This document shows positions 1-64,000 of a stretch of DNA of 64,000 bases, one piece after another (positions within the stretch are counted from its first letter, which is position 1; each line of letters opens with the position of its first letter). This DNA comes from Acidimicrobiia bacterium (lineage in GTDB: Bacteria; Actinomycetota; Acidimicrobiia; Spongiisociales; ZC4RG35). The stretch lies in the NCBI GenBank assembly GCA_025937235.1, contig JAICRU010000002.1, forward strand, positions 6,304 through 70,303. Direction: 5' to 3'. The translations under genes were made by a program, and so were the position numbers. A model generated the notes under the pieces. It worked only from the letters and a program-made list of their open reading frames with translations. It ran no database searches and was not told the origin of the DNA.

Positions 1-373
1 GGACGCCGCCCGATCTCACCACCCGGGCCGCCTCGGCAAAGAGCCGACCGTGATCCTCGATGTGCTCGATGACAAGGACGCAGACCGCACCGTCCAAAGA
101 GTTCTCACGGAGAAACCCGAGATCAGGCAATGAGCCCTCGGCTATCGGCCCTGATGAGGCGGCTCGTCGAGCCAGCTCATGGTTCACGTCCACGCCAATG
201 GGCCTGGCACCGGCGGCGGCAAGCATCCGCATGACCCGCCCCTCACCACAGCCGAGGTCGAGATAGGTCTTGCCCGCCTTTGCGCTCATCACGTCGAGCA
301 GCATCGGGGTCACCACGCGGTCGTAGGCGGGGTCGGTGGCGATCTCTTCGAGCCACCATTCGGTCAGGTCGGA
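1..373 (-). CDS. Class I SAM-dependent methyltransferase; N-terminal part only, gene runs off the left window edge
   Basis: Minus-strand translation from ATG at 373..371 gives MSWSDLTEWWLEEIATDPAYDRVVTPMLLDVMSAKAGKTYLDLGCGEGRVMRMLAAAGARPIGVDVN..., with the glycine-rich LDLGCGxG SAM-binding motif I. No stop codon before position 1. Confidence 0.55.
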
Positions 374-754
374 CCAGGACATGACGTGATTCTGGTAGCC
401 AGATCAGACCGAGATGATCACAACGACCATGGCGGCGATGATGACGAAGGGGCCATCCACCAGGGTGACGTGTATCCGATCGAGCCGGATACCGAGAGCG
501 AGAAAGGCCGCCTCGAGGGATGCCATCCGGGCCCCGAGGGCATCCATCGGCCCGGACAGTCCGTGCTCGAGGGCGGCTACATCTGACTTCGTGGCCCGTT
601 TGGCTCATCCCGGAGGTAGGCAAGGACGGCATCGAGGTCTCGGCTCGTTCCGGCCCCAATAGCTCGGCCAGGCCATGGTGGAGGTCGCCGCGCTGCGCGT
701 GGGACGGCACGCTCCGACTGTGCCAGGCGCCTATTCGACCGGATTAGAGACCCG

Positions 755-1756
755 TCAGTAGCCGAGGACTTCCTTGAACCAGGGAAGCGTGCGGCTCAGA
801 CCCTCGCGCAGGGTGATCTGCGCCTTCCAGCCAAGGACCCGCTCGGCCTTGCTGGTGTCGGGACGTCGCACCATCGGATCGTCGGTCGGCCTGGGGTGTA
901 GCTCGACACCGGGATGGCTGCCCACCACGTCCTGAACGGTCTCGGCCAACTCCAGCATGGTCACCTCTTCGGGGTTGCCGAGGTTCACCGGGCCGGTCTC
1001 GTCGGAGAGGAGCAACCTGAGGATTCCCTCCACCTCGTCATCGACGTAGCAGAGGGAGCGGGTCTGCGAACCGTCCCCGAAGACGGGAAGCGGGCGGTTC
1101 TCCAGCGCCGCCTTGAAGAAGGCAGGAACGGCTCGGCCGTCGTCGGGCCGCATACGGGGCCCGTAGGTGTTGAAGATGCGCACGATCCTGGTGTCCACCT
1201 CGTGCTCGCGGTTGTAGGCCAGGGTCAAGGCCTCGGCGAACCGCTTGGCCTCGTCATAGACACCCCGGGGCCCGATCGGGTTGACATTCCCCCAATAGGT
1301 CTCTGGTTGGGGGTTCACCAGGGGATCTCCATAGACCTCCGAGGTGGAGGCGAGGAAGAACGTGGCACCCTTGGCATAGGCCAGCCCCAGACCCTTATGA
1401 GTCCCGAAGGCGCCGACCTTGAGCGTGTGAATCGGCCACTTCAGATAGTCGAGCGGAGAGGCGGGCGAAGCGAAGTTCATCACGTAGTCCACTGCGCCGG
1501 ACACGTGGAGATAGTCGGTGACGTCGTAGTCGATGAGCCGGAACTTGCGGTCCCCCAGCAGATGGGAGACGTTGGCGGAGCTGCCCGTGATCAGGTTGTC
1601 GATACAGGTGACCTTCGCCCCGGAATAGACGAGCCAGGTGCACACGTGTGACCCGAGGAAACCGGCGCCGCCCAGGACCACGGCGTGCTTTCCCTCCAAT
1701 TCCCTGAAGCCGCCGAATGCAGAGCGGCGCATGTCGAACACGTCTGATACCTCCAA
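755..1756 (-). CDS. NAD-dependent epimerase/dehydratase, UDP-glucuronate decarboxylase (UXS)-like
   Basis: GxxGxxG Rossmann motif ([13 protein letters not shown]). The catalytic YxxxK region (VYDEAKR) and overall similarity are typical of UDP-xylose synthase / dTDP-glucose dehydratase relatives. True start may be the internal Met at about 1732. Confidence 0.8.
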
Positions 1757-1763
1757 AGCGGTT

Positions 1764-2702
1764 TCAGGCTATATCGGCCGCGTTCGCGGCGGGTTGACCG
1801 ATCTCGTCCACCCAGAGACCATCGATCGTCCGTGCGATGTAGGAGGTGAACTCCTCAGTCCCGCGCCGGTTGAAGTGGGCGAGGTCGGCGAACATATCTC
1901 GCTCCCAATCCATGTGGAAGGTGTCGACAACAGGCACTGCCCAATCCTCCGCGTGGGTCAAGATGGACTCGATGTAGTGGTCATAGTCAAAGCTGCCGTC
2001 ATCGCCCGGGTATCGACCGGGTTCGATCAAGACCATCGTCTCGATGCCTTCGACTGTTAACCGTTCGATCATTCGACCGACCGCATCTGCCTCGTCCTGG
2101 GGCATGACGGAAGGACCGAAAGAGAGGTCCAGCGGCTGGGCGTCGTCGATCGACCGGTCGTAGTACCCCGTTTGATGACCTAGATCCGTGATGAAGTCGC
2201 GTGTTCGATCCTCGGTCGATCTCGTATCCCATTCCGATAGCAGGCCGGCTCGCTCCACCAACGCTGACCAGTGGGCCTTTTCGGTCGATGGTGCAGATCT
2301 CAACCCTGGAAGGAGAGGATCACCCGAGACTCCGGCGCCTCCGGACCACGGGGTCAGCCCGATCACGACGAGCTCGGGCCGGAGAGAAGAGAGAACGACC
2401 TGGTTCAACCACCACTCGTTCGAGAACGGTGTGCTGAATGGAATGCCAGAGTTGAATGCGGAGTCGATTCCCGATTCCTCGACCAGGACTACGGGGTCGA
2501 TGGCCGCTTCCGTGATGCTCGAGCCGAGGAAGACCACGTCGGCCTCGGTCAGGTCGCTGAGCTGATGGAACTTCACGTCTGTCTCGACCGAAGGCCACCG
2601 GGTTCCGGTCGGGAGACCGTCGCCTATCACACGAACCACACCCGCGGCCGCGGCCAGCGTCAGGGCGATTCCTACCAACACAGTGATGACTTTGGCCCTC
2701 AT
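1764..2702 (-). CDS. SGNH/DltD/AlgJ-like membrane-anchored O-acyltransferase partner protein
   Basis: N-terminal signal-anchor ([16 protein letters not shown]). A GSS block ([11 protein letters not shown]) stands in the place of the GDS motif, and a C-terminal DLAHFN matches the DxxH catalytic pair. It lies immediately downstream of the MBOAT gene, the classic AlgI/AlgJ or DltB/DltD arrangement. Confidence 0.5.
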
Positions 2703-2703
2703 A

Positions 2704-4098
2704 TCAGAACTGGAAGTAGATGAACGGGACCGCCTTCACCGACGCGAACAGCACGGCTGCGATCAGGGCTCCGCCATAGGCGATTCCACGGACGAGTGAC
2801 GGCGCATGGTCCACGGGGTTCACTCGACCGGCCAAGTCTGCCCTATCGATGAACAGCGTCAGAAGACCCATCAGTCCCACCGTCAGGGGGGCAGCCACCA
2901 GCTGTGCCCCCGCGAGCGGGCCGAAAAGCGCCTGCACGACGTCCAAGGCGTGTGAGAGGTTTGGTGCTCGGAACGGGATCCATGTCAGCGTCACGATCGC
3001 GAACACCAGGACCGCTGGGAGAGTGGCGCTCCCTGTGGCCCCCTTTCGATCTCGGGCAAACCGACGTTCGATGGCCAGATAGGCCCCGTGCAGGGCCCCC
3101 CAGACGACAAAGCCCCAGGCCGCCCCGTGCCATAGGCCCCCGAGGAGCATGGTGATAATCAGGTTTCGGTAGGTCTGCCAGCGAGTCCCTCGATTCCCCC
3201 CGAGAGGCACGTACAGGTAGTCACGCAACCAAGTCGACAACGAGATATGCCAGCGACGCCAGAACTCACTGAAACCCCGGGCGAGATATGGGGCCTTGAA
3301 GTTCTCCATCAGGTCGACCCCGAACATTCGTGCCGTGCCCCGTGCTATGTCGGTGTACCCGGCGAAGTCGCCGTAGATCTGAAGTGAGAAAGCGATGACA
3401 CCGGCAGCCACGGTCAAGCTGCCGTATCTCCCGGGGGATGAGAAGACTTCGTTGACGATGGGCGCCACGCCGTCGGCGATCACGACCTTGCGGAAGAGCC
3501 CTCGAAGGATCAGCAGTGACGAGCCCGCCCAATCGACTTGCCGTGTCGAGGCGGGCAAGTCTCGCAGCTGGGGTAGCAAGTGCTTCGCCCTCTCGATCGG
3601 TCCCGCCACCAGCTGGGGGAAGAACGAGACGAAGAGCGCGAATTGGATGAGGCTGGGCTCTGGCTCGAGGTCTCGCCGATACACGTCGATCACGTACGAG
3701 AGGGTCTGGAACGTATAGAAAGAGATGCCAACCGGCAGAATGATCTGGAGGGTCGGGAGGTTCGGCTCGAGGCCGAGGCTGGTGAGCATGGTCGCCGCCG
3801 AATCGACGAAGAAGTTCCAGTATTTGAAGAAGGCGAGCATCCCGAGGTTGCCGGCCAAGCTCAGCCACAACCAGCGACGGCGCCGTGGGCCGTCTGGCAT
3901 CGCACCGAGGCGTCTGGCGACGAACCAGTCCACGACCGTGGAGAGCATGATCAGGCTGAGGAACCTGACATCCCACCATCCGTAGAAGACATAAGAGGCG
4001 ATGAGGAGAAGCGGAACTCGCGTCCGCTTCGGGAGTGCCCAATAGAGACCTACGACCGTGGGCAGGAAGAGGGCGAACGCGAGTGAATTGAAGAACAC
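2704..4098 (-). CDS. MBOAT-family membrane-bound O-acyltransferase (AlgI/DltB-like)
   Basis: Polytopic membrane protein starting MFFNSLAFALFLP...YGWWDVRF, with a conserved His-containing C-terminal half. Length and hydropathy are typical of MBOAT. Confidence 0.8.
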   Translation of the reverse strand: MFFNSLAFALFLPTVVGLYWALPKRTRVPLLLIASYVFYGWWDVRFLSLIMLSTVVDWFVARRLGAMPDGPRRRRWLWLSLAGNLGMLAFFKYWNFFVDSAATMLTSLGLEPNLPTLQIILPVGISFYTFQTLSYVIDVYRRDLEPEPSLIQFALFVSFFPQLVAGPIERAKHLLPQLRDLPASTRQVDWAGSSLLILRGLFRKVVIADGVAPIVNEVFSSPGRYGSLTVAAGVIAFSLQIYGDFAGYTDIARGTARMFGVDLMENFKAPYLARGFSEFWRRWHISLSTWLRDYLYVPLGGNRGTRWQTYRNLIITMLLGGLWHGAAWGFVVWGALHGAYLAIERRFARDRKGATGSATLPAVLVFAIVTLTWIPFRAPNLSHALDVVQALFGPLAGAQLVAAPLTVGLMGLLTLFIDRADLAGRVNPVDHAPSLVRGIAYGGALIAAVLFASVKAVPFIYFQF

Positions 4099-4124
4099 GG
4101 CCCTGTTTCATCGGCAGGCTGAGT

Positions 4125-6947
<2,823 letters not shown>

Positions 6948-6997
6948 TCTCCGCCCGGTACTGGTCTGAGTTACGAGAGTGTAATCCAGATCGAGGG

Positions 6998-7011
6998 CGA
7001 ACGCTTGTTCG
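6998..7011. promoter_or_regulatory. Actinobacterial LexA/SOS (Cheo-type) box upstream of uvrA
   Basis: CGAACgcttGTTCG matches the CGAAC-N4-GTTCG core of the actinobacterial SOS box. It lies about 50 nt upstream of the uvrA GTG start on the minus strand. Confidence 0.5.
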
Positions 7012-7034
7012 TGTCGATGGCCTCTGCCGCCTGA

Positions 7035-8174
7035 CTACACGCGGTTGCCTGCGATCACGGCGGGTTGGCCGGGGCCGGCCTCGGCCCTGGCCTGCCTTGC
7101 TGCCGCAGGCACCATCAGCACGTAGACGGTGATGACCGGGGCCAGAGCACGTGTCGCATCGAAATAGAACTTCCACACGTCCACCACCATCGCCAACGCG
7201 ATCAAGGCAAACCCTGCCGTCATGTAGCCGATGAGGCTGGGCATCCTCCAGGCATGTTTCACGATCAGCAACGAAACGACCAGGAGGATCAGGCCGAACA
7301 TCATGTCCACCACGCTGTCCGGACGAGTCAACCACCTGACCACGGCGTCGTAGAAGCCCTTGAAAGGCAACCCGATAGCAGCCACGTCCTGCACGCCACT
7401 GTCCAGGTAGCCGATCTGGAACCGAAGATAGACCCACCAGATTGCGCTCGTGACGAAGGGGAGCCCAAGCACCGGCGGCACCTTGCGTTCCGTCTTCCAT
7501 ATGTAGATGATGGCGCCGACCGCGGCGACGATCATCGTCTCACGGGAGAGGGCTGCCAGAGATAGGAACACAGCTCCTGCGGTATACCTTCTTCGCATGA
7601 GCATCAGCACGCTGGCGATGAAGAACACCATCGCGAACACGTCTGCTGTGTCGATGATGCTCGACACCAGGATTCCGGGGTTGAAGACAAAAGCCAGTCC
7701 GAACCAGGCGCTGAGGCCCATTTCGAGGGCAAGACGCGCCGTCAGCCACCCGCCAATACCGAGAGCCAACATGTTCACGCCCCACAGGCTCCAGGCCGTG
7801 GCCAATGGAGGGAGTAGGCCGAACCCGCCGGCGATGGTGGGATAGACCATGCGCTGCGCCCGGTAGGACGGTCGATCGAGCTGATAGGCATGGTCGTCGG
7901 GCTGCTGGTAGAACGGATCCATTGCCTGCATGAAGAAGTACTTCCCATCGTGTCCGTCGCCCCCGGCTGGAACGACGTCACCGAGCATCCGTTGGCCGTA
8001 CCCGAGTTGTTCGGGCCTGGCCTCGGGAAACTTGATGAGGGCACTCGGGTTCCATTCGTTCCCTGAGAGAAGTGGCAGGGAGATATAGAGGCCGACCGCC
8101 AGGCTGATCAGCCCGACGAGTACCGGGATGATTTGACGGAGCCCGGCACTGCGCGTCGTAGTCGCCGTCGTCAT
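7035..8174 (-). CDS. Polytopic (about 10 TM) membrane protein; Wzy-like polymerase or GT-C-like glycosyltransferase candidate
   Basis: Very hydrophobic 379-aa product. Its start (MTTATTTRS, ATG 8174) overlaps the stop of the upstream acetyltransferase as ATGA. It is the last gene of the glycan cassette. Confidence 0.5.
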   Translation of the reverse strand: MTTATTTRSAGLRQIIPVLVGLISLAVGLYISLPLLSGNEWNPSALIKFPEARPEQLGYGQRMLGDVVPAGGDGHDGKYFFMQAMDPFYQQPDDHAYQLDRPSYRAQRMVYPTIAGGFGLLPPLATAWSLWGVNMLALGIGGWLTARLALEMGLSAWFGLAFVFNPGILVSSIIDTADVFAMVFFIASVLMLMRRRYTAGAVFLSLAALSRETMIVAAVGAIIYIWKTERKVPPVLGLPFVTSAIWWVYLRFQIGYLDSGVQDVAAIGLPFKGFYDAVVRWLTRPDSVVDMMFGLILLVVSLLIVKHAWRMPSLIGYMTAGFALIALAMVVDVWKFYFDATRALAPVITVYVLMVPAAARQARAEAGPGQPAVIAGNRV

Positions 8175-8749
8175 GCCGACTCCTGGAGACCGGTGGATCC
8201 CTCCGTGTACCGTCGGCCGCACTCCGGGCACGACAAGTCCGCGCCCAGCTTGGCCCCGCAGTCACAAACCCACCCCTCATGGCGGGCCGGATTACCGAAC
8301 ACCAGAGCATGATCGGGGACATCTCTCGTCACCACCGAGCCCGCCCCCACCATGCAGTTGGTACCGAGCCGGATGCCGCAGACAATCGTGCTGTTGGCAC
8401 CGATGGTGACCCGGTCTGCCACGACCGTCTTGACCCAATCCTCGGGGTAGGTCTGATAGCGGGCCCGTGGGGACACCACGTTGGTGAATACGGCGTTGGG
8501 GCCGAGAAAGACATCGTCACCGATCGAGACGCCATGCCAGATGAGCGAGTTGTTCTTCACCACCACACGATCACCCAGTCGAGCGCCGCTCTCGATAAAG
8601 GCGTGGTCGCCGATCTTGCATTCCTCACCGACCACGGCACCGTCCATGATGTGGGCGAAGGCCCACACCTTGGTCCCCTTTCCGACCTCGGCGGTTTCGA
8701 CGAGGGCAGTCGGATGCACATAGGTCTCGGTAGACACGTCAGCCGCCAT
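8171..8749 (-). CDS. Left-handed beta-helix (hexapeptide-repeat) sugar N-acetyltransferase, WbpD/PglD-like
   Basis: Repeated [LIV]-G-x-x-x-x hexapeptide units (VGEECKIGDHAFIESGARLGDRVVV...IGANSTIVCGIRLG). The position after a DegT aminotransferase is typical of nucleotide-aminosugar N-acetylation. Confidence 0.8.
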   Translation of the reverse strand: MAADVSTETYVHPTALVETAEVGKGTKVWAFAHIMDGAVVGEECKIGDHAFIESGARLGDRVVVKNNSLIWHGVSIGDDVFLGPNAVFTNVVSPRARYQTYPEDWVKTVVADRVTIGANSTIVCGIRLGTNCMVGAGSVVTRDVPDHALVFGNPARHEGWVCDCGAKLGADLSCPECGRRYTEGSTGLQESA

Positions 8750-9848
8750 TCGAACCCAGTGCCCGCCTCAGCACCTCGACCACTTCCTCCTGCTGGTCGG
8801 CGGTGATCCCCGGGTATATCGGCAGCGAGAGCATCTCTCTCGCTGCAGCCTCCGTCGCAGGGAAGTCGCCCTCTCGGTGGCCCATGAACGACAGCGCTCC
8901 CTGTAGATGCATGGGGATCGGATAATGGACGCCGGCTCCGACACCTTCGACGTTCATCGCCGTCATCACACGGTCGCGCTCAGGCACGCGGATCACATAG
9001 AGGTGCCAGACGTGCTCGTTACCCGCGAGAACCTTGGGCAGGACGACATTCTCGTCGTCGCGCAGCATCTCCGTGTAGCGATCGGCGGCCTGCTGACGCA
9101 GTTTGTTCCATTCAGCCAGGCGGGCCAGCTTGGCGCTGAGGACAACTGCCTGCATAGTGTCTAGCCGAGAGTTGAAGCCGACGACCGGGTGGTGGTACTT
9201 CTGAGGTGATCCCCAGTTGCCGAGGTTGCGAATGTGGCGGGCTAACCCGTCGTCGTCGGTCAGCACTGCACCGGCGTCGCCGTAGGCTCCGATGTTCTTG
9301 CCCGGGTAGAAGCTGGTAGCGGCAACCGTACCCAGCGAGCCAGCCGTGCGGCCGTGACGAAGGGCCCCCTGAGATTGGGCGGCATCCTCGATGATGAATA
9401 CATCTCCGATGATCGCCGACAGTTGCTCGACGGGAGCCGCCTGACCGAAGAGATGCACCGGCATCACTGCTCTCACGTCAGGGGTCAGCGCCCTCCCGAC
9501 GGCGTCGACATCGATCAGATAGTTGTCCGGGTCGCAGTCGACCAGCCGAACCTGTGCCCCAGCCCGAATGACGCCGAGGGTGCTGGCGATGAAGCTGTTG
9601 GCGGGGACGATCACCACATCCCCGGCCCCGATACCGAGGCCGCGAACGGCCATCTCGAGGGCGTCAGTGCCGCTCGAGACCCCGACACAGTGGGCCACAT
9701 CACAGAACTCTGCGAAGTCCTGTTCGAAACGCGCGACCTGCGGGCCCTGGATGAAGGCCGTCGCCCCCATCACATCTTCCAGTCCTGCCATCACTTCGTC
9801 GGCGATCTGCGCGTGCTGCCACCCCAGATCGACAAGAGGGACTCTCAT
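8739..9848 (-). CDS. DegT/DnrJ/EryC1/StrS-family PLP-dependent sugar aminotransferase (WbpE-like)
   Basis: Conserved motifs of the family, including the PLP-lysine region (SFYPGKNIGAYGDAGAV). Start chosen at MRVPLVDLGWQ (ATG 9848), which overlaps the upstream stop as ATGA. The ORF track's earlier Met gives an Arg-rich extension that looks spurious. Confidence 0.85.
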   Translation of the reverse strand: MRVPLVDLGWQHAQIADEVMAGLEDVMGATAFIQGPQVARFEQDFAEFCDVAHCVGVSSGTDALEMAVRGLGIGAGDVVIVPANSFIASTLGVIRAGAQVRLVDCDPDNYLIDVDAVGRALTPDVRAVMPVHLFGQAAPVEQLSAIIGDVFIIEDAAQSQGALRHGRTAGSLGTVAATSFYPGKNIGAYGDAGAVLTDDDGLARHIRNLGNWGSPQKYHHPVVGFNSRLDTMQAVVLSAKLARLAEWNKLRQQAADRYTEMLRDDENVVLPKVLAGNEHVWHLYVIRVPERDRVMTAMNVEGVGAGVHYPIPMHLQGALSFMGHREGDFPATEAAAREMLSLPIYPGITADQQEEVVEVLRRALGSNGG

Positions 9849-10873
9849 TTGATTGTCTCCACTTCCTGCTGCGCTCCGTTGTTGGCGATGGAGCGATCGA
9901 TCGCCTCGAGGACCGACACGACATCGGCGCCGGCCCACCCGTCCGACAGAGACCCCTCGCCCCCGCGTACGCGGGCAAGGAAGGCCTCGCATTCGGTCCG
10001 CAGCGGCTCGCCGGTTGTCACGTGCGGGATCAGCACCTGACCCTCTCTGATCTGCGACCTGAATCCGGCGAACGTGTCCGTGATCTCCGCCTCGGCACCA
10101 ACCACCCCCTTGTCATACAGACGAAGGGGCTCGTTGAGATCCATGTCGTCAACTGTCAGCATCCGCTCCGCGCCGATCACCGAGATGAGTCGGCGCTTCC
10201 GAGGGTTGAGCCATGAGGCCTCGATATGGACCACGACTCCATTCGGGTACCTGAGGGTGGCGAAGACGACATCCTGGACACCCTGGTTCAGCCAACTTCC
10301 ACCAGATGCGGAAACCGCGTCAGGCGCCGTACCCAGCCAGTAGTTGGCGATCGAGATGTCATGGCTGGCCAGGTCCCAGGCCGCGTTCACGTCCGTTCGA
10401 ACCGGCCCGAGGTTGGTCCTGGTCATCGACAGGTACTCGACCTGCCCGAGGTCGCCGGCGTCGATGTATTCCTTGGCGGCAACTATGGCGGGGTTGAAGA
10501 GAAAGACATGTCCTACCATCAGTACCCGGTCCAACGACTCGGCCAGCCGGCAGAGCTCGACAGCCTCCTCGAGAGAGTTGGTGATCGGCTTCTCCACCAG
10601 GACGTGCTTTTTCGCCTCCAGCGCCCGTCTGACGAGTTCATTGTGGGTCGAAGTCGGAGTGGCGATCACCACAGCGTCGACCCGATCGTCACCCAACGCG
10701 TCATCGATGTCAGGACTGAGGGAGACGGACGGGAATCTCTCGCCGATAGCCTTGCGTCTCGTCTCGGCCTGATCGACCACCCACAATGTTTGGCTTGACA
10801 GATGATCGTTGAAGTTCCTGACCAGGTGAGGGCCCCAATGGCCTGCCCCAACCACGGCAACGCCGATCATCAT
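9845..10873 (-). CDS. Gfo/Idh/MocA-family NAD-dependent oxidoreductase (UDP-sugar 3-dehydrogenase, WbpB-like)
   Basis: N-terminal Rossmann fold (IGVAVVGAGHWG) and an EKP motif (VLVEKPIT). The dehydrogenase, aminotransferase and acetyltransferase are tightly coupled in one operon. Confidence 0.8.
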   Translation of the reverse strand: MMIGVAVVGAGHWGPHLVRNFNDHLSSQTLWVVDQAETRRKAIGERFPSVSLSPDIDDALGDDRVDAVVIATPTSTHNELVRRALEAKKHVLVEKPITNSLEEAVELCRLAESLDRVLMVGHVFLFNPAIVAAKEYIDAGDLGQVEYLSMTRTNLGPVRTDVNAAWDLASHDISIANYWLGTAPDAVSASGGSWLNQGVQDVVFATLRYPNGVVVHIEASWLNPRKRRLISVIGAERMLTVDDMDLNEPLRLYDKGVVGAEAEITDTFAGFRSQIREGQVLIPHVTTGEPLRTECEAFLARVRGGEGSLSDGWAGADVVSVLEAIDRSIANNGAQQEVETIK

Positions 10874-10895
10874 CTGATGTTCACACTCCAAATCT

Positions 10896-11618
10896 TCATT
10901 TCTTGATCCCGAGCCCGAGCAGGAAGAGGGGTCGCAGGATCGACCACCATCCAACTATCGGCTTCATCTTGGTCTGCCCAAGTTCTTTCGGCGGATAACG
11001 CTTGGTGACACCGACTTCCGTCACCCGATAACCGAGCTTTGCTGCCTTGTAGAGGAGATAGACCTCCAACTCGTACTCATCGAGCCACCTCTGGTGGAGG
11101 ACGAGCCTGGGATCGCCAAGCATGGAGGTACGCGCAGCCCGGAACCCATTGGTGGTATCGGTCAGGTTGGCGCTCGAGATGAGACGAAAGATGAAGGGAT
11201 GGAGGCGCGTGGCGACCTTTCTGTACAGAGGCATCTCCCCATAGTCGCTCGACTCGGACAGCCATCGCGACCCCTGCACGAGATCGGCTCTTCCCGAGGC
11301 GATGGGCTCGAGAAGCAGGGGGATTTCCTCAGGTGAATCCTTGTTGTTCCCCGCCATCACCACCGCCACTTCGTACCCGTGATCGATGGCGTACTGGTAC
11401 CCGGTGCGTATGGCGGCACCGACGCCCACCGTCCGGCCCAGTTCGATGACAGTCGCGCCCGAGTCCCGGCAAACATCCGGTGATCCATCGGTGGAGCCAT
11501 CATCGACGATGAGGATCTCGTCGACCACATCGAGCGGAACTCTCCTGATCACCTCGACGATCTTCGCCCTCTCGTCAAGGACCGGCGCCAGAGCGATGAC
11601 CCTCATCCCGTCGTACAT
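10896..11618 (-). CDS. GT2-family glycosyltransferase (polyprenol-phosphate glycosyltransferase-like)
   Basis: DxD-type GT-A motifs (ILIVDDGSTDGS...). Start at ATG 11618 is preceded by AGGAG 7 nt upstream. The ORF-track start at 11708 overlaps the previous gene. Confidence 0.8.
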   Translation of the reverse strand: MYDGMRVIALAPVLDERAKIVEVIRRVPLDVVDEILIVDDGSTDGSPDVCRDSGATVIELGRTVGVGAAIRTGYQYAIDHGYEVAVVMAGNNKDSPEEIPLLLEPIASGRADLVQGSRWLSESSDYGEMPLYRKVATRLHPFIFRLISSANLTDTTNGFRAARTSMLGDPRLVLHQRWLDEYELEVYLLYKAAKLGYRVTEVGVTKRYPPKELGQTKMKPIVGWWSILRPLFLLGLGIKK

Positions 11619-11670
11619 GTGTGCACTCCTTGTCCTTACATGACGAGTGGTGCCCGAGGCGTATCTGGTC

Positions 11671-13230
11671 TCACGACGAGAGGAGCTCCGAGACGTCGGA
11701 GGGAGCAACCTCGAGGACCCGCGGCGCCGGGCCTTCCGTCCCGGCGTACTTGAACATGCGAGGCTCGAGCTCTTCGAGATGTCTTGTGGCGAGACAGGAG
11801 AGGACTCGCCGGAAGATGTTCGGCAGGATCACTGTCTCCCCAACCGAGCACTCTGCCCCGTCGCGGACGGCAAGAAACACATTGAACCTCTCCGCCAAGT
11901 CCGCACGAGACCAGGTCCCCGGGTCACGGACCAGCTGGTTGCGTTGGTCGGTCCCGTGATCGCCAACGACAATCATCACGTCGTCAGGCTGGATCCTGCG
12001 ACTCAGATCGACGATGAACCGGTCCACGCACTCTGTCTGCTTCAGATATGCAGTTCTACGTCGCAGTGGGTCGTCGCCGGGTCTGGCGAATTGGACGCCG
12101 CTGTGCTCTTCGCCGAATCGCGTCCGACAGCTGTCGTCGAGGAAAAATGGCGGGTGTGGCGCCATGACATGCGCGAACACGAAGTTGGGCTGTGAGTCCA
12201 GGGACAACGACGGGCCGTTCGCATCGAGCCAGCTCATCGTGTGCTGGGCCCCCACCGTGAACGCATACCCCAACGACCGCAGGACCGATTGGCCTGCGAC
12301 CGATCTTTCGGCAATGGAGAACATCGCTTCGTCCATGATTGGAGACGCGATACAGGTGTCGACTTCCGGGCCGCAGCGTGACCCGCTCCATCCAGACTCG
12401 ACCATGACAAGCTCATAGCCCTCGGCTGCAAGTACGGAGCTCACCGAATTCGAGCCCCCGATCATGTCTGAGAGACGCCTCTCGGTCATCGGCGTGACAT
12501 CGCTGCCTGGTTCGAGTGGGTAGGACATGTCGAGCAGGCTCGGCAAGGAGGAACGTGTTGCCGGGTAGGCGCTCCACGCCGACGACGGAACTTCGAACCC
12601 GAGCTCCTCGAGGTCTTGAACGGCCGTTGACCGATCTAGGCCGAACTCGGATTCGAGGGTGAGGTTCCCTGCGTAGCCATCGAGCACCACCACGAAGATG
12701 TCGGGCCTCTCCGACAACCCGACTAGCGGAACCTGGTGTTCCACCACCGAGTTATCGCCACGATCGGCGAGCTCTCGCACAAGGGCGATTGTCGGCCCTG
12801 AGATGAGAAAGGCAGCCAAGGACATCATGACGATCCTCAACACGGCATGGCTCTCGAGACGTGATATCAGGAACACGATCGTCCCAGCCAGGCCCAGCAA
12901 CAGAGCCCACCCGACCGGCCCGCCAAGGTTGGTCAGTAGAGGACCGGACGTCATCGTAAGGATGGTGGCAATGAAGACCGAGAACACGGCCGTTGTCGAG
13001 CGAACACCAAGGCGAACGAAAATCGTGACGACCACCGAACACGAGAGCCAGAGCAGCCCCACAAGAGTCAGGATCCTCTCCGGGTGCCCGATGTCGAAAG
13101 GGTTGTTGGCCATCACCCCAAACGGAACGAAAGCCACGGCACAACCCAAGAGCGCGATATCGGTCCACCTGACCCTTCCACTTGGCTTCTCCAGGCGACG
13201 GATCTCGGGTTGGCGTTGTGTGATGGTCAT
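11671..13230 (-). CDS. Membrane-anchored sulfatase/alkaline-phosphatase-superfamily enzyme (LtaS or phosphoglycerol/phosphoethanolamine transferase-like)
   Basis: N-terminal block of about 5 TM helices followed by an extracytoplasmic domain. That domain carries metal-site motifs of the sulfatase family (VVVLDGYAG..., VVGDHGT). Confidence 0.55.
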   Translation of the reverse strand: MTITQRQPEIRRLEKPSGRVRWTDIALLGCAVAFVPFGVMANNPFDIGHPERILTLVGLLWLSCSVVVTIFVRLGVRSTTAVFSVFIATILTMTSGPLLTNLGGPVGWALLLGLAGTIVFLISRLESHAVLRIVMMSLAAFLISGPTIALVRELADRGDNSVVEHQVPLVGLSERPDIFVVVLDGYAGNLTLESEFGLDRSTAVQDLEELGFEVPSSAWSAYPATRSSLPSLLDMSYPLEPGSDVTPMTERRLSDMIGGSNSVSSVLAAEGYELVMVESGWSGSRCGPEVDTCIASPIMDEAMFSIAERSVAGQSVLRSLGYAFTVGAQHTMSWLDANGPSLSLDSQPNFVFAHVMAPHPPFFLDDSCRTRFGEEHSGVQFARPGDDPLRRRTAYLKQTECVDRFIVDLSRRIQPDDVMIVVGDHGTDQRNQLVRDPGTWSRADLAERFNVFLAVRDGAECSVGETVILPNIFRRVLSCLATRHLEELEPRMFKYAGTEGPAPRVLEVAPSDVSELLSS

Positions 13231-13296
13231 GCTTCTCGACGTCTTGGTTCATGCAGGGCGATGCGAATGCATTGCACAGCGGCGTGGGTGACTCGA

Positions 13297-15333
13297 TCAG
13301 CCCGCCTCGGCCACCTCGCGTAGCTCGCGCCTGAGCTCGTTGACTTCGTCGCGGAGTCGCGCCGCGTATTCAAAACGGAGCTCCTTGGCAGCCTCATGCA
13401 TCTCGTCCTCGAGGCTCATGATGAGCCTGGTCAAGTCGTCACCCTCGAGGTCGATCGGCCGCCTCGGCTCGACCTCCCGTCTTCTTCTATCGCCCTTGGG
13501 AGCCTCGGTCTGAACCAATTCCAGGATGTCGGATACACGTTTTCTCACGGTCTGAGGGTCGATGCCGTGGTCCTCGTTCCAGCGAGTCTGAGCCCGTCGC
13601 CGGCGGTTGGTCTCGTTGATCGCCCGCTTCATGGAATCGGTCACGTCGTCGGCGTACATCACTACCTGACCATCGACGTTCCGGGCCGCCCTCCCGATGA
13701 TCTGGATCAGTGAGGTCTCGGACCGGAGAAATCCCTCCTTGTCGGCGTCGAGTATGGCCACCAGGGACACCTCGGGCAGGTCGAGGCCTTCCCGGAGCAA
13801 GTTGATGCCCACCAAGACGTCGAAATCGCCGAGACGGAGCTCGCGCATGATCTGCACTCGCTCCAGGGTGTCGATCTCGGAGTGCATGTACCTTGCCCTG
13901 ACCCCCATCTCGAGCAGATAGTCGGTCAGGTCCTCGGCCATCTTCTTGGTGAGAGTCGTGACCAGCACCCGCTGCTCCCGCAGGGCACGTTCCCGGATCT
14001 CATGGAGCAAGTCGTCGATCTGACCCTTGGTGGGACGGATCATCACTTCCGGGTCGACCAGACCGGTCGGGCGGATTATCTGCTCGACGACCTGAGTCGA
14101 GTGAGAGATCTCGAAGTCGGAAGGTGTGGCGGAGAGGAACACCACCTGGTTCGCCTTCTCCAACCATTCGTCGAAGCGGAGCGGCCGGTTGTCCTTCGCC
14201 GAGGGAAGTCTGAACCCATGCTCGACGAGGACTTCTTTCCGGGAATGATCTCCCTCGTATTGTCCGCCGATCTGAGGGACGGTGACATGGGACTCGTCGA
14301 CGATGGTCAGGTAGTTCTTGGGGAAGTAGTCGAGCAGGGTGTAGGGGGCCTCGCCTTCTGACCGCCCATCCAAATATCGAGAGTAGTTCTCGATGCCGGA
14401 GCAGAACCCGACTTCACGCATCATCTCCAGGTCGTAATTGGTGCGCATTCGAAGCCGTTGCGCTTCGAGCATCTTGCCCTTTCCCTCCAGTTCGGCGAGA
14501 CGCTGCACGAGCTCGATCTCGATGCCTGCTATTGCCTTCTTCATCCGCTCCCGCTCGGTCACATAGTGGGTGGCGGGGAAGACGAACAGCTCGGAAAGCT
14601 CGTCGACCACCTCTCCCGTGACCGGGTTGAGCCTGATTATCCGCTCTACCTCGTCTCCCCAGAACTGGATCCTGACGATGGTCTCCTCGTAGGAGGGGAA
14701 CACCTCGAGGGTGTCACCCCTGACCCGGAACTTGCCCCGGATCAGGTTGACCTCGTTGCGCTCGTACTGGATGTCGACAAGACGCTGTATGGCGTCCTTC
14801 ATCGGGTACTCCACCCCCTGGACGAGGCGGAGCAGCTGGCCCATGTACTGCTCGGGGGATCCGAGGCCATAGATGGCCGACACCGAAGCGACGATGATCA
14901 CGTCATCTCGCACCAGGAGACCGGCGGTGGCCGAGTGCCGGAGCCTGTCGATCTCGTCGTTGATCGTGGCGTCCTTCTCGATGTAGGTGTCGGTCTGAGG
15001 GATGTAGGCCTCGGGTTGGTAGTAGTCGTAGTAGGAGACGAAATACTCCACCCGGTTGGTGGGGAAGAGCTGACGGAACTCGTTGGCCAGTTGGGCGGCC
15101 AACGCCTTGTTGGGGGCGAGCACCAACGTCGGGCGTTGCACCTGTTCGATGGTCCAGGCGATTGTGGCCGATTTCCCGGAGCCGGTTATCCCCAGCAGAG
15201 TCTGGAAGCGGTCCCCCCGCTCGATCCCGGCGGCCAGGGCAGCAATGGCTTCGGGCTGGTCGCCGGCAGGGGCGAAGTCGGACACGATCTTGAACTCGGG
15301 CACCGAATGGAGGGTACCGGCAGGAGGTGACAA
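13297..15333 (-). CDS. uvrB: Excinuclease ABC subunit B
   Basis: 678 aa with helicase motifs (GITGSGKS), the beta-hairpin region and a C-terminal UvrC-interaction coiled coil. Confidence 0.95.
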
Positions 15334-15343
15334 GAACTGTCCG

Positions 15344-15943
15344 CTATTCAGGCCTTGTCAGATACCCAACCAGTCGGCGGACCGTCGCTTCCAGCCCTTC
15401 CAGGTCGCCGTGGTTGGGCACGACCAGGGCGGCTCCCGCCAGCCACCGTGCCCGGGAGGGCTGGGCGGCCATTCGCTCCCTGACCTCCGCCTCCAACATC
15501 CCCCGTTTCATCGCCCGTCGCACCCGGACGTCGTCCCGAGCATCGACCACGATGCGCGGCCAGCCCAGCCCTGGATCGACCAGGGGCATCTCCACCGCTG
15601 CCACTCCATCAAATCCCTCCAATTCGGCTTCGATTCGGCCGAATATCAACGGATGAGTGATCTCTTCCAGGGCTCGGAGCTCGTCAGGGTTGGCGAACAC
15701 GATCCGGGCGAGCGTCTTGCGGTCTATCTCGCCTTCGAAGACGACCCCCGGCCATCTGGCGGCGACCGGGGCCAGGGCTTCATCGGCCAAGACGGCGTGG
15801 CCAACGGCATCGGCGTCGATGGTGCGAAGGCCGTGCGTCGCCAATAGACGGCGCACCTCGCTCTTTCCCGAACCGATCCCACCCGTGATCAGCCAACGTC
15901 CATCCGGAGAACTCACCGCTGCCGACGGTAGCCTTCGGAGCAT
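15344..15943 (-). CDS. coaE: Dephospho-CoA kinase
   Basis: P-loop [14 protein letters not shown] and the rest of the CoaE fold. The conserved coaE-uvrB adjacency is kept (11-nt gap). Start is ambiguous between ATG 15943 and an in-frame GTG 33 nt downstream. The ORF-track start at 16063 is an artefactual extension. Confidence 0.75.
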
Positions 15944-17453
15944 GACGGTCGCCGTTCCGGCTCCGTGGGAATTCCGCCTCCATCGCAGCGTCACTATCGG
16001 GCAGTTCGTGGTGCTCATCCTGGCGGTGGTCATCGATCTGCTGGCGAGCGGAGGCCAGCCCAACCGTGACTCTCTGTTGGCGATCGCCGTCGCGACCTTC
16101 TATGTGCTGGGGAGCGCCGCCGTCCCCGAGAGCTGGTATCGGATTCGTTTCGGGGCGGAGGCGATCACTCTGGTCGGCGCCTTCCTCACCATCACCGCGG
16201 TCACCCTCACCGGTGGGGTGGCCAGCCCCTACATCCTGCTCTCGATGGGCCCATCCATCTTCGCCACCATCTACGGGGGGCTACGCACCGGGCTGACCAC
16301 CGGGCTTCTCTCGATTGCCCTTCTCACCTTGGTCAGCCTTGCCCAAGGACAGCCACTGACCGCAGCCCTGCCCGCCATGGGCCTGTACATCGCCTTCGTG
16401 CTGCTCGTCACCGTGATCCGCCGATTGCTCGAGGATGCCCATCGCCAGGCCGGAGAGCTGGCCGAGGCGACCGAATCCGCCACCCAGAAGCTGGAGAACC
16501 TCGAGGAGATCCACGGCGTGCTGCTCCGTCTCTCGGAAGACATCTCGGCCGGCCGTCTCAATGCGGTGGAAGTGGCTGCCGACACCCTCGAGGCGATCCT
16601 GGCCCGGAGCCCGGGCTCATCGGGGCGTCTGGTGCTGAACGAAGCAGAAGGGCCCGTGATTCTCGCCTCGCGGGGTGTCCCTCCTCCGGAGCCTCATCCC
16701 TACAAGGTTCCACTCTCCACCGTCGACAGCACGGTCGGCACCCTCGAGTTGCTCACGCCTGAACCTCTCTCCAAGCCCGACCTGATCGATATCGAAGCCT
16801 TCGTGCAGCCGGTCAGCATCGCGTTCGCCAACCTGCAGCTCCTCCAGAACATCGTCGGGTCGGCGGTGGCAGAGGAAAGGATCAGACTGGCCCGGGAGAT
16901 GCACGACGACATCGGACCTTCTCTCGCCTCCTTGGGTCTTGCCCTCGACATGGCCGCGATGCAGCAAGCCCATCACCCTGAGCTGTCGGCAGATCTGAAG
17001 GTGCTTCGCACCAATGTCACCAAGCTCGTCGAAGATGTGCGCGCCTCGGTGGCCGATCTCCGGATCGCTCCGGGGCCCACCCTGACGGCCAGGCTGCTCC
17101 AGTCCACGGCCGGGCTCGATGGCGGCCCCCAGGTCGTGGTGGACCTCGAGGAGCGACGACCGCCACGGCCGGCTGTCATCGCCGACCTGACCTCGATCAT
17201 CACCGAAGCGACCAGGAACGCTCACAACCATTCTGGGGGCTCTCAAATACTGGTCTCGGGTCGCATCGACCGCAGCCGCGGGGTCTGCTCAGTGATCGAC
17301 GATGGCGCCGGCTTCGATCCCACATATGAGCCGGACGGTCATTTCGGCCTCATAGGCATGCGGGAACGTGCCGAGAAGATAGGGGCGAAGATCAGTTTTC
17401 AACCGACACCCGGAGGAGGCACCACCGTGAGAGTTGAATGGGGTAACCGATGA
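15942..17453 (+). CDS. Sensor histidine kinase, NarL/LuxR-partner type (HisKA_3 + HATPase_c)
   Basis: Multi-TM N-terminus, a GAF-like middle region, an H-box (REMHDDIGPSLASL) and N/G-box ATPase motifs. Start is the internal ATG at 15942. The ORF-track start at 15657 runs antisense through coaE. The stop overlaps the response-regulator start as ATGA. Confidence 0.8.
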   Translation: MTVAVPAPWEFRLHRSVTIGQFVVLILAVVIDLLASGGQPNRDSLLAIAVATFYVLGSAAVPESWYRIRFGAEAITLVGAFLTITAVTLTGGVASPYILLSMGPSIFATIYGGLRTGLTTGLLSIALLTLVSLAQGQPLTAALPAMGLYIAFVLLVTVIRRLLEDAHRQAGELAEATESATQKLENLEEIHGVLLRLSEDISAGRLNAVEVAADTLEAILARSPGSSGRLVLNEAEGPVILASRGVPPPEPHPYKVPLSTVDSTVGTLELLTPEPLSKPDLIDIEAFVQPVSIAFANLQLLQNIVGSAVAEERIRLAREMHDDIGPSLASLGLALDMAAMQQAHHPELSADLKVLRTNVTKLVEDVRASVADLRIAPGPTLTARLLQSTAGLDGGPQVVVDLEERRPPRPAVIADLTSIITEATRNAHNHSGGSQILVSGRIDRSRGVCSVIDDGAGFDPTYEPDGHFGLIGMRERAEKIGAKISFQPTPGGGTTVRVEWGNR

Positions 17454-18088
17454 TTCGCGTCATGATCGCCGATGATCACCAGCTGTTCGCAGAGGGGTTG
17501 AGCCAGGCGCTGGACATCCTCCCCGACACCCGTGTCGTGGGTGTCGTGGAGTCCGGTCCGGCCCTCGAGGCGGCACTGGAGACCCAACCGGCCGAGGTGT
17601 CGATCGTGGACATCGAGATGCCCGGCGGTGACGGGATCGACACCATCTCCGGACTGGGACGGAGGACCAACGCCATCGTCGTGTCGATGCATGCCAACGA
17701 AGAGCAAAAGGAGCGCGCTTTCAGGGCCGGCGCCAAGGGCTTCTTCTCCAAGGGGGTGCCGCTCTTGACCCTGGCGGCCGCGGTGCGAGCGGTGGCGGAC
17801 GGTCAGGACCTGATATCGCTCGATGAGACAACTCGAGATGAGCTGCTCGAGCACTACGGGCAGGCCCGTCTCGATCCGGGTGCGGCCTCGCTCACCGAGC
17901 GAGAGAAGGAGATCCTGCAGCTGCTCGCCGTCGGTGTCTCTGCCACAGATGAGCTGGCTGACCGTCTCTACATCTCGCAGAAGACGGTCAAGAACCACCT
18001 CGCTTCCATCTTCCAGAAACTGGCCGTGAGCGACCGGACCCAGGCCGCCATCGAAGCAATCCGACTTGGGATAGCCCGGCCCAACTAG
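17450..18088 (+). CDS. NarL/LuxR-family response regulator (receiver + HTH)
   Basis: Receiver domain (MIRVMIADDHQLF...D...K) and a C-terminal LuxR HTH (LTEREKEILQLLAVGVSATDELADRLYISQKTVKNHL). Confidence 0.9.
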   Translation: MIRVMIADDHQLFAEGLSQALDILPDTRVVGVVESGPALEAALETQPAEVSIVDIEMPGGDGIDTISGLGRRTNAIVVSMHANEEQKERAFRAGAKGFFSKGVPLLTLAAAVRAVADGQDLISLDETTRDELLEHYGQARLDPGAASLTEREKEILQLLAVGVSATDELADRLYISQKTVKNHLASIFQKLAVSDRTQAAIEAIRLGIARPN

Positions 18089-18165
18089 TCACATGTTGCC
18101 AGGGTTATCGAAACGATTTTGGGCCTTGAGGCCCATCATCGAATTCCACGATAGGACTTACTCTG

Positions 18166-18366
18166 ATGCGGGTGAGCAAGGGAGTTGAAGTGTACGCCAG
18201 GGTTATTAGGTACCTCGGCGACGAGAAGGGTGCTTCTCTCGTCGAATACTCGCTCCTCGTGATCCTCATAGCCATCGCGGCCTTGACCGCCGTGGCTTAC
18301 TTCGGCGGTGAGCTGAGCAGCACATACTCAGACATCAATTCGAATCTGGTGGACGCGGGGCCGTAG
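18166..18366 (+). CDS. flp: Flp-family type IVb pilin (divergent paralogue 1)
   Basis: Flp prepilin motif G/ASLVEYSLLVILIAIAAL, read as the prepilin-peptidase cleavage site plus a hydrophobic helix. An alternative in-frame GTG start at 18190 has a better RBS (AAGGGAG) and gives a 16-aa leader. Confidence 0.7.
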   Translation: MRVSKGVEVYARVIRYLGDEKGASLVEYSLLVILIAIAALTAVAYFGGELSSTYSDINSNLVDAGP

Positions 18367-18376
18367 GGGATAGTTC

Positions 18377-18395
18377 CCGGGACCCATTGTCCCGG
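18377..18395 (+). terminator. Hairpin just downstream of flp-1
   Basis: CCGGGAC-ccatt-GTCCCGG, a 7-bp perfect stem starting 11 nt after the flp-1 stop. No U-tract follows. Confidence 0.3.
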
Positions 18396-18455
18396 TGGTA
18401 GGTAGGGCTACTTTGCCCGATTGCAAGCCAAGGCAACAACCCAAGGAGGGGTTCC

Positions 18456-18629
18456 ATGTTTGCTCTGTGGACTAAGTTCACCAGCTGGATTCAGGAGGAG
18501 AAGGGTGCCTCGATGGTTGAGTACGCCCTGCTCGTCGTCCTGATCGCCATCGTTGCTCTCGTCGCCGTGCAGCTCGCCGGCAATGAGGTCTCCTCGACCT
18601 TCAGCGAGATCGGTTCCGGCCTGGCGTAA
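18456..18629 (+). CDS. flp: Flp-family pilin (paralogue 2); 57 aa, below the ORF-track cut-off
   Basis: ATG 18456 preceded by AAGGAGGGG. Product is MFALWTKFTSWIQEEKGASMVEYALLVVLIAIVALVAVQLAGNEVSSTFSEIGSGLA. Found by manual translation. Confidence 0.75.
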   Translation: MFALWTKFTSWIQEEKGASMVEYALLVVLIAIVALVAVQLAGNEVSSTFSEIGSGLA

Positions 18630-18648
18630 GCGTCAGAGATTGAGTATG

Positions 18649-18682
18649 AGAGGGGGCTCGCACTTCGGTGCGGGCCCCCTCT
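18649..18682 (+). terminator. Strong stem-loop with UUCG tetraloop downstream of flp-2
   Basis: AGAGGGGGCuCGCAC-UUCG-GUGCGgGCCCCCUCU: a roughly 15-bp GC-rich stem capped by a UUCG tetraloop, 20 nt after the flp-2 stop. Confidence 0.45.
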
Positions 18683-18819
18683 CATGTGTGCGACTGCTGC
18701 CTGGAGCACAACGGGATCTGGTCGCGCCGGTCATTTTTCCGATATTCCGACTCAGGTTTTTGACCGAACGGGTCGATATATCGATGCAAGCCAATTTCGT
18801 TGACCCAAGGAGGGGCTTC

Positions 18820-18993
18820 ATGCTTGCTTTGTGGACCAAGGTAGTGAGCTGGGCGAAGGATGAGAAGGGTGCCTCGATGGTTGAGTACGCCCTGCTCGTT
18901 GTCCTGATCGCCATCGTCGCTCTCGTCGCCGTGCAGCTCGCCGGCAATGAGGTCTCCTCGACCTTCAGCGAGATCGGCTCCGGGCTCAGCTGA
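18820..18993 (+). CDS. flp: Flp-family pilin (paralogue 3), near-identical to paralogue 2
   Basis: ATG 18820 preceded by AAGGAGGGG. Product is MLALWTKVVSWAKDEKGASMVEYALLVVLIAIVALVAVQLAGNEVSSTFSEIGSGLS. The ORF track reported it only as the tail of a 146-aa TTG-started ORF. Confidence 0.75.
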   Translation: MLALWTKVVSWAKDEKGASMVEYALLVVLIAIVALVAVQLAGNEVSSTFSEIGSGLS

Positions 18994-19014
18994 GCAACGC
19001 TCAGATCCAACAGT

Positions 19015-19040
19015 GAAGGGACCTCTTCGGGGGTCCCTTC
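19015..19040 (+). terminator. Stem-loop with UUCG tetraloop downstream of flp-3
   Basis: GAAGGGACCuC-UUCG-GgGGUCCCUUC: an 11-bp stem with one G.U pair and a UUCG loop, 22 nt after the flp-3 stop. Confidence 0.4.
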
Positions 19041-19136
19041 TCCTTGGGGCCATAGGCCTAACGACTCATTGCCGCCATCCGAAGGGAATCGTACCTTTGT
19101 GTCCGTAGGACCGGTCGCAGATCAACGGGAGGCATC

Positions 19137-19301
19137 GTGTCACGGTTGTGGACCAGGCGGTTAAGCGAGGAAACGGGCGCCTCCATGGTGGAATACGCCT
19201 TGCTCGTGGTCCTCATCGCCATCATCGCCCTCCTCGCCATCAGGCTTGCCGGTACTCAGGTCTCCGAGGCCTTCAGCGAGATCGGCTCTGGTCTCCAGTG
19301 A
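19137..19301 (+). CDS. flp: Flp-family pilin (paralogue 4), GTG start
   Basis: GTG 19137 preceded by GGGAGG. Product is VSRLWTRRLSEETGASMVEYALLVVLIAIIALLAIRLAGTQVSEAFSEIGSGLQ. There is no upstream in-frame ATG before a TAA at 19059. Confidence 0.65.
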   Translation: MSRLWTRRLSEETGASMVEYALLVVLIAIIALLAIRLAGTQVSEAFSEIGSGLQ

Positions 19302-19307
19302 CCGAGT

Positions 19308-20654
19308 TCATGGTCTCAGAACGACGAAATCCTGGTCTTCGTATTCCTCCGACCAGCCGGTAGCCTCGAGCTCGTCGACCAGATCTTCGTCGGCCCTCAG
19401 GAGCACCTGTCCGATACCATCCCGCTCGAACACCGGCTCCCAGTCACGCTTCAGATCCCTGACCTCTACGTATTCGATCATCCGATCGCCATAGAGCTCG
19501 GCCCGATCGTCGATGTAGACCAATCGCTCCGGGCCCTCAGCCCAGATCAGATAGCCGCCTGCGCTGTCGTCGTGGAAGGTGGGCACATGGGCCAGCCACC
19601 CCGCGGCGGCGACCGGAAAGCGCTCCTCGTCGATCGACCCGTCGGAGATGATGAACCACGGTGTGACGAGCACAACGAGGCCAAAGACGGCTGCCGCGGG
19701 CGCAGAGAACCGTTTCCTGGCGCCGGCGGCCATGTCAGCGAGGGCGACACCCATCAGGGGCACAAGAGCGATCCACGCCGGCGGGACAGCCCGGGTCGCG
19801 GTCAAGGCAAGGAGCAGAAAGGGAACGAGGATGATCAGGTGACGAGGGGTGACTCGTTCTCGAACGGCGCCTATCACGATCAGGCCGATCCCGATCAGGA
19901 ACGGGGCGAAGACCACCGACAGGAGCTCAGGGCGTCTCCACTCGGAGAGAAGGGCCAGGGCAGGCCCGGCGTCGGAAAAATCGAGCAGGAACTCGAGAAC
20001 CCCCAACCCGTGCGCGGTGAGGAACGTGGCCAGCCCGGCGACGATCGCCGTCGGGAGCGACTTCCACTCCTTCTCGAGGAGGATGGTCAGACCCACATAG
20101 GCCAGCCCGATCACGAAGCTCCCATGAACGGAGGCCCAGATCCAGAAGAGAAAAGGGATGGTCCATCGGGTGACGGGTCGGTCCCACGCCACGACCACCA
20201 GAACGAAGAGGGCAAAGGAGAACAAGACCGGCCTGGGGACCAGGAAGGAGATCATCAGCAGCGTGGACAGGGCCACGATGATCGCCGTCGACCATTCGCT
20301 CCTCGACCGGCGGTAGGCGACCAGCCCGATCCCCAAGAATGTGATCGAGCTGAGCAGGAGCATCATCGGTGGCACGAAGCCGAGGCCCCAGTTGGACTCG
20401 CCCCAGGCATAGACGAGCTCGGCCAGCCAGCTCTGGGTCAGCCAGCGCTCCCCCAGCATGGTGAAGGAAAAGGGGTCGGCGGTGAGTACCTCTCCGGCGT
20501 TGGCCTGCAGCTCTCCTGCCCGGACATGCCACAGGAAAGAGTTGTCCCGGATCGGGGCCCAGGCATCGATCACCAAGGCCACAAACGGCACCAGGAGAGC
20601 CAGGTGCGCCAGAGAGAAGTGTCGCTGAGTCGGTCCCGGCGCCGCCAGCGCCAT
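19308..20654 (-). CDS. Uncharacterised polytopic membrane protein (about 10 TM plus a roughly 108-aa C-terminal soluble domain); last gene of the tad operon
   Basis: The start ATG overlaps the tadC stop as TGATG, so it is translationally coupled. There is a large first extracytoplasmic loop with conserved Asp residues and an acidic C-terminal domain. No A24 prepilin-peptidase motif (GGDVK) and no recognisable Tad family signature. Confidence 0.6.
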   Translation of the reverse strand: MALAAPGPTQRHFSLAHLALLVPFVALVIDAWAPIRDNSFLWHVRAGELQANAGEVLTADPFSFTMLGERWLTQSWLAELVYAWGESNWGLGFVPPMMLLLSSITFLGIGLVAYRRSRSEWSTAIIVALSTLLMISFLVPRPVLFSFALFVLVVVAWDRPVTRWTIPFLFWIWASVHGSFVIGLAYVGLTILLEKEWKSLPTAIVAGLATFLTAHGLGVLEFLLDFSDAGPALALLSEWRRPELLSVVFAPFLIGIGLIVIGAVRERVTPRHLIILVPFLLLALTATRAVPPAWIALVPLMGVALADMAAGARKRFSAPAAAVFGLVVLVTPWFIISDGSIDEERFPVAAAGWLAHVPTFHDDSAGGYLIWAEGPERLVYIDDRAELYGDRMIEYVEVRDLKRDWEPVFERDGIGQVLLRADEDLVDELEATGWSEEYEDQDFVVLRP

Positions 20655-21595
20655 CAGTTGTTGGCGAATGCGCCGCCGATCGAAATGGCGGCCGGGCCCA
20701 ACAACACGATGAAGAGGGCCGGGAAGATGCAGAACACCAGCGGGAAGACCAGCTTCACCGGCGCAGCGAACGCCTTCTCCTGGGCTCGCTGGCGACGCTT
20801 GACTCGCATCTCGTCGGCCTGCACCCGCAGCACCCGGGCGATCGTCACACCGAAGGCCTCGGCCTGGATCATGGCCAGGATGAAGGAGCGGAGCTCCTCG
20901 AGATCGGTGCGGTCCATCAGATGCCTCATGGCGTCGCGTCGGCTCACACCCACCCGGGTTTCTTGGAGCATCCGGAAGAACTCCTCCGAGAGCGGTCCAG
21001 GAACGGTGGCGACGACCCGTGACAGGGCGGCATCGAAACCGAGCCCGGCCTCGACCGAGATGACCAGCAGGTCGAGCACGTCGGGCAGGGCCCGCAGCAT
21101 TGTCTGACGCCGGTCATCGATCTTTCTTTGCAGCCATGCATCGGGACCGAAGAAGCCGAGCACGATCGGCATGCCGAATAGGAAGATCCGCTGCATGCTG
21201 TCACTGCCGAAGTCGGACAGGAAGAAAGCGGCGAACAGACCGGCCACCGTGGTCAGGAGCTTGATGACGATGAACGATGGGGCGTCGAGGTTGCCGGGGT
21301 TGCCCGCCAGCACCAGCTGATGCTGCTTCTTCTCCAGGTAACCCACCGGGGTGAACCGGCGCAGGAAACCAGAGAGCTTGAGCACCACGGGGCCGATCGT
21401 CCGTTGTGCCAGGGGCTTGGACAGCTCCTCGTCGCGGACCGAGCCGGAACTGGCCCGGCCGTAGACGGCGAGCCTGTTGTTCATGTCCTCCCGGGCCCTG
21501 GTGACACCGAGCCCGATCCAGACGATTACGAAGAAGACCAGAGCCGACACCGTGACCACGGCGAGCATCTGACCGTCGAGTGCTGTGATGTTCAT
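20654..21595 (-). CDS. tadC: Tad pilus assembly inner-membrane platform protein TadC (T2SS-F/GspF domain)
   Basis: 313 aa with a single GspF-type domain flanked by TM helices. Follows TadB and is coupled to it; the upstream stop overlaps this start as ATGA. Confidence 0.8.
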   Translation of the reverse strand: MNITALDGQMLAVVTVSALVFFVIVWIGLGVTRAREDMNNRLAVYGRASSGSVRDEELSKPLAQRTIGPVVLKLSGFLRRFTPVGYLEKKQHQLVLAGNPGNLDAPSFIVIKLLTTVAGLFAAFFLSDFGSDSMQRIFLFGMPIVLGFFGPDAWLQRKIDDRRQTMLRALPDVLDLLVISVEAGLGFDAALSRVVATVPGPLSEEFFRMLQETRVGVSRRDAMRHLMDRTDLEELRSFILAMIQAEAFGVTIARVLRVQADEMRVKRRQRAQEKAFAAPVKLVFPLVFCIFPALFIVLLGPAAISIGGAFANN

Positions 21596-21708
21596 ACTTC
21601 GATGTTCACGATCTTCCGGAGCCAGAAAATTCCACCGGCCATGAGGATGAGTCCTGCGACGATGGCGATCCGGCCCAACGTCGCGGCGAGCAGCGGCTGG
21701 AAGTATTA
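21592..21708 (-). other. In-frame continuation of the TadB domain after a TAA codon (final transmembrane helix of TadB)
   Basis: Immediately after the TAA at 21708..21706 the same frame reads YFQPLLAATLGRIAIVAGLILMAGGIFWLRKIVNIEV and ends with TGA overlapping the tadC ATG. This is the canonical TadB C-terminal helix. Confidence 0.6.
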
Positions 21709-23547
21709 ACGGTTGTTGAAGCAGAGGAAGGCACCCAAGGCGAATGGCAGAGAGCCGAGCACGATCGCCGAGATCCGGCCCTCGGCGGTGAGCGCCTTGA
21801 TCTCTCCCTTGAGCCGGTTGCGGGCCAGCATGGTGTCGGCCACCGTCTGCAGAACCTCGGCAAGGTTGCCCCCGACCTCACGCTGGATCTCGATTGCCAT
21901 CGTGGCCCACTCGAAGTCCTTCGAGTTCGTGCGTTCCACGATTCCCTGCAGCGCTTCTGGGACCGAGCGACCGAGTCGGGACTCGACGACGGCTCGGGAG
22001 AACTCCCGCGCTGTCGGATCCGGCGCTTCGGCAGCCACCGCTTCGATTGCCTGGAGCAGGGAGTAGCCGGCCCGGAGGGAGGTCGACAGCAGGGTGAGCG
22101 TGTCGGGCAGCTGCTTCTCGAACCTCTTCCGCTCTCGGTTGCCGGCCCACCTGACCAGGATCATGAACCCGAGGAGCATGATTCCGAAGGTGGCCAGGCC
22201 CCACAGCGGCGAGTTGAAGATGGCGACGAAGACACCGCCCACCGCGGCGAGCCCGATCATGGCCAGGATCGCCTCGCCGGGGGACATCGGCACGTTGGCC
22301 TGCTCCAGGGCGGCGTTCACTCCCGAGAGCATCCCGCGCCGGCGTACCTCTTCTTCGGCAGCCTGGCTGAAGCGGTTGATCAGAGGGATCCGCTGCAGAA
22401 GCGGCTTCTTTTCCTCCTCGCCCGTTCTGGACCGCCGCCCATAGGCCTGGAGCCGTTTGGCGAAGCGACCCCCTCCCTGCTCCTCTTCACGGCCGAAGAG
22501 GATGATGATGAAGAGGAAGGCGGTCAGACCGATCCCTGCCGCACCGATGAGGGCCAGGTTGGTGATGCTGAGGGGGGAGCTGCTCTCGACGACGCTTCCC
22601 GTCACAGGGACCGGGACGGTTGTCGTTGTCGGGGCCATCGTGGTGGTGGTCGCATACCCGCTCACTGGGAAGGCGACCGTCGAGGTCAGGCCGCCGGGGT
22701 AGGTGGCCGCGAACTCGGCTTCGCCGGGCGCGGCCACCGGGGAAACGAATCGGGCAACGAGGGTGTTGCTGATCTCACGGCTGATCTGGCCGTAGAGTCC
22801 GGAGAGCTGCGCCGGATCGGGAGTCGACAGGAACAGCCCGCCGCCCGCGGTGGCGAACGCCGACACCGCCTCGGGGTTGAAGTCGGGTGACTCCAGGGCC
22901 ACGCCGAACACACGGGCATCTCCGGCCTCGATCGCTGCGATCGCCGCGTCCGCCGTGGCGGCAGACGCGGTGTCCTCGCCGTCGCTGAGCACGATCATGT
23001 TGTTGAGCTGGGTCGGGGGAACGCCCTCGAACAGCGACATGCCGAGGATCACACCGTCGTTGAGGGCTGTCTCACCATCGGCGACGAGTGCATCGACCCG
23101 CTCGTGCAGCACCTCGGCATTGGTGGTGAACCCGGTCTGGACCACCGCGGTGTCGGCGAAGCTGACTATCGCGATCGAGTCCTCGGGGCGCTTCTGGTCG
23201 ATGAAGCTGTTGGCAGCCGTTTTGGCCGAGTCCATCGGCGCTCCGAGCATCGAGCCTGAGGTGTCGATCACCAGAACCACACCCACCGGGACGCTGGACT
23301 CGCCGAGCGGGGCCACCTCTAGATCCGAAACCGGTTGGCCGTCGACCGTGACCGCCAGCTGGGCCGGGTCCGGGGCCTCGGGAAGGTTCCGGAACTCGAC
23401 CACCATCTGGGTCTGGCCGCCTTCGGCATAGCGCGAGCCGTTGATATCCACGATCTCGATCTCGGGCGCAGTGGTCTGCGCGATCGCAGCGGTGCTCACC
23501 CCGAGCACGAGGGCGCCGACCAGGGCAGAGAGACGTCTCAAGCTCAT
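21706..23547 (-). CDS. tadB: Fusion protein: signal peptide, von Willebrand factor A domain, Thr/Pro-rich linker, TM, then a TadB (T2SS-F) platform domain. The TadB domain is truncated by an in-frame TAA.
   Basis: N-terminal signal peptide (LSALVGALVLGVSTAAIAQ). VWA MIDAS motif DxSxS (VIDTSGSM). Low-complexity TTTTMAPTTTTVPVPV linker, then a TM helix and a GspF-type domain. The start overlaps the tadA stop as ATGA. Confidence 0.7.
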   Translation of the reverse strand: MSLRRLSALVGALVLGVSTAAIAQTTAPEIEIVDINGSRYAEGGQTQMVVEFRNLPEAPDPAQLAVTVDGQPVSDLEVAPLGESSVPVGVVLVIDTSGSMLGAPMDSAKTAANSFIDQKRPEDSIAIVSFADTAVVQTGFTTNAEVLHERVDALVADGETALNDGVILGMSLFEGVPPTQLNNMIVLSDGEDTASAATADAAIAAIEAGDARVFGVALESPDFNPEAVSAFATAGGGLFLSTPDPAQLSGLYGQISREISNTLVARFVSPVAAPGEAEFAATYPGGLTSTVAFPVSGYATTTTMAPTTTTVPVPVTGSVVESSSPLSITNLALIGAAGIGLTAFLFIIILFGREEEQGGGRFAKRLQAYGRRSRTGEEEKKPLLQRIPLINRFSQAAEEEVRRRGMLSGVNAALEQANVPMSPGEAILAMIGLAAVGGVFVAIFNSPLWGLATFGIMLLGFMILVRWAGNRERKRFEKQLPDTLTLLSTSLRAGYSLLQAIEAVAAEAPDPTAREFSRAVVESRLGRSVPEALQGIVERTNSKDFEWATMAIEIQREVGGNLAEVLQTVADTMLARNRLKGEIKALTAEGRISAIVLGSLPFALGAFLCFNNR

Positions 23548-24902
23548 CGGCCCCTTGCGAATGGCTCGGGATCGAACAGGTCGGCGGGGAGCCGGATGCC
23601 CTGGTTCTCGAGATCTTGGGAGAAGGTCGGCCGGATCCCGGTCGCCTTCAAGCGGCCTTTGTAGACACCGTCCTCGTCGACCCCCATTCCGTAGTCGAAG
23701 AGGAAGATGTCCTGGAGGGTGATGATCTCCCCTTCCATGCCTTCGACCTCGGTGACATGAGTCACCCGGCGGGTGCCGTCCTTGAGACGGGACACGTGGA
23801 TGATCAGGTCGACTGCAGCCGCGATCTGCTCCCGGATGGCACGCACGGGGAGATCGAAGCCGGCCATCAGCACCATGGTCTCGATACGGGAAAGGGTGTC
23901 TCTCGGGCTGTTCGAGTGCACAGTCGTCAGGGAGCCGTCATGACCGGTGTTCATGGCCTGGAGCATGTCGAGGGCCTCGGCGCCTCGAACCTCACCGACC
24001 ACGATCCGGTCCGGACGCATACGCAGTGTGTTCCTGACCAGGTCACGGATGGTGACGGCGCCCTTGCCCTCGATGTTGGCCGGCCGTGACTCCAGCGTCA
24101 GGACGTGCTCCTGATGGAGCTGGAGCTCGGCGGCGTCTTCCACGGTCACGATTCGCTCGTCGCCGGGGATGTATGAGGACATCACGTTGAGGGTGGTGGT
24201 CTTACCGGAACCGGTACCGCCGGAGATCAGGACGTTGAGCCGGCCCCGGACACATGCTCTGGCGAAGTCGGCCACACGCTGGGTGATCGTGCCGAAGTTG
24301 ATCAGGTCCGCTTCCTGATAGGGATCCACCGCGAACTTTCGGATGGTTAGGAAAGGTCCGCCGATCGCCAGCGGGTGGATCACGGCATTGACACGAGACC
24401 CATCAGGGAGGCGGGCGTCCACCATCGGGGTCGCTTCGTCGACGCGACGACCGATCTGGCCGACGATCTTGTCGATGATGCGGCGGAGGTGGACCTCGTC
24501 GACGAACTTGACGTCGGACAGGACGATCTTGCCCCGCTTCTCGAAGTAGACGTCGTAGGGGCCGTTGGCCATGACTTCGGTCACGTCCGGGTCGTTGAGC
24601 AACGGGTCGATTGGCCCGTAGCCGAGCACATCCGAGGCGATCTCGTTGAGCAGGGCACGACGGTCGGCGGAGGTGAGGGGAAGACCCTGCTCCTGGTCGA
24701 CCGCCCATTCCAGCATCTCGAGGACGCGAAGACGGAGCTCGGCGTCCGACATCTGGCGGTCGTACAGGGTCGGGCCCAGCTCCTCGACCACCTTGAAGTG
24801 AAGACGTCCCCTGAGCTCGCTCAGGGCATCCGAGCGAGTGGAGCTGACCTCCTGGGTCTCTGTCTGCCTGGCGGCTGCGACTCTCTCTGAAAGCGATGGC
24901 AC
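23544..24902 (-). CDS. tadA: Tad pilus assembly ATPase TadA/CpaF (secretion NTPase family)
   Basis: Walker [16 protein letters not shown], Asp box, Walker B and His box ([14 protein letters not shown]), all typical of CpaF/TadA. Confidence 0.9.
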
Positions 24903-24918
24903 TGTTATTTACCTTCCA

Positions 24919-26103
24919 CTATTTGCGACCGAAGAGCCCGCCCCTGGACGTGCCTTCGGGAATCTTCCCGGCGATCAACTCGGCGACACTCTCGAAACCC
25001 TTGGCGATCTTCCCCCTGGGGTCTGTCTCGACGATGGGGCGTCCCTCGTTGACCGAGTTGGGGACGGCGGCATCGGAAGGGACCGAGGCCTTGATCTCCA
25101 TCTTGAGGGCGCTCTCGATCTCCTTGTTGTCCAGCTTCGCCTTCGAGTTGTTCCGATTCATGACGAGCTGGACGTTCTGGGTCGAGAACTTGAGCAGCCG
25201 CAGGGTCTCCAGGGCGAGCTTGGCGTTTTTGACCGAAGGGAGATCCATGTCCACCACCATGAGCACGTGGTCCGCCTTCTCGATGAGGGACAGGATCAAC
25301 TCGTCCAGCATCGAGGCCGTGTCGACCACGACGTAGTCGTAGCTCTCCTGGAGGATGTCGAGCATCTGCATCAGGCCTGCCGTGGTGATGTCGTCGGCGA
25401 AGGCCGGCTCGAGGGGAGCAGCCAGTACCTTCAGGCCGCTGGGGTGCTCCGTGAGCAGAGAGTCGAGCATCTCTCCATCCAGGTGATGGAGCTCATGGGC
25501 TGCGTTGACCATGGTGAACCTCGGCTCCAGTTGGAGGAGGAGGCAGACATCCCCGAACTGGAGGTCTGCGTCGACCAGCACCACTTTCTTGTCCGGGAAC
25601 CGGTTCAAGAGGAGGGCGACGTTGGTGGCGGTCACGGTCTTCCCGCTCCCGCCCTTGGCCGAGGTCACGGTCACGATCGCTCCCCGCTGCTCGGTGCGAA
25701 CGGGCTCGGCCGCCGGCTTGCCGGCGGTGCGCCGCTTCAGCACGTCGTGAGCGAACTGCTCGATCGCCGCCTCGATCTTCGACTCGTCGAGAGGGGCCTC
25801 GATGACATCGGAGACACCGGCTCGCATGGCACCACGGAGGAGATCGGCCGTGACCGTGTCGGCGACCATCATCAGGATCAGAGCCGGATCCTGGTTGTGC
25901 AGGTTCCGGATGTGCTCCAGCGACTCGTCGTTCGAGAACGAGGGGCCGAGCAGGAGCATCCTGAGGTCGCCTGACTCCGCGGTCTGACTCGCCTCCTCTA
26001 TGGAGCGAGCGACCGGGAGCCGGCCCTCGAAGAGCTCCTTGGCCGCGGAGACGAATTCATCGTCTTTGTCCACGACCAGCAGGTTGTGCTCAGCCATCGA
26101 CAT
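24919..26103 (-). CDS. tadZ: TadZ/CpaE: atypical receiver-like N-domain fused to a ParA/MinD-type ATPase
   Basis: Deviant Walker A (TSAKGGSGKTVTATNVA) and an N-terminal CheY-like ARD domain. Confidence 0.8.
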   Translation of the reverse strand: MSMAEHNLLVVDKDDEFVSAAKELFEGRLPVARSIEEASQTAESGDLRMLLLGPSFSNDESLEHIRNLHNQDPALILMMVADTVTADLLRGAMRAGVSDVIEAPLDESKIEAAIEQFAHDVLKRRTAGKPAAEPVRTEQRGAIVTVTSAKGGSGKTVTATNVALLLNRFPDKKVVLVDADLQFGDVCLLLQLEPRFTMVNAAHELHHLDGEMLDSLLTEHPSGLKVLAAPLEPAFADDITTAGLMQMLDILQESYDYVVVDTASMLDELILSLIEKADHVLMVVDMDLPSVKNAKLALETLRLLKFSTQNVQLVMNRNNSKAKLDNKEIESALKMEIKASVPSDAAVPNSVNEGRPIVETDPRGKIAKGFESVAELIAGKIPEGTSRGGLFGRK

Positions 26104-26116
26104 GGTCGAACCTCAA

Positions 26117-27040
26117 TCAGCTTCCAAATATGTCGTCCAGCAGATTCCCGCCGAACAGGTTGAGTGTGGTCACACCGGTGGTCTCCACCTCGACGAAGTC
26201 GCCGGGGACCAGGGTCAGCCAGATCGAGCCGTTCTCGGATGCGTAGGCAATCCGCTCGGCCTGCTCAGGTGTGACCTCGAGAGTGAACGTGGTGTCGTTA
26301 CCGGTGTCTTCCTCGACGGGCTCACCCTCGGGGGTGGTGTCGCCGGTCGTTGCCGGATCGGCCTCCACCGTGTCGGGGGCGTCCTGATCGGGCCTGATGT
26401 CACGCCCGGTGGCCATCACCGGCAGCCCCTGCAGAACGAAACGGGTGTAGGTCACCACCGCGATGGTCTCCTCGCTGGGAGGCTGGCCTTCGACCGGAGC
26501 AGCCGGCTGCTCGGCGATGCCGCTCAGCTCCTCGGGGAGCAGGTCCTCGGGGATGTCGATGGTGATGATCATATTGACCCTGTCGCCTGGCTCTACGAAC
26601 CCGTTGATGCCCCTGATGTTGTCGGTGGAGATGGTCATGGCCTGCTTGCCGGAGGGAATCTCCTCGGCGAGAGGGATCACGTCGACCGTGATGGAAGTCC
26701 ACTGTGACTCGGTCAGGATCGACCCGGCCGCGATCGGGCCCGCTGCGACGCGATCGGCGAGCACCTGGTTCAACTGCTCAGCGGAGGTGATGGCGCCGAC
26801 CGGCACATCCTCGGCCTGGTCTTCGCTCAGGGCGATCTGCGTCCCGCCGCTGTTGAAGTCCGAGAGGAGGATGGCCCCGTCCGTGCCCTCGGGGATGGCC
26901 TCCCCGGCGCGGTAGACCTCGACGATCTCCTGGCCTTCGGTTATCTCGTTCTCGACGTTCTGGAGATAGTTCCAGACAGCCCATGCGGCGAGCCCGGCCA
27001 GTATCAAGGCCACTAACAAGACGATGGCTCTCCTACCCAT
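26117..27040 (-). CDS. cpaB: Flp pilus assembly protein CpaB/RcpC (SAF + RcpC domains)
   Basis: N-terminal TM anchor (MGRRAIVLLVALILAGLAAWAV) followed by SAF and RcpC-like domains and an acidic Thr-rich tail. Start at ATG 27040 is preceded by GAAGGGGA. The ORF-track start at 27091 lacks an RBS. Confidence 0.75.
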   Translation of the reverse strand: MGRRAIVLLVALILAGLAAWAVWNYLQNVENEITEGQEIVEVYRAGEAIPEGTDGAILLSDFNSGGTQIALSEDQAEDVPVGAITSAEQLNQVLADRVAAGPIAAGSILTESQWTSITVDVIPLAEEIPSGKQAMTISTDNIRGINGFVEPGDRVNMIITIDIPEDLLPEELSGIAEQPAAPVEGQPPSEETIAVVTYTRFVLQGLPVMATGRDIRPDQDAPDTVEADPATTGDTTPEGEPVEEDTGNDTTFTLEVTPEQAERIAYASENGSIWLTLVPGDFVEVETTGVTTLNLFGGNLLDDIFGS

Positions 27041-27262
27041 TGAGTCCCCTTCGTATTTCCCCTGGGAAGGCGTTCCACCCGATGTCGGCACATGCCCGAC
27101 GACATGCTACCGATGGGCAGGCGCCATTCCGGTGCTTCGAGTCCGATTCCACAGGGATTGTTCGGACCGTATGAGACCAGTCTTGAGGGTTTCGCGGCAC
27201 ATTCCATAGTTCGGTCGCCCCATATGCGCGACGTCCGACGGCCGGCTGATCTCGGGTAGGTG

Positions 27263-27286
27263 TAAGTGACCCCTCGGTCACTTACG
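27263..27286 (-). terminator. Perfect 10-bp hairpin overlapping the rpsA stop codon
   Basis: GTAAGTGACC-cctc-GGTCACTTAC, a perfect inverted repeat. The rpsA TGA lies within the downstream arm. It separates rpsA from the tad promoter region. Confidence 0.45.
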
Positions 27287-28699
27287 ACCTATGCCGCGCT
27301 CCTTCAATTCCTGGAGGATTGCCTCGAGAGAGGCGTCGACCGGCATCGGCGGGCGCTCCTCCTCGGAAGGCCCGAACTCTCGCTCGAACTCCTTCTGAGG
27401 GCGACGCCGGCCCTTCTTCTGCTCCTCCATCTGGATCTCCCTCTCCCGCCAGTCGGGAGAAGCCTGCTTGATGGACAGCGAGATGCGACGCCGCTCATCT
27501 TCCTTCTCGGTGATCTTCACCTTTACCTGCTGCCCGATGGACAACTCGAGCTCGGGTGACTCGACCCGGTGTATCGCGATCTCCGAGACGTGCACCAGGC
27601 CCTCCACGCCGTCGGCCACTGAGACGAATGCTCCGAAGGGGACGGTCTTGGTCACGACGCCATCGATGACGTCGCCGACTTCGTGATCACGAGCGAACAC
27701 ATCCCATGGGTCGTCGCTGGTCTGACGGATCGACAACGAGATCCGCTCCCTCTCCCGGTCGACCTCGAGCACCTTGACGTTGACCTTGTCTCCGACCTTC
27801 ACCAGCTCACCGGGGTGGTTCACGTGTTGCCAGGAGAGCTCGGAGACGTGGACGAGGCCGTCCATGCCACCGAGGTCGACGAATGCCCCGAAATTGACCA
27901 CCGAGGAGACGACGCCCTCGCGAACCTCACCTTCGTGCAGGCCATCGAGGAAGGCGTTTCGTTCCTCTGCCTGGGCCTCCTCTAGATACGCACGGCGGGA
28001 GAGCACGACGTTGTTGCGAGCCCGGTCGAGCTCGATCACCTTGGCGGTTATCTCTTCGCCGATGAAGGGGTCGAGATCACGAACCCTGCGCATGTCGACA
28101 AGAGATGCGGGGAGGAAGCCACGGAGCCCGATGTCGACGATCAGACCGCCCTTGACGACTTCGATCACGGTGCCTTCGACCGTGCCGCCCTCTTTGGCGA
28201 CCTCCTGGATCTTGCCCCAGGCGCGTTCGTACATGGCGCGCTTCTTGGAGAGGATCAGCCTGCCCTCGTCGTCTTCTTTGTTCAGCACCACTGCTTCAAC
28301 CCGCTCCCCCACGCTGACTGCATCGGTGGGGTCCACGTTGTTGCGGATCGACAGTTCCCGGGTCGGGATCAGGCCCTCTGACTTGTAGCCGATGTCGATC
28401 ATCGCGCCGTCGGGATCCACGCTGACGACGGTGCCCTCCACGATGTCGCCCTCTTTGAACTCGAGAACGGTGGCCTCGATGGCGCGCTCGAAGTCGTCGG
28501 CGATGTCGTCGGGAAGATCAGTCAGATCGGGGGCAACCAGGGCCTCACGGCCCGAGACCTCTTCTTCTCCTGCATCTGGAGCCTGTGCCTGCTCCTCCAT
28601 CTCGACTGAGACGGGCGTCTCGGTCTCGACGGTCTCGGGCGCCGCCGGGCTCTCCGAGTCGAGAGCGCTTGCGGGCGCGTCTTGCGGGTTGCTGGTCAT
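27278..28699 (-). CDS. rpsA: 30S ribosomal protein S1
   Basis: Four or more S1 RNA-binding repeats (GxVxG...FGAFV, GLVHVSE). Conserved rpsA-polA adjacency. Confidence 0.95.
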   Translation of the reverse strand: MTSNPQDAPASALDSESPAAPETVETETPVSVEMEEQAQAPDAGEEEVSGREALVAPDLTDLPDDIADDFERAIEATVLEFKEGDIVEGTVVSVDPDGAMIDIGYKSEGLIPTRELSIRNNVDPTDAVSVGERVEAVVLNKEDDEGRLILSKKRAMYERAWGKIQEVAKEGGTVEGTVIEVVKGGLIVDIGLRGFLPASLVDMRRVRDLDPFIGEEITAKVIELDRARNNVVLSRRAYLEEAQAEERNAFLDGLHEGEVREGVVSSVVNFGAFVDLGGMDGLVHVSELSWQHVNHPGELVKVGDKVNVKVLEVDRERERISLSIRQTSDDPWDVFARDHEVGDVIDGVVTKTVPFGAFVSVADGVEGLVHVSEIAIHRVESPELELSIGQQVKVKITEKEDERRRISLSIKQASPDWREREIQMEEQKKGRRRPQKEFEREFGPSEEERPPMPVDASLEAILQELKERGIGRK

Positions 28700-28799
28700 A
28701 ACTGGGTGGTTGCCTCCGAAGGGGAAACTGCAGACGCTGGGGTCCGCAGCCTGAGCGAGTGTACGCAGTTCTGTGTGGAACTGCCAACGTGATAAATGG

Positions 28800-31412
28800 T
28801 CAGCTCTTGACCGAGGCGAGATCCGGGCCGGTGGCTACATCGACTTCGAGGGGGACATCCAACGCAACCACACCCTCCATGGTCTCCACCACCAGCTTCT
28901 CGGCCACCTCGAGCTCGTCGACGGGGCTCTCCAGGATCAGCTCGTCGTGAATTTGAAGCAAGAGCATGGAGGCGAGCCCCTCGGAGCGAAGGCTGGCGTC
29001 GAGCTCGATCATCGACTTCTTGATGATGTCTGCGGCGGTGCCCTGGACAGGCGCGTTCAACGCCATCCGCTCCCCCATCTGCCGAATCCGGAAATTGTCC
29101 GACTTGAGCTCGGGCAGGTAGCGTCTTCTTCCGAAGAGGGTGGTCGTGTACCCCTGATTGCGGGCGAGGGTGACGACCGATGCCATGAACTCCTTGACGT
29201 GGACGAACTGCGAGAAGTACGCGTCCATGTGCTGCTGTGCCACCTCGCGGGAAATGCCAAGCCGATCGGCCAGGCCGAATGCCTCCATCCCGTAGAGCAG
29301 CCCGAAGTTGATCATCTTGGCGGTGCGCCGTTGGTCGCTGGTGACAGCGCCTTCCTCGAGGTCCCACACCCTGGCGGCGGTGGCGGTGTGGATGTCCGAT
29401 CCGGAGCGGAAGGCCTCGACCAGGAACGGGTCACCGCTCATATGGGCCAGGACCCGCAACTCGATCTGGGAGTAGTCGGCGACGAGGAACTCGGCTCCCT
29501 CGCCGGCGATGAATGCCCGTCGGATCGTCCTTCCCGACTCCGATCGGATCGGGATGTTCTGGAGGTTGGGCCGGTCCGATGAGAGTCTCCCCGTCGTCGC
29601 GGCCATCTGGTTGAACCTGGTCCGGATCCTGCCGTCGGGCTCGACCAGGGGTAGATAGCCGTCTACATATGTGCCCCGCAGCTTCTCGTACTCCCGATAC
29701 TCGAGCAGGGCCTCTACCAGCGGGTGATCCAGCTTCTTGAGCACCGAAGCGTCGGTCGACGGCTTGCCGGTCGATGTCTTCTTGAGGACGGGCAGGGCGA
29801 GCTTGTCGAACAGGACATACCGGAGCTGATCGGTCGAGTTCACGTTGAACTGCTCGCCGGCCAACTCCTGGATCTGCTTGTCGAGCGCAGTCAACTTGGA
29901 GCGCAGGTCTGCTCCCATCCCCTCCAGATAGGCGCGATCGACCCCGATCCCGGCGTGCTCCATACGGGCCAGGACGGGGATCAGCGGAAGCTCGAACTCC
30001 TGGAACAGCTCGGCTTCGTCTCTCTCCGCCAATTCGGACCGCATCACCTCGACCAATCGGCGCACACCTTCGATGCGACGTCCTTCGAGCTCCAGGTCTG
30101 GCCCGGAGTCGAAGGGCAGGGTGCCCGTCGCCGCATCCTCCTCGTCCGGTGACACCAACTCGAGTCCCAGCAACCGGTCGGCCAGCTCTTCGAGGTCATA
30201 GGTGCGCTGAGAGGGATTGACGATGTAGGCAGCGAGGGCCGTGTCCATGTCGAGACGCTCCACATCCCGTTCCATCTCGAGCAGTGCCCGGACCAGATCC
30301 TTGACGTCGTGCCCGGCGAGAGCGGCAACACCGGACTCGAGAACGTCGAGGATCGGGCCGGCAGCGTCGAAAGGGACTACCGCGGCCAGGCCAGGCCCGG
30401 TCGAAACGGCCAGGCCGAACGGCTCTCCCCCATCGACGACCAGCCCGGCGACGAGCACCTCTTTTTCGGCCATCGCCTCGACCTCCGACTGCGCCGTGAT
30501 CAGACGCGACTCCACCTCGACGAGCTCGGAGGCGGTGGCGGCCGAAGGCAAAGCCTGCTCCAGGTCATTCCACATGGAGTGGAACTCCAGACTGTCGAAC
30601 AGATCCTTGACCTGATGACGGTCCCACTCCCGGGTGTGGAGCTCTTCGACCTGGATGCCCAGATCCAGGTCGTCGATGAGCCGCATCAGCTCGCGGTTGA
30701 GGAAGACCTGCTCCCGATGACCAGACAGGTTCTCTCTCAGCTTGGGGGTGAGGTCGGTCACCGACAGATAGAGATTGTCCAGGTCCCCATAGTCCGCGAT
30801 GAGTCGGGAGGCGGTCTTCTCGCCGACGCCGGGCACCCCCGGGAGGTTGTCGGAGGTGTCACCACGCAGAGCCGCGTACTCGACGTATTGATCGGGACGG
30901 ATCCCGTACTTCTCCTCGACGTAACCCTCATCGGCCAGGACGATGTCACTGATGCCACGCCGGGTGTAGACGACTTTCACCGGCCCCTCGATCAGCTGGA
31001 AAGCGTCTCTGTCGCCCGTGACGATCAGTACCTCCCAGCCTGCCGCCACGGCGTTCCTGGTCAGTGTGGCGATCAGGTCGTCGGCCTCGAAACCCTCCCG
31101 GCGCAACTGCGTGATGTGAAGGGTTTGCAGGACCTCGTCCATGAGGGGAAGCTGGCTGCGGAACTCGTCGGGGGCCCGCTCGCGTTGCGACTTGTACTCC
31201 GGATATGACTCGGTCCTGAAGGTCTGTCTGGAGACGTCCCAGGCAACGGCGATGCCGTCGGGGTGATAGTCCTTGAGCAGCCGGATCAGCATCCTGGTGA
31301 ATCCGAACACCGCGTTCGTGACTTGGCCGCTCTTGGTAGCCAGGTCCGGCGGGAGGGCGTAGAACGCCCTATAGGCGACGGAATTGCCGTCGATCAGGGC
31401 GAGTGTGGGCAC
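28800..31412 (-). CDS. polA: DNA polymerase I
   Basis: 5'-3' exonuclease (LIDGNSVAYRAFYAL), 3'-5' exonuclease-like and polymerase domains (motifs A/B/C including YGLLYG). Start reassigned to GTG 31412 (VPTLALIDGNS). The upstream 64 codons of the ORF-track call overlap an independent gene. Confidence 0.9.
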   Translation of the reverse strand: MPTLALIDGNSVAYRAFYALPPDLATKSGQVTNAVFGFTRMLIRLLKDYHPDGIAVAWDVSRQTFRTESYPEYKSQRERAPDEFRSQLPLMDEVLQTLHITQLRREGFEADDLIATLTRNAVAAGWEVLIVTGDRDAFQLIEGPVKVVYTRRGISDIVLADEGYVEEKYGIRPDQYVEYAALRGDTSDNLPGVPGVGEKTASRLIADYGDLDNLYLSVTDLTPKLRENLSGHREQVFLNRELMRLIDDLDLGIQVEELHTREWDRHQVKDLFDSLEFHSMWNDLEQALPSAATASELVEVESRLITAQSEVEAMAEKEVLVAGLVVDGGEPFGLAVSTGPGLAAVVPFDAAGPILDVLESGVAALAGHDVKDLVRALLEMERDVERLDMDTALAAYIVNPSQRTYDLEELADRLLGLELVSPDEEDAATGTLPFDSGPDLELEGRRIEGVRRLVEVMRSELAERDEAELFQEFELPLIPVLARMEHAGIGVDRAYLEGMGADLRSKLTALDKQIQELAGEQFNVNSTDQLRYVLFDKLALPVLKKTSTGKPSTDASVLKKLDHPLVEALLEYREYEKLRGTYVDGYLPLVEPDGRIRTRFNQMAATTGRLSSDRPNLQNIPIRSESGRTIRRAFIAGEGAEFLVADYSQIELRVLAHMSGDPFLVEAFRSGSDIHTATAARVWDLEEGAVTSDQRRTAKMINFGLLYGMEAFGLADRLGISREVAQQHMDAYFSQFVHVKEFMASVVTLARNQGYTTTLFGRRRYLPELKSDNFRIRQMGERMALNAPVQGTAADIIKKSMIELDASLRSEGLASMLLLQIHDELILESPVDELEVAEKLVVETMEGVVALDVPLEVDVATGPDLASVKS

Positions 31413-31437
31413 GAACTGACGGTAGTGGCCTTGCCGG

Positions 31438-31740
31438 TCAGTCGGGCAGACGGGCGAGCAGGCGGTCTCGGGTCTTGACCAGCTTGGCCCGGCGGGCCCG
31501 GAGATAGTGGGCGGTGCGCTCGAAGCGACGCACGTCGCCCGAGGTCCGCCCTGCCTCTTCCCGGTCGATGTGATTGCCGAAGGCCGCATCCATCTGGGCG
31601 TCATCGTTGATGGCGCGATGATGCCCCAGCTCGGCGTCGACCAGGCTCAGCTCTCGGCTGATCGACTGGATCCGGTCGTTGAGACGGAACAATCGACGAT
31701 GGATGCGGTTCAAGACGAGCAATTGTGTCACACCAGGCAT
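31438..31740 (-). CDS. Hypothetical protein (about 85-100 aa), co-directional with polA and 25 nt upstream of it
   Basis: Very high GC3 and a protein-like, basic C-terminal region (RARRAKLVKTRDRLLARLPD). The start is uncertain because the N-terminal codons have weak bias. No family assignment could be made. Confidence 0.4.
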   Translation of the reverse strand: MPGVTQLLVLNRIHRRLFRLNDRIQSISRELSLVDAELGHHRAINDDAQMDAAFGNHIDREEAGRTSGDVRRFERTAHYLRARRAKLVKTRDRLLARLPD

Positions 31741-32028
31741 CTACGTTGGAACCAGGTGAGACCGGAATCGCAGTGCCGGCAGGCACTGGAGTCGATCGAG
31801 GCGGAAGTCAAGGACTGCGAGATCGGTCGACGGCTCCCGTCCGGCACCAACCGCTACCGGTACACGAGATACATGTTCACCAACGCGTCGACCGACATCC
31901 TGGGCATCTTCACCGATGCCCTCGATCTGCTCGGCGTGCACTGGACCCAGACCAATACCCGTACCATCTCGATCGCCCGAAGAGACGACGTCGCGTTCCT
32001 GGACAGCTTCATCGGTCCGAAGTGTTGA
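31741..32028 (+). pseudogene. 3' remnant of a protein-coding gene (no start codon); unidentified product
   Basis: Strong GC3 bias. The sequence ...SGTNRYRYTRYMFTNASTDILGIFTDALDLLGVHWTQTNTRTISIARRDDVAFLDSFIGPKC* is protein-like, with Y/F/N/T/I usage atypical of GC-rich noise. There is no in-frame ATG/GTG before the MFTNAS Met. Confidence 0.3.
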
Positions 32029-32047
32029 CCGGTAAAATGCGAAACGA

Positions 32048-32134
32048 GCCGGAGTGCTGGAACTGGAAGACAGTATGGTCTCAAACACCATTGGGGGAAA
32101 CCCCGTGTGGGTTCGAATCCCACCTCCGGCACCA
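32048..32134 (+). tRNA. tRNA-Leu (anticodon CAA), class II with long variable arm, CCA encoded
   Basis: Manual fold. Acceptor GCCGGAG/CTCCGGC. D-arm GCTGGAACTGGAAGACAG. Anticodon stem ATGGT/ACCAT with loop cTCAAac. Long variable arm TGGGGGAAACCCCGT. T-arm GTGGG-TTCGAAT-CCCAC. Discriminator A, then CCA. 87 nt. Confidence 0.8.
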
Positions 32135-32135
32135 A

Positions 32136-32162
32136 GTCGACTGCGAAACATCAGCAGTCGAC
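32136..32162 (+). terminator. Perfect 9-bp palindromic hairpin immediately after tRNA-Leu
   Basis: GTCGACTGC-gaaacatca-GCAGTCGAC, starting 2 nt after the CCA end. Could be the tRNA terminator or processing element. Confidence 0.35.
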
Positions 32163-32181
32163 AGCGGCTCGGCCAGCCAGG

Positions 32182-32698
32182 ATGGCTGCATTATTCGGGC
32201 TTCTCGTCGCCGTCTCGATGTTCATCATCGTTGGGTTCGTGTCATCAGACGACGGACCGGGCGACGCCTTGGTGCAGCACGGGTTGGTCATCCTGGTCGT
32301 CATTGCCGCCGTACCGCTCGTCGTGATCTTCGGGTCGGGTGACCTTTCCCGGGTCGCCATCCCGGGCGGTGCGATGACGGCGGCCTGCTTGCCACCATGT
32401 TCGGCGGCAACTTCGCCGGTCTGGCCATGGCGATCGGGGGAGTTCCAATTCTCGTCTCGGCAGCATCACGAGGTGTCCAACTCTCCCTCGGCCGCGTGGT
32501 CAGGCTCATTGGCTACACCTCCTGCTCGTGGCGGCGATGTGGCTGTCTCTCGGCGACACGACGCTGCTGACGAAGACGACCGCCGTCCTCCTCGCCGGGA
32601 TCCTCGCTGACCGGTCTTCAGCCTTCGGGTACCGCCTCGACCACAGCTTGAGCATCTCCCACTATTACCGCGTCACCGGATTCGACGCCGCGCCGTAA
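32182..32698 (+). pseudogene. Decayed small membrane-protein gene spread over three reading frames (two apparent frameshifts)
   Basis: High-GC3, TM-like segments continue from frame 1 (MAALFGLLVAVSMFIIVGFV...AIPGGAMTAA, 32182-32385) to frame 2 (GLLATMFGGNFAGLAMAIGGVPILV..., to about 32512) to frame 3 (HLLLVAAMWLSLGDTTLLTKTTAVLLAGILADRS...FDAAP*, ending 32698). No single frame is intact. Confidence 0.3.
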
Positions 32699-33442
32699 CA
32701 GACCCAACCCAACGCCGCCCGCCGACGAGGTCATCATGCCGACTTCTTCGCCATCCTTGGTCACAGCCGCCCCAGCCTTTGGAGCTTCACCGTCGAAGCG
32801 GAGGATGCGGAGGTGGTGATTGACCCGTCCCCCACGGCTGTCGAGACGGGCCACCAGCTCCTGACCGAGGAAGCACCCCTTGTCGAAGGAGATCGATGAT
32901 CCAACGAGACCCGTCTCCTGGGGGATGGTGTTGTCGGTGACATCGACCCCCATCAACGGCTCCCCTGCCTCGATCCGCAGCTCCCCGTACCCGTCGGCAC
33001 CGATCGAGGGAAGACCGGGCTTCTCCCCCACCACCAAAGTGCGCTCGACACCACTCCACGAGACGTCTGCCACCAAGCCGCCCCGATCGCCGCTCCACCG
33101 GTCGTGATCAGCGCCATACGAACCCACCACCAGCCATCGCTCCGCCGTCACCGGCTCTATCGAGACATCGACTCTTATTCGATATCGGCCCAGTTTGGCG
33201 GCCAGGTCCTCACCACGCCCCTCATCCACCACCAGACCGATCTCGTCACCCCCGCCCAACACCCACATGATGTGGTCCAGCTTTCCCTGCGGGGTGAGCA
33301 GCAGAGACCTCCGCACCATCCCCGGGGCCATGTCGGCCATCTCCTGGGTGATCAGGTCGTTGAGGAACCGCCGGGCGTCGACGCCGGCGAACCAGACCAG
33401 GTCGGGTGTCGTCGGGGCCAGGCTGGGCGCGGTCGCACCCAT
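32618..33442 (-). CDS. ygfZ: YgfZ/GcvT-like folate-binding protein (tRNA-modifying / Fe-S cluster repair family)
   Basis: The C-terminal 274 aa have an aminomethyltransferase-like fold (LVWFAGVDARRFLNDLITQ...). True start is ATG 33442, which overlaps the ccdA stop as ATGA. The ORF-track extension back to 34129 is antisense or out-of-frame relative to ccdA. Confidence 0.7.
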   Translation of the reverse strand: MGATAPSLAPTTPDLVWFAGVDARRFLNDLITQEMADMAPGMVRRSLLLTPQGKLDHIMWVLGGGDEIGLVVDEGRGEDLAAKLGRYRIRVDVSIEPVTAERWLVVGSYGADHDRWSGDRGGLVADVSWSGVERTLVVGEKPGLPSIGADGYGELRIEAGEPLMGVDVTDNTIPQETGLVGSSISFDKGCFLGQELVARLDSRGGRVNHHLRILRFDGEAPKAGAAVTKDGEEVGMMTSSAGGVGLGLLRRGVESGDAVIVGDAQAVVEAVPEG

Positions 33443-34212
33443 CAGATCGTGGCCAGGTCGCGCAGGAAAGGGATGGAGAGCATCACATCTGAGAACCAGT
33501 TGGACAGGGTGCTGATATTCCCGGTGAGCATGATCACACCGAATAGGGTGAGCAGCACGCCTGAGACGATGTTGATAGGGCGCAGGTAAGGCCTCAGCCT
33601 GCCGAACACCTTGAATAGACCCAGGCCGGAGAGAAGGAACGGAATCCCGAGCCCTAGGGAGTAGGCGACCAGGAGCCCCACCCCCCGGCCAAGAGTCGCC
33701 TGAAGCGAGGCGGTGGCCAGGATCACGGTCAACACCGGCCCGATACACGGTGTCCAGGCGAACCCGAATGCCATCCCCATAACAGGCGGTGCCCATCCGC
33801 CGAGCCGGCTCGGTCGAACGTCGAGACGGCGCTCCCTGGCGAATGTGCCGATCACCCCCTGCTCCGACACGGCCATCGCAACCATCAGGATTCCGAACAT
33901 GATCACGGTCAGCCCGGCCAGACGAGTCAAGGTGTCGAGATTCTGCACCAGCCAGGTGCGCAGCCCGGTCGCGATGGCGCCCAAAGCGACGAAGACCACG
34001 GTGAAGCCTGCGATGAAGAGGACGATCACCCTCGTCATGCGACCCATCGACACGTCCCCGCTCTCCAACTGGCTGGCCGAATACCCCGACATCATCGAGA
34101 GGTAGCCAGGCAGCAGGGGCAGTACGCACGGGGAGACGAAGGAGATGATCCCGGCCCCGAATGCGATCAAGACCTGGACGAGGTAGGCGGCCGAGTCGAC
34201 GTTTTCGAACAC
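33442..34212 (-). CDS. ccdA: Cytochrome c-type biogenesis / thiol-disulfide transporter CcdA (DsbD transmembrane domain)
   Basis: Six-TM protein with the two conserved Cys in TM1 and TM4 (SPCVLPLLPGYLS, WTPCIGPVL). Confidence 0.85.
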   Translation of the reverse strand: MFENVDSAAYLVQVLIAFGAGIISFVSPCVLPLLPGYLSMMSGYSASQLESGDVSMGRMTRVIVLFIAGFTVVFVALGAIATGLRTWLVQNLDTLTRLAGLTVIMFGILMVAMAVSEQGVIGTFARERRLDVRPSRLGGWAPPVMGMAFGFAWTPCIGPVLTVILATASLQATLGRGVGLLVAYSLGLGIPFLLSGLGLFKVFGRLRPYLRPINIVSGVLLTLFGVIMLTGNISTLSNWFSDVMLSIPFLRDLATI

Positions 34213-34240
34213 TTGGTCTTTCGGGGAAGCTGCCGAAGTT

Positions 34241-35527
34241 TTGGTGATGATCGCACGAGCAGCCCTCTACTCTCGATTCGTGAGTCCGTGGTTGCGACGT
34301 GTTCTAGGCCCGTTGCTCCCGGTGGACCGCTTCACCTCCTCCGACCGCCGAATCGTCGCGGTCATCTGGGCCGCTGGTCTCGTGCAGGGCTTCGCCCAGT
34401 CGCAGGTGTCGGCCACCCTTCCCTTCACCAGGGCCGGGCTGGGCCTGACCGAAGGTGAGATGAGCATGCTCCTCGGGATCGCGAGACTCGCCGCGTTCGC
34501 CGCCCTCCCCTTGGGCTGGATTGGCGATCATCGCGGTCGACGGACGCCTCTGCTCTGGTCGGTGACTCTCGTCGTAATCGGCGGGACCCTCGCCGGCCTG
34601 GCCATGGAGGCCTGGCAATTCGGGACGGCCCAGGCGATCCTGCGGACCGGCACTGCGGGGATGGGTGGCCTGGCCATAGTGCTCCTCGCCGAGCAGGTCT
34701 CCCCCGTCATCCGGGCGTATGCCATCGCCTTCTACGGGGCCGCGGTGTCCTTCGGCGCCGGGCTCGCTCTGATGACCCTCCCCCTGGCCGACGGTGGCGG
34801 AGAGACCTGGCGGATCCCCCATCTCCTCATCGCCCTTGGGTTCCTCATCCTTCCTCTGCTGGGCCGGGCCTTGCCCGAGAGTCGTGTCTTCGTCGAGGAT
34901 CACGAGCCGGCCTGGCACTGGCGGGACCTGATAGCGGGCATGTGGGCGCGCCGGTTCTGGCTGGTTGCCGTGATCGGGCTCTTCGTCTCGGCCTTCTCCG
35001 CAGTCGCCCTCGCCTTCTCCACCACGCGGATGATCGACTACCTCGGCCTCAGCACTGGGTCGACGGTCATCGTCGCTCTGCTCGGTGGGACACTCGGCGG
35101 GCTGGGCTTCTTCGTTGGCGGGCATCTCGCCGACGCCTGGGGCAGGCGCCGCACCACCGTGATCAGCCTCCTACTCGCCCTGGGAGGTGGCCTGGTGATC
35201 TATTGGTCCGATTCTGTTCCTCTGATCGTCGTGGCGGTCATGGTTTCCTCGTTTGGCACCTTCGCCTTCGTGCCTGCTGGTGGGGCCCATCGCACCGAGT
35301 TGTTCCCAACGGGGCTGCGGGCAAGCGCCAACACCGCGGTCACCAACTTCGGTCTCGCCGGATCGGCCGCCGGCCTGATCCTGGGACGATTCACCATCGA
35401 CCAGGTCGGGCTTTCGGAGACGATCACGCTGCTCGGGGTGGGCATGGCGGCGGCCGCTCTACTCACGCTGCTCCTGCCCGAGACCCGTGGTCAGGACCTG
35501 AGCGCGACACCGACGGCACGTCGGTAG
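34241..35527 (+). CDS. MFS-family transporter
   Basis: 12 predicted TM helices and a GDHRGRR-type MFS motif between TM2 and TM3. Start may be one of several later Met or Val codons. Confidence 0.7.
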   Translation: MVMIARAALYSRFVSPWLRRVLGPLLPVDRFTSSDRRIVAVIWAAGLVQGFAQSQVSATLPFTRAGLGLTEGEMSMLLGIARLAAFAALPLGWIGDHRGRRTPLLWSVTLVVIGGTLAGLAMEAWQFGTAQAILRTGTAGMGGLAIVLLAEQVSPVIRAYAIAFYGAAVSFGAGLALMTLPLADGGGETWRIPHLLIALGFLILPLLGRALPESRVFVEDHEPAWHWRDLIAGMWARRFWLVAVIGLFVSAFSAVALAFSTTRMIDYLGLSTGSTVIVALLGGTLGGLGFFVGGHLADAWGRRRTTVISLLLALGGGLVIYWSDSVPLIVVAVMVSSFGTFAFVPAGGAHRTELFPTGLRASANTAVTNFGLAGSAAGLILGRFTIDQVGLSETITLLGVGMAAAALLTLLLPETRGQDLSATPTARR

Positions 35528-36903
35528 GCGAAGACGAAGACGAGCCCGCGGGCAGCCAGCATGGCGCTGATCCCCCACCAGATGCCGTCGAGTGTCTCGC
35601 CCAGCGGGGTCGCCGTGATGAGTGTTATCAGGACCACCGCGCCCACGGCCGTCGAGAGGATGATGGTCCCGAAGGCGAGGAGCCCGAAGAAGATGCCGTC
35701 TGCTACGAACAGGGGCGCCCCCACCGGCATCATCCACCCGGCAACGGCTGCGGCGGAGATCGTGAGGGCCGCAACCTCGGGGTCTTCCACCAGCAACTCG
35801 AGCGCCGGCGCCCCCAAGGCGAAGACGGCCAGCAGAAGGACTCCCGTGGCCACACCCCAGGCCAGCAACCGGGAGGACAGGCGGTGGATCCGGAGAGAGT
35901 CCCCGCTTCCAACCGCGGCGCCGACCATCGCCTGGGCTGCAATGGCAAATGCATCGGCAACCATCGCGGCCAGGAGCCACACCTGCATCACCACCTGATG
36001 GGCCGCTATCTCCGACGGCCCGAGTCGGGTTGCGGTGGCGGCTGCGATCGTCAGCCCGGCCAGGAGAAAGCCGGTCCTGATGGCGACCAACATGCCGCTC
36101 CGAGCCAAAGAGAGGATCGTGGGGATCGCCTGACGCAAAGGCCCGGGACGGTCGGCCAGCCGCCTTCGCCGGACCAGGATCAGGAACCACGCCGCACCCG
36201 CCCATTGGGCGATGACCGTTCCCAGGGCGGCACCCTCCAGGCCCAGGCCGGCTACGAAGATGAGAAGAGGGTCGAACACCAGATTGATGACGTTGATGCC
36301 CACCGCCACCAGGAGCGGAGTCCGGGTGTCCTGATGCCCGCGAAAGGCGCCGTGGGCCGCGGTGACGATGAGCACCGCCGGGGTGGCGATGGCCCGGATT
36401 CGGAGATAGGACACCGCGGCCTCCGCTACGCCCTCTCCGGCGCCCATCAACCCGACAAACCACGGAGCGAGCAGCTCGAGGATGGCGGCTGCGAGCACTC
36501 CCAGACCCGCGGCCAGGAGGAGCGCGTCACCCACCCATCGTCTCGCTTCCCCCGGGTTGCCCCGTCCCAGGGCCTGGGCCACCAATGGCGTGGTCGCGTA
36601 GGCGAGGAAATTGAAGCCGAAGAAGGCGAAACCAAGGATGGCGGTGTCCACGCCGAGCGCGGCGAGTTCATCGACACCGACCCGTGCGACGAAAGCGGTG
36701 TCGATGAGCGTGAGCACGGGATCGATGGCCAGGGTGCCCAGGGCGGGGACGGCGAGGCGAAGGATGGCGCGGTGGGCAATTCGGGGGGTTGTCACCGGCC
36801 GCCGTTCACGTTCGAGGCGGTGTCTTGGCGGCGAACAAGAACCTCTCCGAGAACTCACACAGACCGAACAACTCACACCGGCCACAGAGGGGTCGTCGTG
36901 CAT
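35491..36903 (-). CDS. MATE-family (DinF/NorM-like) efflux transporter
   Basis: 12-TM MOP-superfamily protein with the typical N-terminus ILRLAVPALGTLAIDPVLTLIDTAFVARVG. The start is probably downstream of the ORF-track Met, since it overlaps nth and has an Arg/Ser-rich extension. Confidence 0.7.
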   Translation of the reverse strand: MHDDPSVAGVSCSVCVSSRRGSCSPPRHRLERERRPVTTPRIAHRAILRLAVPALGTLAIDPVLTLIDTAFVARVGVDELAALGVDTAILGFAFFGFNFLAYATTPLVAQALGRGNPGEARRWVGDALLLAAGLGVLAAAILELLAPWFVGLMGAGEGVAEAAVSYLRIRAIATPAVLIVTAAHGAFRGHQDTRTPLLVAVGINVINLVFDPLLIFVAGLGLEGAALGTVIAQWAGAAWFLILVRRRRLADRPGPLRQAIPTILSLARSGMLVAIRTGFLLAGLTIAAATATRLGPSEIAAHQVVMQVWLLAAMVADAFAIAAQAMVGAAVGSGDSLRIHRLSSRLLAWGVATGVLLLAVFALGAPALELLVEDPEVAALTISAAAVAGWMMPVGAPLFVADGIFFGLLAFGTIILSTAVGAVVLITLITATPLGETLDGIWWGISAMLAARGLVFVFAYRRAVGVALRS

Positions 36904-37516
36904 CGCAGATGTCGCGGCCGAACTGGATGATCCGCATCGACACGCCGGACCACTCGTTCTTGGGGAAGACCGCCATCAGGTCCTTTTCGATCTTCACGGG
37001 GTCGGCCTGTGCAGTCAGCCCCAACCTTCGGGTCACCCTGCGGACGTGGGTGTCCACCGCGATGGCCGGCACATCCCAGGCCTCGGCGAGGAGAACGCTG
37101 GCGGTCTTGCGCCCGACTCCGGGGAGCTTCACGAGCTCGTCCATCTCCATCGGTACCTCGCCGTCGAACATCTCCTCGATCGCCTGGGCGAGCTTGATGA
37201 TCGACCTGGTCTTCTGACGGTAGAAGCCGGTCGAATAGACGATCTCTTCGACCTCCTCAGGGTCGGCTTCGGCGAGGTCTCGGACCAGCGGGTACCTCTC
37301 GAAGAGGATCGGAGCCACCTTGTTCACGTTCTCGTCGGTGGTCTGGGCCGAAAGGACGGTCACTACCAGCAACTCATACGGCGACTCGTAGTCCAGGGCA
37401 GTTCCGATCTCCGGGTATCGCCGGCGGAGCCGGTTGAGGATGGTGCGGGCTTTGCCCTTCTCGCCCCTGGTGGGGACCGTTCCATCGGCTCGGGGCAGTG
37501 GCATGGGATCTCGCAT
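36806..37516 (-). CDS. nth: Endonuclease III (DNA glycosylase/AP lyase, HhH-GPD, 4Fe-4S)
   Basis: HhH-GPD motif (LVKLPGVGRKTASVLL) and C-terminal Cys4 cluster (CDARRPLCGRCELFGLC). Confidence 0.9.
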   Translation of the reverse strand: MRDPMPLPRADGTVPTRGEKGKARTILNRLRRRYPEIGTALDYESPYELLVVTVLSAQTTDENVNKVAPILFERYPLVRDLAEADPEEVEEIVYSTGFYRQKTRSIIKLAQAIEEMFDGEVPMEMDELVKLPGVGRKTASVLLAEAWDVPAIAVDTHVRRVTRRLGLTAQADPVKIEKDLMAVFPKNEWSGVSMRIIQFGRDICDARRPLCGRCELFGLCEFSERFLFAAKTPPRT

Positions 37517-37576
37517 CGTATTGATCCGACACGATGCCCAGGGCGGGTACCCGCCCGGTCCTACTCTCCCCGGCTC

Positions 37577-38461
37577 ATGCTCAGCTCGGGTCGAAGCCGC
37601 GCCGTCCTGGCCCTCCTCGTCGCGTCGTTCGTGTTCGGGGCGACCTTCGTGGTCGTCAAATCGGCGGTGGAACAGGTGCCTCCGCTCACCTTCGTCGCCT
37701 GGCGTTTCCTGCTTGGCGCCGTAGTCCTGTCCTTCGTCGCCCTACCCAAAGGGAAACGGATCTGGTGGCACGGGTTCATGGCCGGACTGGCCCTGTTCGC
37801 AGGCTATTCCTTCCAGACCGCGGGTCTGACCACCACGAGCGCCAGCAACTCGGCGTTGATCACGGGGCTATACGTGGTGATCACGCCGTTTCTCGCTGCC
37901 CTGTTCGCCCGGAGGCCACCGGGATGGTGGAGCGTGATCGCGGCCGCCCTCGCCTTCGCCGGCATCATCCTCATCACCGGCGCCGACGGCATCAGTCTCG
38001 GACGGGGTGACTTGATGTCGCTGGCCTGCGCCATCTCGTTCTCGGCCCACATCGTTGTCCTGTCCCGTTTCGCTCGACACCACCCCGTGATCCCCTTCAC
38101 AGTGGCGCAGCTGGCAGTGGTTGCCCTGCTGGCGTTTCCCACTGCGTTCCTGATTGAAGGCCCCATGCTGCCGCCAACCTCGGTGTGGGGCGCCCTCCTC
38201 ATCACCGGGTTGGGTGCGAGCGCCGGGTGCTTCGTCCTCCAGATCTGGGCTCAGACCGTGGTGGGGGCGACCACCGCCGCCGTGGTCCTGGCCGCGGAGC
38301 CTGCCTTTGCCGTTGCCACGGCCTGGGTGGTCCTTGGCGAGCGCCTCACTCCAGCAGGTTGGGCCGGTGCCGGCGCCATCATCATCGCCATATACCTGGT
38401 GGTGACCAAACAGACCGATCAGGCGTCGCTAGAGGCTGAGGCGGTGACACCAGCTCACTGA
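37577..38461 (+). CDS. EamA/DMT-family transporter (10 TM, two EamA repeats)
   Basis: Only the C-terminal 294 aa of the 616-aa ORF-track call are membrane-protein-like (MLSSGRSRAVLALLVASFVFGATFVVVKS...). The upstream part is antisense to nth and the MATE gene. Confidence 0.75.
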   Translation: MLSSGRSRAVLALLVASFVFGATFVVVKSAVEQVPPLTFVAWRFLLGAVVLSFVALPKGKRIWWHGFMAGLALFAGYSFQTAGLTTTSASNSALITGLYVVITPFLAALFARRPPGWWSVIAAALAFAGIILITGADGISLGRGDLMSLACAISFSAHIVVLSRFARHHPVIPFTVAQLAVVALLAFPTAFLIEGPMLPPTSVWGALLITGLGASAGCFVLQIWAQTVVGATTAAVVLAAEPAFAVATAWVVLGERLTPAGWAGAGAIIIAIYLVVTKQTDQASLEAEAVTPAH

Positions 38462-38802
38462 CTCACCTGGTAGTCGTCGGATCGAAGACGTCGCGCCAAC
38501 TTCATGAGGACGCGAATCCCGAGAACGGCGACGAAGAGACCGAGGGTGAGCATGATCCCGAACTCCGCGGCCGTGGTGTACGGGTTGTCACACGCCTCGA
38601 TCCCCTGCGGGCACAGCCCCCATCCGGTGCCACCATCGAGAAGGTCGATGAGGACGAGGATGGGGACGAGGGCGATGCCGATGGCGGCAGCCGAGAGCAG
38701 GAAGACGCCGAGACGAACCAGGAACACAGCCACGACCTGAAACGGTAACCCGGCTCCGGCGATTTCCTGGCATACAATCGCCCGCCCGTGGCACCGTATC
38801 AC
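38455..38802 (-). CDS. Small hypothetical membrane protein (about 3 TM, Cys pair in extracytoplasmic loop)
   Basis: Strong GC3 bias. Product ...GIALVPILVLIDLLDGGTGWGLCPQGIEACDNPYTTAAEFGIMLTLGLFVAVLGIRVLMKLARRL.... Start is uncertain, because the ORF-track Met overlaps the thyX-like start. Confidence 0.45.
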   Translation of the reverse strand: MIRCHGRAIVCQEIAGAGLPFQVVAVFLVRLGVFLLSAAAIGIALVPILVLIDLLDGGTGWGLCPQGIEACDNPYTTAAEFGIMLTLGLFVAVLGIRVLMKLARRLRSDDYQVSQ

Positions 38803-40407
38803 CAGGAGGAGTTCACCCCGGAGGAGAAGGCCGTCCTGGGCCGGTTCTTCACGAATCTCGATCTACCGGTTTTCGGCCTGGTGAACCTCCCCGAGGTGGT
38901 CAAGGGCGCCCTGTTCGCCCGCTATTCGAGGTCGGCCAAGTCCCTGCGCCGTCTCTTCCTCGACGAGTTCGTGGCCGATCCCGATTCGGGTATCGAGGTC
39001 ATGGCGCGAGGCCTCGACGACGACCCACTGGTAGCGACCAGGAAGGCCGAACAGCTCTACCAGCGGGTCTTCTTCGACTACGGGGACGACTCCGTGGCCC
39101 AGTTGGGCGGGGCCCACCTCGCCTGTGAGCAGGCATCGAATCTGCTCACCAAGGTGCTGGAGTGGGGGCGTCTCGCCGCCTACCTCGAGCAGTCGACCCG
39201 TTACATCCGGTATGACGCCCCACTCGGGGGCCGATACCGCTATCACGTGCCCGCCGAAGTGGCTGACTCCGGGCACTCGCACCGGTACCTGACTCACATG
39301 GACCGGGTCTTCGACACCTATTCGATGATGGTGGGCCGAATGATGTCTCACTTCGAGGAGATCCACCCGCGTCTGGATTCGGATTCACCCGTGGTCTGGA
39401 ATGCGACCATCCGCGCCAAGGCCTGCGACACGGTCCGCGGCCTCCTCCCCGTCTCCACATTGTCGAGCGTGGGGATCTATGGCACCGGCCAGGCCTATGA
39501 GATGTCACTCGTGAGGATGCAGGCGAGCCCGCTGCGCGAGGTGCGCGACTACGGGGAGATGATGCTCGGTGAGCTCCGGAAGATCATCCCCTCCTTTCTG
39601 ACCAGGGTCGATCTAGAGGACCGCGGAGTGCGTTGGTCGCGATATCTGGAGAACGTGCGCCGGGACCTGGAAGAGAAAGCTACGTCTCTCCCTGCCCCGC
39701 GCGATGAGGGGCCATCGGTGACCCTGGTCGATTGGGACCCCGACGCCGAGCTCAAGATCGCCGCCGCCGCCCTCTATGCGGTCTCGGAACTCCCCGAAAT
39801 CGAGCTGCTCCGCATGGTCCGGGCCATGTCTGCTTCCGAGCGTTCGGAGCTCATCTCGTCTCTGGTCGGGGATCGTGCCAACCGCAGACACAAGCCAGGT
39901 CGCCCCATGGAGCGAACCACCTATCGCTTCGATGTGACCTGTGACATCGGTGCATTTCGCGATCTGCAGCGGCACCGGCTGATGACACTCGAGTGGCAGC
40001 GGTACACCACCAGACTCGGTTACGACGTTCCCCCCGAGATCGACGAGCTTGGCATGGCCGACGATTGGGACCGCTCGATGGAGGACGCCCTGATCTTCTA
40101 CGAGGAGTTGCGTGATGACCTGGGGCCCGACGTCGCACAATATGTGGTGCCCTTCGCCTACAACGTCCGATTCGCGATGGAGCTGAACCCCAGGCAGGCG
40201 TTCCACCTCGTCGAGCTCCGCAGCCAGGCGGCCGGCCATCCCGCCTACCGAAGGGTGGCGCACGAGATGCACCACGCCATACGTGAGGTGGCCGGGCACA
40301 CACTGCTGGCGGACGCCATGAGCCACGTCGACTACAGCGATGTGGACCTCGAGCGCCTCGAAGGGGAGCGCAAGGCCGAAAGACGTCGCCAGACGGCCCG
40401 CGCCTAG
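38788..40407 (+). CDS. thyX: ThyX-family protein with tandemly duplicated ThyX fold (539 aa, FAD-dependent thymidylate-synthase-like)
   Basis: Two ThyX-like halves. The second carries RHR (RDLQRHRLMTLEWQRY). The first carries a degenerate ARYSRSAKS motif at the equivalent position. Confidence 0.6.
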   Translation: MAPYHQEEFTPEEKAVLGRFFTNLDLPVFGLVNLPEVVKGALFARYSRSAKSLRRLFLDEFVADPDSGIEVMARGLDDDPLVATRKAEQLYQRVFFDYGDDSVAQLGGAHLACEQASNLLTKVLEWGRLAAYLEQSTRYIRYDAPLGGRYRYHVPAEVADSGHSHRYLTHMDRVFDTYSMMVGRMMSHFEEIHPRLDSDSPVVWNATIRAKACDTVRGLLPVSTLSSVGIYGTGQAYEMSLVRMQASPLREVRDYGEMMLGELRKIIPSFLTRVDLEDRGVRWSRYLENVRRDLEEKATSLPAPRDEGPSVTLVDWDPDAELKIAAAALYAVSELPEIELLRMVRAMSASERSELISSLVGDRANRRHKPGRPMERTTYRFDVTCDIGAFRDLQRHRLMTLEWQRYTTRLGYDVPPEIDELGMADDWDRSMEDALIFYEELRDDLGPDVAQYVVPFAYNVRFAMELNPRQAFHLVELRSQAAGHPAYRRVAHEMHHAIREVAGHTLLADAMSHVDYSDVDLERLEGERKAERRRQTARA

Positions 40408-40439
40408 AACGAAAAACGCAGAACGTATAACGTCCTCTG

Positions 40440-40655
40440 ATGGCCCAATTCGACGTCGACGCCATGATCCGCCGCTATCAGGAGCGGGCGAGCGCGGTCA
40501 AGGAGCGTCCTCTCCCACCCGTCGCAGGCGAGGAGCGCCGTCTCTTCGTGGAGCGAGCCGAGGCCGATTACACCGACTACGCCCTGATCGGGAGCGCCCG
40601 CTGGAGTGTCGAGCAGGGCGAGCTGGTGCTGCGCATCCCACTGGGCGGCAGCTGA
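40440..40655 (+). CDS. Small conserved hypothetical protein (71 aa) upstream of the ArsA-like ATPase pair
   Basis: Very high GC3. Stop is 8 nt before the ATPase start. Product MAQFDVDAMIRRYQERASAVKERPLPPVAGEERRLFVERAEADYTDYALIGSARWSVEQGELVLRIPLGGS. Confidence 0.5.
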   Translation: MAQFDVDAMIRRYQERASAVKERPLPPVAGEERRLFVERAEADYTDYALIGSARWSVEQGELVLRIPLGGS

Positions 40656-40662
40656 GCGCCGC

Positions 40663-41508
40663 ATGCTCGAGAAGCGCCTGGTCCTGGTGTCGGGCAAAGG
40701 AGGTGTAGGCAAGTCGGTCGTAAGCGCCGGCCTCGCTCTCCTTGCCCAACGCCGCGGGCTCAGGGTGCTGGCGATGGAGATGGGCGCACCGGGTGGCCTC
40801 TCCGCCCATTTCGGGACCGGCCCGCTCGAGTTCGAGCCCATGGAGCTGCGGCCAGGGCTCCACGCCATGCAGATGGTTCGCTCCGATGCCCTGCTCGAGT
40901 ACTTGTCCATCCAGCTCGGCATGCGCGGTCTGAACCGATTCGGCCCCCTGGCCCGGGCCTTCGATGCCCTCGCCACCACGGCACCGGGGATCCGTGAGAT
41001 CATCACGATCGGCAAGGCCATCTGGGAGGTGCGTGAAGACCGCTGGGACATCGTGATCGCGGACGCCCCGCCCACCGGCCAGATCGGGTCATACGTTCGA
41101 GCCCCGGTCACGATCTCCGAGCTCGTGCCCGCCGGGCGGATCCGGGTCCAGGCGGAGGTGATGAGGGAGATCTTGCACGACCCGAGTCTCACCGAGCTCA
41201 TCTTGGTCTCCCTTCCTGAGGAGCTTCCGGTCACCGAAACCGAGGAAACCCTCACCTGGCTGGGAAAGGAGGACCTGGTCCCCTCTCCCACGGTGATCGC
41301 CAACCGCGTACTGGACCAGTTGACCGATCCCGACACACCGCCCGGACCGGTGGGTGATGCGGCAAGGCTCCATCGCTCCCTCTGGGCAGAACAGCAGGAG
41401 TGGCTGGAGCGACTCTGTCCCGTGCAGCGCCTCCCCTATCTGCATGGCCTGTTCACCCCTGGCGAGGTCGCCGCCCGGATCGCCGACGAGTTCGAGGTCA
41501 CGGCGTGA
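40663..41508 (+). CDS. ArsA/GET3-like anion-transporting-ATPase family protein (first of pair)
   Basis: P-loop LVLVSGKGGVGKSVVSAGLA. Start at ATG 40663 (MLEKRLVLV). The ORF-track upstream extension (MSSRASWCC...) is out of character for the protein. Confidence 0.75.
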   Translation: MLEKRLVLVSGKGGVGKSVVSAGLALLAQRRGLRVLAMEMGAPGGLSAHFGTGPLEFEPMELRPGLHAMQMVRSDALLEYLSIQLGMRGLNRFGPLARAFDALATTAPGIREIITIGKAIWEVREDRWDIVIADAPPTGQIGSYVRAPVTISELVPAGRIRVQAEVMREILHDPSLTELILVSLPEELPVTETEETLTWLGKEDLVPSPTVIANRVLDQLTDPDTPPGPVGDAARLHRSLWAEQQEWLERLCPVQRLPYLHGLFTPGEVAARIADEFEVTA

Positions 41509-42539
41509 CCAAGACAATCCTCATCACCGGCGCCGGCGGGGTGGGAAAGACCACAGTTGCCGCGGCGATGGGGGTGAAGGCGGCGCGTAGCGGTCTGAGG
41601 ACTCTGGTGGTCACGGTTGATCCGGCGCGGAGGCTGGCGACCGCACTCGGAGTCGAGGAATTGGGAAATGAGCCCCAACCCCACGCCGACGAGCCGGACC
41701 TGTGGGCAGCCATGCTCGACGCCACCGCCTCGTGGAGGGCGGTGGCGATGCGCCACGCCGACCCGGAGGTCGCCGCCAGGTTGGCCGACAACGAGTTCTT
41801 CCGGGCTGCCTCGGAGCACTTCCCGGCATCACAGGCATACGCCGCGGCCGATCAGGCGGCCACCTTCGTCCAAGCCATGGCGTGGGACCTGGTGATCGTC
41901 GACACCCCACCTTCTGGCGGCGGCATCGATTTCTTCACCGCGCCGGCGCAGATGGCTGATCTAGTCGGTGGGCGCCTCCTCCGCTGGCTGACGGGCGGCC
42001 CCATCCCCGGTCGCAGGGCGCTCTACAACTTCGCCGCGCGGCCCGTGCTTCGCATCGCAGACTCGGTGCTGGGGAGCGATTTGCTCGAGCGTGTGGCCGA
42101 GTTTCTCCTCGACCTTCGGACGACATACGACGGCGTCGCGCAACGTGGCCGGGAGATAGAGCGCGTCCTCTCCTCGGCATCGATCTTCGTCGTCACCACC
42201 TCCGATCCCGCACCGATTCGGGAGGCGATCAAGTTCTACCGCGACCTTCCCGGTCTTGCCAGCAGCCCGACGGCCGTGATCTTCAACAGGATCCTGCCGG
42301 AGGAGTGGGCCGAAGCCACCGCCCCGCCGGGGACATCTCCTGCCCTGGAGCTGAACCTGGCCCGCTGGAGCGCCGAGACGGTGCGGCAGCGGGACAGTCG
42401 TGAGGAGTTCTCCTCCCGTTACGGTGCACACATCGCGACCATCCCGTGGTCGCCACACCCACCCACCGATCTCCATGGGTTGGCCGGGTTGATGGAGGAA
42501 GCAAGCCAGTTGCCTTGGGCGGAGGTCGGCATATCCTGA
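41505..42539 (+). CDS. ArsA/GET3-like ATPase (second of pair)
   Basis: P-loop ILITGAGGVGKTTVAAAMG. The GTG start overlaps the upstream stop as GTGA. Paired arrangement as in mycobacterial Rv3679/Rv3680-type loci. Confidence 0.75.
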   Translation: MTKTILITGAGGVGKTTVAAAMGVKAARSGLRTLVVTVDPARRLATALGVEELGNEPQPHADEPDLWAAMLDATASWRAVAMRHADPEVAARLADNEFFRAASEHFPASQAYAAADQAATFVQAMAWDLVIVDTPPSGGGIDFFTAPAQMADLVGGRLLRWLTGGPIPGRRALYNFAARPVLRIADSVLGSDLLERVAEFLLDLRTTYDGVAQRGREIERVLSSASIFVVTTSDPAPIREAIKFYRDLPGLASSPTAVIFNRILPEEWAEATAPPGTSPALELNLARWSAETVRQRDSREEFSSRYGAHIATIPWSPHPPTDLHGLAGLMEEASQLPWAEVGIS

Positions 42540-42543
42540 ACCC

Positions 42544-43353
42544 ATGGCGAACTCCGCCGCCTTCTTCGACCTCGACCGGACTCTGATCTCCGGCGCCTCG
42601 GCGTTTCCTCTCGGGGTTGAAGCCTGGCGCCAGGGTCTGGCCTCCAATACAGACATCGCAAGATGGACCCTCTCTGCCCTCAGCTTCAGGCTGAGAGGGG
42701 ACATGGGAGACGCTTCAGATGAGGTCAGAGGTGACTTCCTCAATCGCATCGCAGGCTCCTCGGTTCAGGCGCTGGAGATGGTCGGGGCCTCGGTCCTTCC
42801 CAAACTGGTGTCCAGGGTGCGACCGGAGTCGCGAAAACTGGTCAATCTGCACCACGAATCCGGTCGCGACACGTGGATCGTCTCGGCGGCCCCGCATGAA
42901 ATCGTCGAGCCCCTCGCCCGCTCGCTCGGCATGACCGGGGCCATCGGCACTCGGGGGCGGGTGATTGCAGGGCATTACACGGGGGAGCTGGACGGCCCAT
43001 TCGTATATGGGGCCGGGAAGGTCGACGCCATCGAGAAGATCGCTGCCGACTTCGGCTACGACTTGGAGCGGAGTTATGCATACTCCGATTCGATCTCGGA
43101 CCTCCCCATGATGGAATCGGTGGGTCATCCGGTGGCGGTCAACCCCGATTCAGAGCTCGATGTGGTTGCCCACGACCGTGGTTGGCCCGTGGTGATCTTC
43201 GCCCGCAAGACCAAGCAGGCGATCGCCGTGGGTGGGGTCAGCACCGTGGCCGTGACCGCAGCCATCGCCGCCTACGCGATGGGCCGAAAACACGGCCGCT
43301 CGGCGACCCTGGCCCAGATGGCGCAGAGAGAGATCTGGCCCCGTCTCCCCTAG
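42544..43353 (+). CDS. HAD-superfamily subfamily IB hydrolase (SerB-like phosphatase)
   Basis: Motif I FFDLDRTL at the N-terminus, and downstream HAD motifs. Confidence 0.75.
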   Translation: MANSAAFFDLDRTLISGASAFPLGVEAWRQGLASNTDIARWTLSALSFRLRGDMGDASDEVRGDFLNRIAGSSVQALEMVGASVLPKLVSRVRPESRKLVNLHHESGRDTWIVSAAPHEIVEPLARSLGMTGAIGTRGRVIAGHYTGELDGPFVYGAGKVDAIEKIAADFGYDLERSYAYSDSISDLPMMESVGHPVAVNPDSELDVVAHDRGWPVVIFARKTKQAIAVGGVSTVAVTAAIAAYAMGRKHGRSATLAQMAQREIWPRLP

Positions 43354-43406
43354 CCCCCCTGTAATTGGGTTGCGAGGGTGCGATATACGGAACTGGTTCG
43401 CCGGGG

Positions 43407-46400
43407 TCAGAGGATGGCGCTGGGCCCGAGCAACTCCTTCAACTCGGCGAACAGGGCGGTGCGGGGCTCCACTCGATGGGCGTCGCTGAGCTTGAGCACC
43501 TTCACCCCCTGGTCGCTGGTCATGTTCAAATAGACCGGCGCCGGGCCCGGGTGGTTGGAGAGGATCGTCTTGAGCCGACCGACCATCTCCGGGGTCAGAG
43601 TGGCCGCCGGCGCCCTGAGCCGCACGGTGGAATCGTCGCGGATCTCGAGCTCCTTGATCTCTCGTGCCATGACCTTGACCTCGTCGCCGCGATGGTCGAG
43701 GCTCCCGCTCACGATGACGATCGCATCCTCGACCACGACGTGGCCGTAGTCGTTGACGGTCCGCGGGAAAGCGACCACCTCGACCGACCGCTCCATGTCT
43801 TCCAATTGGAAGAAGACCATCGGGTCGCCATTTCGTGTCCAACGTCTCGTGATACCGGCGACGAGGCCACCCACCGTCACGCTCGTCTTGTCGGCCATCT
43901 CATCCAACTCGGCGATCGTGGTGGTGGTGGCGGCCTCCAGTGATCGACCCACTGCCAACAGCGGATGATCTGACACGTAGAGGCCCAGCATCTCCTTCTC
44001 GAAGCCGAGGCCGATCTTCTGCGGCCAGACCAGGTCGGGCACGTCGATGCGGCCTTGCGAGATCGCGGCCGCGTCTCCGGCGAACAAGCTGAACTGACCC
44101 ATGTCCTCGTTCCGGCGCCGCTCCAAGGTGCCGTCGAGAATCTGCTCGTAGACCACCGTCAACCCCTTGCGGCAATAGCCCATGGCGTCGAACGCTCCGG
44201 CCTTGATCAAGGATTCCACCGTCCGCTTGTTGAGCGCCGACACGTCGACACGATCGACGAAGTCGTGGAACGACTCGAACAACCGGTCGGCCCTGGCCGC
44301 GACGATCCTCTCAACCACCCCTTCGCCCACATTTCGCACGGCGGAGAGACCGAACCGGATGCGCCCGTCTTTGACGGTGAAATCGGAGTCGGACTCGTTC
44401 ACGTCGGGGACCAGCACCTGGATCCCCATCTGTCGGCACTCATTCAGGTAGAGGGCTGTCCGATCCTTGTCCCTCTTGGTCGCGGTGAGGAGGGCGGCCA
44501 TGTACTCGGCGGGATGATGAGCCTTGAGGTAGGCGGTCTGGTAGGCGACCAGCCCATAGCCCGAGCTGTGGCTCTTGTTGAATCCGTATCCCGAGAAGTG
44601 CTCGATGAGGCCGAAGATCTCCCGACCCACCTTCTCCTCGTGGCCCTGGGCGACGCAGCCGGCGACGAATTTCTCCTCCTCGGCCCTCATGACCGACTTG
44701 ATCTTCTTCCCCATCGCTCGCCGCAGGTTGTCGGCATCGATCATCGAATACCCGGCCATCTCCTGGGCTACTGACATGACCTGTTCCTGGTAGACCATGA
44801 TCTGATAGGTGTCGGCCAGCTTGTCGGTGAGCGCAGGGTGGAGCTCCTCGATCGGGGCCCGGCCGTTCTTCCGGTCGGCGTAGAGCGTGTGCATGTTGGC
44901 GCCCATCGGCCCGGGCCGGTACAGCGCGACAAGGGCGATCACATCGTTGAACGAGTCCGGCTTCAGTGATCGGATCAGGGATCGCATCGCGTTGCCTTCG
45001 AGCTGGAACACCCCGATGGTGTTGCCCGACTGGAGCAACTCGAAGGTCTTCGGGTCGTCCAGCGGGACGGTGTCGATGTCCACCCGCTGCCCGGTGCTGT
45101 CCTCGACCAGCTCGAGACAGCGTTCGATGATGGAGAGGTTACGAAGCCCGAGGAAGTCCATCTTGAGGAGACCGAGTGACTCCACCCCGTACATCTCGTA
45201 CTGGGTCACCACCTCGGCGCCCTCGCCCTTCTGTTGGATCGGGACCACGTTGATGAGGGGCTCGGGGGCGATCACCACAGCTGCGGCATGTATGGAGTCC
45301 TGACGACGGAGCCCTTCGAGGCCCCGGGCGGCGTCGACCGTCTCGCGGACAGCCGGGTCTGCGTCGTAGAGGTCGCGGAGGCCCTGGGCGTTGGCGTACC
45401 AGTCCCTTATCGTCGAATCGGCGTCGGGCGATGGTGGCTCGAGCACCTGGTCGAGGGTCGCCTCCCGCCCCAGGATCGCTGGAGGCATCGCCTTAGCCAC
45501 CCGGTCCCCCACCCCGTACGGATGACCGAGGACACGCGCTGCGTCCCGTAGGGCTTGCTTGCCCTTGATCGTGGAGAAGGTGACGATCTGGGCCACCCTG
45601 TCGGCGCCGTACTTCTGGGCCGCGTACCTGATCATCTCCGCCCGATACCGCTCATCGAAGTCCATGTCGATGTCGGGCATTTGACGGCGGCCCGGGTTGA
45701 GGAAGCGCTCGAAGATGAGCCCATAGGCAAGAGGGTCGATATCGGTGATGCGCAGGCAGTAGGAGACGATGGAGCCGGCCGCCGAGCCACGCCCGGGCCC
45801 GACCCGGATCCCGTTCTCTCGGGCATGGCGGATCAGGTCCCAGACGATCAAGAAATAGGCGGGGAACCCCATCTCTTCGATGATCTTGAGCTCGTGCTCC
45901 ACCCGGTCCCAGACTTCCGGCCCCGCGTCGGGCCCGTAGCGATCGCGCGCGCCCTGTTCGACCAGCCTCCGCAAATGGCTTACCTCGGTCTCTCCCGACG
46001 GCACCGGGAAGCTGGGTAGGAGAATCCGCCCGAAGTCGAGATCGACCGAGCAACGCTCGGCGATGGCCAGCGTGTTGTCACACGCGCCCGGATAGGTGTC
46101 TTCGGGGAATAGGTGGCGCATCTCGGCGGCGGTCTTGAGGTAGAAGTCGCGGCTGTCGAAGCGAAGACGTCCGGTCTCGGCACGCAGTGACCCGGTCTGG
46201 ATGCAGAGAAGGACGTCGTGGGCCTCGTGCTCCGCCTGCGCGGTGTAGTGGGCATCGTTCGTCGCCAGCAGTGGGGACCCGATCCGGTTCGAGATCTCGA
46301 GGAGGTCGGGCATGATCGCCCTCTGTGCCGCCAGCCCGTGGTCCTGGATCTCGATGAAGAAGTTGTCCTTGCCGAAGATGTCCTGGAAGCGGCCGGCGGC

Positions 46401-46913
46401 GGCGAGGGCGGCGTCGAAGTCCCTTATCTGGCCCTTGTTGCCCTCCTCGCTGAGCGAGTCGGGGGCGAGATGCTGGGCCACCATCCCGCCGAGGCAACCG
46501 GAAGTGGCGAGGATCCCTTCGGCATGCTCTGCCAGCAGGTCGAAATCCATCCTCGGCTTGTAGTAATAGCCCTCGAGGAAGGCGCGGGACGACAGCTGGA
46601 GCAGGTTGCGATAGCCGGTCTCGTTCCAGGCGATGAGATTCATGTGGAAGCGCCGGTTGGCGTTCCCCACCGGTCGGTCGAATCTGGAGCCCTCCGTCAG
46701 GTAGGCCTCCATGCCGATGATCGGCTTGATCCCGGCGGTCTTCGCCTCCTTGACGAAGTCCACCACCCCGTAGAGGACCCCATGATCTGTGATGGCCAGG
46801 GCGGGCTGGCCGTCGGCCGCGGCCGCCGCCACGACGTCCTTGATCCGGGCCGCACCGTCGAGCATCGAGTATTCGGTGTGGACGTGTAGGTGGGCGAATG
46901 ACACGGCTGTCAT
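43407..46913 (-). CDS. dnaE: DNA polymerase III alpha subunit
   Basis: PHP domain (HLHVHTEYSMLDGA) and polymerase core. The OB and C-terminal domains are inferred from the 1168-aa length. Confidence 0.95.
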   Translation of the reverse strand: MTAVSFAHLHVHTEYSMLDGAARIKDVVAAAAADGQPALAITDHGVLYGVVDFVKEAKTAGIKPIIGMEAYLTEGSRFDRPVGNANRRFHMNLIAWNETGYRNLLQLSSRAFLEGYYYKPRMDFDLLAEHAEGILATSGCLGGMVAQHLAPDSLSEEGNKGQIRDFDAALAAAGRFQDIFGKDNFFIEIQDHGLAAQRAIMPDLLEISNRIGSPLLATNDAHYTAQAEHEAHDVLLCIQTGSLRAETGRLRFDSRDFYLKTAAEMRHLFPEDTYPGACDNTLAIAERCSVDLDFGRILLPSFPVPSGETEVSHLRRLVEQGARDRYGPDAGPEVWDRVEHELKIIEEMGFPAYFLIVWDLIRHARENGIRVGPGRGSAAGSIVSYCLRITDIDPLAYGLIFERFLNPGRRQMPDIDMDFDERYRAEMIRYAAQKYGADRVAQIVTFSTIKGKQALRDAARVLGHPYGVGDRVAKAMPPAILGREATLDQVLEPPSPDADSTIRDWYANAQGLRDLYDADPAVRETVDAARGLEGLRRQDSIHAAAVVIAPEPLINVVPIQQKGEGAEVVTQYEMYGVESLGLLKMDFLGLRNLSIIERCLELVEDSTGQRVDIDTVPLDDPKTFELLQSGNTIGVFQLEGNAMRSLIRSLKPDSFNDVIALVALYRPGPMGANMHTLYADRKNGRAPIEELHPALTDKLADTYQIMVYQEQVMSVAQEMAGYSMIDADNLRRAMGKKIKSVMRAEEEKFVAGCVAQGHEEKVGREIFGLIEHFSGYGFNKSHSSGYGLVAYQTAYLKAHHPAEYMAALLTATKRDKDRTALYLNECRQMGIQVLVPDVNESDSDFTVKDGRIRFGLSAVRNVGEGVVERIVAARADRLFESFHDFVDRVDVSALNKRTVESLIKAGAFDAMGYCRKGLTVVYEQILDGTLERRRNEDMGQFSLFAGDAAAISQGRIDVPDLVWPQKIGLGFEKEMLGLYVSDHPLLAVGRSLEAATTTTIAELDEMADKTSVTVGGLVAGITRRWTRNGDPMVFFQLEDMERSVEVVAFPRTVNDYGHVVVEDAIVIVSGSLDHRGDEVKVMAREIKELEIRDDSTVRLRAPAATLTPEMVGRLKTILSNHPGPAPVYLNMTSDQGVKVLKLSDAHRVEPRTALFAELKELLGPSAIL

Positions 46914-46930
46914 TCAAGGTAGCAGGTGGG

Positions 46931-48397
46931 TCAAACACCCTGCTCCCCGGTCAGGGGTGGCCCGGTCATCAACCGGTGCAATGGCACCAAGGTCACGATC
47001 ATGATCCCAAGGCTCACGGCGTGGGCGATGGAGACGCCACTGGCCAGGGCCTCGACCGCAGCCCCGGCCAATTGCGAAGTATCACCTGCCAGGGCATCTC
47101 TCACGGTGGACACATCGCCGACGGTCCTGGCCACCGTCGCCAGGATGACCCCACCGGCCAGACCGGCGCCCACCGACATGCCCACCGTGCGGCTGAAGGC
47201 ATGCGCAGACGTCGCGCGCCCAGCGAGATTGGGAGCGACGGCGAGCCGGACCATCTGCAGGGCGGAGTTGGTCACCGCCCCGACCGCGGTGCCCATGGCG
47301 AAGTAGGTGGCGTAGATGACTGGAAGGGGGGCGGCGAAGGCGACCGCAGTCCATGCGGCAGCGATCGCCGGGATGCCGACGAGAACCCCAACCCTCATCA
47401 CCGATCGCTCCTCGACCCGATCCGTGACCCGCCCCGCGACGTTGGCTGCCACGGTCCAGCCGATGGTCAGCCAGAGCACCGACCAGGCCGCCGCCGCGAC
47501 CGTCGCGCCACGTGCACCTCTCACGTACACCGGCAGATAGGTGGAGAGCCCCATGATCGCCACCAGGGTCAATGCGGCCACCGCGGCCAGCTGGCGATAG
47601 GGATAGTCGCCGATGAAGCGGCGGTCGAGCAGGCTGGAACGATCGCGCGTCATCCGCTGCCACAGCAACCAGCCGCTCACGACCATGACCATTGCGGGCA
47701 GCCACGCCGCCGAGGAGAGGTAGGAGACCGTGGCGAGCAATGAGCCGACGGTGACCACCAGCAGGGCCACCGCGATCCAGTCGATGCGCAGGGGAGCAGG
47801 CTCAACTGGCCCGGGCAGCGTGCGCCAGCCCGCGACGAGGGCGGCCGCCGCGATCGGGACCATGACCAGGAATATCCAGCGCCACGAGCCGACCTGAAGC
47901 AGCGCAGCGGCGAGGGCGGGGCCGGCGAAGCCCATCACCCCCCACACATTGGAGTTGGCGGCGAAGGCGCGCCCCATCAACTGGCTTGGGTAGACCACGG
48001 CCACCGCCCCGACACCTACCGAGATCAGGGCTCCGCCAGTCGCCCCTTGCAACACCCGGGTGGCGACGAGCAACGGCATTGAATCGGTGGCAGCCGCAGC
48101 CAGGGAGGCGGCGGCGAATCCGATGGTGGCCCACCGAAAGACAGTGGAGGTCCCAAGGGAGTCGATGAACGACCCGGCGATGGCGGTGGCCACCCCCGAT
48201 GCGAGCAAGAAACCGGTTATCACCCACGGCAGAAGCTCGACATCGCCGAGCTCGGCGGTGAGATCGGGTAGCGCCGCGGTCACGGCAAGGCCTTCGAAGG
48301 CAACGATGGCGATCGTGGTGTAGATGGCGATGGAAGCGGGGAGGAGCTCCCGGGAGAGAATGGACCTGGGGACCGTCATCCGCCCCAAGGATGGCAC
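46931..48397 (-). CDS. MFS-family transporter (14-TM, DHA2-like)
   Basis: Hydropathy profile and MFS signature regions. Sits 17 nt upstream of dnaE on the same strand. Confidence 0.7.
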   Translation of the reverse strand: MPSLGRMTVPRSILSRELLPASIAIYTTIAIVAFEGLAVTAALPDLTAELGDVELLPWVITGFLLASGVATAIAGSFIDSLGTSTVFRWATIGFAAASLAAAATDSMPLLVATRVLQGATGGALISVGVGAVAVVYPSQLMGRAFAANSNVWGVMGFAGPALAAALLQVGSWRWIFLVMVPIAAAALVAGWRTLPGPVEPAPLRIDWIAVALLVVTVGSLLATVSYLSSAAWLPAMVMVVSGWLLWQRMTRDRSSLLDRRFIGDYPYRQLAAVAALTLVAIMGLSTYLPVYVRGARGATVAAAAWSVLWLTIGWTVAANVAGRVTDRVEERSVMRVGVLVGIPAIAAAWTAVAFAAPLPVIYATYFAMGTAVGAVTNSALQMVRLAVAPNLAGRATSAHAFSRTVGMSVGAGLAGGVILATVARTVGDVSTVRDALAGDTSQLAGAAVEALASGVSIAHAVSLGIMIVTLVPLHRLMTGPPLTGEQGV

Positions 48398-48439
48398 GAT
48401 GGGACCGCATCCACGGCTACCCGCCGGGCTCAGGGAGAT

Positions 48440-49282
48440 TCAGACCGCGACGGAGAGGGCAGCCAGCACCGCGACGGCCAGCCCGACCCAGGCCCGCATC
48501 GTGTCGGCTTGGGGGCCCTGGATACGGGCCCAGATCTCACCGATGACGAACCCGGCGATCAACCCGCCGAGATGTGCCTGCCAGGAGATGTTCCGGAAAA
48601 CGAAGGCGATGCCGGCGTTTATCGCGAGCAGGAAGATGAGCTGGGTCAGCAGGGCACGGCCTTGCATCGTGTTCCTGCGATGGAGGGCCCAGCTCAGCCA
48701 TATCCCGAAGAGCCCGAAGATGGCCCCCGACGCCCCCACCGCGATCTGGTTCGGGCCACCGTCCCAGACGTCGTACCAATAGGCAAAGGCGCCGCCAACG
48801 GCCGCGGAGGCGAGGAACAGGGTGACGAACGGCCAGGTGCCCACACCCCGCTCGATTTGTGGACCGAGGACGTAGAGGGCCCACATGTTGAAGAGGATGT
48901 GGGTGATCGACCCGTGGAGAAGCACCACAGTGAAGATCCGCCACCACTCCCCGTCAGCGATCAGGGGGTTGACCTGGGCGAAGATCTCGACCAGCTGATC
49001 CCGTAGTCCGATGAACCCGAGCAGGAAGAAAATCACTGCCAGGCCGATGAAGATCATCGTGGCCGGAGCCCCCGCGAACGCCGATTGACGCCGGCGCGGC
49101 CCGGTGGGAACCACCCGCTGGGCGCCCTCCTGACGCAAACAGTCGGGACACCTCTGCCCCACCGCAGCATCGATGGAACAGGCGGAGCAAATGGGGCGGC
49201 CACATCGGCTGCAGCTGAGCAAGGTGCTCCGGTCGGGGTGGCGATAACAGACCGGCGCGGCTGTGGCGTGATCCTGGGTCAC
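48440..49282 (-). CDS. Rhomboid-family intramembrane serine protease with N-terminal zinc-ribbon
   Basis: N-terminal CxxC...CxxC ribbon. Catalytic Ser in GASGAIFGL and catalytic His in AHLGGLIAG. Confidence 0.85.
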   Translation of the reverse strand: MTQDHATAAPVCYRHPDRSTLLSCSRCGRPICSACSIDAAVGQRCPDCLRQEGAQRVVPTGPRRRQSAFAGAPATMIFIGLAVIFFLLGFIGLRDQLVEIFAQVNPLIADGEWWRIFTVVLLHGSITHILFNMWALYVLGPQIERGVGTWPFVTLFLASAAVGGAFAYWYDVWDGGPNQIAVGASGAIFGLFGIWLSWALHRRNTMQGRALLTQLIFLLAINAGIAFVFRNISWQAHLGGLIAGFVIGEIWARIQGPQADTMRAWVGLAVAVLAALSVAV

Positions 49283-49309
49283 GACCGGAACGCTATCGCT
49301 ACCACAGAC

Positions 49310-50230
49310 CTACCCGTTCCCCGGCTGACGCACAGAATCCAGGACCGCGACGAGGTCGGGCGGAAGCGGGGAGGCGAAGCTGACCGGGTCGCCACTGACC
49401 GGGTGGGTCAGATCGAGTCGATGGGCGTGGAGAAATATGCGTCTGCTCTTCGCCGGGACTGGCAGCGTCGAATAGGTCTTGTCGCCGACCACGGGATGAG
49501 CGATGGCGGCGAGATGGACCCTGATCTGATGGGTCCGACCGGTGCCGAGCCCGATCTCGAGCAGGGATAGATCCTTGCCAGGGAAGTACTCCAAGATCTC
49601 GTAGTGGGTCACGGCAGGCTTGCCTCCCGCCACCACTGCCCGTCGGGTGGGTCTCGACTGGTCCCTCCCGATGGGGGCATCGATCGTCCCGGTCGGAGCG
49701 GAGAACGCTCCATGGACCAAGGCGGTGTAGAGACGACTGATGCGGCGTCCGGCCAGGTCGGCTCTGAGCTTGTCGAAGGCGCTCGTGGTGCGGCCCACCA
49801 GAAGGAGGCCCGACGTGTCACGATCGAGCCTGTGCACCAGGCCCCATCGCCCGATGTCACCAACCCCCTCAAGCTCGGGGTAACGATGGAGAAGACCGGC
49901 GGCGAGTGTGGGGCCGCGATGTCCCGAGCCGGGGTGAACGACCAGCCCGGCCGGCTTGTCCACCACGATCAGATCGGAGTCCTCGTGCACCACCCGGAGC
50001 TCCATCGCCTCGGGCTCCAGCCCGCCGGATTCGGTTGGTGAAGGGGCCTCCACCACGCCTCCGGCCCGAACCCGGTCGCTGGGGCGCGCCGGCATCCCAT
50101 CGATCAGCACGCCCCGCTCGATCAGGGCACGAGCCCGGGCCCGGCTCAACTCCAACATCTCGGCCAGAGCCTTGTCGACGCGGTCGCCATCGAGGCGCTG
50201 CGGCACCTCGAGTCTCAGCGCGTCTGCCAC
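49310..50230 (-). CDS. rluD: RluA-family 23S rRNA pseudouridine synthase (RluD-like)
   Basis: S4 domain followed by the catalytic motif HRLDRDTSGLLLV. GTG start at 50230 overlaps the lspA 3' end by 16 nt. The ORF-track 513-aa call fuses it to an out-of-frame extension. Confidence 0.8.
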   Translation of the reverse strand: MADALRLEVPQRLDGDRVDKALAEMLELSRARARALIERGVLIDGMPARPSDRVRAGGVVEAPSPTESGGLEPEAMELRVVHEDSDLIVVDKPAGLVVHPGSGHRGPTLAAGLLHRYPELEGVGDIGRWGLVHRLDRDTSGLLLVGRTTSAFDKLRADLAGRRISRLYTALVHGAFSAPTGTIDAPIGRDQSRPTRRAVVAGGKPAVTHYEILEYFPGKDLSLLEIGLGTGRTHQIRVHLAAIAHPVVGDKTYSTLPVPAKSRRIFLHAHRLDLTHPVSGDPVSFASPLPPDLVAVLDSVRQPGNG

Positions 50231-50685
50231 GCGTGTATGAGTAGCAGCCCGACCGCGATCGTGATCGACATATCCGCAACGTTGAAGGTCGGGATCCACC
50301 AGAGGTCGATCCAGTCGATCACCCTGCCGTCGAGAAGCCCCGGGCTTCGGAAGATCCTGTCGATGACGTTGCCCAGCGCCCCACCAATGATCAACCCGTA
50401 GGCCATGGTCTCCAGCACCGGGCGCTCGCGGCGGATGGCCCAGAGAAGGACGACGCTGACCACGAGCGCAATGGCGCCGAGGAACGGCCCCGCATTCTCG
50501 AACATGGAGAAGGCGGCGCCCGGGTTCTCGGTGAACGTCAGCACCAGGAAGTTCGGGATGAGCACGATGTCGCCGTCGACCAGCTCTATCGAGGCCCACC
50601 GCTTGGTCAGCGCATCGATGGTGACCACCAGGATGGCGAGCCCGGCCCCCAGGGCGTACCGGCGGATCAGGCCTTGCGTGCGCAA
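50215..50685 (-). CDS. lspA: Lipoprotein signal peptidase II
   Basis: Conserved LspA boxes (NPGAAFS, GNVIDRI, FNVADMSI). Start is uncertain; a TTG at 50685 is proposed, as the ORF-track start overlaps the dksA-like gene. Confidence 0.75.
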   Translation of the reverse strand: MRTQGLIRRYALGAGLAILVVTIDALTKRWASIELVDGDIVLIPNFLVLTFTENPGAAFSMFENAGPFLGAIALVVSVVLLWAIRRERPVLETMAYGLIIGGALGNVIDRIFRSPGLLDGRVIDWIDLWWIPTFNVADMSITIAVGLLLIHAWQTR

Positions 50686-51038
50686 TCGACGCAGTGCGTC
50701 GCGTAGGGAAGGACGTCCAACCTGGCCAGTGGTATCGACTTTCCGCAGCTCTCGCATATCCCGTAGGTGCCCTCGTCGGTCTTGGCCAGCGCCCGCTCCA
50801 CCTTCCCGAGCAGATCGATCGTGTTCTGCTCGATCGACAGCTCCTTGGCATACTCGAGCTTGGTGGAGCTGGCCTCGGCGTTCCCCGGATCGGGGCTCCG
50901 GTCGGACGAGCTCTCGGAGAGGCGCGCCTCTTCGAGCTCCTGCTCGTAATCGTCGATCAACGACTGGAGGCGGGCCCGTTCCTCCTCGAGTCTGGCCCGG
51001 AACTTGTCGACGGTTGACTTGGCAAGCTGTCTAGCCAC
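50667..51038 (-). CDS. DksA/TraR-family C4 zinc-finger protein
   Basis: Coiled-coil N-terminus and C-terminal CESCGKSI...CVDC zinc finger. Confidence 0.75.
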   Translation of the reverse strand: MARQLAKSTVDKFRARLEEERARLQSLIDDYEQELEEARLSESSSDRSPDPGNAEASSTKLEYAKELSIEQNTIDLLGKVERALAKTDEGTYGICESCGKSIPLARLDVLPYATHCVDCARKA

Positions 51039-51169
51039 GGCGATCCCCCGCTAAAAGGGCGGCAACCCTACCAACGGCTCGTCGCTATTGGGCGTGTTTC
51101 CCCTCGGAGTGCAGGACGCCGATCCGCCCTAGCATTTCTGCCTCCCATGTCAGAACCCAGGGCAGATCG

Positions 51170-54100
51170 ATGAGCAGGGCCGGCTTCACCAGGGTCGACC
51201 CTGCCGTGGACATACCGGCGATGGAGAAGGGGGTCCTCGCACTCTGGCGCGAGATCAAAGCGTTCGAGGAGTCCATCCAACGCCGCCCCGAAGACAAGGA
51301 GTACATCTTCTACGACGGACCCCCCTTCCCCACCGGGAGCCCTCACTACGGCAACCTCCTGGCCGGGGTGATCAAGGACATGGTGCCCCGTTACTGGACC
51401 ATGCGCGGCTACCGGGTCGATCGCCGATTCGGCTGGGACACCCACGGGCTCCCGATCGAGATCGAGGTGGAGAAACGGCTGGGCATCTCCGGGCCCAGGG
51501 CCATCGCCGAGTTCGGAGTGGATCGGTTCAACGAGGCCGCCCGCAGCCTGGTCCAGGCCAACACCGAGAACTGGGAGACGCTCACCGAGCGGATCGGGCG
51601 ATGGGTGGATTTCGAGAACGACTACAAGACCATGGACCCGGAGTTCATGGAGACCGTTTGGTGGGTCTTCAAGCAACTGTGGGACAAAGGCCTGATCTAC
51701 AAGGACTTCAAGGTACTCCCCTACTCCTGGGGGGCCTCCACCCCTCTATCCAACTTCGAGGCGAACAAGGACTACCGCGACGTCGACGACCCGTCGATCA
51801 CCGTCAGGCTGGTGGTGACCGAGGGTGCCGGGCCGGTCGAGGCCGGCGACTACCTGCTGGTATGGACCACCACCCCGTGGACGCTACCGGGCAACCTGGC
51901 AGTGGCCGTCGGGGACGACATCACCTATGTCCGGATCGCCGATGGCCATGACCACTACTGGATGGCGTCGTCCAGGGTCACGACCGTCTTCGAGGATGAC
52001 CCGTCTCCTGTCGCCAGTGCCGAGGGGGCAGCCCTGGTCGGCATCCAATATCAGCCCCCATTCGATCATTTCGCGAACCAGCGCGAGGCCGGGGCCTTCC
52101 GCATCATCGCTTCGCCCGAGGTAGCGACGGACGAGGGGACCGGGCTGGTCCACATGGCCCCCGCCTATGGAGAGGCCGACTTCTATGCTCTAAAGGGGGC
52201 GGGTATCGACGCCCTGGTAGACCCGGTGGACGCCGAGGGCGCCTTCACCGAAGAGGTGCCGGAGGTGGCGGGCCAGAACGTGAAGGTCGCAGATGCGACT
52301 CTCATCGACCTGCTCCGGGAATCGGGCAAGCTCGTTCGGTCCGGCCGGATCACACACTCTTACCCATTCTGCGAGCGAACCGGGACCCCACTGATCTACA
52401 AGGCGATACCGACCTGGTTCGTGAGGGTGGAGGATCTCAAGGACCGTATGGTCGCGATCAACGACACCATCCACTGGGTTCCCGAGTACGTGGGAACACG
52501 GCGCTTCGGGAACTGGCTGGTCAATGCCCGCGATTGGGCGGTGAGCCGTAATCGGTATTGGGGCTCGTGCCTCCCCGTGTGGGAGTGCTCCGACTGTGAC
52601 GAGGCGGTTGCCGTGGGCTCTCTCGACGAGTTGGAGGAGCTCTCCGGCCGGCGGCCCGAGGATCTGCACAAACACGTGGTCGACGGGATCTCTTGGCCCT
52701 GCGCATCGTGCGGTGGGTCGATGGTCAGGGTCCCCGAGGTCCTGGACGGCTGGTTCGAGTCGGGGTCTATGCCCTACGGGATGCTCCATTACCCCTTCGA
52801 GAACGCCGAGCGCTTCGAGGCGGCCTTTCCGGCCAAGTTCATCGCCGAAGGGTTGGATCAGACCCGGGGCTGGTTCTACACACTGATCGTCCTCTCCACC
52901 GCCCTGTTCGACAAGCCGGCATTCGAGAACTGTGTGGTCAACGGGCTGATCCTCGCCGAGGACGGGCGCAAGATGTCCAAGAGCCTGAAGAACTACCCCG
53001 ACCCCTCGGAGATCTTCGATCGCATGGGTGCCGATGCGCTGCGTGCTTTCTTGATCAACTCGCCTGTGTTGCGGGCCGAGCCGCTCCGCTTCAGCAGTGA
53101 CGGCGTGGCGGAGGTGGTCCGCACCGTGCTCCTCCCCATGTGGAACACCTACAGCTTCTTCACAACCTATGCCGAGGCAGATGGCATCACCGTCGCCGAT
53201 CTCGCCACGGCCCCCGACCCAGGTGATCGCCCCGAGCTGGACCGTTGGATCCTCTCCGTGCTCCAGAGCCTGGTATCCGAGGTCAACACACAGATGGAGG
53301 GCTACTACCTGTACAACGTGGTCCCCCCCACACTCGGGTTCATCGACCATCTCACCAACTGGTACGTCCGGCGCTCACGACGCCGCTTCTGGCGCACGCG
53401 TGGCGAGTCGGGCGACGACGACGCCGACAAGCTCGCCGCTTTCGCCACGCTCTATGAGGTGCTCACCACATTCATCGAGGTGCTCGCCCCTGTGCTGCCC
53501 TTCATCACCGAGCACCTCTATCAGGACCTGGTCGCTCGTCACCGGACAGATGTCGTCGCCAGTGTCCACCACCGCGACTTCCCGGAGGCCGACGCCGGCC
53601 TGATCGACACGGGTCTGGAGCAGGCAATGGAAGTGGTGCGGGAGGTGGTGCGTCTTGGCCGAAACCTGAGGAAGAAGGAAGGGCTCAAAGTGCGCCAGCC
53701 GTTACCCAGGCTGACTGTCCTCACCCGGGACCCGGTGGTGGCGGGGGCCGTCGGCGATCATGCCGAAGTGATCGCCGATGAGCTGAACGTCAAGGAGGTG
53801 ATCACCTCGGCCGACGAAGCGGGTCTGCTCCGACTCTCGGCCCGGGCCAACTTCCGCAGCCTCGGCCGGCGTCTTGGGCCCAGGATGCCCGAGGCGGCGG
53901 CGGCCATAGCCGCTCTGGGGCCGGATGACCTGGAAGAGATCCTCACCGGGGGAAAGGTCACCGTCGCCGGCGAACAGCTCGGGGCTGACGACATCATCGT
54001 CGAGCGAGCCCCACACGATGGGACCGTGGTGGAGACCGGCTCGGCGCTGGCGGTCGCCCTCGACACCACCATGTCGGAGGACCTCGTGCTGGAAGGCATC

Positions 54101-54361
54101 GCCCGCGAAGTGATCAGCCGGGTCCAAAGGATGAGACGGGACGCCGGCCTGGAGGTGTCGGACCGCATCCGTCTAGGTTGGTCGAGCGCCGACGCGACCA
54201 TCCGGGCTGCGCTGGCCAGACACGCCGAAGACATCGGCTCCGAGGTGCTGGCCATCTCGGTGGACGAGCACGGCGATGAGAGGTACGAGACACACGCCAT
54301 CGCCGGTGCTGTGGTGACGCTCGGTATCAGCCGGGCGGAGAGAACGGGTCAGGTCTCCTGA
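51170..54361 (+). CDS. ileS: Isoleucyl-tRNA synthetase
   Basis: HIGH (PSGSPHYGN context) and KMSKS motifs, editing domain, 1063 aa. Confidence 0.95.
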   Translation: MSRAGFTRVDPAVDIPAMEKGVLALWREIKAFEESIQRRPEDKEYIFYDGPPFPTGSPHYGNLLAGVIKDMVPRYWTMRGYRVDRRFGWDTHGLPIEIEVEKRLGISGPRAIAEFGVDRFNEAARSLVQANTENWETLTERIGRWVDFENDYKTMDPEFMETVWWVFKQLWDKGLIYKDFKVLPYSWGASTPLSNFEANKDYRDVDDPSITVRLVVTEGAGPVEAGDYLLVWTTTPWTLPGNLAVAVGDDITYVRIADGHDHYWMASSRVTTVFEDDPSPVASAEGAALVGIQYQPPFDHFANQREAGAFRIIASPEVATDEGTGLVHMAPAYGEADFYALKGAGIDALVDPVDAEGAFTEEVPEVAGQNVKVADATLIDLLRESGKLVRSGRITHSYPFCERTGTPLIYKAIPTWFVRVEDLKDRMVAINDTIHWVPEYVGTRRFGNWLVNARDWAVSRNRYWGSCLPVWECSDCDEAVAVGSLDELEELSGRRPEDLHKHVVDGISWPCASCGGSMVRVPEVLDGWFESGSMPYGMLHYPFENAERFEAAFPAKFIAEGLDQTRGWFYTLIVLSTALFDKPAFENCVVNGLILAEDGRKMSKSLKNYPDPSEIFDRMGADALRAFLINSPVLRAEPLRFSSDGVAEVVRTVLLPMWNTYSFFTTYAEADGITVADLATAPDPGDRPELDRWILSVLQSLVSEVNTQMEGYYLYNVVPPTLGFIDHLTNWYVRRSRRRFWRTRGESGDDDADKLAAFATLYEVLTTFIEVLAPVLPFITEHLYQDLVARHRTDVVASVHHRDFPEADAGLIDTGLEQAMEVVREVVRLGRNLRKKEGLKVRQPLPRLTVLTRDPVVAGAVGDHAEVIADELNVKEVITSADEAGLLRLSARANFRSLGRRLGPRMPEAAAAIAALGPDDLEEILTGGKVTVAGEQLGADDIIVERAPHDGTVVETGSALAVALDTTMSEDLVLEGIAREVISRVQRMRRDAGLEVSDRIRLGWSSADATIRAALARHAEDIGSEVLAISVDEHGDERYETHAIAGAVVTLGISRAERTGQVS

Positions 54362-55137
54362 CCCTCGCCCTCTCTTTCGGCGTCGTCCACACCCTCTATC
54401 TCCGCTGACCCGGCGTATTCGTCATCGACGGCCTCTCTCGACTCATCCAGGTCCACCTCCAGCCCGGTGTCCTGGCCTCTGTGTTCCAGGGGTCCGTCGT
54501 CTTCGGCGCCGGCTGAGCCGGCGTCGGCAAGAGCCTTCCCTTCGACGGTGCCCGCTCCCTGATGATCGACCTCGTTCTCGACTGACTCCGCGGCCTCGAT
54601 TTCGCCGGTGGTTGCCTCCGGTTCCGCCGGCGCCTGGCCCTGGGCCCCGGCCACCGCGGCATCCATCTCGTCCAGCTTGTCGGCCACAGTGGTGGCGAGG
54701 ACGGCCAGCTTGGTACGCACCCCCGCCACCAGTTCTGTCATCTGAGTCATCTCTGCATCGACCGCGGCCTTCTTGGCCTGACGCTCCTGGGCAAAGGTGT
54801 CGGCCTCGGTTCTGGCGTCGGCCACGATCCTGTCTGCTTCCCCGCGGGCCTCTTCGAGCATCCGATCCGCTGCTTGCTGGGCCGCCACCAGGGCACGGCC
54901 CACGGCCGACTCATCCGGGCCGGCGGCAACGGGTGCGGCGGCCTCGTCCGCGGCAACCACTGATGGTGGGTCGCCCTCGAGCTCGGCTACACGCTGCCGG
55001 GCCGCGGCCAGCTCTTCCTCGAGTCCCCGCACCGCAACCACCATTTCGTCCAGGAAGTCGTCGACTTCGTCGAGGTCGTAACCTCGGAGCGCCGTCGAGA
55101 AGGTCTTCTTCTCGATATCAGCCGGTGTGATCGCCAT
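54349..55137 (-). CDS. divIVA: DivIVA/Wag31 cell-pole and septum determinant
   Basis: N-terminal DivIVA domain (MAITPADIEKKTFSTALRGYDLDEVDDFLDEM) plus long coiled-coil. Confidence 0.9.
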   Translation of the reverse strand: MAITPADIEKKTFSTALRGYDLDEVDDFLDEMVVAVRGLEEELAAARQRVAELEGDPPSVVAADEAAAPVAAGPDESAVGRALVAAQQAADRMLEEARGEADRIVADARTEADTFAQERQAKKAAVDAEMTQMTELVAGVRTKLAVLATTVADKLDEMDAAVAGAQGQAPAEPEATTGEIEAAESVENEVDHQGAGTVEGKALADAGSAGAEDDGPLEHRGQDTGLEVDLDESREAVDDEYAGSAEIEGVDDAEREGEGQET

Positions 55138-55195
55138 GTCTTCTACCCCTTGCTAGTGCGTTGAGGATACGAACGGAGCGGCCCGGCTCCAAGGA

Positions 55196-55465
55196 TCAGA
55201 AGATCCCTCTCACCAGCCGGATCAACAACTGGATGCCGATCAGGAGGACGATCGGGGAGAGATCGAGCATGCCCCCGCCCATTCGGACCGGCGGGATGAC
55301 ACGACGCAGAGGCAGGATCACGGGATAGATGACCCGGTCCAGGAACACGTTGACCCGCCCCAGTGGGTGATCGGAGGACGTGGGGATCCACGACAGGATC
55401 ACCCAGGCCAGAACTGCATAGAAGTAGACCTGCAGGATCAGGATCAGGACGCCGCCGAGGTCCAC
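55196..55465 (-). CDS. yggT: YggT-family membrane protein (YlmG)
   Basis: 89 aa with 2 TM, in the conserved position between sepF and divIVA. Confidence 0.8.
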   Translation of the reverse strand: MDLGGVLILILQVYFYAVLAWVILSWIPTSSDHPLGRVNVFLDRVIYPVILPLRRVIPPVRMGGGMLDLSPIVLLIGIQLLIRLVRGIF

Positions 55466-55468
55466 AGC

Positions 55469-56002
55469 TCAATCGTCGACGTCGTCGAGCTCGTATGCCC
55501 CCAGTGTCGAGAGGCGGCGCTTCTCGTCCCGGCTCAAGGTGACCCGCGGTGGCAGGACCATCACCAGCCCGTCGCCGACCTTCCTCATCGAGCCGTCGAG
55601 GGCATAGATCAGTCCGGACGAGAAGTCCACCACTCGACGAACCAGGTCGTGGTCGGCCCGGCGCATGTCGAGGACCACCGGCACCCGGTCCCTGATCCGA
55701 TCGGCGAGGATCCGGGCATCGCCGAACTCCTCGACCACGATGATGTCCGACTGGCTGTCGATCGTCCTGACCAACCCCACCGTCTCCAGGCCCTCGCGAC
55801 TCGAGGCCCTGGTCGCCGCTCTCGCTGTCGGCGGGGGCTCGACCCGACGGCTCTGTGGCATCGGCTCCACCCGGCGCGGTTCGACCCGACGCGGCTGATC
55901 CTCGGCCGGGCCGGTCGGCGGTCGCTCGCCAGCCTCCGATTCGACCCCGTCTTCGTCGACGAGGCCCAGGTAGATCAGGGCTTTGGAGAAAAGTGACGAC
56001 AT
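55469..56002 (-). CDS. sepF: Cell division protein SepF
   Basis: C-terminal SepF domain (DSQSDIIVVEEFGDARILADRIRDRVPVVLDM), Arg/Pro-rich linker and N-terminal amphipathic helix. Confidence 0.9.
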   Translation of the reverse strand: MSSLFSKALIYLGLVDEDGVESEAGERPPTGPAEDQPRRVEPRRVEPMPQSRRVEPPPTARAATRASSREGLETVGLVRTIDSQSDIIVVEEFGDARILADRIRDRVPVVLDMRRADHDLVRRVVDFSSGLIYALDGSMRKVGDGLVMVLPPRVTLSRDEKRRLSTLGAYELDDVDD

Positions 56003-56011
56003 CTCACTCCG

Positions 56012-56665
56012 TCAGGTGCGTTCTCCAAAGATAGCCCGCCCCACCCGGATAACCGTGGAGCCTTCCTCGATGGCCACCTCGAAGTCGTCGGTCATGCCCA
56101 TCGAGAGCTCGACCAGTGATGGCTGCCCGGTGGCGAGCCGGTCGCGCAGCTCCCTGAGCATGGCGAAGTGGGGGCGTTGCTGCTCCGGGTCGTCGCTGTA
56201 GGGGGGGATGGCCATCAGACCGAGCACCTCGATGCCGAGCCCGGTCACCAGATCGAGGACCTCCCCGGCCCGTTCCGGGTCGGCTCCTGATTTCTGCTCC
56301 TCATGACCGGTGTTGACCTGGAGCAGAACCGGGGGCGGCAGGCCACTGCCTTTGGCCCAAGCTGCCGCGAGCGACTCGCGGTCCATCGAGTGGAGCAGAT
56401 GGGTGATGGGGCGTATCGAACGAGCCTTGTTGGTCTGGAGCCCACCGACGAAGTGCCATCTGATGTCTCCCGGCAAGCGAGCCGCCTTCTCCACCATCTC
56501 CTGGGCTCGGTTCTCGCCGAAGTCGCGGTGCCCTAGCGAGTAGACCACCTCGATGTCGGCGATGCTCTTGGCCTTCGACACCGCCACCAGTTGTATCGAG
56601 GCCACGTCCCGGCCGGCCCGTTCGGCAGCAGTGGCCATTCGCCTCAGGACGTCCTCGTAGCTCAT
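56012..56665 (-). CDS. yggS: YggS-family PLP-homeostasis protein (YlmE)
   Basis: Alanine-racemase-N-like barrel with PLP lysine (VAVSKAKS). Confidence 0.85.
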   Translation of the reverse strand: MSYEDVLRRMATAAERAGRDVASIQLVAVSKAKSIADIEVVYSLGHRDFGENRAQEMVEKAARLPGDIRWHFVGGLQTNKARSIRPITHLLHSMDRESLAAAWAKGSGLPPPVLLQVNTGHEEQKSGADPERAGEVLDLVTGLGIEVLGLMAIPPYSDDPEQQRPHFAMLRELRDRLATGQPSLVELSMGMTDDFEVAIEEGSTVIRVGRAIFGERT

Positions 56666-57285
56666 GCCACCCAGGCGATAGTGGCTATCCGCTGGGCGGT
56701 CCCTGTCCTGCGATGGCTGTAGAGGGACTCATCGTGCATGGTGCAGGTGCCCAACAACCAGACATCGAGCCCCTCTAGCTCTCGTCTTATGACAGAGGCG
56801 AGATCCACCGACGTGGCGCCCCACCGCGTCTCCCTCACATGGTCGGGGAAACGCTCCGCCACGTCGGGCCCGACCTCGAAGCAACACGGGCCTATCCCGG
56901 GCCCGATCGCCGCCCTGATAGGAGGGTGCCCATGGGCGGTCATCTCCGCCCGTAGGGCGGTGACCACACCTTCGGCCGCCCCGCGCCAGCCGGCATGGGC
57001 CACTCCCACGGCCGAACCGGCGTGCAGGACCACACCAAAGCAATCGGCCGTGAACACCGCCAGCGGGAGTCGGGGCACTTCGCTCCACAGGCCATCGGCC
57101 TCACCGAGCTCGCCCGGCCCGAGTGCCCGAACCATGTTGGTCCCGTGCACCTGACGCACGGTGGCCCAATCCCTAGATATCCCGAGCCAGGAGGAAACGG
57201 CGGAGCGGGCGGTCAGATCGTTCCGCTGGTCCCCATCCGCCGCTCCGGTGAAGGCCGCCCCGTCGACACCGGGGGGCCGGTTCAT
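56662..57285 (-). CDS. pgeF: YfiH/PgeF laccase-domain purine nucleoside phosphorylase (YlmD)
   Basis: Conserved Cys/His motifs ([10 protein letters not shown]..., [10 protein letters not shown]). Confidence 0.8.
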
Positions 57286-58334
57286 CCCTGGACGAAGGTA
57301 GGGATGTCGAGCACGTCGTCGCCCTCCTCGAAACCGGAGTATGACCGGCTCGCGGCAGACCGGGCGGGGGCGGCACGTCCCTGGCGCCTTCGCTCGAATC
57401 CGGCGGCGATCACCGTCACCTTCATCTCCTCACCGAGATCGTCGTCGACGATGGCGCCGAAGATGATGTCGGCCTCGGTGTCGGCGTGGTCGGCCACGAC
57501 CCGGGCGGCCTCGGTCGCCTCGTGCAGAGTCATCGACGAGGGCCCAGAGACAGACAGCAGCACGCCTTTGGCACCCTCCATCGAGGTCTCCAGCATCGGG
57601 CTCGAGATGGCACGCTCGGCGGCCTGCTTGGCCCGATTCTCACCCGTGGCCCGCCCGATCCCCATCACCGCGGACCCGGCGTCGGACATGATCGTGCGGA
57701 CATCGGCGAAGTCCACATTGATCAACCCTGGAGTGGTGATCAGGTCGGTGATGCCGGCCACACCGCTCATGAGGACCTCGTCGGCGAGGCGGAACGTCTC
57801 GGCGATCGGTGCGGTGGGATCGCCCACCTCCAGGAGCCGGTCGTTCGGGATCACGATGAGCGTGTCCACTGCGTCTTTGAGGTCGTCGATGCCCTGCTCG
57901 GCGTGAACGGCACGTCGTCTGCCTTCGAACCCGAAGGGCCGGGTCACGACGCCCACGGTCAGGGCACCGACCGACCGGGCCACCTCCGCCACTACCGGGG
58001 CCCCGCCGGTGCCCGTGCCACCACCCTCACCGGCAGTGATGAAGATCATGTCCGAGCCCTTGAGCACGTCCTCGAGCTCGGCCTTGTGCTCCTCGGCCGC
58101 GGCCCGGCCGATCTCGGGGTTGGCGCCGGCGCCGAGACCCCAGGTCACTTCACGGCCGATGTCGAGCTTGACGTCCGCATCGCTCATCAGGAGCGCCTGG
58201 GCATCGGTGTTGAGAGCGATGAACTCCACGCCACGTATGCCCGCATCGACCATGCGGTTGACGGCGTTGACGCCGCCCCCGCCGATCCCTACGACTTTTA
58301 TGACAGCCAGATAGCCGCCGCTCGAAGAGCTCAC
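57282..58334 (-). CDS. ftsZ: Cell division GTPase FtsZ (350 aa, short C-terminal linker)
   Basis: Tubulin signature GGGTGTG ([15 protein letters not shown]) and T7 loop. Confidence 0.95.
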
Positions 58335-58462
58335 GATTCCTCCAGTGGATATCCGTGTGGTGATTCCTTAGGGCTGAAGTAGAGGTTTACCGTTCGCCTC
58401 CTGGATAGTAAAGAGACAATCTCTAACCTTCTACTAGACATTGATGGCCCGCTCTTCACAGC

Positions 58463-59200
58463 TCATCCCGAGGATATGGCGGGGTTGGTGGGCGCGATCA
58501 GGGTCAAGATCGATCCCGCGGGCGGCCGCTCGCGGATCAATGCGGCCAGGCTCAGGGCCTTGGCGCTCATCTCCACCGGTCGACCCAACCTGACCTCAAA
58601 ACCACCGACCTCGGCCCACAGCTCTCCCCCGGTCTCGGTTCGCAGCCGCGCCCCGGTCTTCAGCTCCTCGCCGAGGCTCGATGCGAACTCGAGGGCGCCG
58701 AGCAAATCGGGGGTGGGCTCGGCCATGACCTCTACGCCCCCGATCTGAATCCATGGCATGGCCGGGTCGGGTTCGGGTGCCGTGACCAATCGGACGCCAT
58801 CGATCGCATAGAGCCCCCAACCCTCGTCGGTCTCTACCCAGGCGGAAGGAACCCGCTCCTCCACCCTCACCACGACACTCTGTGGCCAGACGAGCTCGAC
58901 ATCGGATTCACGGACCCACGGATCGGTTTCCAATGCGGTCTCGATCCGCCCGGTCCGGATCATGATCATCGGGGTGCCCTCCACCACACCGTGTTCGATG
59001 AGGACGGCTTCCGAGGTGCTGGCTGCTACGCCGCTCGTCGTGACAGAGGCGACACTCAGCCACGGCGAGAGAAACACCCAGACCACGGCGCCAGCGACCC
59101 CGGCTGCGACCAGGAACTTGACCAGACGGCTCACGTTTCGACGTGCCCGGTCCTCGGCCACCGCGCGTCTCCGCTCGGCCAGACGTGGGTCAATGCTCAT
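58463..59200 (-). CDS. ftsQ: Cell division protein FtsQ/DivIB (POTRA)
   Basis: Single TM (VKFLVAAGVAGAVVWVFL) followed by POTRA and beta domains. Start placed at the internal Met (MSIDPRL, 59200), 7 nt after the murB stop. The ORF-track start overlaps murB by 71 nt. Confidence 0.7.
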   Translation of the reverse strand: MSIDPRLAERRRAVAEDRARRNVSRLVKFLVAAGVAGAVVWVFLSPWLSVASVTTSGVAASTSEAVLIEHGVVEGTPMIMIRTGRIETALETDPWVRESDVELVWPQSVVVRVEERVPSAWVETDEGWGLYAIDGVRLVTAPEPDPAMPWIQIGGVEVMAEPTPDLLGALEFASSLGEELKTGARLRTETGGELWAEVGGFEVRLGRPVEMSAKALSLAALIRERPPAGSILTLIAPTNPAISSG

Positions 59201-60091
59201 CTTCGAATCCGACGAACTGGATCTCCGGCTCCAGCATGGTCCCGGTGTCCTCGAAAACACGGTCTTTCACTTCGTCCACCAGCCGTCGTATGTCGCCAGA
59301 GGTGGCGCCGGGGCCGGCCACGAAGAAGTTGGCATGCTTCGCCGAAACGGAGACATCGCCCACCGTCAACCCTTTCAGCCCCAGCGAGTCGATGATCTCC
59401 CCTGCCGTTGCCCCAGGTGGGTTCTTGAACACACTCCCCGCGTTGAATGTGCCGCCCGGCTGGTTGTCACGCCGCCACCTCGTGATCCGACGAAGCTCGG
59501 CACGTCCGAGATCGCCGTCGCCGGGGGAGGCCTGGAACAGCGCGTCGACGACGATCTCGGTCGGTCCGACATTGGAATGCCGGTACGACATCTCGAGGTC
59601 CTCAGGACCTGCCTCCCTGCGCGCGCCATCAGCTAGATCGATGATCGAGGCTCTGATGAGCCGGTCCCGGGTCTCGGTCCCGAAGCAGCCGGCGTTCTGG
59701 CGCACCGCCCCACCGACCGACCCCGGCACTCCGACGAAGAATTCGAGACCGGTCAGGCCCTGGTCGACACTGGAACGGGCGACGTGGGCCAATGGAGCTG
59801 CGCCGCCGGCACGTACTCGCGTCCCTTTCACCTCGATCCCGGCGAACTTGGAGCCAAGACGGATGACGAGCCCTGTGAACCCGGCGTCGGCCACGACGAG
59901 GTTGGATCCCCTCCCCACCACCAGGACGGGAAGATCTCGGGCGACACCCGCATCGACCAGCTCCCCAAGGGCTCGGACGTCCTCCACCTCGGTCATGAAT
60001 CGGGCCGGTCCGCCCGCCTTGTAGGTGGTGTAGGGACCGAGCGGGACGTTCTCCGCCACGACTCCGGAGGCGACCAGGGTTGCGAGTGTCG

Positions 60092-60095
<4 letters not shown>
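59190..60095 (-). CDS. murB: UDP-N-acetylenolpyruvoylglucosamine reductase
   Basis: FAD-binding PCMH domain (RGSNLVVAD) and catalytic region. Confidence 0.85.
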
Positions 60096-61449
<1,354 letters not shown>

Positions 61450-61453
<4 letters not shown>

Positions 61454-62520
61454 GACCGCTCCAACATCGCGTCCGCGATTGTGCCTGCCGCGCCCGGTTT
61501 GGCGATGCCGAGGGCGTTGGCCCGCATCTCCTGCAGCTGGCCCGCCGAGAAGAGAAGCTCCTCGACCAGTCCGGGGAGCTCTGCGATTCGGTCCTGCGAC
61601 AGCACCGTTGCCGCCCCATTGTCACCGAGGAAGGCGGCGTTGGCAGCCTGATGACCCGAGGAGCCGAAGTCACCAGGGACGAGGATCGAGGGCGTGCCCG
61701 TGGCGGTCAATTCGGCCACACCACCTCCGGCCCTGGCCACCACCAGGTCGCTGGCCGCATAGAAGAGCTCGATCCGCTCTTCGAAAGGTCTTTGCACCCA
61801 TGAGATCTCCGGAGACGTGTCCATGCCCTCACCGGCGATGGGGCTCCCCGTCAGATGGAGCACTTGCATGTGACGGCCCGACCATCCCCGAACCAGCGAG
61901 GCGATTGCTTCATTGAGCACCCGGGCCCCGAGTGACCCACCGATCACACCGAGCACCGGGCTCGTTGCGTCGAGACCGAAATGGCTCAATGCCCCGGGCC
62001 GGAGCCGGCCGCGATCGAAGCTCACCAGAGCCGGCCGCACCGGGTTGCCCACCCATTCACCCCTGTCGAGGCCCTCGGTATGAGGGAAGGAGGTGAACAC
62101 ACGTGACGCCCATCGTGAGGCGACCCGATTGGCCAGCCCTGCCCCGGCATTCTGCTCGGCCACGAAGAGGACGACACCGGCGCCTCTCGCGGCGAGGGCA
62201 GCCGGGAAGGTGACATATCCCCCCATGCCCAGGATGACTCTCACCGCTCGCTCCTCCATGGAGGACGCGATGGTGTCGCGGGCACGCAACATCACCCGGG
62301 GCAGGGTCAGATTGCGGGTGGTCATCGACCGCTGGAGCCCGTAGATCTCGATACGGAGGAAGGGAAAGCCGGCGCCTGGGTAGATCTCCGCCTCGATCCG
62401 GTCACCGCCGATGAAGAGGATCGATTCCTTGGCCACGCCGCGGCTCAGGAGCGCCTCGCCGACTGCCAGCCCGGGAAACACGTGTCCCCCGGTTCCGGCT
62501 GCAGCTATGGCAAAGGTCAT
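61450..62520 (-). CDS. murG: Undecaprenyldiphospho-muramoylpentapeptide beta-N-acetylglucosaminyltransferase
   Basis: G-loop AAGTGGHVFP and GT-B fold. Start at ATG 62520 (MTFAIAAAG). The ORF-track call adds 150 spurious N-terminal residues. Confidence 0.9.
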
Positions 62521-63680
62521 GTCTTGGGAGGTACCCCGGCCTGGGCGATGTTGACCAGGATGCCCAGCGAGGCCATGGCAACGATGAGCGCGGTGCTCCC
62601 GAACGAAACGAACGGGAGGGCGATCCCGGTGATAGGCATCACCCCGAGGACTCCACCGATGTTGACTATGGCCTGGAAGGTGAGCCAGGCGGTGAGACCT
62701 GCCGCCACCATCCTCCCGAAGCGATCCGGCGCCCTGGCCGCAACTGCCCATCCGGCCAGGGCCAGGACGACGTAGAGGCCGATCACCGTCAGGCCTCCGA
62801 TCAACCCGGCCTCCTCGCCGATGATGGCGAAGATGAAGTCGGTGTGGGCGTTGGGCAGATAGAACCACCGCGCTCTGCTCGCCCCGAGGCCGACGCCGAA
62901 CAAGCCTCCGTTGGACAGCGCGTAGTAGCTCTGGATCAATTGATACCCCTCGCCACTGGCGTTCTCCCAAGGATTGAGAAAGCCGGTGATGCGGTCGACC
63001 CGGTACTGGTCGCTGAAGGCGAGCAGCCAGGCGGCGCCAACGACGAGGATCGTGAGCAGCAACACGTAGCGCAGCGGGCTCTCACTCGCCATGATCACTG
63101 CCATGGCGGCCGCGCCGATGATGATCGTGGTCCCCAGGTCCGGTTGGAGGATCACCAGACCTCCGACGACACCCACTGTGAACAAGACAGGCACAACGAA
63201 GTGGCCGAACCGGGTGAGCAATCGATGTTTCTTCTCCAACATCTGGGCGAGAACGATCACCACCGCCACCTTGGCCAGCTCGGAAGGCTGGAAGCTGAAA
63301 CCGGCCACAGGGAGCCAGCGTTGCGAGCCTCCGATCACCGGTCCCACGACGAGGACCGCAACCAGCAACGCGACGGTCACGAAGAACCCGGGTAGGGCGA
63401 GGCGGCGATATACCCGGTAGGGAATTCGGCTGGTGACGAGAAGGGCGATCGTGCCGATACCAACACCGATCAGCTGGCGTTTGAAGAAGTAGAACCGATC
63501 CTCGGCCTGATCGATAGCCACCGCCGAAGAGGCGGACTGGGTCGCACCCAGGCCGATCACGATCAGTACCACCCCGAGCACCAGAAGAGCGGTGGCCGTG
63601 CGGTTGTTGGTCTTCAGCCGCTCGGCCCGGCTCCTCGCCGCTGCCCTGACCTTTGCTATCGAGGTCACACTCGCCGTCAT
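62517..63680 (-). CDS. ftsW: SEDS-family peptidoglycan glycosyltransferase FtsW
   Basis: 10-TM SEDS protein. Start at ATG 63680 (MTASVTSIAK) overlaps the murD stop. Confidence 0.85.
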   Translation of the reverse strand: MTASVTSIAKVRAAARSRAERLKTNNRTATALLVLGVVLIVIGLGATQSASSAVAIDQAEDRFYFFKRQLIGVGIGTIALLVTSRIPYRVYRRLALPGFFVTVALLVAVLVVGPVIGGSQRWLPVAGFSFQPSELAKVAVVIVLAQMLEKKHRLLTRFGHFVVPVLFTVGVVGGLVILQPDLGTTIIIGAAAMAVIMASESPLRYVLLLTILVVGAAWLLAFSDQYRVDRITGFLNPWENASGEGYQLIQSYYALSNGGLFGVGLGASRARWFYLPNAHTDFIFAIIGEEAGLIGGLTVIGLYVVLALAGWAVAARAPDRFGRMVAAGLTAWLTFQAIVNIGGVLGVMPITGIALPFVSFGSTALIVAMASLGILVNIAQAGVPPKT

Positions 63681-64000
63681 CCCGATCCCGCCTCCTCCAT
63701 GATCTCCTTCACCATCTCCGAGAAGCTGTCCCCGCGCTCTGAGTACGAATCGAACTGATCGAAGCTGGCGCACCCAGGAGCAAGGAGCACGGTGTCACCC
63801 GGCTCCGCCAGATCCGCAGCCATCTGCACCGCCCGCGTCAGCGTCCCGGTGTCGATGCCCCTGTCCCCGGCCGCCCGGGCCAGCACAGGACCGGCCTCAC
63901 CGATGCCGAGCAAATGACGCACGTTCGGCTCTTCGGCGATGGGTGTCACGTCCATGCCCTTGGCCAGCCCTCCGGCAATGAGGAGCACCGGGCCCACGGC
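63677..64000 (-). CDS. murD: UDP-N-acetylmuramoylalanine--D-glutamate ligase, C-terminal part (gene continues beyond right window edge)
   Basis: C-terminal Mur-ligase domain (VLLIAGGLAKG...DTVLLAPGCASFDQFDSYSERGDSF). Confidence 0.8.
   Translation of the reverse strand, partial: AVGPVLLIAGGLAKGMDVTPIAEEPNVRHLLGIGEAGPVLARAAGDRGIDTGTLTRAVQMAADLAEPGDTVLLAPGCASFDQFDSYSERGDSFSEMVKEIMEEAGSG

Follow-up and report, generated by a model that had tools for sequence, protein, structure and literature searches.

The stretch of 64,000 nucleotides of Acidimicrobiia DNA analysed here (the window) carries what is, judging from the sequence, a real and nearly complete Tad/Flp (type IVc) adhesion-pilus gene cluster, and this cluster appears to be an ancient, vertically inherited fixture of the Acidimicrobiia rather than a recent island. 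Two of its features are undescribed: a platform protein bearing a VWA domain predicted to be external, and a translationally coupled membrane glycosyltransferase belonging to an unnamed family. Our literature search found no paper describing a VWA-TadB fusion, the extra membrane protein or the absence of peptidase and pseudopilin genes. We assign a probability of about 0.72 to the overall reading, i.e. that this is a resident Acidimicrobiia Tad/Flp locus, derived from an old insertion between rpsA and coaE and inherited vertically, that it works by the mechanism proposed below, and that the in-frame TAA in its tadB gene is an error or a recent lesion.

A preliminary description of the window had identified a self-contained Tad/Flp module, flanked by rpsA and coaE and equipped with a two-component pair of its own, and every component that it listed was confirmed at the position given (Table 1). 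The four backbone genes polA, rpsA, coaE and uvrB are likewise present, in the same relative order and orientation as in the actinobacterial gene string. In M. tuberculosis this string (Rv1629-Rv1633) is contiguous, whereas in Acidimicrobiia 11.3 kb of tad genes lie between rpsA and coaE, and in the window a 6-kb glycan cluster parts uvrB from uvrA. The module contains Flp prepilins, TadA, the platform paralogues TadB and TadC, TadZ and RcpC/CpaB, as is required of a Tad system, and the Pfam and NCBIfam matches of the tad components are well over the cutoffs. The non-canonical traits claimed for it, namely the VWA-TadB fusion, an extra polytopic membrane protein and the lack of peptidase and pseudopilin genes in the window, are also present.

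Table 1. Features of the tad locus and its flanks (window positions)
Feature	Coordinates	Strand	Evidence or remark
uvrB	13297-15333	-	flank
coaE	15344-about 15943	-	flank
sensor histidine kinase, 503 aa from ATG at 15942	15942..17453	+	Pfam HisKA_3 1.6e-11, HATPase_c 1.3e-8; TM scan
NarL/LuxR-type response regulator	17450..18088	+	Response_reg 6.8e-19, GerE 2.2e-16
flp1, divergent Flp paralogue	18190..18366 (longest ORF from 18166)	+	Flp_Fap 6.5e-7, 29.5 bits, under cutoff 32.2
flp2, major-type Flp prepilin, cleavage motif EEKG/ASMVEYALLV	18456..18629	+	Flp_Fap 37.4 bits vs cutoff 32.2
GC-rich hairpin after flp2, 18-nt arms, 94% complementary	18646..18685	+	repeat search
flp3	18820..18993	+	Flp_Fap 43.7 bits
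hairpin after flp3, GAAGGGACC...GGTCCCTTC	19015..19040	+	read from sequence
flp4, GTG start	19137..19301	+	Flp_Fap 36.9 bits
orf448, polytopic membrane protein, 448 aa	19308..20654	-	no Pfam/NCBIfam match
tadC, platform protein	20654..21595	-	T2SSF 7e-20
VWA-TadB fusion, full frame 651 aa	21592..23547	-	VWA_2 1.8e-15, T2SSF 1.9e-20; read-through translation
patch of 56 bp	21667..21722	-	10/26 differences vs 99.78% identical contig L001
tadA/cpaF, secretion ATPase	23544..24902	-	Pfam T2SSE 4.1e-65
tadZ/cpaE, receiver-like N-terminal domain + ParA/MinD ATPase domain	24919..26103	-	AAA_31, CbiA, ParA, weak Response_reg; CpaE_hom_Actino 9e-24
cpaB/rcpC, single N-terminal TM + RcpC domain	26117..27091	-	RcpC 7.2e-21; TIGR03177 pilus_cpaB 103 bits vs cutoff 71
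rpsA	27278-28699	-	flank
polA	28800-31604	-	flank

The genes are arranged in two convergent units, a minus-strand operon cpaB-tadZ-tadA-tadB-tadC-orf448 and a plus-strand unit HK-RR-flp1-4. Within the operon, the cpaB/tadZ and tadZ/tadA gaps are 13-16 nt, and the next three junctions are overlaps of 1-4 nt, namely ATGA at tadA/tadB, ATGA at tadB/tadC, where the tadC ATG overlaps the TGA of the full-length tadB, and TGATG at tadC/orf448, where 1 nt is shared by the tadC stop and the orf448 start. The start of cpaB/rcpC is uncertain, its closest relative being annotated from the position equivalent to 27020. In the plus-strand unit, the kinase begins with five TM helices, followed by a cytoplasmic linker domain and then by HisKA_3 and HATPase_c, and its stop overlaps the regulator start (ATGA). 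This pair stands beside flp/tad genes in 40+ related loci with the HK-RR-flp order conserved, and the regulator may activate the flp genes directly downstream of it. All four flp genes encode the motif G/AS(M/L)VEY, and three of the four pass the Pfam Flp_Fap cutoff. The start of flp1 at 18190 is preceded by a ribosome-binding site, AAGGGAG, and since several relatives (e.g. L004 and L016) also have a divergent flp copy beside the regulator, flp1 is a candidate minor pilin. The flp3 gene is 90% identical to flp2 at the DNA level, and the hairpin after flp2 is possibly a terminator or an RNA-stability element.

The fusion of a VWA domain to TadB is real, but by no means confined to this genome: Actinomycetota proteins built in this way number at least in the hundreds, those of the cultured Knoellia and Nocardioides among them, and nearly all of 120 listed homologues are 640-660 aa long with the same domains. 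The protein comprises a Sec signal peptide (residues 1-24), a beta-sandwich, the VWA domain (90-252), a linker (~297-324) that is Thr/Pro-rich and disordered in the AF2 model, a TM helix and a full TadB platform (T2SSF 484-608). The MIDAS motif is intact (D95-x-S97-x-S99, T160, D189), and its residues are invariant in 46 sequences, whereas some Iamiaceae and Acidimicrobiales fusions (L040, L058) have a degenerate MIDAS. In eleven Acidimicrobiia loci that share the gene order around tadB, the TadB is plain, with no VWA part at all. As the VWA part is absent from these 11 loci and its MIDAS is degenerate in others, its role would seem to be dispensable or variable. The Sec-type signal peptide, the positive-inside loop after TM1 and the disordered Thr-rich linker together suggest that the VWA domain is exported and lies outside the cell.

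The vWA domains of TadG in Aggregatibacter and CpaL in Caulobacter carry a MIDAS and a pilin-like N-terminal module, and have been modelled at the pilus tip (PMC11870444). The fusion shares with them a Tad-dedicated vWA domain with a MIDAS outside the cytoplasmic membrane (a location that is predicted here; PMC11870444), but unlike them it starts with a Sec signal peptide and forms a covalent part of a platform protein, so that it should stay behind on the cell surface, where the filament is based. We considered whether it is a vWA minor pilin of the TadG/CpaL type, and rejected this, as a Sec-type signal peptide stands at the N-terminus in place of a pilin-like module and the polypeptide runs on into a full TadB. 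In Knoellia the fusion coexists with TadE-like and TadG-like genes; therefore, TadG and the fusion are not simple substitutes for each other.

The extra membrane protein, orf448, had been described as having 10 TM helices. The protein is indeed present, but in its model some 11-13 helices span the membrane and a globular domain of ~110 aa follows at the C-terminus. The confidence of the model is medium (pLDDT 75), and prediction is poor for the extracytoplasmic loops. The membrane part has the GT-C fold, and orf448 is, on this model, a GT-C-fold membrane glycosyltransferase of an unnamed family. Neither orf448 nor 48 diverse members of its family matched any Pfam/NCBIfam entry, so that by sequence orf448 falls in none of the named GT-C families (PMT, STT3, ArnT/GT83, GT87, Emb and others), and a search of the PDB sequences with the orf448 profile gave no match at E <= 10. 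Acidic and basic residues are invariant in the orf448 alignment; in 48 sequences of 23-61% identity, D60 is invariant and D37 nearly so, both in the loop after TM1, which is poorly modelled. With 7,628 clusters at 50% identity the family is large, and most of its members may be unrelated to pili. Compared with the oligosaccharyltransferases of archaea (AglB), eukaryotes (STT3) and bacteria (PglB) and with the PMT protein O-mannosyltransferases, orf448 is much shorter, and has neither a WWDYG motif nor an STT3/PMT Pfam match. No N-x-S/T sequon occurs in the Flp sequences of the window.

The module was also said to lack a prepilin peptidase and pseudopilins, and this holds within the window. Among 48 window ORFs scanned with Pfam, a set outside which six long ORFs fall, no match to Peptidase_A24 or to the TadE family (PF07811) was found, and a six-frame scan of the window for prepilin-like motifs returned nothing besides the four flp genes. 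Nor did unassigned membrane ORFs of the related loci, when screened heuristically, yield a prepilin peptidase; TadE-like genes were seen in the Knoellia and Mycobacteriales-MAG loci, but the screened Acidimicrobiia loci yielded none. We count it against our preferred reading that the required peptidase was not found in the window, and that, with TadE/F pseudopilins absent, the priming of the filament is unaccounted for. A prepilin peptidase encoded away from the other tad genes has precedent among monoderm Tad systems, the tadV of Bifidobacterium breve being an example (PMC6916266). The locus resembles those of B. breve UCC2003 and Micrococcus luteus in its short Flp pilins with G/XXXXEY, its TadA, TadB with TadC, and TadZ, and in having no secretin. 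It differs from them in having no tadE/tadF minor pilins, and has as traits of its own CpaB/RcpC, four flp genes, a dedicated HisKA_3/NarL pair, the VWA-TadB fusion and a GT-C gene in translational coupling with tadC.

Because the module splits a set of genes that other Actinomycetota carry without a break, and is functionally self-contained with its own regulators, it could be taken for a mobile adhesion module that was recently inserted into the polA-rpsA-coaE-uvrB backbone, as the term "island" in the preliminary description implied. We regard this as very improbable. The GC content of the module (0.58-0.68) is like that of its flanks, and its tetranucleotide distance to the rest of the window (0.114) falls within the range of control segments of the same size (0.087-0.140). 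No integrase, transposase or other mobility gene was found in it or right beside it, the nearest tRNA gene is 5 kb past its boundary, and the only direct repeats in the part searched (18050-19320) are the flp copies themselves. Moreover, in a sample of 80 related genome loci, 34 of the 49 with enough upstream sequence to judge were linked to rpsA, and the order polA-rpsA-cpaB-tadZABC-orf448-flp-RR-HK-(coaE)-uvrB is held across the Acidimicrobiia, Microthrixaceae and Iamiaceae MAGs included, down to 31-37% TadB identity (overall range 31-95%). All the relatives used in this work are uncultured MAGs, with the exception of the distant Knoellia and Nocardioides. An old insertion followed by vertical inheritance fits the class-wide order. 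Alternatively, the locus could be a decaying pseudogene cluster, as there is indeed an in-frame TAA at 21706-21708, codon 614 of 651 in the VWA-tadB gene, which would cost TadB its last transmembrane helix and uncouple the translation of tadC; the window also differs from L001 by a 1-bp indel and a second cluster of changes. Decay, however, seems unlikely to us. Every other tad gene is of full length, and the proteins from CpaB to TadA, the part covered by L001, are 100% identical to those of L001. Reading past the TAA to the TGA at 21592-21594 restores the length of the homologues. The stop arises from GAC>TAA, L001 having Asp there, in a 56-bp patch whose clustering of differences has a Poisson P of about 1e-16. 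All 10 differences in the patch are transversions, against 7 transitions and 3 transversions among the isolated differences elsewhere (Fisher p = 1.8e-4), which points to a non-evolutionary process, and L001 itself shows odd changes within the same patch. TAA terminates only one of 51 window genes. The stop noted earlier is thus present, yet it is not a designed feature; it is probably an assembly or sequencing error, or else a very recent lesion, and not a case of recoding. That the patch is the target of a diversity-generating retroelement was also considered, and was rejected since the substitutions are not adenine-specific, ancestral G, C and A having all been changed whichever strand is read; no reverse transcriptase was found among the scanned window genes.

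Other alternatives concern what the locus does. It is possible, albeit doubtful, that orf448 is a GT-C enzyme of cell-envelope glycans, an arabinosyl- or mannosyl-transferase or a lipid-modifying enzyme, and that its co-transcription with the tad genes serves envelope remodelling or reflects mere synteny, with no pilin being modified. Against this stand the 1-nt coupling to tadC, and the adjacency of orf448 to tadC, which is found in 25 of the 28 rpsA-linked loci and in none of the 15 unlinked ones. In addition, the best structural matches of orf448 are protein-modifying GT-Cs, its C-terminal domain being AglB-like, and Ser29 and Ser33 of the mature Flp are conserved in these loci: loci with an adjacent orf448 have each of them in 40 of 48 sequences, compared with 4/15 (Ser29) and 1/15 (Ser33) in loci without orf448, a pattern that is fully confounded with phylogeny, every orf448-positive locus being from the Acidimicrobiia. 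We thus infer that orf448 is an Flp O-glycosyltransferase, gene linkage and the serine pattern being what points to the acceptor. Loci whose TadB has no VWA part still keep orf448, so the enzyme does not need the Thr-rich linker as its target. A precedent is TfpW, a GT-C pilin arabinosyltransferase that modifies Ser/Thr of Pseudomonas aeruginosa group IV pilins on the periplasmic side (bioRxiv 10.1101/2020.04.19.049825). The two enzymes are alike in being polytopic, of GT-C type and encoded beside pilin genes, but TfpW belongs to a type IVa system, and orf448 is located in the assembly operon and not in that of the pilins; orf448 has no detectable sequence similarity to named families. As for the pilus itself, it might serve DNA uptake rather than adhesion, since the Tad pili of the actinobacterium M. 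luteus are required for natural transformation (PMC4322843). We think this quite unlikely: no comEA-, comEC- or dprA-like ORF was found among the scanned window ORFs, and an external VWA/MIDAS domain together with a pilin-modifying enzyme would better fit surface binding, although both of these points are weak either way.

We therefore favour an adhesion pilus that could work as follows. The membrane-embedded HisKA_3 kinase would phosphorylate the NarL-type regulator, which would turn on the flp genes, and a TadV-type peptidase encoded elsewhere would cut the four Flp prepilins after the Gly in G/ASMVEY. Using a polyprenyl-phosphate-linked sugar on the outer face of the membrane, orf448 would O-glycosylate the short exposed C-terminal tail of Flp, with Ser29 and Ser33 as candidate sites. 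The TadA ATPase, placed by TadZ, would power the TadB/TadC platform for the polymerisation of Flp, and CpaB would form an extracytoplasmic collar. The VWA/MIDAS domain, exported by its own signal peptide and tethered to TadB by the Thr/Pro-rich linker at the base of the machine, would supply the metal-dependent binding or anchoring role that has been proposed for the vWA domain of TadG/CpaL elsewhere. If the stop in tadB is real, this strain has a crippled platform.

The locus is a Tad/type IVc pilus locus, set between rpsA and coaE, and its parts as listed in the preliminary description, including the regulator pair of its own, were borne out by ORF listing, third-position GC analysis and Pfam/NCBIfam scans of the window (see the table). 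The edges of the proposed island fall at the start codon of the kinase (15942) and in the spacer between cpaB and rpsA (27262). The reading frames overlap at the tadA/tadB (ATGA), tadB/tadC (ATGA), tadC/orf448 (TGATG) and kinase/regulator (ATGA) junctions, and the locus therefore resolves into an assembly operon of six genes and a unit that combines the regulators with the pilins. An AAGGAGG ribosome-binding site precedes both flp2 and flp3, each of which is followed by a GC-rich hairpin. The start codons of coaE (-) and the kinase (+) abut or overlap at 15913-15943, so that the promoter of each must sit within the other gene; promoter consensus scans of this high-GC genome gave nothing usable. 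The kinase has five N-terminal transmembrane (TM) helices but lacks any large domain outside the membrane. As the kinase-regulator pair also lies beside flp or the tad operon in unlinked actinomycetotal loci, i.e. those away from rpsA, its distribution supports a dedicated role in regulating the pilus locus. Elsewhere in the window, a 539-aa ThyX (38788-40407, +) contains two Thy1 stretches, is about twice the usual length and looks like a tandem fusion, and the genes at 54349-61453 (-), namely divIVA, a YGGT-family gene, sepF, a YggS-like gene, a laccase-domain protein gene, ftsZ and ftsQ, are the end of a division/cell-wall cluster, an ordinary housekeeping context.

Genes of the Tad locus and its flanks (window positions), and segments of the VWA-TadB protein (residues)
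Feature	Position	Strand	Remark
uvrB	13297-15333	-	left flank
coaE	15344-~15943	-	left flank
HisKA_3 kinase	15942 (ATG)-17453	+	converges on orf448
Response_reg+GerE regulator	17450-18088	+	converges on orf448
flp1	18190-18366	+	
flp2	18456-18629	+	
flp3	18820-18993	+	
flp4	19137-19301	+	
orf448	19308-20654	-	
tadC	20654-21595	-	
VWA-tadB (VWA+T2SSF)	23547 down to TAA at 21706-21708	-	
tadA	23544-24902	-	
tadZ	24919-26103	-	
cpaB/rcpC	26117-27091	-	
rpsA	27278-28699	-	
polA	28800-31604	-	
VWA-TadB segment	residues 1-24		Sec-type signal peptide (AIA/Q)
VWA-TadB segment	residues ~25-85		beta-sandwich
VWA-TadB segment	residues 88-260		VWA domain (model pLDDT 80-90)
VWA-TadB segment	residues 262-295		additional beta-strands
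VWA-TadB segment	residues 297-324		Thr/Pro-rich linker, disordered
VWA-TadB segment	residues 328-351		TM helix
VWA-TadB segment	residues ~352-421		basic cytoplasmic stretch
VWA-TadB segment	remainder		full TadB

The region had been described as an island embedded in a conserved backbone, a view that neither its composition nor its synteny favours. The GC content of 15942-27262 (0.58-0.68) matches that of the flanks, and its tetranucleotide distance to the rest of the window (0.114) falls within the range of control segments of the same size (0.087-0.140). Neither the region nor its immediate surroundings yielded an integrase or transposase gene, and the direct repeats in the one stretch searched (18050-19320) were the flp copies only. 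The single RNA gene detected in the window by Rfam and ARAGORN, a tRNA-Leu(CAA) gene (32048-32134, +), lies 5 kb past the boundary, between polA and a YgfZ/CAF17-like gene. A VWA-TadB profile scan of one genome per species yielded 80 loci, onto which the window proteins were mapped by tblastn. The order polA-rpsA-cpaB-tadZ-tadA-tadB-tadC-orf448-flp (1-5 copies)-regulator-kinase-[gap]-uvrB recurs throughout the Acidimicrobiia, where the gap before uvrB (~650 bp) fits coaE. This order is kept as TadB identity falls from 95% to 31-37% and RpsA identity to ~60%, and was found in a Microthrixaceae chromosome (L028), in Iamiaceae MAGs (L040, L042) and in a 6.3-Mb Acidimicrobiales chromosome (L058); the tad cluster is linked to rpsA in 34 of the 49 loci with enough upstream sequence. 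Conserved synteny and unremarkable composition thus argue that the module is an ancient insertion which now marks the class, and that it is neither recent nor mobile; what looks like an island within a conserved backbone can turn out to be an ancient lineage marker. In the Microthrixaceae chromosome (OY970242.1), a second, inverted tadZ-tadA-tadB-tadC set (17938-22167) directly follows the kinase of the rpsA-linked locus; its tblastn matches are fragmented, and it may be degraded. The only clear interruption seen between rpsA and cpaB is ~2.3 kb of extra sequence in an Acidimicrobiaceae MAG (L011, 2698-5018).

The fusion of a VWA domain to the platform protein TadB is real, as had been noted, and is common to many Actinomycetota. 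Alignments of plain TadB orthologues start at residue ~318-346 of VWA-TadB; therefore the ordinary TadB N-terminus lies outside and the fusion is topologically simple. The MIDAS residues D95, S97, S99, T160 and D189 are invariant among 46 sequences, and the DxSxS motif is kept in most of the distant fusions, being degenerate in two Acidimicrobiales/Iamiaceae examples. Such fusions also occur in Coriobacteriia, Micromonosporaceae and Mycobacteriales MAGs and in the cultured Knoellia sp. CPCC 206450, whose locus also carries TadE-like (PF07811) and TadG-like (PF13400) genes, and Nocardioides jiangsuensis. Because it is spread over the Actinomycetota, while eleven Acidimicrobiia loci encode a plain TadB without the VWA part in an unchanged gene order around tadB, the fusion is old, widespread and variably retained. 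We found no paper mentioning VWA-TadB; in databases it is named only "type II secretion system F family protein", and a PDB sequence search with the VWA ectodomain gave generic VWA matches only. The closest functional analogy is provided by TadG/CpaL, whose vWA domain is fused to a pilin-like module and has been placed at the tip of the pilus by modelling (PMC11870444), whereas the domain of VWA-TadB is tied to the platform. The VWA domain would stay at the base of the machine, flexibly tethered, and serve there in metal-dependent binding or anchoring, which is the least secure piece of the proposed mechanism.

The in-frame TAA in tadB is indeed present, but the Tad system does not carry it by design. 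Read through it, the frame encodes a 651-aa protein whose terminal TGA overlaps the tadC start, and nearly all of the 120 VWA-TadB homologues listed have the same VWA+T2SSF architecture and ~640-660 aa. In the nearest relative, a MAG contig (L001, GCA_025937995.1) that is 99.78% identical to the window across 12.2 kb, the codon is GAC (Asp). Of the 26 substitutions between the two, ten fall within 56 bp (21667-21722; Poisson P ~1e-16 for this cluster) and six within 31940-32175; all 16 clustered differences are transversions, compared with 3 of the 10 isolated ones, the other 7 being transitions (Fisher p = 1.8e-4). Judged against the outgroup L002 (89% identical), derived changes in the 56-bp patch occur in both the window and its relative. 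In addition, TAA terminates only 1 of 51 window genes. The stop is therefore unlikely to be biological, and these patterns point to an error, in sequencing or in the consensus, within a troublesome stretch as the probable explanation; otherwise it would be a very recent nonsense allele, through which the last transmembrane helix of TadB would be lost. Recoding or read-through was rejected in view of the Asp in homologues, the GAC in the nearest relative and the error-like, transversion-only patch. A diversity-generating retroelement was excluded because the changes are not adenine-specific; no reverse transcriptase was found among the scanned window ORFs. The second cluster of differences (31940-32175), together with a 1-bp indel at ~32548, surrounds the tRNA-Leu gene, and a 396-aa 'gene' annotated across this stretch in the relative looks spurious.

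The 448-aa membrane protein encoded by orf448 has no Pfam or NCBIfam match; 48 diverse family members gave nothing consistent against Pfam at E <= 1, and the family profile found no PDB sequence at E <= 10. Its close homologues number at least 1,200, all source names shown among the 120 listed reading "hypothetical protein", and the family comprises 7,628 cluster representatives (50% identity, E <= 1e-3). An AlphaFold2 model (pLDDT 75, pTM 0.70) matches GT-C glycosyltransferases, the Foldseek matches being yeast STT3 (E 4.6e-5) and ArnT (6.5e-5), followed by AftA, PglB and EmbC. Across an alignment spanning 23-61% identity, H43, G47, D60, W76, R141, P142, W173, H177, R288, D382, R384 and W434 are invariant and D37 is nearly so; the acidic residues of the first outer loop, taken together with the basic residues, would fit a GT-C active site using a polyprenyl-phosphate-linked donor. 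The gene is strongly linked to the Tad locus: it overlaps tadC by 1 nt and, among loci with sequence on both sides, adjoins it in 25 of 28 rpsA-linked and none of 15 unlinked loci. Among the loci seen, this Tad-coupled orphan GT-C is specific to the Acidimicrobiia.

As to its substrate, we consider orf448 a pilin glycosyltransferase with a probability of about 0.45, a role whose best precedent is that of TfpW, the GT-C enzyme which glycosylates the group IV pilin of P. aeruginosa and whose gene lies beside pilA (bioRxiv 10.1101/2020.04.19.049825). Ser33 of mature Flp is present in 40 of 48 distinct sequences at orf448-adjacent loci versus 1 of 15 at loci without orf448, and Ser29 in 40/48 versus 4/15; the lone Ser33 exception has a distant orf448 homologue 5 kb away. 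As this pattern is confounded with phylogeny, it is only a pointer to Flp as the most likely target. The main rival, a role in cell-envelope glycan synthesis, is possible though doubtful. Glycosylation of the Thr-rich VWA-TadB linker is disfavoured, since orf448 is kept in loci whose TadB lacks the VWA part or linker, and the linker is therefore not a required substrate; OST-like N-glycosylation is disfavoured as well, the window Flp sequences having no N-x-S/T sequon, and the GT-C fold rules out orf448 as the missing prepilin peptidase. Between uvrB and uvrA (7035-13230, -) lies a sugar-modification cluster encoding a sulfatase/LtaS-like protein (519 aa), a GT2, a GFO/Idh/MocA oxidoreductase, a DegT aminotransferase, a hexapeptide acetyltransferase and a 398-aa membrane protein with a weak PIG-U (GT-C-like) match, which could be a candidate source of a lipid-linked amino-sugar donor for a GT-C such as orf448. 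Past uvrA (755-4098, -) are further envelope-glycan genes, for an MBOAT acyltransferase (2704-4098), a 312-aa protein without a family and an NAD-dependent epimerase/dehydratase.

The reported lack of a peptidase and of pseudopilins holds for the window: neither Peptidase_A24 nor TadE family members matched any of the 48 ORFs scanned (six long ORFs were left out; those at 43407-46913 and 51170-54361 lay outside the scan), and a six-frame search for prepilin-like N-termini returned the four flp genes only. A heuristic screen of related loci found no A24 peptidase in unassigned membrane ORFs, and its sole TadE match was in a Mycobacteriales MAG. From the Flp motif G/ASMVEY it follows that a peptidase gene lies elsewhere in the genome, and an unlinked prepilin peptidase is normal in monoderm Tad systems (B. 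breve; PMC6916266). The pseudopilin set is absent from the locus, and the lack of TadE/F is unusual. The regulator-proximal flp copy is divergent in the relatives compared, as flp1 is in the window, making flp1 a candidate minor pilin. Relatives carry one to five flp copies (L001 and L002 at contig ends; L004, 14498-15893; L016, 3271-4608); since the L001 and L002 assemblies end in or just before the array, flp counts in MAGs are probably too low.

The locus is thus a class-wide Acidimicrobiia variant, and of the suggestion that it represents an undescribed Tad system, what stands are its undescribed components, the VWA-TadB fusion and the coupled orphan GT-C. A bolder and, in our judgement, unlikely reading would make it a distinct subtype, in which a sequence-orphan GT-C with an AglB-like C-terminal domain would O-glycosylate Flp at Ser29/Ser33 as an obligate, translationally coupled component of the machine, and the tethered MIDAS-VWA and a divergent Flp paralogue would stand in for the priming and tip complex of TadE/TadF/TadG. 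If true, pilin glycosylation would for the first time be seen as a built-in step of a Tad system, alongside an adhesin or anchor carried on the platform. For a pilus specialist, the coupling of the GT-C and the VWA domain on the platform would be worth testing, but they do not overturn current understanding.

Tad pili serve as major organelles of adhesion and surface sensing, and their monoderm versions are, to our knowledge, known from two or three model species only. Soil, freshwater and marine sediment harbour abundant Acidimicrobiia, which are almost uncultured, and we know of no described surface organelle in this class. If the inferences hold, a class-wide, syntenically fixed Tad locus would offer a handle on acidimicrobial attachment, an orphan GT-C family of thousands of sequence clusters with no Pfam model would gain its first functional context, and VWA-TadB would provide a natural experiment on the site of action of the Tad vWA domain, be it the tip of the pilus or the base of the machine.

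Follow-up and report, generated by a model that had tools for sequence, protein, structure and literature searches.

A predicted GT-C-fold membrane protein encoded between tadC and the flp pilin genes of Acidimicrobiia is a candidate glycosyltransferase of the Tad system

The window analyzed here, a 64-kb stretch of DNA from an Acidimicrobiia bacterium, contains a tad pilus module with a target gene of uncharacterized function, referred to below as X, on its minus strand, which the initial annotation had left unstated (19308-20654, stop codon included; all positions refer to the whole window). X encodes a 448-aa membrane protein with 11 predicted transmembrane (TM) helices and a predicted GT-C fold. 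The operon on this strand begins with rcpC/cpaB (26117-27091; Pfam RcpC 7e-21), whose product has an acidic and Thr-rich tail, and continues with tadZ/cpaE (24919-26103), which combines a receiver-like domain with a ParA/MinD ATPase (Pfam AAA_31, CbiA, ParA and Response_reg), and with the secretion ATPase gene tadA/cpaF (23544-24902; Pfam T2SSE 4e-65). These are followed by a tadB (21706-23547; Pfam VWA_2 1.8e-15, T2SSF 1.9e-20) whose fusion partners are a signal peptide at the N-terminus, a VWA domain and a linker rich in Thr and Pro (TTTTMAPTTTTVPVPVT), and by tadC, encoding a T2SSF platform protein (20654-21595; Pfam T2SSF 7e-20). On the plus strand, four flp pilin genes were recognized from their translated sequences: flp1 (18166-18366), which is divergent and has a longer tail, flp2 (18456-18629), flp3 (18820-18993) and flp4 (19137-19301). 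The last of these, with the Flp motif G|ASMVEYALLV in its translation, is convergent with X, the two stop codons lying 6 nt apart. The same strand carries the genes for a LuxR/GerE-type response regulator (17450-18088; orthologs with Response_reg and GerE) and a HisKA_3 histidine kinase (15657-17453; ortholog with Pfam HisKA_3 and HATPase_c), the latter at a conserved position in the module and with a true start probably downstream of 15657. Neither tblastn nor an HMM of the diverse family alignment revealed a paralog of X within the 64-kb window.

The GC3 of X (0.82) and the more than 1000 homologs found in a search with its sequence confirm that X is a real gene. Its ATG is the earliest possible start in frame, homologs align from residue 1, and the start codon overlaps the tadC stop (TGATG) by one base, ...AACAACTGATGGCG, exactly the fusion that the initial annotation had described. 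Of the 78 loci that were selected via X and have tadC right before it, 44 show a gap of -1 or -4 nt between the tadC stop and the X start, and in nearly all of the 78 the gap does not exceed 22 nt. The stop/start overlap indicates that X is translationally coupled to, and probably made together with, TadC. The earlier designation of X as the terminal gene of the tad operon holds insofar as X directly follows tadC, but must be qualified by its convergence on the last of the four flp genes.

The loci found through X (80 genome loci) display the order CpaB-TadZ-TadA-TadB-TadC-X, followed by convergent Flp genes, response regulator and histidine kinase, and this gene order holds down to 36-40% X identity. 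In about 80 genome loci of Acidimicrobiia, X lies directly after tadC and converges on one to five flp genes; it adjoins flp in nearly all of the approximately 150 loci having enough flank. The response regulator gene likewise adjoins flp in nearly all loci and is a conserved member of the module. In the reverse test, for which loci were selected via TadC (at least 64% TadC identity), X was directly downstream in all 70 metagenome loci that could be evaluated. Co-occurrence with tadC was seen throughout this set, and no tad locus without X was encountered among the 70. At this level of identity X is a fixed-position member of the tad locus, present in every evaluable locus, and it is conserved side by side with the pilin genes. 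Five more distant loci were sampled in addition. In four of them (L083, L084, L085 and L088), relatives at only 25-30% identity are still found right after tadC. In the fifth (L087), X has lost its place next to tadC and is still convergent with three flp genes, and in a member of the Terriglobales (Acidobacteriota; L170) a 26%-identical homolog is located directly upstream of flp-rcpC-rcpA-tadZ-tadA-tadB-tadC.

The region surrounding the module is itself syntenic in Acidimicrobiia, with rpsA present in 58 loci, coaE in 51 and uvrB in 48, so that conservation of the neighborhood alone could be inherited. X might thus be an envelope-glycan gene without any relation to the pilus, retained at the operon end by local synteny (polA-rpsA-[tad]-coaE-uvrB), and the finding that most of the wider family lacks a Tad linkage would be compatible with such an origin. 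However, the overlap of stop and start codon with tadC persists to about 40% X identity, the gene lies between tadC and flp, inside the inserted module and not at its housekeeping edge, the adjacency to flp survives the rearrangement in L087, and the Tad linkage in Terriglobales is independent and differently arranged, which together make an accidental association very unlikely.

Searches of X against Pfam and NCBIfam returned no family at E<=1 beyond noise, and a PDB sequence search with two X-family profiles gave no match; what surfaced in the sequence searches as a whole was noise (DUF7471, and fragments of YidC and PsbY). Among 92 diverse family members compared with Pfam, none matched PMT/GT39, ArnT-PMT_2/GT83, STT3/GT66, GT87, YfhO, DPY19 or Emb/Aft. 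The absence of peptidase A24 and TadD/E/F/G matches in Pfam/NCBIfam agrees with the earlier view that X is neither a prepilin peptidase nor a named Tad component, and no unrelated housekeeping family was matched either. An initial AF2 model from a shallow alignment (pLDDT 66.8) was superseded by a model built from the 92-sequence diverse alignment (pLDDT 95, pTM 0.93). In Foldseek comparisons this model matched STT3A/B and ArnT with a probability of 1.00 and a TMq of 0.50-0.60, and its overall fold agrees with the conserved transmembrane module of GT-C proteins; the structure matches were to GT-C proteins only. The predicted structure thus shows X to have a GT-C fold, as the initial annotation had suspected from topology. 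The resemblance to Wzy_C-type enzymes, which it had considered alongside, did not hold, and a Wzy_C/O-antigen-ligase identity was rejected, as there was neither a Wzy_C Pfam match nor an O-antigen-ligase-type structure among the matches.

According to the model and the positive-inside rule, X possesses 11 TM helices, rather than the approximately 10 counted previously, with the N-terminus inside and the C-terminus outside; the cytoplasmic loops contain 14 K+R in 58 aa, and the short external turns only two Arg, R141 (at least 90% conserved) and R288 (invariant). With 11 instead of about 10 helices the C-terminal domain becomes extracytoplasmic. This domain (residues 336-448; 19311-19649, minus strand), which had been described as acidic and soluble, is predicted to be a separate alpha/beta domain of roughly 113 aa with 30 D+E versus 10 K+R, and its fold resembles that of AglB in model comparison. 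The absence of an A24 candidate from the module and the 64-kb window raised the question whether X could substitute for the prepilin peptidase (TadV/CpaA); neither the window's hydrophobic ORFs nor the modules of the loci inspected included such a candidate. Type IV prepilin peptidases cleave the prepilin leader at the cytoplasmic face, however, while all conserved acidic residues of X face outward, the fold is that of GT-C proteins and A24 models in Pfam/NCBIfam do not match. A prepilin-peptidase identity was rejected on fold and sidedness, and the probability that X takes over this function appears negligible; tadV is often unlinked in Actinobacteria.

The X family alignment (92 sequences, 23-60% identity) contains nine invariant and 14 near-invariant columns, all of which fall in predicted external segments. 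The first extracytoplasmic loop (residues 33-89; 20388-20558, minus strand), which follows TM1 in the model, is placed outside by the positive-inside rule and is the putative catalytic loop, carries D37, H43, G47, D60, S63 and W76 in invariant or near-invariant columns. Its RDNSFLWH and DPFSF motifs show the strongest conservation in the family, with D37 conserved in at least 90% of the sequences and D60 invariant, which bears out the conserved Asp residues noticed previously in this loop and makes D37 and D60 candidate catalytic residues as judged from sequence. In the C-terminal domain, D382 and R384 are invariant and G366 and W434 near-invariant. Overall, the conserved set on the outer face comprises D, H, D, R, H, E, R, D and R, from which we infer that X is an active enzyme with an outer-face active site.

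The X family is large (more than 13,000 50%-identity clusters at E<=1e-3). On plasmids of Sulfuricystis and Azospira, homologs are part of a cassette GT2 - methyltransferase - GtrA - X - X, in which the GT2 is PgfS/ArnC-like, i.e. of the undecaprenyl-phosphate-sugar-synthase type (E 3.6e-87 and 2.5e-61), and an Anaerolineae homolog occurs in a YfhO-GT2-GT87-X operon. The plasmid and Anaerolineae homologs keep the invariant residues. Away from tad genes were four of the five chromosomal contexts of sampled non-Acidimicrobiia homologs, in addition to those of Granulicella and the plasmid cassettes, indicating that specificity for pilins is not a general feature of the family. The occurrence of homologs in GT2/GtrA and GT2/GT87/YfhO cassettes suggests that the donor used by X is a polyprenyl-phosphate-linked sugar.

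These data also bear on the second proposal of the initial annotation, a novel membrane platform subunit. A catalytically inactive X of GT-C fold could serve the inner-membrane platform as a structural component or by binding lipid, in analogy to PIG-U/GAB1 of the GPI transamidase, and the translational coupling suggests a production matched to that of TadC. However, the invariant charged and polar residues on the outer face are those expected of an active site, and they are equally conserved in Tad-less homologs within GT2/GtrA glycosylation cassettes. A platform role is therefore less likely than a glycosyltransferase, and we consider it unlikely.

With regard to the acceptor, 142 distinct Flp sequences from X-linked loci were compared. 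Their external tail of about 15 residues is Ser/Thr-rich (...G25-x-x-V-S29-S-T-F-S33...), with Ser29 conserved in 96% of the sequences and 65-76% Ser/Thr at positions 31, 33 and 37, although the conservation of Ser29 could alternatively reflect filament packing. N-x-S/T sequons are present in only 11 of the 142 linked pilins, which makes N-glycosylation unlikely, and an OST-like activity was rejected as the default. C-mannosylation as by DPY19-like enzymes was likewise rejected, since Trp occurs in two of the 142 mature pilins. We infer that Flp is the most likely acceptor and that Ser/Thr residues would be the sites of modification.

A possible alternative, although a doubtful one, is that X is an active, Tad-tied GT-C enzyme whose acceptor is other than the major pilin. 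Candidates would be CpaB, minor pilins and the Thr/Pro-rich linker of VWA-TadB, or else a polymer, wall-bound or lipid-linked, whose remodeling or decoration is needed at the site of pilus passage through the monoderm envelope. The evidence from fold, conservation and linkage is identical for pilin and non-pilin acceptors, and both the VWA-TadB linker and the acidic CpaB tail are available; such Thr-rich linkers and tails are typical O-glycosylation targets in Actinobacteria. Also in favor of a non-pilin acceptor are the non-Tad homologs that accompany envelope-glycan genes (YfhO, GT87 and Wza-like), and the homolog in L087 (P0194) that is fused to a class-A beta-lactamase-like domain, a peptidoglycan-related fold. 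On the other hand, X is kept at loci whose TadB has no VWA domain and linker (L083-L085 and L088), and the VWA-TadB linker can thus not be a universal acceptor, while in L087 and L170 X adjoins flp and not cpaB or tadB.

Modification of type IV pilins by membrane glycosyltransferases has precedents. PilO/TfpO and PglL, which belong to the Wzy_C family, act at the periplasmic face to modify Ser/Thr residues of type IV pilins, and tfpO is encoded directly downstream of pilA; AglB glycosylates archaeal type IV pilins. The protein-modifying enzymes STT3, AglB and PglB (GT66) have the same overall architecture as X, in which the GT-C membrane module precedes a C-terminal domain outside the cytoplasm. 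However, X is smaller (11 TM and about 450 aa versus 13 TM and 600-800 aa), has no detectable sequence similarity to these enzymes, and contains its own motifs (RDNSF, DPFSF, GGY and DDR) in place of WWDYG or DxD of the STT3 type. PMT (GT39) and ArnT (GT83), the latter acting on lipid A, differ from X by the absence of PMT, PMT_2 and ArnT Pfam matches and of MIR domains in X and by another C-terminal domain. In three-component systems consisting of a GtrB/ArnC/PgfS-type GT2, a GtrA-type flippase and a GT-C enzyme, the plasmid homologs of X fill the GT-C slot, whereas Tad-linked X has no GT2/GtrA partner inside the module; unlike the GtrC-type, YfhO, ArnT and PMT families, the X family has no Pfam/NCBIfam model. 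The closest functional analogue of X appears to be TfpW of Pseudomonas aeruginosa group IV, a GT-C pilin arabinofuranosyltransferase that is encoded beside pilA and O-glycosylates the type IVa pilin from a polyprenyl-phosphate-sugar donor (bioRxiv 10.1101/2020.04.19.049825). Both are GT-C proteins with a periplasmic loop 1, a large periplasmic C-terminus and a neighboring pilin gene. TfpW differs in being Emb-like and having a proline-rich motif, in its substrate, which is a type IVa pilin possessing a globular domain and not a 40-aa Flp pilin, and in the accompanying D-Araf biosynthesis genes dprE1/E2, which were not seen in this tad module.

In summary, the adjacency to flp in two phyla, the persisting flp linkage in L087, the 96% conservation of Ser29 and the precedent of TfpW make O-glycosylation of the pilin the mechanism best supported by genomic context. 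We favor, with a probability of roughly 0.55, the interpretation that X is an active, polyprenyl-phosphate-sugar-dependent GT-C glycosyltransferase of the Acidimicrobiia Tad system that likely O-glycosylates Flp. A cytoplasmic GT2 would make the polyprenyl-phosphate-linked sugar, which would be flipped outward and transferred by X, as by other GT-C enzymes, onto an acceptor at the outer face. The active site would lie at the outer membrane surface and be formed by the first external loop (D37, H43 and D60), the short external turns (R141, H177 and R288) and the long external loop (E238 and W239), capped by the C-terminal domain, which would contribute D382 and R384. The likeliest acceptor would be the Flp pilin while still embedded as a single-span membrane protein, since its tail would protrude just above the outer leaflet, within reach of a GT-C active site; glycosylation would then precede the feeding of the pilin into the filament by TadB/TadC. 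A more far-reaching version, which seems rather improbable, holds that X founds an unrecognized family of minimal protein glycosyltransferases of STT3/AglB architecture, the Tad-linked members being the long-missing dedicated Flp-pilin glycosyltransferases. Here, an 11-TM GT-C module and a capping domain resembling that of AglB, with D382 and R384 as its contribution to the active site, would act on the Flp tail in the membrane, beside the TadB/TadC platform. In its strongest form, this arrangement would be an echo of, or descend from, an archaeal pairing of pilin and AglB that accompanied the archaeal-derived Tad system.

Flp/Tad pili drive bacterial adhesion and biofilm formation. Glycosylation of Flp has been reported since 2000, namely for Flp1 of A. 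actinomycetemcomitans (PMC6182317 citing Inoue 2000; PMC12307814), and neither of these two sources names the responsible enzyme. The Tad pilus of Caulobacter, for which the one high-resolution structure exists, displayed no glycan density (PMC10710030). The Caulobacter tad locus is not known to carry X. Our literature search retrieved nothing relevant on a tad-encoded glycosyltransferase or on Tad pili of Acidimicrobiia, and none of the published tad loci found contained a glycosyltransferase. Lying beside the pilin genes in nearly all loci with enough flank, X is the best candidate so far for Flp glycosylation and gives the search for an enzyme that modifies Tad pilins a specific starting point that can be tested, fixed in the sampled Acidimicrobiia tad operons and recurring beside flp in Acidobacteriota. 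If the pilin is the acceptor, Tad pili of the X class, which in this analysis were represented by environmental metagenome assemblies alone, would be glycosylated, a property relevant to attachment to surfaces, recognition by phages and the structure of the filament. In addition, X reveals a large GT-C family without a Pfam/NCBIfam model or solved relative, whose signature residues are now defined and whose cultured or plasmid-borne members in Granulicella tundricola, Azospira sp. I09 and Sulfuricystis multivorans are available for biochemistry.

Genes of the donor pathway were sought inside the tad module, and no GT2, GtrA or sugar-nucleotide gene was found there. The nearest GT2 resembling a Pol-P-sugar synthase is located at 10896-11708, 7.6 kb away and beyond uvrB. 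The flanks of the compared loci end near uvrB, and in the window a sugar cluster extends from 7035 to 13230.

The gene X, which encodes a 448-aa protein from an ATG start, lies at 19308..20654 on the minus strand of the window (residue numbers refer to the full protein including the initiator Met). With a GC3 of 0.82 and more than 1000 homologs, every one annotated as 'hypothetical' and without a Pfam domain, it is a real gene, as the initial annotation had proposed, the strand being corrected here to minus. Searches of X against Pfam and NCBIfam returned nothing meaningful. Directly upstream lies tadC (20654..21595, minus; T2SSF domain in Pfam), whose stop codon has one base in common with the start of X (…AAC AAC TGA/ATG GCG…), so that the coupling previously suggested for the two genes can be read directly from the window. 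The genes ahead of tadC encode, according to Pfam, a VWA-T2SSF fusion (TadB), a T2SSE ATPase (TadA), a ParA/MinD-type TadZ and RcpC/CpaB, and X is therefore the last gene of a Tad operon. Four flp pilin genes, flp1 to flp4 (18166-18366, 18456-18629, 18820-18993 and 19137-19301, plus strand), run toward X, the flp4 stop codon lying 6 nt from that of X; upstream of these pilin genes are a response regulator gene of the LuxR type and one for a HisKA_3 histidine kinase. The longest kinase ORF (GTG at 15657, 598 aa) overlaps coaE (15344-16063, minus) by about 400 nt and has a low-complexity stretch in its first ~100 residues, and the ortholog in locus L001 has 501 aa; the true start is thus probably near 15950. 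No peptidase-A24-like (TadV/CpaA) candidate was found among the hydrophobic ORFs of the 64-kb window or in the tad modules of the related loci examined, and the tad module contains no TadE/F pseudopilin genes.

A first AlphaFold model of X, built from close homologs, had a pLDDT of 66.8 and matched only GT-C glycosyltransferases. An exhaustive profile search with the X family gathered 13,261 cluster representatives under an E-value limit of 1e-3, of which 5,755 passed 1e-10 and 278 passed 1e-30, mostly full-length matches of 450-500 aa, and a model from 92 diverse members (23-60% identity) reached a pLDDT of 95.0 and a pTM of 0.93. Foldseek aligned X with STT3A (TMq 0.60), ArnT (0.50-0.54), STT3B (0.53) and PglB (0.52), each at a probability of 1.00. 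These matches support the GT-C half of the earlier GT-C- or Wzy_C-like reading; the Wzy_C half is unsupported and a Wzy_C identity was rejected, and X is, as had been stated, not a prepilin peptidase. The model contains 11 membrane helices (15-32, ~90-117, 120-137, 142-158, 160-176, 180-194, 197-209, 247-264, 270-285, 287-304 and 318-334) instead of the roughly ten counted initially, together with a first loop of 57 residues, a further loop of 37 residues (210-246) and a C-terminal domain (336-448). Cytoplasm-assigned segments carry 14 Lys+Arg per 58 residues and the three short external turns only two, the conserved R141 (at least 90%) and the invariant R288, a distribution which implies an N-in, C-out topology with the acidic C-terminal domain (30 D+E vs 10 K+R) outside. 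Across the 92 aligned sequences H43, G47, D60, W76, W173, H177, R288, D382 and R384 are invariant, and D37, S63, G68, W71, L77, R141, P142, G216, E238, W239, P242, P347, G366 and W434 nearly so; all are located in external loops, at external helix ends or in the C-terminal domain. Active GT-C enzymes such as ArnT, PglB and PMT combine, in their structures, acidic residues in the first external loop with surrounding Arg, His and Glu, a pattern that the conserved residues of X appear to match. Judged from its modelled fold and loop Asp residues, X would work like a GT-C glycosyltransferase. Its sequence matched the profile of none of the curated GT-C families, and X profiles had zero profile-to-sequence similarity to the solved proteins searched. 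STT3/AglB are its nearest structural neighbours, and X differs from GT66 in lacking 13 TM helices, WWDYG, DxD and sequon-bearing acceptors. On this combination of a GT-C fold, failed sequence profiles and absent GT66 hallmarks we class X as a new family-level GT-C variant, in the new context of a fixed Tad-operon member. We estimate a probability of about 0.8 that X is an active, Tad-dedicated GT-C enzyme.

The link to the Tad system is conserved throughout the Acidimicrobiia sampled. Pattern-scanning the X alignment over 185,579 species genomes gave 197 relatives, the best 80 of which all belong to Acidimicrobiia-type MAGs. Tblastn with the window proteins recovered the order CpaB-TadZ-TadA-TadB-TadC-X, followed by one to five convergent flp genes, response regulator and kinase, in every locus with enough flank, and the CpaB-to-kinase order is kept down to 36-40% X identity; flp genes lay on the same strand as X in two of the loci compared. 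Measured from the tadC stop to the closest possible start of X, the spacing was -1 or -4 nt in 44 of 78 loci and rarely exceeded 22 nt; two outliers are frameshifted assemblies. Since these loci had been chosen through X, a reverse test was performed on 80 metagenome loci picked via TadC (64-94% identity), 70 of which had at least 200 bp downstream of tadC. X was encoded there in 70/70, so that its absence from relatives' tad loci, initially named as evidence against a Tad role, was not encountered. Distant relatives (25-30% identity, ~500 aa) directly follow tadC and converge with flp in loci L083, L084 and L088, and another follows tadC in L085, where the flank is missing; upstream in L083 there is also a PF13400 'Tad' gene. 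In L087 tadC and X have been pushed apart by an ABC-transporter insertion of 7 kb, and X still converges with three flp genes. This homolog (P0194, 9001-11178, 725 aa) ends in a class-A beta-lactamase-like domain (PF13354, E 2.9e-26) that would be extracytoplasmic, and the contig carries two tad operons around one flp/regulator/kinase set. In most loci the module of tad, X, flp and two-component genes (15657-28699 in the window), with X inside it, is situated between rpsA and coaE-uvrB (rpsA was detected in 58, coaE in 51 and uvrB in 48 of loci L001-L169), which are adjacent housekeeping genes in Actinobacteria, and it resembles an old insertion within polA-rpsA-coaE-uvrB synteny. Many long-read MAGs (MFD… bins; among them L004, L005, L007, L010, L015, L016, L018-L020 and L038) are titled 'uncultured Acidobacteriota bacterium'. 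Their X proteins are 66-87% identical to those of Acidimicrobiia-titled loci and the synteny is actinobacterial in both; the record taxonomy is probably wrong.

Outside this class, X-family members, all 'hypothetical' and without a Pfam domain, occur in Terriglobales, Anaerolineae, Planctomycetota, Firmicutes-like MAGs and others, some with TPR extensions. Tad genes were absent within 7-9 kb of the homolog in four of the five chromosomal contexts sampled there; L171 and L172 have separate Beta-lactamase-family genes 4-5 kb from non-Tad homologs. The gene for the Terriglobales homolog P0415 (locus L170; 26% identity over residues 36-445) immediately precedes, in the same orientation, a gene for a 54-aa Flp (MKGLAKLLWRNDEGQDIAEYAVML…), after which come rcpC, the rcpA secretin gene, tadZ, tadA, tadB and tadC. 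Because P0415 groups with non-Tad members, outside the Acidimicrobiia clade, in a crude NJ tree, the Tad association probably arose, or survived, in two or more lineages that differ in gene order.

The neighbours of these homologs point to a sugar donor. Plasmids pSTJ1 of Sulfuricystis multivorans and pAZI09 of Azospira sp. I09 encode a GT2, a methyltransferase and a GtrA-family protein, then two tandem X-family members that, like all plasmid homologs, retain the signature residues; the cassette, conserved between the two (L176 5093-10431; L178 4104-9437), also has PRTRC-D and a hypothetical gene ahead of the GT2 and a small ORF between GtrA and the X-family pair. The GT2 hit PgfS (E 3.6e-87) and ArnC (E 2.5e-61), two undecaprenyl-phosphate-sugar synthases, in each case under the NCBIfam equivalog cut-off. 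These plasmids are betaproteobacterial and conjugative or mobilizable, with TraG/TraH/TraF transfer genes directly beside the cassette. In an Anaerolineae operon of the order YfhO-GT2-GT87-X the homolog comes last, next to one gene of GT87 (L173 6756-7994), another GT-C family; two GT87 genes lie directly upstream of the Terriglobales homolog (L170 3494-6961), and GT87 adjoins an X paralog in L001 (18015-20612) and L016 (14029-15486), a few kb from the tad module. From the standard three-component layout of Pol-P-sugar synthase, flippase and GT-C in the homolog cassettes we infer a polyprenyl-phosphate-monosaccharide as the putative donor of X. No Pol-P-sugar synthase or flippase gene accompanies X in the tad module itself. 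Within the window, the closest candidate partner is a GT2 resembling Pol-P-sugar synthases (10896-11708; AglJ/PpgS/DPM-like), which lies beyond uvrB in a minus-strand surface-glycan cluster between uvrB and uvrA (7035-13230) that is a possible donor source and further encodes, all on the minus strand, a membrane sulfatase/LtaS-like protein (11671-13230), a UDP-GlcNAc 3-dehydrogenase-like protein (9845-10954), a DegT/PseC-type aminotransferase (8739-9992), a hexapeptide acetyltransferase (8171-8749) and an AZOBR_p60025-family 'glycopolymer formation' membrane protein (7035-8231). Elsewhere in the window, a DltB-like MBOAT gene (2704-4098, minus; TIGR04091, E 4.5e-47, below cut-off) adjoins an unannotated 312-aa gene (1764-2702).

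As to the acceptor, the mature pilins of the window (~40 aa) begin with a hydrophobic helix, after which comes the tail G25-N-E-V-S-S-T-F-S-E-I-G-S-G-L-S. The collected loci yielded 142 distinct mature Flp sequences, of which 96% carry Ser29; Ser or Thr occupies positions 31, 33 and 37 in 65-76% and accounts for 27% of the tail residues. N-x-S/T sequons are present in 11 of the 142 and Trp in two. The Ser29 conservation could also be structural and not linked to modification. Since a type IV prepilin before assembly is a single-span membrane protein with a cytoplasmic leader and an external C-terminus, the Flp tail would extend a few residues beyond the outer leaflet, at the very position where GT-C enzymes have their active site. 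TfpW, a GT-C enzyme encoded beside pilA, glycosylates pilin (bioRxiv 10.1101/2020.04.19.049825), and Flp1 of A. actinomycetemcomitans has been reported to be glycosylated, with no enzyme named in either source (PMC6182317; PMC12307814). Given the persistent flp adjacency, the TfpW precedent and the Flp1 reports, O-glycosylation of Flp by X would be the most economical mechanism and is the leading hypothesis. Pilin modification as first proposed thus gains from flp adjacency and TfpW; however, glycan density is absent from the Caulobacter Tad pilus (PMC10710030). Alternatively, X may act on a wall polymer or on the Thr/Pro-rich linker (…ATTTTMAPTTTTVPVPVTG…) of the window's own TadB (21706-23547, minus). 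In this TadB the linker is preceded by a signal peptide at the N-terminus and a VWA domain, a fusion that gives the platform protein an adhesin-like domain facing outward. This Thr-rich linker is not a universal acceptor, because X persists in L083-L085 and L088, where TadB is plain and without a VWA domain. The complete statement, including pilin glycosylation by X, we consider slightly favoured over its negation.

Of the four tandem flp genes within 18166-19301, three are near-identical; flp1 (18166-18366) has diverged from them and encodes a longer tail, whose last residues are …NLVDAGP. GC-rich hairpins are located after flp2 and after flp3 and none separates flp4 from the X stop 6 nt off, so that the transcripts of X and flp4 must overlap or each end within the other.

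What the first reader, a model, noticed from the sequence alone, without database searches (positions are those of the whole stretch)
21592..23547. TadB fused to an N-terminal secreted von Willebrand A domain
One reading frame encodes a signal peptide, a VWA domain with a MIDAS motif (DTSGSM), a Thr/Pro-rich linker, a TM helix, a cytoplasmic linker and then a GspF-type TadB domain. VWA domains in Tad systems normally reside in separate TadG/RcpC-like proteins. No TadE/F/G pseudopilin genes are present here. The fusion may provide that function or tether the platform to the cell wall or a ligand.
Basis: partly seen in the sequence, partly recalled or inferred. Interest (0 to 1): 0.7.

Follow-up and report, generated by a model that had tools for sequence, protein, structure and literature searches.

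The report
Pilus platform protein with outward adhesion-type domain

Summary
The described architecture is present on the minus strand. It comprises a signal peptide, a beta-rich segment, a VWA domain with an intact DTSGS MIDAS motif, a Thr/Pro linker, TM1, a cytoplasmic linker and a T2SSF (TadB) domain.

The frame 21592-23547 is not open. A TAA at 21706-21708 (codon 614) cuts off the last 37 codons, which include the last TM helix. It lies in a 56-bp patch holding 10 of the 26 substitutions against a 99.8 % identical MAG contig. All 10 are transversions, so I suspect an assembly artefact, but a recent nonsense mutation is not excluded.

The fusion is not rare. The 120 listed relatives are 66-100 % identical and carry VWA + T2SSF (119 of 120). 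Nearly all of the best 150 representatives at 50 % clustering align end to end. It occurs in species genomes of Acidimicrobiia (including cultured Actinospongicola halichondriae), Coriobacteriia, Egibacteraceae and Humimicrobiaceae. One clade in the same synteny has lost the module.

The fusion also co-occurs with TadE and TadG-like genes in other lineages, so it does not simply replace them. I found no paper describing it. It is a catalogued but unstudied variant of a known machine part. The function of the ectodomain is inferred only: a tethered MIDAS ligand-binding module at the pilus base.

The parts
21592..23547 (-). VWA-tadB, the full ancestral frame of 651 codons, interrupted by an in-frame TAA at codon 614
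23476..23547 (-). Sec-type signal peptide (residues 1-24, ...AIA|QT). A23 is at least 90 % conserved and Q24 is invariant in 113 relatives.
23287..23475 (-). N-terminal beta-rich segment of the ectodomain (residues 25-87)
   Evidence: AF2 model, strands 29-80
22768..23286 (-). VWA domain (residues 88-260). The MIDAS residues D95, S97, S99, T160 and D189 are invariant in 113 relatives.
23251..23265 (-). DTSGS, the DxSxS part of the MIDAS motif
22657..22767 (-). C-terminal beta-rich segment of the ectodomain (residues 261-297)
22567..22656 (-). Thr/Pro-rich linker, predicted disordered (residues 298-327)
22492..22566 (-). TM1 (residues 328-352), which corresponds to the N-terminal TM helix of unfused TadB
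22276..22491 (-). K/R-rich cytoplasmic linker (residues 353-424)
22138..22275 (-). TM2-TM3 hairpin (residues 425-470)
21724..22098 (-). T2SSF (GspF/TadB) domain (residues 484-608)
21706..21708 (-). In-frame TAA (codon 614). The 99.8 % identical contig L001 has GAC (Asp) here.
21667..21722 (-). 56-bp patch with 10 transversions against L001, covering the TM4-TM5 outer loop
21595..21705 (-). 37 conserved codons downstream of the TAA (outer loop and TM5), still in frame
20654..21595 (-). tadC (T2SSF paralogue). Its start overlaps the ancestral tadB stop as ATGA.
19308..20654 (-). 448-aa polytopic membrane protein, last gene of the operon, with a GT-C glycosyltransferase fold
23544..24902 (-). tadA/cpaF ATPase
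24919..26103 (-). tadZ/cpaE (receiver-like N-terminus plus ParA/MinD-type ATPase)
26117..27091 (-). cpaB/rcpC. The true start is probably internal, because the L001 orthologue is called at 300 aa.
18166..18366 (+). flp pilin 1 (G|ASLVEY)
18456..18629 (+). flp pilin 2
18820..18993 (+). flp pilin 3
19137..19301 (+). flp pilin 4

Best explanation
Shown:
- This is the tadB gene of a chromosomal Flp/Tad pilus operon of an Acidimicrobiia bacterium. The operon runs cpaB-tadZ-tadA-tadB-tadC-GT-C protein, with four convergent flp genes.
- In this lineage TadB carries an ancient N-terminal accretion: a cleavable signal peptide, a beta-rich plus VWA ectodomain with a fully conserved MIDAS site, and a disordered Thr/Pro linker joined to the N-out first TM helix of TadB.
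- This is the normal form of TadB across most Acidimicrobiia. It also occurs in Coriobacteriia, Egibacteraceae and Humimicrobiaceae, and it was lost once, in a clade that keeps the same synteny.

Inferred:
- TadB-TadC forms the membrane platform under the pilus base, as in other Tad systems.
- The fusion therefore displays VWA modules on the outer face of the membrane around the exit site, each on a tether of about 30 residues.
- There the MIDAS metal would bind an acidic group of a ligand at short range. The ligand could be a pilus-base or priming component, or a cell-wall polymer. This would hold or align the machine in a monoderm envelope that has no secretin.
- The module cannot ride to the pilus tip, so it is not a TadG/CpaL-type tip adhesin.

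The window's copy:
- It carries a premature TAA that would remove the outer loop and the last TM helix.
- The stop sits in a dense patch made only of transversions. I judge it more likely an assembly or consensus artefact than biology, with a recent nonsense mutation second.
For: - Domains: Pfam VWA and T2SSF lie in one ORF.
- Topology: hydropathy and charge bias fit N-out. The AF2 model shows a disordered 298-324 linker between the VWA module and the TM1 helix. The fold matches VWA proteins such as ArnB, 4fx5, ITIH1 and BatB, and the vWA minor pilin PilB of S. sanguinis.
- MIDAS: D95, S97, S99, T160 and D189 are invariant in 113 relatives. The ectodomain is 69-76 % identical on average, close to the membrane parts at 63-73 %, so it is under constraint.
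- Distribution: 119 of the 120 listed hits carry VWA + T2SSF (P0060, 603 aa, has VWA families only) and 113 are at least 640 aa. Almost all of the best 150 representatives at 50 % clustering align end to end. In species genomes, 54 of 74 scorable loci are fused, including Actinospongicola halichondriae NZ_CP171622.1. Egibacteraceae and Humimicrobiaceae members exist.
- Context: the synteny polA-rpsA-cpaB-tadZ-tadA-tadB-tadC-mem448-flp-RR-HK-coaE-uvrB is conserved.
- Loss: the 14 complete unfused TadBs form one clade nested among fused ones, and they begin just before TM1.
- Platform role: CpaG/CpaH (TadB/TadC) are modelled as a trimer of heterodimers at the pilus base in Caulobacter (PMC13170226).
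- Stop codon. These show 10 substitutions in 56 bp (Poisson P about 1e-16), 16 of 16 clustered substitutions being transversions against 3 of 10 scattered ones (Fisher P = 2e-4), and a downstream frame that is intact.
Against: - No experiment or complex model links the VWA module to any ligand.
- The relative domain positions in the AF2 model are uncertain (pTM 0.42).
- A whole clade does without the module, so it is accessory.
- The mature Flp tails do not differ between fused and unfused lineages, which gives no support for Flp as the ligand.
- If the TAA is real, this copy may be non-functional.
Confidence: 0.55

Rival explanations
1. The fused VWA domain replaces the TadG/CpaL-type VWA minor pilin (and TadE/F), acting as the adhesin or priming factor of a minimal Tad system.
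For: - No TadE/F/G-type prepilin motif was found in the 64-kb window, and the operon has no room for one.
- In other actinobacterial loci that carry the fusion, the TadG-like proteins match only Tad_N/Tad_C (one also TIG) and no VWA family. This is compatible with the VWA function having moved to TadB.
Against: - TadE and TadG-like genes co-occur with the fusion in L054, L067, L068 and L075.
- The domain is anchored to a polytopic platform protein and has no pilin-like N-terminus. It gives no PF13400 or PF07811 match, so it cannot enter the fibre.
- The unfused clade has no compensating VWA gene in the locus.
- Minor pilin genes could lie elsewhere in the genome, which was not testable here.
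Confidence: 0.12
2. The window's tadB is a real, recently inactivated pseudogene or truncated allele. The TAA and the surrounding patch would be true population variants, for example from selection on an exposed loop.
For: - The TAA is in the sequence.
- The near-identical contig L001 also carries unique changes at near-invariant sites in the same patch: W609L, N612T and D/E621Y.
- The L001 contig ends 250 bp beyond the tadB stop codon, about 330-380 bp past the patch, which is consistent with strain heterogeneity there.
Against: - The rest of the gene is identical in protein to P0001, and the 37 codons after the stop are intact.
- All 10 changes are transversions, unlike the scattered substitutions.
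- A second patch made only of transversions, at 31940-32175, also creates a stop in the window relative to L001. This looks technical.
Confidence: 0.3
3. The VWA part and the TadB part are separate genes joined by a sequencing frameshift, or the fusion is a one-off assembly chimera.
For: A few long-read MAG loci show the gene split in two (L023, L039, L043).
Against: - In the window the junction (linker and TM1) lies in one uninterrupted frame.
- More than 100 independent orthologues have the same length and order.
- The split loci also have many other genes fragmented, which points to sequencing errors.
Confidence: 0.01
4. The TAA is read through or recoded, and the variable patch is made by a diversity-generating retroelement.
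For: The frame continues in a conserved form after the TAA, and the variation is confined to the 3' end of the gene.
Against: - TAA ends one flp gene at the expected length.
- There is no second copy of the patch, that is, no template repeat, in the window.
- The substitutions show no adenine-specific pattern.
Confidence: 0.02

Closest known systems
TadB / CpaG, the inner-membrane platform protein of Tad (type IVc) pili, Pfam T2SSF PF00482
   Same: - It has a single T2SSF domain.
- A TadC paralogue lies next to it.
- The operon holds tadA, tadZ, cpaB and flp.
- The helix layout matches unfused TadB from TM1 onward.
   Different: It carries an extra 327-residue N-terminal part made of a signal peptide, a beta-rich plus VWA ectodomain and a Thr/Pro linker. 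Canonical TadB/CpaG proteins are about 300-350 aa and lack this.
TadG (Aggregatibacter) / CpaL (Caulobacter), a minor-pilin-like protein fused to a vWA domain with MIDAS
   Same: It is a VWA domain with a complete MIDAS motif, dedicated to a Tad pilus machine and exposed outside the cytoplasmic membrane.
   Different: - CpaL/TadG has a pilin-like N-terminal module and is proposed to sit at the pilus tip (PMC12607857, PMC13170226).
- Here the carrier is the platform protein.
- There is no Tad_N/TadE match.
- The domain stays tethered to the membrane.
PilB of Streptococcus sanguinis (PDB 7b7p), a modular type IV pilin with a vWA module
   Same: The VWA fold is shared (Foldseek E = 1.3e-8), in a monoderm type IV filament system.
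   Different: PilB is a pilin incorporated in the fibre. Sequence identity is only 13 %.
BatA/BatB-type membrane-anchored VWA proteins (PDB 3ibs, 4jdu)
   Same: - Both are extracytoplasmic VWA domains held at the membrane by TM helices.
- These are the closest sequence relatives of the ectodomain outside the fusion family, at about 30 % identity and about 300 aa.
- The fold match has TM-score about 0.69 normalised to the target.
   Different: They have no link to a pilus machine. The NCBIfam BatA score is 22.6 bits against a cut-off of 380.

Membership tests
TadB / T2SSF platform protein | T2SSF (PF00482) domain above the Pfam gathering score | tested here: met
   73.5 bits against a cut-off of 25.2, residues 484-608
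TadB / T2SSF platform protein | Encoded next to a TadC paralogue and a TadA ATPase in an flp operon | tested here: met
   tadA lies upstream and tadC downstream, both with ATGA overlaps. Four flp genes are present, two above and one just below the Flp_Fap cut-off, and the fourth recognised by sequence.
TadB / T2SSF platform protein | Intact reading frame through the last TM helix | tested here: not met
   In-frame TAA at 21706-21708. All relatives read through with D, E, S, G or T.
TadB / T2SSF platform protein | Required for pilus assembly and interacts with TadA/TadC | not testable with these tools
   Needs genetics or biochemistry
VWA domain with MIDAS | VWA family match above the cut-off | tested here: met
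   VWA_2 57.9 bits against 27, and VWA 46.4 bits against 23.8. Foldseek hits to VWA structures reach E = 1e-11.
VWA domain with MIDAS | DxSxS...T...D metal-site residues present and conserved | tested here: met
   D95, S97, S99, T160 and D189 are invariant in 113 sequences
VWA domain with MIDAS | Binds a divalent cation and a ligand carboxylate | not testable with these tools
   Needs biochemistry or a structure
TadG / CpaL (VWA minor pilin) | N-terminal pilin-like Tad_N/TadE segment with a prepilin-peptidase site | tested here: not met
   No PF13400 or PF07811 match. The N-terminus is a Sec-type signal with AxA|Q. No G/xxxxE motif lies in this ORF.
Diversity-generating retroelement target | A variable region paired with a nearby template repeat and adenine-specific substitutions | tested here: not met
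   No second copy of the patch in the window, and the substitutions are not adenine-linked
GT-C glycosyltransferase (for the neighbouring 448-aa gene) | Polytopic GT-C fold with a conserved acidic residue in the first outer loop | tested here: inconclusive
   The fold matches STT3, DPY19, ArnT and AftA (E from 1.7e-5 to 1.7e-2, TMq 0.40-0.56). D30 and D37 are invariant. There is no family HMM match, and activity is untested.

The most novel reading that the evidence does not exclude
The VWA modules on the platform form a MIDAS-bearing collar on the outer face of the membrane. This collar would grip the pilus base or the priming complex. Monoderm Tad machines would then have a built-in, secretin-independent alignment or force-sensing element that couples tension on the fibre directly to TadB and the motor. 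The operon's GT-C enzyme might glycosylate the Thr-rich tether or the Flp tail. Separately, the dense and partly nonsense variation in the TM4-TM5 outer loop could be real selection on an exposed surface, for example a phage receptor.
Probability: 0.12. Interest if true: 0.6.

Novelty: new variant of a known kind. Interest (0 to 1): 0.33.

Why it matters
Tad pili of monoderm bacteria lack the secretin and most of the envelope-spanning parts known from Caulobacter or Aggregatibacter. How the fibre is aligned, anchored and primed in these cells is little studied.

A conserved, outward-facing MIDAS domain built into the platform protein, present across several actinobacterial classes, is a concrete and mutable candidate for that role. 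At least one cultured carrier exists. The GT-C gene conserved in the same operon suggests that glycosylation is also part of the system.

For this window itself the result is mostly ordinary. It holds one member of a large, automatically annotated family, and that member is probably affected by a local sequence defect.

Tried and rejected
- **DGR or repeat origin of the variable patch.** I found no second copy in the window and no adenine pattern.
- **Stop-codon recoding.** TAA is used as a normal stop by an flp gene.
- **Covariation between Flp tails and the VWA module.** The tails are alike in fused and unfused lineages, so this was uninformative.
- **Frameshift or two-gene reading.** Rejected.
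- **Literature.** Five full-text searches were run: TadB + von Willebrand; Tad pilus / VWA / Actinobacteria; Acidimicrobiia + Tad + pilus; T2SSF + VWA; and TadB + vWA. None found a description of the fusion. Subscription journals are not covered.
- **AFDB fold search.** The library was unavailable.
- **Family HMMs for the 448-aa gene.** None matched. Only the fold search was informative.
- **ORF at the second SNP patch.** Pfam found nothing.
- **Prepilin peptidase.** None was found among the window ORFs I scanned. The 180-aa membrane protein at 50215-50757 is signal peptidase II.
Full report
**Observation**

The region lies on the minus strand. The mechanical ORF is 21706..23547 (613 aa, ATG start overlapping the stop of the upstream ATPase gene as ATGA). 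Pfam places VWA_2/VWA at residues 90-252 and T2SSF at 484-608, all well above the curated cut-offs. DTSGS is at 23251-23265 and the Thr/Pro stretch YATTTTMAPTTTTVPVPVTGS at 22567-22656.

Hydropathy gives a signal-type segment (6-24, ending AIA|QT) and five TM segments (333-351, 426-444, 447-465, 592-610, 619-637). The ectodomain is acidic (9 K/R against 38 D/E) and the loop after TM1 is K/R-rich. This fits the order: N-out ectodomain, TM1, cytoplasm, TM2-3 hairpin, cytoplasmic T2SSF domain, TM4, outer loop, TM5.

The interval 21592-23547 is not an open frame. Codon 614 is TAA (21706-21708). The same frame then continues through 37 conserved codons (YFQPLLAATLGRIAIVAGLILMAGGIFWLRKIVNIEV) to the TGA at 21592-21594, which overlaps the tadC start. 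All relatives are about 650 aa and have D (72), E (28), S, G or T at this position.

A MAG contig (L001, GCA_025937995.1) is 99.78 % identical over 12.2 kb and encodes the uninterrupted 651-aa protein. Of the 26 substitutions between the two, 10 fall in 56 bp (21667-21722; Poisson P about 1e-16). Six more fall in a second patch (31940-32175). All 16 clustered changes are transversions, whereas 7 of the 10 scattered ones are transitions (Fisher P = 2e-4). The second patch also creates a stop in the window relative to L001.

In the tadB patch both assemblies carry unique residues at near-invariant sites. The window has W609C, D614*, L616F and D/E621A. L001 has W609L, N612T and D/E621Y. The L001 contig ends 250 bp beyond the tadB stop codon.

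There is no repeat copy of the patch and no adenine-linked pattern, so a DGR is excluded. TAA works as a stop for one flp gene.

My reading is an inference from the known bias of low-quality short-read tails toward transversions. The patch is most likely a consensus defect at a place where strain variation breaks the assembly. A recent nonsense allele is the second possibility. This cannot be settled without reads.

**How common is the fusion**

- A search of the 5.8-billion-protein collection returned 955 hits. Of the 120 listed (66-100 % identity), 119 carry VWA + T2SSF; P0060 (603 aa) has VWA families only. 113 of them are at least 640 aa. Sources name them 'type II secretion system F family protein', 'tight adherence protein B' or 'VWA domain-containing protein'.
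- Against 1.84 billion representatives at 50 % identity, almost all of the best 150 are 620-690 aa and align end to end, still at E = 5e-76 at rank 150. Four are about 890-900 aa, and the two I scanned (P0246, P0249) carry two VWA domains.
- In one-genome-per-species contigs, 54 of 74 scorable loci have the fused gene. These include Microthrixaceae and Iamiaceae MAGs, the cultured Actinospongicola halichondriae Hal317 chromosome and Coriobacteriia MAGs.
- Cluster look-ups add Egibacteraceae and Candidatus Humimicrobiaceae.

Five full-text literature searches found no description of the architecture.

**Context and evolution**

The window operon is cpaB (26117-27091), tadZ (24919-26103), tadA (23544-24902), VWA-tadB, tadC (20654-21595) and a 448-aa membrane protein (19308-20654). 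Four convergent flp genes follow, and then a LuxR-type response regulator and a histidine kinase.

The whole block sits between rpsA and coaE. The order polA-rpsA-[tad]-flp-RR-HK-coaE-uvrB is conserved in dozens of species.

Fourteen species have a complete, unfused TadB of 321-351 aa in exactly this synteny, with no separate VWA gene in the locus. In a neighbour-joining tree of the TadB cores they form a single clade nested among fused forms, so one loss is the simplest history. Their proteins begin 10-25 residues before TM1. This fits an N-out first helix onto which an exported domain could be added.

**Constraint and fold**

The five MIDAS residues (D95, S97, S99, T160, D189) are invariant in 113 sequences. 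The beta-rich and VWA parts are 69-76 % identical on average. The TM segments are 63-73 % identical and the cytoplasmic T2SSF part is 89 %.

The AlphaFold2 model (pLDDT 71, pTM 0.42) shows beta strands on both sides of the VWA fold, a disordered 298-324 linker and a long TM1 helix. Foldseek against the PDB finds VWA proteins, some with flanking beta domains: ArnB 8s05, 4fx5 and ITIH1. It also finds BatB and, at E = 1.3e-8, the vWA minor pilin PilB of S. sanguinis.

**Mechanism**

It is shown that the protein is a TadB with an exported, tethered and constrained MIDAS domain. The rest is inferred.

In Caulobacter, TadB/TadC (CpaG/CpaH) are modelled as a trimer of heterodimers forming the cone under the pilus base (PMC13170226). 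If that holds here, several VWA modules would sit around the exit site on tethers of about 30 residues. They could bind an acidic group of a pilus-base or priming component, or of a wall polymer.

The module has no pilin-like segment, so it cannot act as a TadG/CpaL-type tip protein (PMC12607857). The idea that it replaces TadE/F/G is weakened because TadE and TadG-like genes sit in the same operon as the fused gene in L054, L067, L068 and L075.

Those TadG-like proteins do lack a VWA domain, so a transfer of the VWA function from TadG to TadB is not excluded. Flp tails do not differ between fused and unfused lineages.

**Side finding**

The 448-aa last gene of the operon has no family match and is 'hypothetical' everywhere. 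Its model (pLDDT 76, pTM 0.77) matches GT-C glycosyltransferases: STT3, DPY19, ArnT and AftA. It has invariant acidic residues in the first loop. It is a candidate glycosyltransferase for the Ser/Thr-rich Flp tail or for the Thr-rich tether.

**Verdict**

- The fusion is a widespread, automatically annotated but apparently undescribed variant of the Tad platform protein.
- Interest is modest (0.33).

Noticed in passing
window 19308-20654 (-): The last gene of the tad operon is a 448-aa polytopic 'hypothetical protein' with no Pfam or NCBIfam match. It is conserved in synteny with both fused and unfused TadB. Its AF2 model matches GT-C glycosyltransferases (STT3, DPY19, ArnT, AftA), and D30 and D37 in the first loop are invariant. 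It is a candidate pilin or linker glycosyltransferase.
   Followed up: yes
window 31940-32175 (+ strand ORF fragment just upstream of tRNA-Leu(CAA) at 32048-32134): This is a second patch of 6 substitutions against contig L001, all transversions. One turns ...GPKCGPV... into ...GPKC*PV.... A 1-bp indel at 32548 also lies nearby. The patch has the same character as the one in tadB, which suggests local sequence-quality problems in one or both assemblies.
   Followed up: partly
window 18166-19301 (+): Four tandem flp pilin genes (G|ASxVEY) lie convergent to the tad operon. Copies 2 and 3 are nearly identical. A LuxR-type response regulator (17450-18088) and a histidine kinase (15657-17453) sit next to them and are conserved across the class.
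   Followed up: partly
window 13297-31604 and loci L002-L082: The tad/flp/two-component block is inserted in the housekeeping neighbourhood polA-rpsA ... coaE-uvrB. It keeps this position in dozens of Acidimicrobiia species, so it is a stable chromosomal system and not a mobile island.
   Followed up: partly
L052, L056, L060-L062, L064, L065, L069, L070, L074, L076, L078, L080, L082: One clade has an unfused TadB of 321-351 aa in the same synteny, with no VWA gene in the locus. It is nested among fused forms in an NJ tree, which implies a single loss of the module.
   Followed up: yes
P0246, P0249 (about 895 aa); P0254 and P0272 are of similar length: Variants with two tandem VWA domains in front of TadB exist. 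P0246 is from an Egibacteraceae MAG.
   Followed up: partly
L054:2521-4637, L067:2949-4699, L068:2523-4477, L075:2292-4480: Outside Acidimicrobiia, operons with fused VWA-TadB also encode TadE and large TadG-like proteins upstream of cpaB. These match Tad_N and Tad_C, and one also matches TIG. None of the TadG-like proteins matches a VWA family.
   Followed up: partly
L048, L050, L055, L059 (downstream of the histidine kinase, opposite strand): A second tadA-tadB-tadC cluster with an unfused TadB-like gene lies next to the first one in Microthrixaceae, Actinospongicola and related genomes.
   Followed up: no
L023, L039, L042, L043: Long-read MAG loci show VWA-tadB split into two ORFs, but many neighbouring genes are fragmented too. 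The splits are therefore probably sequencing frameshifts.
   Followed up: no

Follow-up and report, generated by a model that had tools for sequence, protein, structure and literature searches.

The vWA–TadB gene and its locus

The window (the whole stretch of 64,000 nucleotides that was analysed) carries a Tad/Flp pilus locus in which a vWA–TadB fusion gene on the minus strand, 23547..21592, is opened by an ATG at 23547 and interrupted by an in-frame TAA at codon 614 (21708..21706). The frame as read is ...LGAFLCFNNR-TAA-YFQPLLAATLGRIAIVAGLILMAGGIFWLRKIVNIEV-TGA, with exactly 37 sense codons in the same frame between the two stops, and the TGA (21594..21592) shares the tetranucleotide ATGA with the start codon of tadC (21595..21593). 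A first-pass annotation made from the letters alone had described this interruption, the distance of 37 codons and the overlap with tadC, and all three hold on recounting. It had also taken the segment beyond the stop for the last transmembrane helix of TadB; indeed this segment encodes a hydrophobic helix (aa 625-643) that matches the C-terminus of 118 of the best 120 of 935 homologues. The remark that TAA is an unusual stop here is likewise borne out, as a crude set of 42 putative genes contains 34 TGA, 7 TAG and a single TAA, which is codon 614 of tadB itself.

Table 1. Coordinates of the genes and sequence features at the tad locus, as positions in the window.
Feature	Position	Strand	Description
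Two Flp/Fap pilin genes	18583..18993, 19137..19301	+	PF04964 in the corresponding L004 genes, mapped; orientation convergent to the tad operon
448-aa protein downstream of tadC	19308..20654	-	Pfam and NCBIfam both without a match; conserved on L003 and L004
tadC	20654..21595	-	313 aa, T2SSF; ATG overlaps the natural tadB TGA; protein identical to L004 and L005
Cut-off 3' end of tadB	21592..21705	-	37 in-frame sense codons and TGA; last TM helix and conserved ...WLRKIVNIEV C-terminus
Inverted repeat	21656..21684	.	Perfect 10 bp in relatives, GCGACGATGG-N9-CCATCGTCGC; DNA hairpin of about -12 kcal/mol
Window-private substitution sites	21667, 21678, 21686, 21700, 21706, 21708, 21721		Patch of 21667..21721; all transversions
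In-frame TAA	21706..21708	-	GAC (Asp) in L001, L004, L005 and the outgroups L002 and L003
Truncated vWA-TadB ORF	21706..23547	-	613 codons and TAA; 99% identity to the 651-aa P0001; signal peptide, vWA (aa 90-252), TM helices, T2SSF (aa 484-608)
cpaF/tadA secretion ATPase	23544..24902	-	452 aa, T2SSE; intact; identical to the L001/L006 copy
CpaE/TadZ-like ParA-family ATPase	24919..26103	-	394 aa, intact; Pfam CbiA/ParA/AAA_31 on the L001 orthologue
rcpC/cpaB	26117..27019	-	300 aa, RcpC domain, intact; mapped onto the window from a relative

The TAA lies in the short loop that joins hydrophobic helices 592-610 and 625-643, the last two of TadB. The reading frame as written in the window stops at codon 614 and does not give a full-length protein with its C-terminal transmembrane helix. 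The claim that the stop interrupts the TadB domain stands in part: the stop is inside the gene, but the T2SSF match (PF00482; model positions 2-123 of 125, E = 2e-20) is complete before it. With a score of 73.4 bits against a gathering cut-off of 25.2, this match identifies a TadB-type platform protein of the GspF/PilC superfamily. The context is that of a Tad/Flp operon, as the CpaF/TadA ATPase, TadC, RcpC/CpaB and the Flp pilins are all present (from the gene tables of contigs with 99.8% identity, transferred to the window), the order is the familiar rcpC-cpaE-cpaF-tadB-tadC with flp pilin genes nearby, and the tadB stop/tadC start overlap and the C-terminal helix of the homologues follow the usual arrangement. 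The gene differs from the TadB of other Tad pili in the fusion of an N-terminal signal peptide and a vWA domain to TadB, an architecture common to the best 120 of 935 hits, the named ones being Acidimicrobiia MAGs, and in the frame cut at codon 614, which is found in the window only. The relatives are labelled at source either 'tight adherence protein B' or 'type II secretion system F family protein [Acidimicrobiia bacterium]'. A PDB sequence search returned no solved relative of the protein, and a protein look-up gave no exact match on record for the 613-aa truncated product.

Codon 614 and the surrounding substitution patch

We compared the window with three assemblies of the same species, L001 (GCA_025937995.1), L004 (GCA_035759135.1) and L005 (Logan SRR14661188), at 99.6-99.8% nucleotide identity. 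All three have the sense codon GAC (Asp) at codon 614, and D or E is found in 17 of 17 close relatives read at this position (P0001-P0003 and 14 members of the P0003 cluster). Within the best 120 of 935 homologue hits the C-terminus falls at residue 651 in 118 and at residue 613, where the orthologue comparison suggested in the first pass could have placed it, in none. Column 614 reads D73/E32/S9/G2/T2 over 118 sequences. A stop at codon 614 is absent from all 120 homologues and from the three same-species contigs, each of which has a sense codon there, mostly for D or E.

The stop is one element of a patch of 55 nt (21667–21721) that holds seven substitutions private to the window, every one a transversion. 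Two of them fall in a single codon and turn GAC into TAA (in gene sense, G->T at 21708 and C->A at 21706). Six of the seven alter the protein, giving W609C, D614*, L616F, D621A and M624L, and the remaining one is synonymous; C609, F616 and A621 each occur in 0 of 118 homologues. One private change precedes the stop, and the final 25 codons of tadB are unchanged. The first-pass annotation had seen the stop and missed this wider cluster, to which the equally window-private C609, F616, A621 and L624 belong.

In density and composition the patch differs from the background. The remaining ~1.9 kb of tadB differs from the same-species assemblies by one synonymous change, and the background among these assemblies is 2.5 differences per kb, so that a local change of 13% (7 in 55 nt) is set against 0.25%. 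Furthermore, L001 has in this patch a private set of three different transversions, at 21687, 21713 and 21722, all non-conservative (W609L, N612T and D621Y). The resulting 10 differences (7 in the window and 3 in L001) within 56 nt have a Poisson P of ~1e-15, and all 10 are transversions, compared with 63 transitions to 53 transversions in the background (P = 4e-4). The consensus bases at the 10 variable sites are G, G, A, G, C, G, G, A, A and A. The other two of the four same-species copies, L004 and L005, follow the family consensus throughout the patch, a segment that is near-invariant over 118 homologues with identity down to 65%. Two contigs break close by, L001 at 325 nt downstream of the patch and L005 at 11 nt from it (21733). 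Pattern scans of genome and metagenome contigs, with N at the variable sites and with a 35-nt invariant flank, returned no additional same-species copies of the patch. Outside the patch the window-private differences comprise 9 transitions and 10 transversions, about half of them synonymous. Another implausible private transversion lies in FtsZ (58142), where R65W falls in the TRGLGAG motif and three other assemblies have AGG. The window also has a 1-nt insertion at 32548.

Origin of the patch

We propose that the TAA in tadB is very probably part of a local patch of sequencing or assembly error in the consensus and not biology. The patch exists, is private to the window and has a make-up unlike that of evolution; its cause is read from this pattern, and an error is the likely one. 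The first-pass annotation had listed an error, an inactivating mutation and readthrough or recoding without choosing among them; the mutation pattern strongly favours the error, and the sense codon in relatives contradicts readthrough or recoding. An error appears most likely because the stop sits within a seven-substitution patch that no other same-species copy carries, and it is favoured over mutation because the 55 nt hold seven private transversions, the stop codon alone having two, and a second assembly is damaged at the same place. The intact state of the other tad genes, with TadC and CpaF proteins identical to those of relatives, also counts towards an error, as does the FtsZ change as a second implausible private transversion.

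The sequence at the start of the patch suggests how such an error may have arisen. Inverted repeats and GGC motifs are known to trigger Illumina sequence-specific errors and assembly gaps, more commonly in high-GC genomes, and error sites are recognised by an inverted repeat of >8 bp, a GGC or both shortly before the run of miscalls (Nakamura et al. 2011, Nucleic Acids Res 39:e90, PMC3141275). Among relatives the start of the patch falls within a perfect 10-bp inverted repeat (21656-21684), which the change at 21678 breaks in the window, and GGC motifs lie inside this repeat and just 3' of it (21664-21666 and 21695-21697). The resemblance extends to the two assemblies that are aberrant at the patch and the two contigs that end nearby. 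At the level of reads, such errors are marked by a single read direction, low base quality, a dip in coverage and miscalls that repeat the bases before them. By hand reading, the putative miscall equals one of the preceding one or two bases in 7 of 10 cases in the plus direction and 6 of 10 in the minus direction, where a rough estimate gives ~0.44 as expected, a difference that speaks clearly neither for nor against dephasing. In the proposed sequence of events, the GC-rich 10-bp hairpin and the GGC motifs would make the spot hard to sequence through dephasing, and the assembler would have bridged a stretch of very low usable coverage with one or a few low-quality reads. In two-colour Illumina chemistry each single-channel miscall is a transversion, and such miscalls, if this chemistry was used, could yield an error set made up of transversions throughout. 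The underlying gene would then be an ordinary 651-codon vWA-TadB with GAC (Asp) at codon 614 and its last transmembrane helix translated, and the TGA/ATG overlap would couple the translation of the two platform proteins.

Several observations weigh against an error. With its length of at least 64 kb the source contig does not suggest generally poor coverage, and the window-private differences outside the patch resemble ordinary strain polymorphism. In a departure from the pattern of sequence-specific errors, the window has six more inverted repeats that are perfect over 10 bp, and these show no substitution clusters where other assemblies cover them. Moreover, if an assembler accepts only k-mers with a multiplicity of at least 2, identical errors would have to be present in two reads.

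A real and very recent inactivating lesion, produced in this strain by one multi-substitution event or a rapid series, would leave TadB without its last transmembrane helix, abolish the coupling to tadC and make the Tad pilus locus one that freshly bears a pseudogene. The TAA is present in the deposited sequence, on a long contig that otherwise agrees well with relatives, individual strains commonly lose pili, and clustered mutations can arise near hairpins. Even so, we regard such a lesion as unlikely, as it must account for a local change of 13% against a background of 0.25%, with no transition among its substitutions, and we know of no bacterial mutational process with this density and spectrum. 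It would also demand independent damage, with different changes, to a second strain within the same 56 nt, and it is absent from every other assembly of the species compared (L001, L004 and L005). No other decay accompanies it at the locus, neither in the rest of tadB nor in the TadC and CpaF proteins. Relaxed selection following a real stop was considered and set aside, given that the stop is preceded by one of the changes, that nothing has altered in the final 25 codons and that divergence across the genome comes to only 0.2%. Reinitiation to yield a separate helix peptide was likewise rejected; no Shine-Dalgarno-like sequence precedes the in-frame TTG624, which is itself a window-private change from ATG.

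The different private changes of two assemblies within 56 nt, and the two contig breaks at a point where assemblies often fail if a region is hypervariable, are what might be expected of targeted hypermutation, whether a DGR variable region with its template outside the window or a hairpin-directed mutator, that diversifies or switches off tadB. DGR variable regions are indeed short C-terminal patches that vary between near-identical strains, but the tadB patch lies in a membrane-embedded loop and helix and not in a ligand-binding fold, and it is strongly conserved across the family, with the exact consensus in half of the same-species copies. The 64 kb contain no template-like repeat of the patch, the best match being one of 15 nt, no reverse transcriptase is among the genes called on relatives covering 18.5-64 kb, and the changes, with G->T, G->C and C->A among them, are not adenine-specific; nor is a DGR template expected to generate stops. 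On these grounds a DGR was rejected, and targeted hypermutation as a whole seems most improbable. A real, recurrent hotspot associated with the hairpin, in which dense transversions before the last transmembrane helix struck two strains independently (seven and three changes), turning off the pilus platform and uncoupling tadC here, would be a very doubtful reading. Gene conversion, or a chimera with a paralogue or related species, was dismissed because not one of about 135 relatives has C609, F616 or A621.

Template switching at a quasi-palindrome was also tried. By hand count, 21700-21710 would pair with 21590-21600 at 7/11 positions before the changes at 21700, 21706 and 21708 and at 10/11 after them, and about 0.4 such complementary pairs would be expected by chance in the scanned region on a rough estimate. 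The complementary stretch goes no further, four of the seven changes are left unexplained and the local 10-bp repeat is made worse in the window, not better, which counts against template switching as a general explanation. A second transversion cluster (31940-32026) was examined as a second premature stop and discarded, as the 396-aa ORF called there on L001 matches no family, extends across a gene for tRNA-Leu and is thus spurious. A scan for further in-frame stops with high-GC3 sequence on both sides told little, because its filter lets antisense frames through as well.

Programmed readthrough or recoding, in which the TAA would be partly decoded as sense to give TadB products of 613 and 651 aa, can be given hardly any credence. 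It draws on the in-frame stop followed by 37 intact, conserved codons that reach the natural TGA/ATG overlap, but an intact downstream frame is to be expected after any very recent change or error. The stop is missing from all relatives examined, even contigs 99.8% identical, so that it is not conserved even within the species and there is nothing conserved to be programmed. The adjacent codons are damaged too, having changed to residues never seen in the family, and no stimulatory element was identified at the stop. Furthermore, TAA is not known to be used for Sec or Pyl, and TAA-T, the context of this stop, is the one at which E. coli terminates most efficiently.

Meaning for the Tad pilus of Acidimicrobiia

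With a consensus error as the preferred reading, the interest of the site lies largely in how it may be misread. Annotation pipelines would probably call a pseudogene here, or a truncated protein and an orphan fragment, and such an annotation would wrongly suggest the loss of the Tad pilus or prompt a story of recoding. The comparison of same-species contigs, combined with a search for changes that are private, clustered, transversion-only and non-conservative, offers a recipe for recognising consensus errors in MAGs that does not depend on reads. The stop itself would carry little biological weight, as the gene beneath it is probably the ordinary vWA–TadB of an Acidimicrobiia Tad pilus locus.

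The vWA-TadB gene and its conservation at codon 614

Read from the ATG at 23547, the tadB frame holds 613 sense codons before an in-frame TAA, continues through 37 more (YFQPLLAATLGRIAIVAGLILMAGGIFWLRKIVNIEV) and closes at a TGA that overlaps the tadC ATG as ATGA. On re-reading this frame, the coordinates, codon count and overlap reported by the first-pass annotation were all right. Its claim that the stop interrupts the TadB domain stands in part, with the last transmembrane helix lost beyond a stop in the loop separating the final two hydrophobic helices, but the Pfam T2SSF match is uncut and ends five residues before the stop. Among 42 putative window genes, a crude set, 34 end in TGA and 7 in TAG, the sole TAA being tadB codon 614.

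Features of the tadB locus and of other intervals discussed
Feature	Position	Strand	Remarks
vWA-TadB gene, to the TAA	21706-23547	minus	aa 1-330: N-terminal signal peptide, vWA domain, then Thr/Pro-rich linker
von Willebrand A domain	aa 90-252	minus	
T2SSF domain	aa 484-608	minus	73 bits
Final two hydrophobic helices	aa 592-610, 625-643	minus	three further hydrophobic helices besides this pair
In-frame TAA	21708..21706	minus	
TGA	21594..21592	minus	
tadC	ATG 21595..21593	minus	next gene after tadB; 313-aa T2SSF protein
cpaF (T2SSE ATPase), CpaE/TadZ-like ParA ATPase, rcpC			upstream of tadB
448-aa protein	19308-20654	minus	downstream of tadC
Flp/Fap pilin gene	18583-18993	plus	Flp pilin genes lie downstream of tadC
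Patch	21667-21721		seven private substitutions
Inverted repeat	21656-21684		
tRNA-Leu(CAA)	32048-32134		
ftsZ	57282-58334	minus	

The surroundings are those of a standard Tad/Flp pilus locus, and the named relatives of the tadB product are all Acidimicrobiia MAGs. The vWA and T2SSF architecture is common to the 120 best database matches (the named ones being Acidimicrobiia) and differs from the classical description of TadB, which does not include a vWA module, periplasmic or extracellular, on the pilus platform protein. The 448-aa protein adjoins tadC with overlapping start and stop and is kept in relatives at 448-457 aa; without a match in Pfam or NCBIfam, it is a candidate for an uncharacterised component of the Acidimicrobiia Tad locus. 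The pilin product is called as 136 aa on L004, a contig of GCA_035759135.1, far longer than the 46-57 aa of its neighbours there and of the Flp pilins on the outgroup contig L003; either an extended pilin or a wrongly called start could explain this.

A search of 5.8 billion proteins returned 935 matches, and the best 120 were aligned (65-99% identity). These are 642-659 aa long, save a few shorter or contig-truncated entries, and 118 of the 120 reach a C-terminal end at the residue matching 651. The possibility that orthologues end at the equivalent position did not hold, as none of the 120 ends at residue 613. At the alignment column of the stop, 73 have D, 32 E, 9 S, 2 G and 2 T; furthermore, the homologous proteins P0001 (651 aa) to P0003 and the 14 listed members of P0003's 90%-identity cluster all have D or E at codon 614 and the same C-terminus. 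Judged on these alignments, the TAA is unconserved.

A patch of private substitutions around the stop

Same-species contigs, retrieved by exact-protein look-up, share 99.6-99.8% DNA identity with the window; three other assemblies cover the site (GCA_025937995.1, contigs L001/L006; GCA_035759135.1, L004; Logan SRR14661188, L005), and L007-L018 cover other parts of the window. Codon 614 is GAC in all three, and the TAA therefore takes two substitutions in one codon, G->T and C->A. Across the patch L004 and L005 match the family consensus exactly. Over the 1956-nt gene the window differs from L004 at eight positions, of which the single one outside the patch is synonymous (22945) and the other seven fall inside 55 nt (21721, 21708, 21706, 21700, 21686, 21678 and 21667). 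All seven are transversions private to the window, the three other assemblies concurring against it. Besides one synonymous change, they produce W609C, D614* (two hits), L616F, D621A and M624L, and not one of 118 homologues has C609, F616 or A621. The same stretch of L001 holds three changes private to that contig (21722, 21713, 21687); each is again a transversion and non-conservative (W609L, N612T, D621Y).

Other assemblies cover 45.5 kb of the window, and the background differences there are scattered at 2.5 per kb, with 63 transitions and 53 transversions. For ten differences in 56 nt the Poisson P is ~1e-15 (~7e-13 allowing for all windows that size), and for ten transversions of ten against the background split P = 4e-4. 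Local substitution density in the window patch is 13%, with zero transitions and almost no synonymous changes, and tadB is otherwise under clear purifying selection, retaining 97% protein identity across 130 nucleotide differences from the outgroup contig L002. As far as sequence comparison can tell, this pattern is not like sequence evolution. The patch lies 11 nt from the end of the L005 contig, and L001 breaks off 325 nt downstream; together with the different damage to a second, separately deposited assembly in the same 56 nt, these contig ends point to systematic difficulty in sequencing or assembling the locus.

Origin of the patch

Among the three options raised by the first-pass annotation, the seven private transversions and the GAC of the same-species copies best support error, and the TAA is very probably part of a consensus error patch. 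The stop as a feature is most probably not genuine; the underlying gene is of a known kind. The undamaged patch starts within an inverted repeat that is GC-rich and perfect over 10 bp (GCGACGATGG-N9-CCATCGTCGC, ~-12 kcal/mol as DNA), with GGC motifs inside and following it. Elsewhere, only six perfect inverted repeats of this size occur in the window as written, and these show no comparable difference clusters where other assemblies cover them. In two-colour Illumina chemistry A carries both dyes, C and T one each and G none, so that a single-channel miscall is always a transversion and a transition requires a flip of both channels; such miscalls would explain the all-transversion spectrum. 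The predicted signature of sequence-specific error is a miscall that copies one of the preceding one or two bases; by hand-reading, this is so in 7/10 (+) and 6/10 (-) cases, against a roughly estimated chance of ~0.44, a margin that decides neither way. Illumina sequence-specific errors, whose described triggers are inverted repeats and GGC motifs, produce stretches of consecutive miscalls as well as assembly gaps, and are commoner where genome GC is high (Nakamura et al. 2011, PMC3141275). Poor base calls, once in the consensus, would give a stretch like the patch, and sequence-specific sequencing error is its most likely cause.

A real clustered mutation, leaving tadB a freshly inactivated pseudogene, is improbable, as it needs an unknown process striking the same spot twice, in two strains, in a Tad locus where no decay was seen elsewhere. 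Decay following a real stop is ruled out by the single change upstream of it, the intact last 25 codons and genomes 0.2% apart, and a recombination tract by patch residues found in no relative. A DGR or other targeted mutator is a good deal less likely still: no template repeat of the patch was found anywhere in the 64 kb, no reverse transcriptase was seen among the genes called on relatives covering 18.5-64 kb, the changes are not adenine-specific and the family hardly varies in this segment. Quasi-palindrome template switching was rejected as a general explanation, accounting for no more than three of the seven changes with a match at chance level. Recoding or readthrough is the most remote of these; the intact downstream frame is expected of any very recent change or of an error, the TAA is not shared by homologues and a TAA-T context is unfavourable to readthrough.

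Other anomalies and consequences

A second transversion-only cluster separates the window from GCA_025937995.1, with five in 87 nt (31940, 31945, 31953, 32009, 32026) and another at 32175. The five lie in non-coding DNA directly upstream of tRNA-Leu(CAA), where one other assembly gives coverage and either side may be derived; the 396-aa ORF called here on L001, which takes in the tRNA, is spurious. In ftsZ, a private A/T transversion at 58142 changes the conserved Arg of an FtsZ motif (codon 65) to Trp (TGG, against AGG in three other same-species assemblies), a change that is implausible for an essential gene and perhaps a further consensus error of the same assembly. A private 1-nt insertion (T) at 32548, relative to two other same-species assemblies, falls within a 171-aa hypothetical ORF of GCA_035759135.1 (~32182-32697, plus strand), and would be a frameshift if that ORF is a real gene. 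Short private clusters are found in other MAGs of the species too: five differences in 43 nt at 49958-50000 (two transversions, three transitions) are private to GCA_025937575.1, and either an error patch or a tract of micro-recombination could account for them. On L007 (GCA_035759135.1) no gene is listed at 7810-8986, the interval equivalent to ftsZ, which is called on L008 and L009; L008 (GCA_025937575.1) also has shorter rhomboid (205 vs 280 aa) and dnaE (1077 vs 1168 aa) products than L007, which hints at more disruptions or calling differences among these MAGs.

The tadB patch provides a worked example of finding MAG consensus errors without reads. Were the stop real, TadB would lack its last transmembrane helix, and its C-terminus would come to lie across the membrane from its normal side. 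Translation would end 111 nt short of the tadC start and not on it, weakening coupling, and loss of the Tad platform would be likely.
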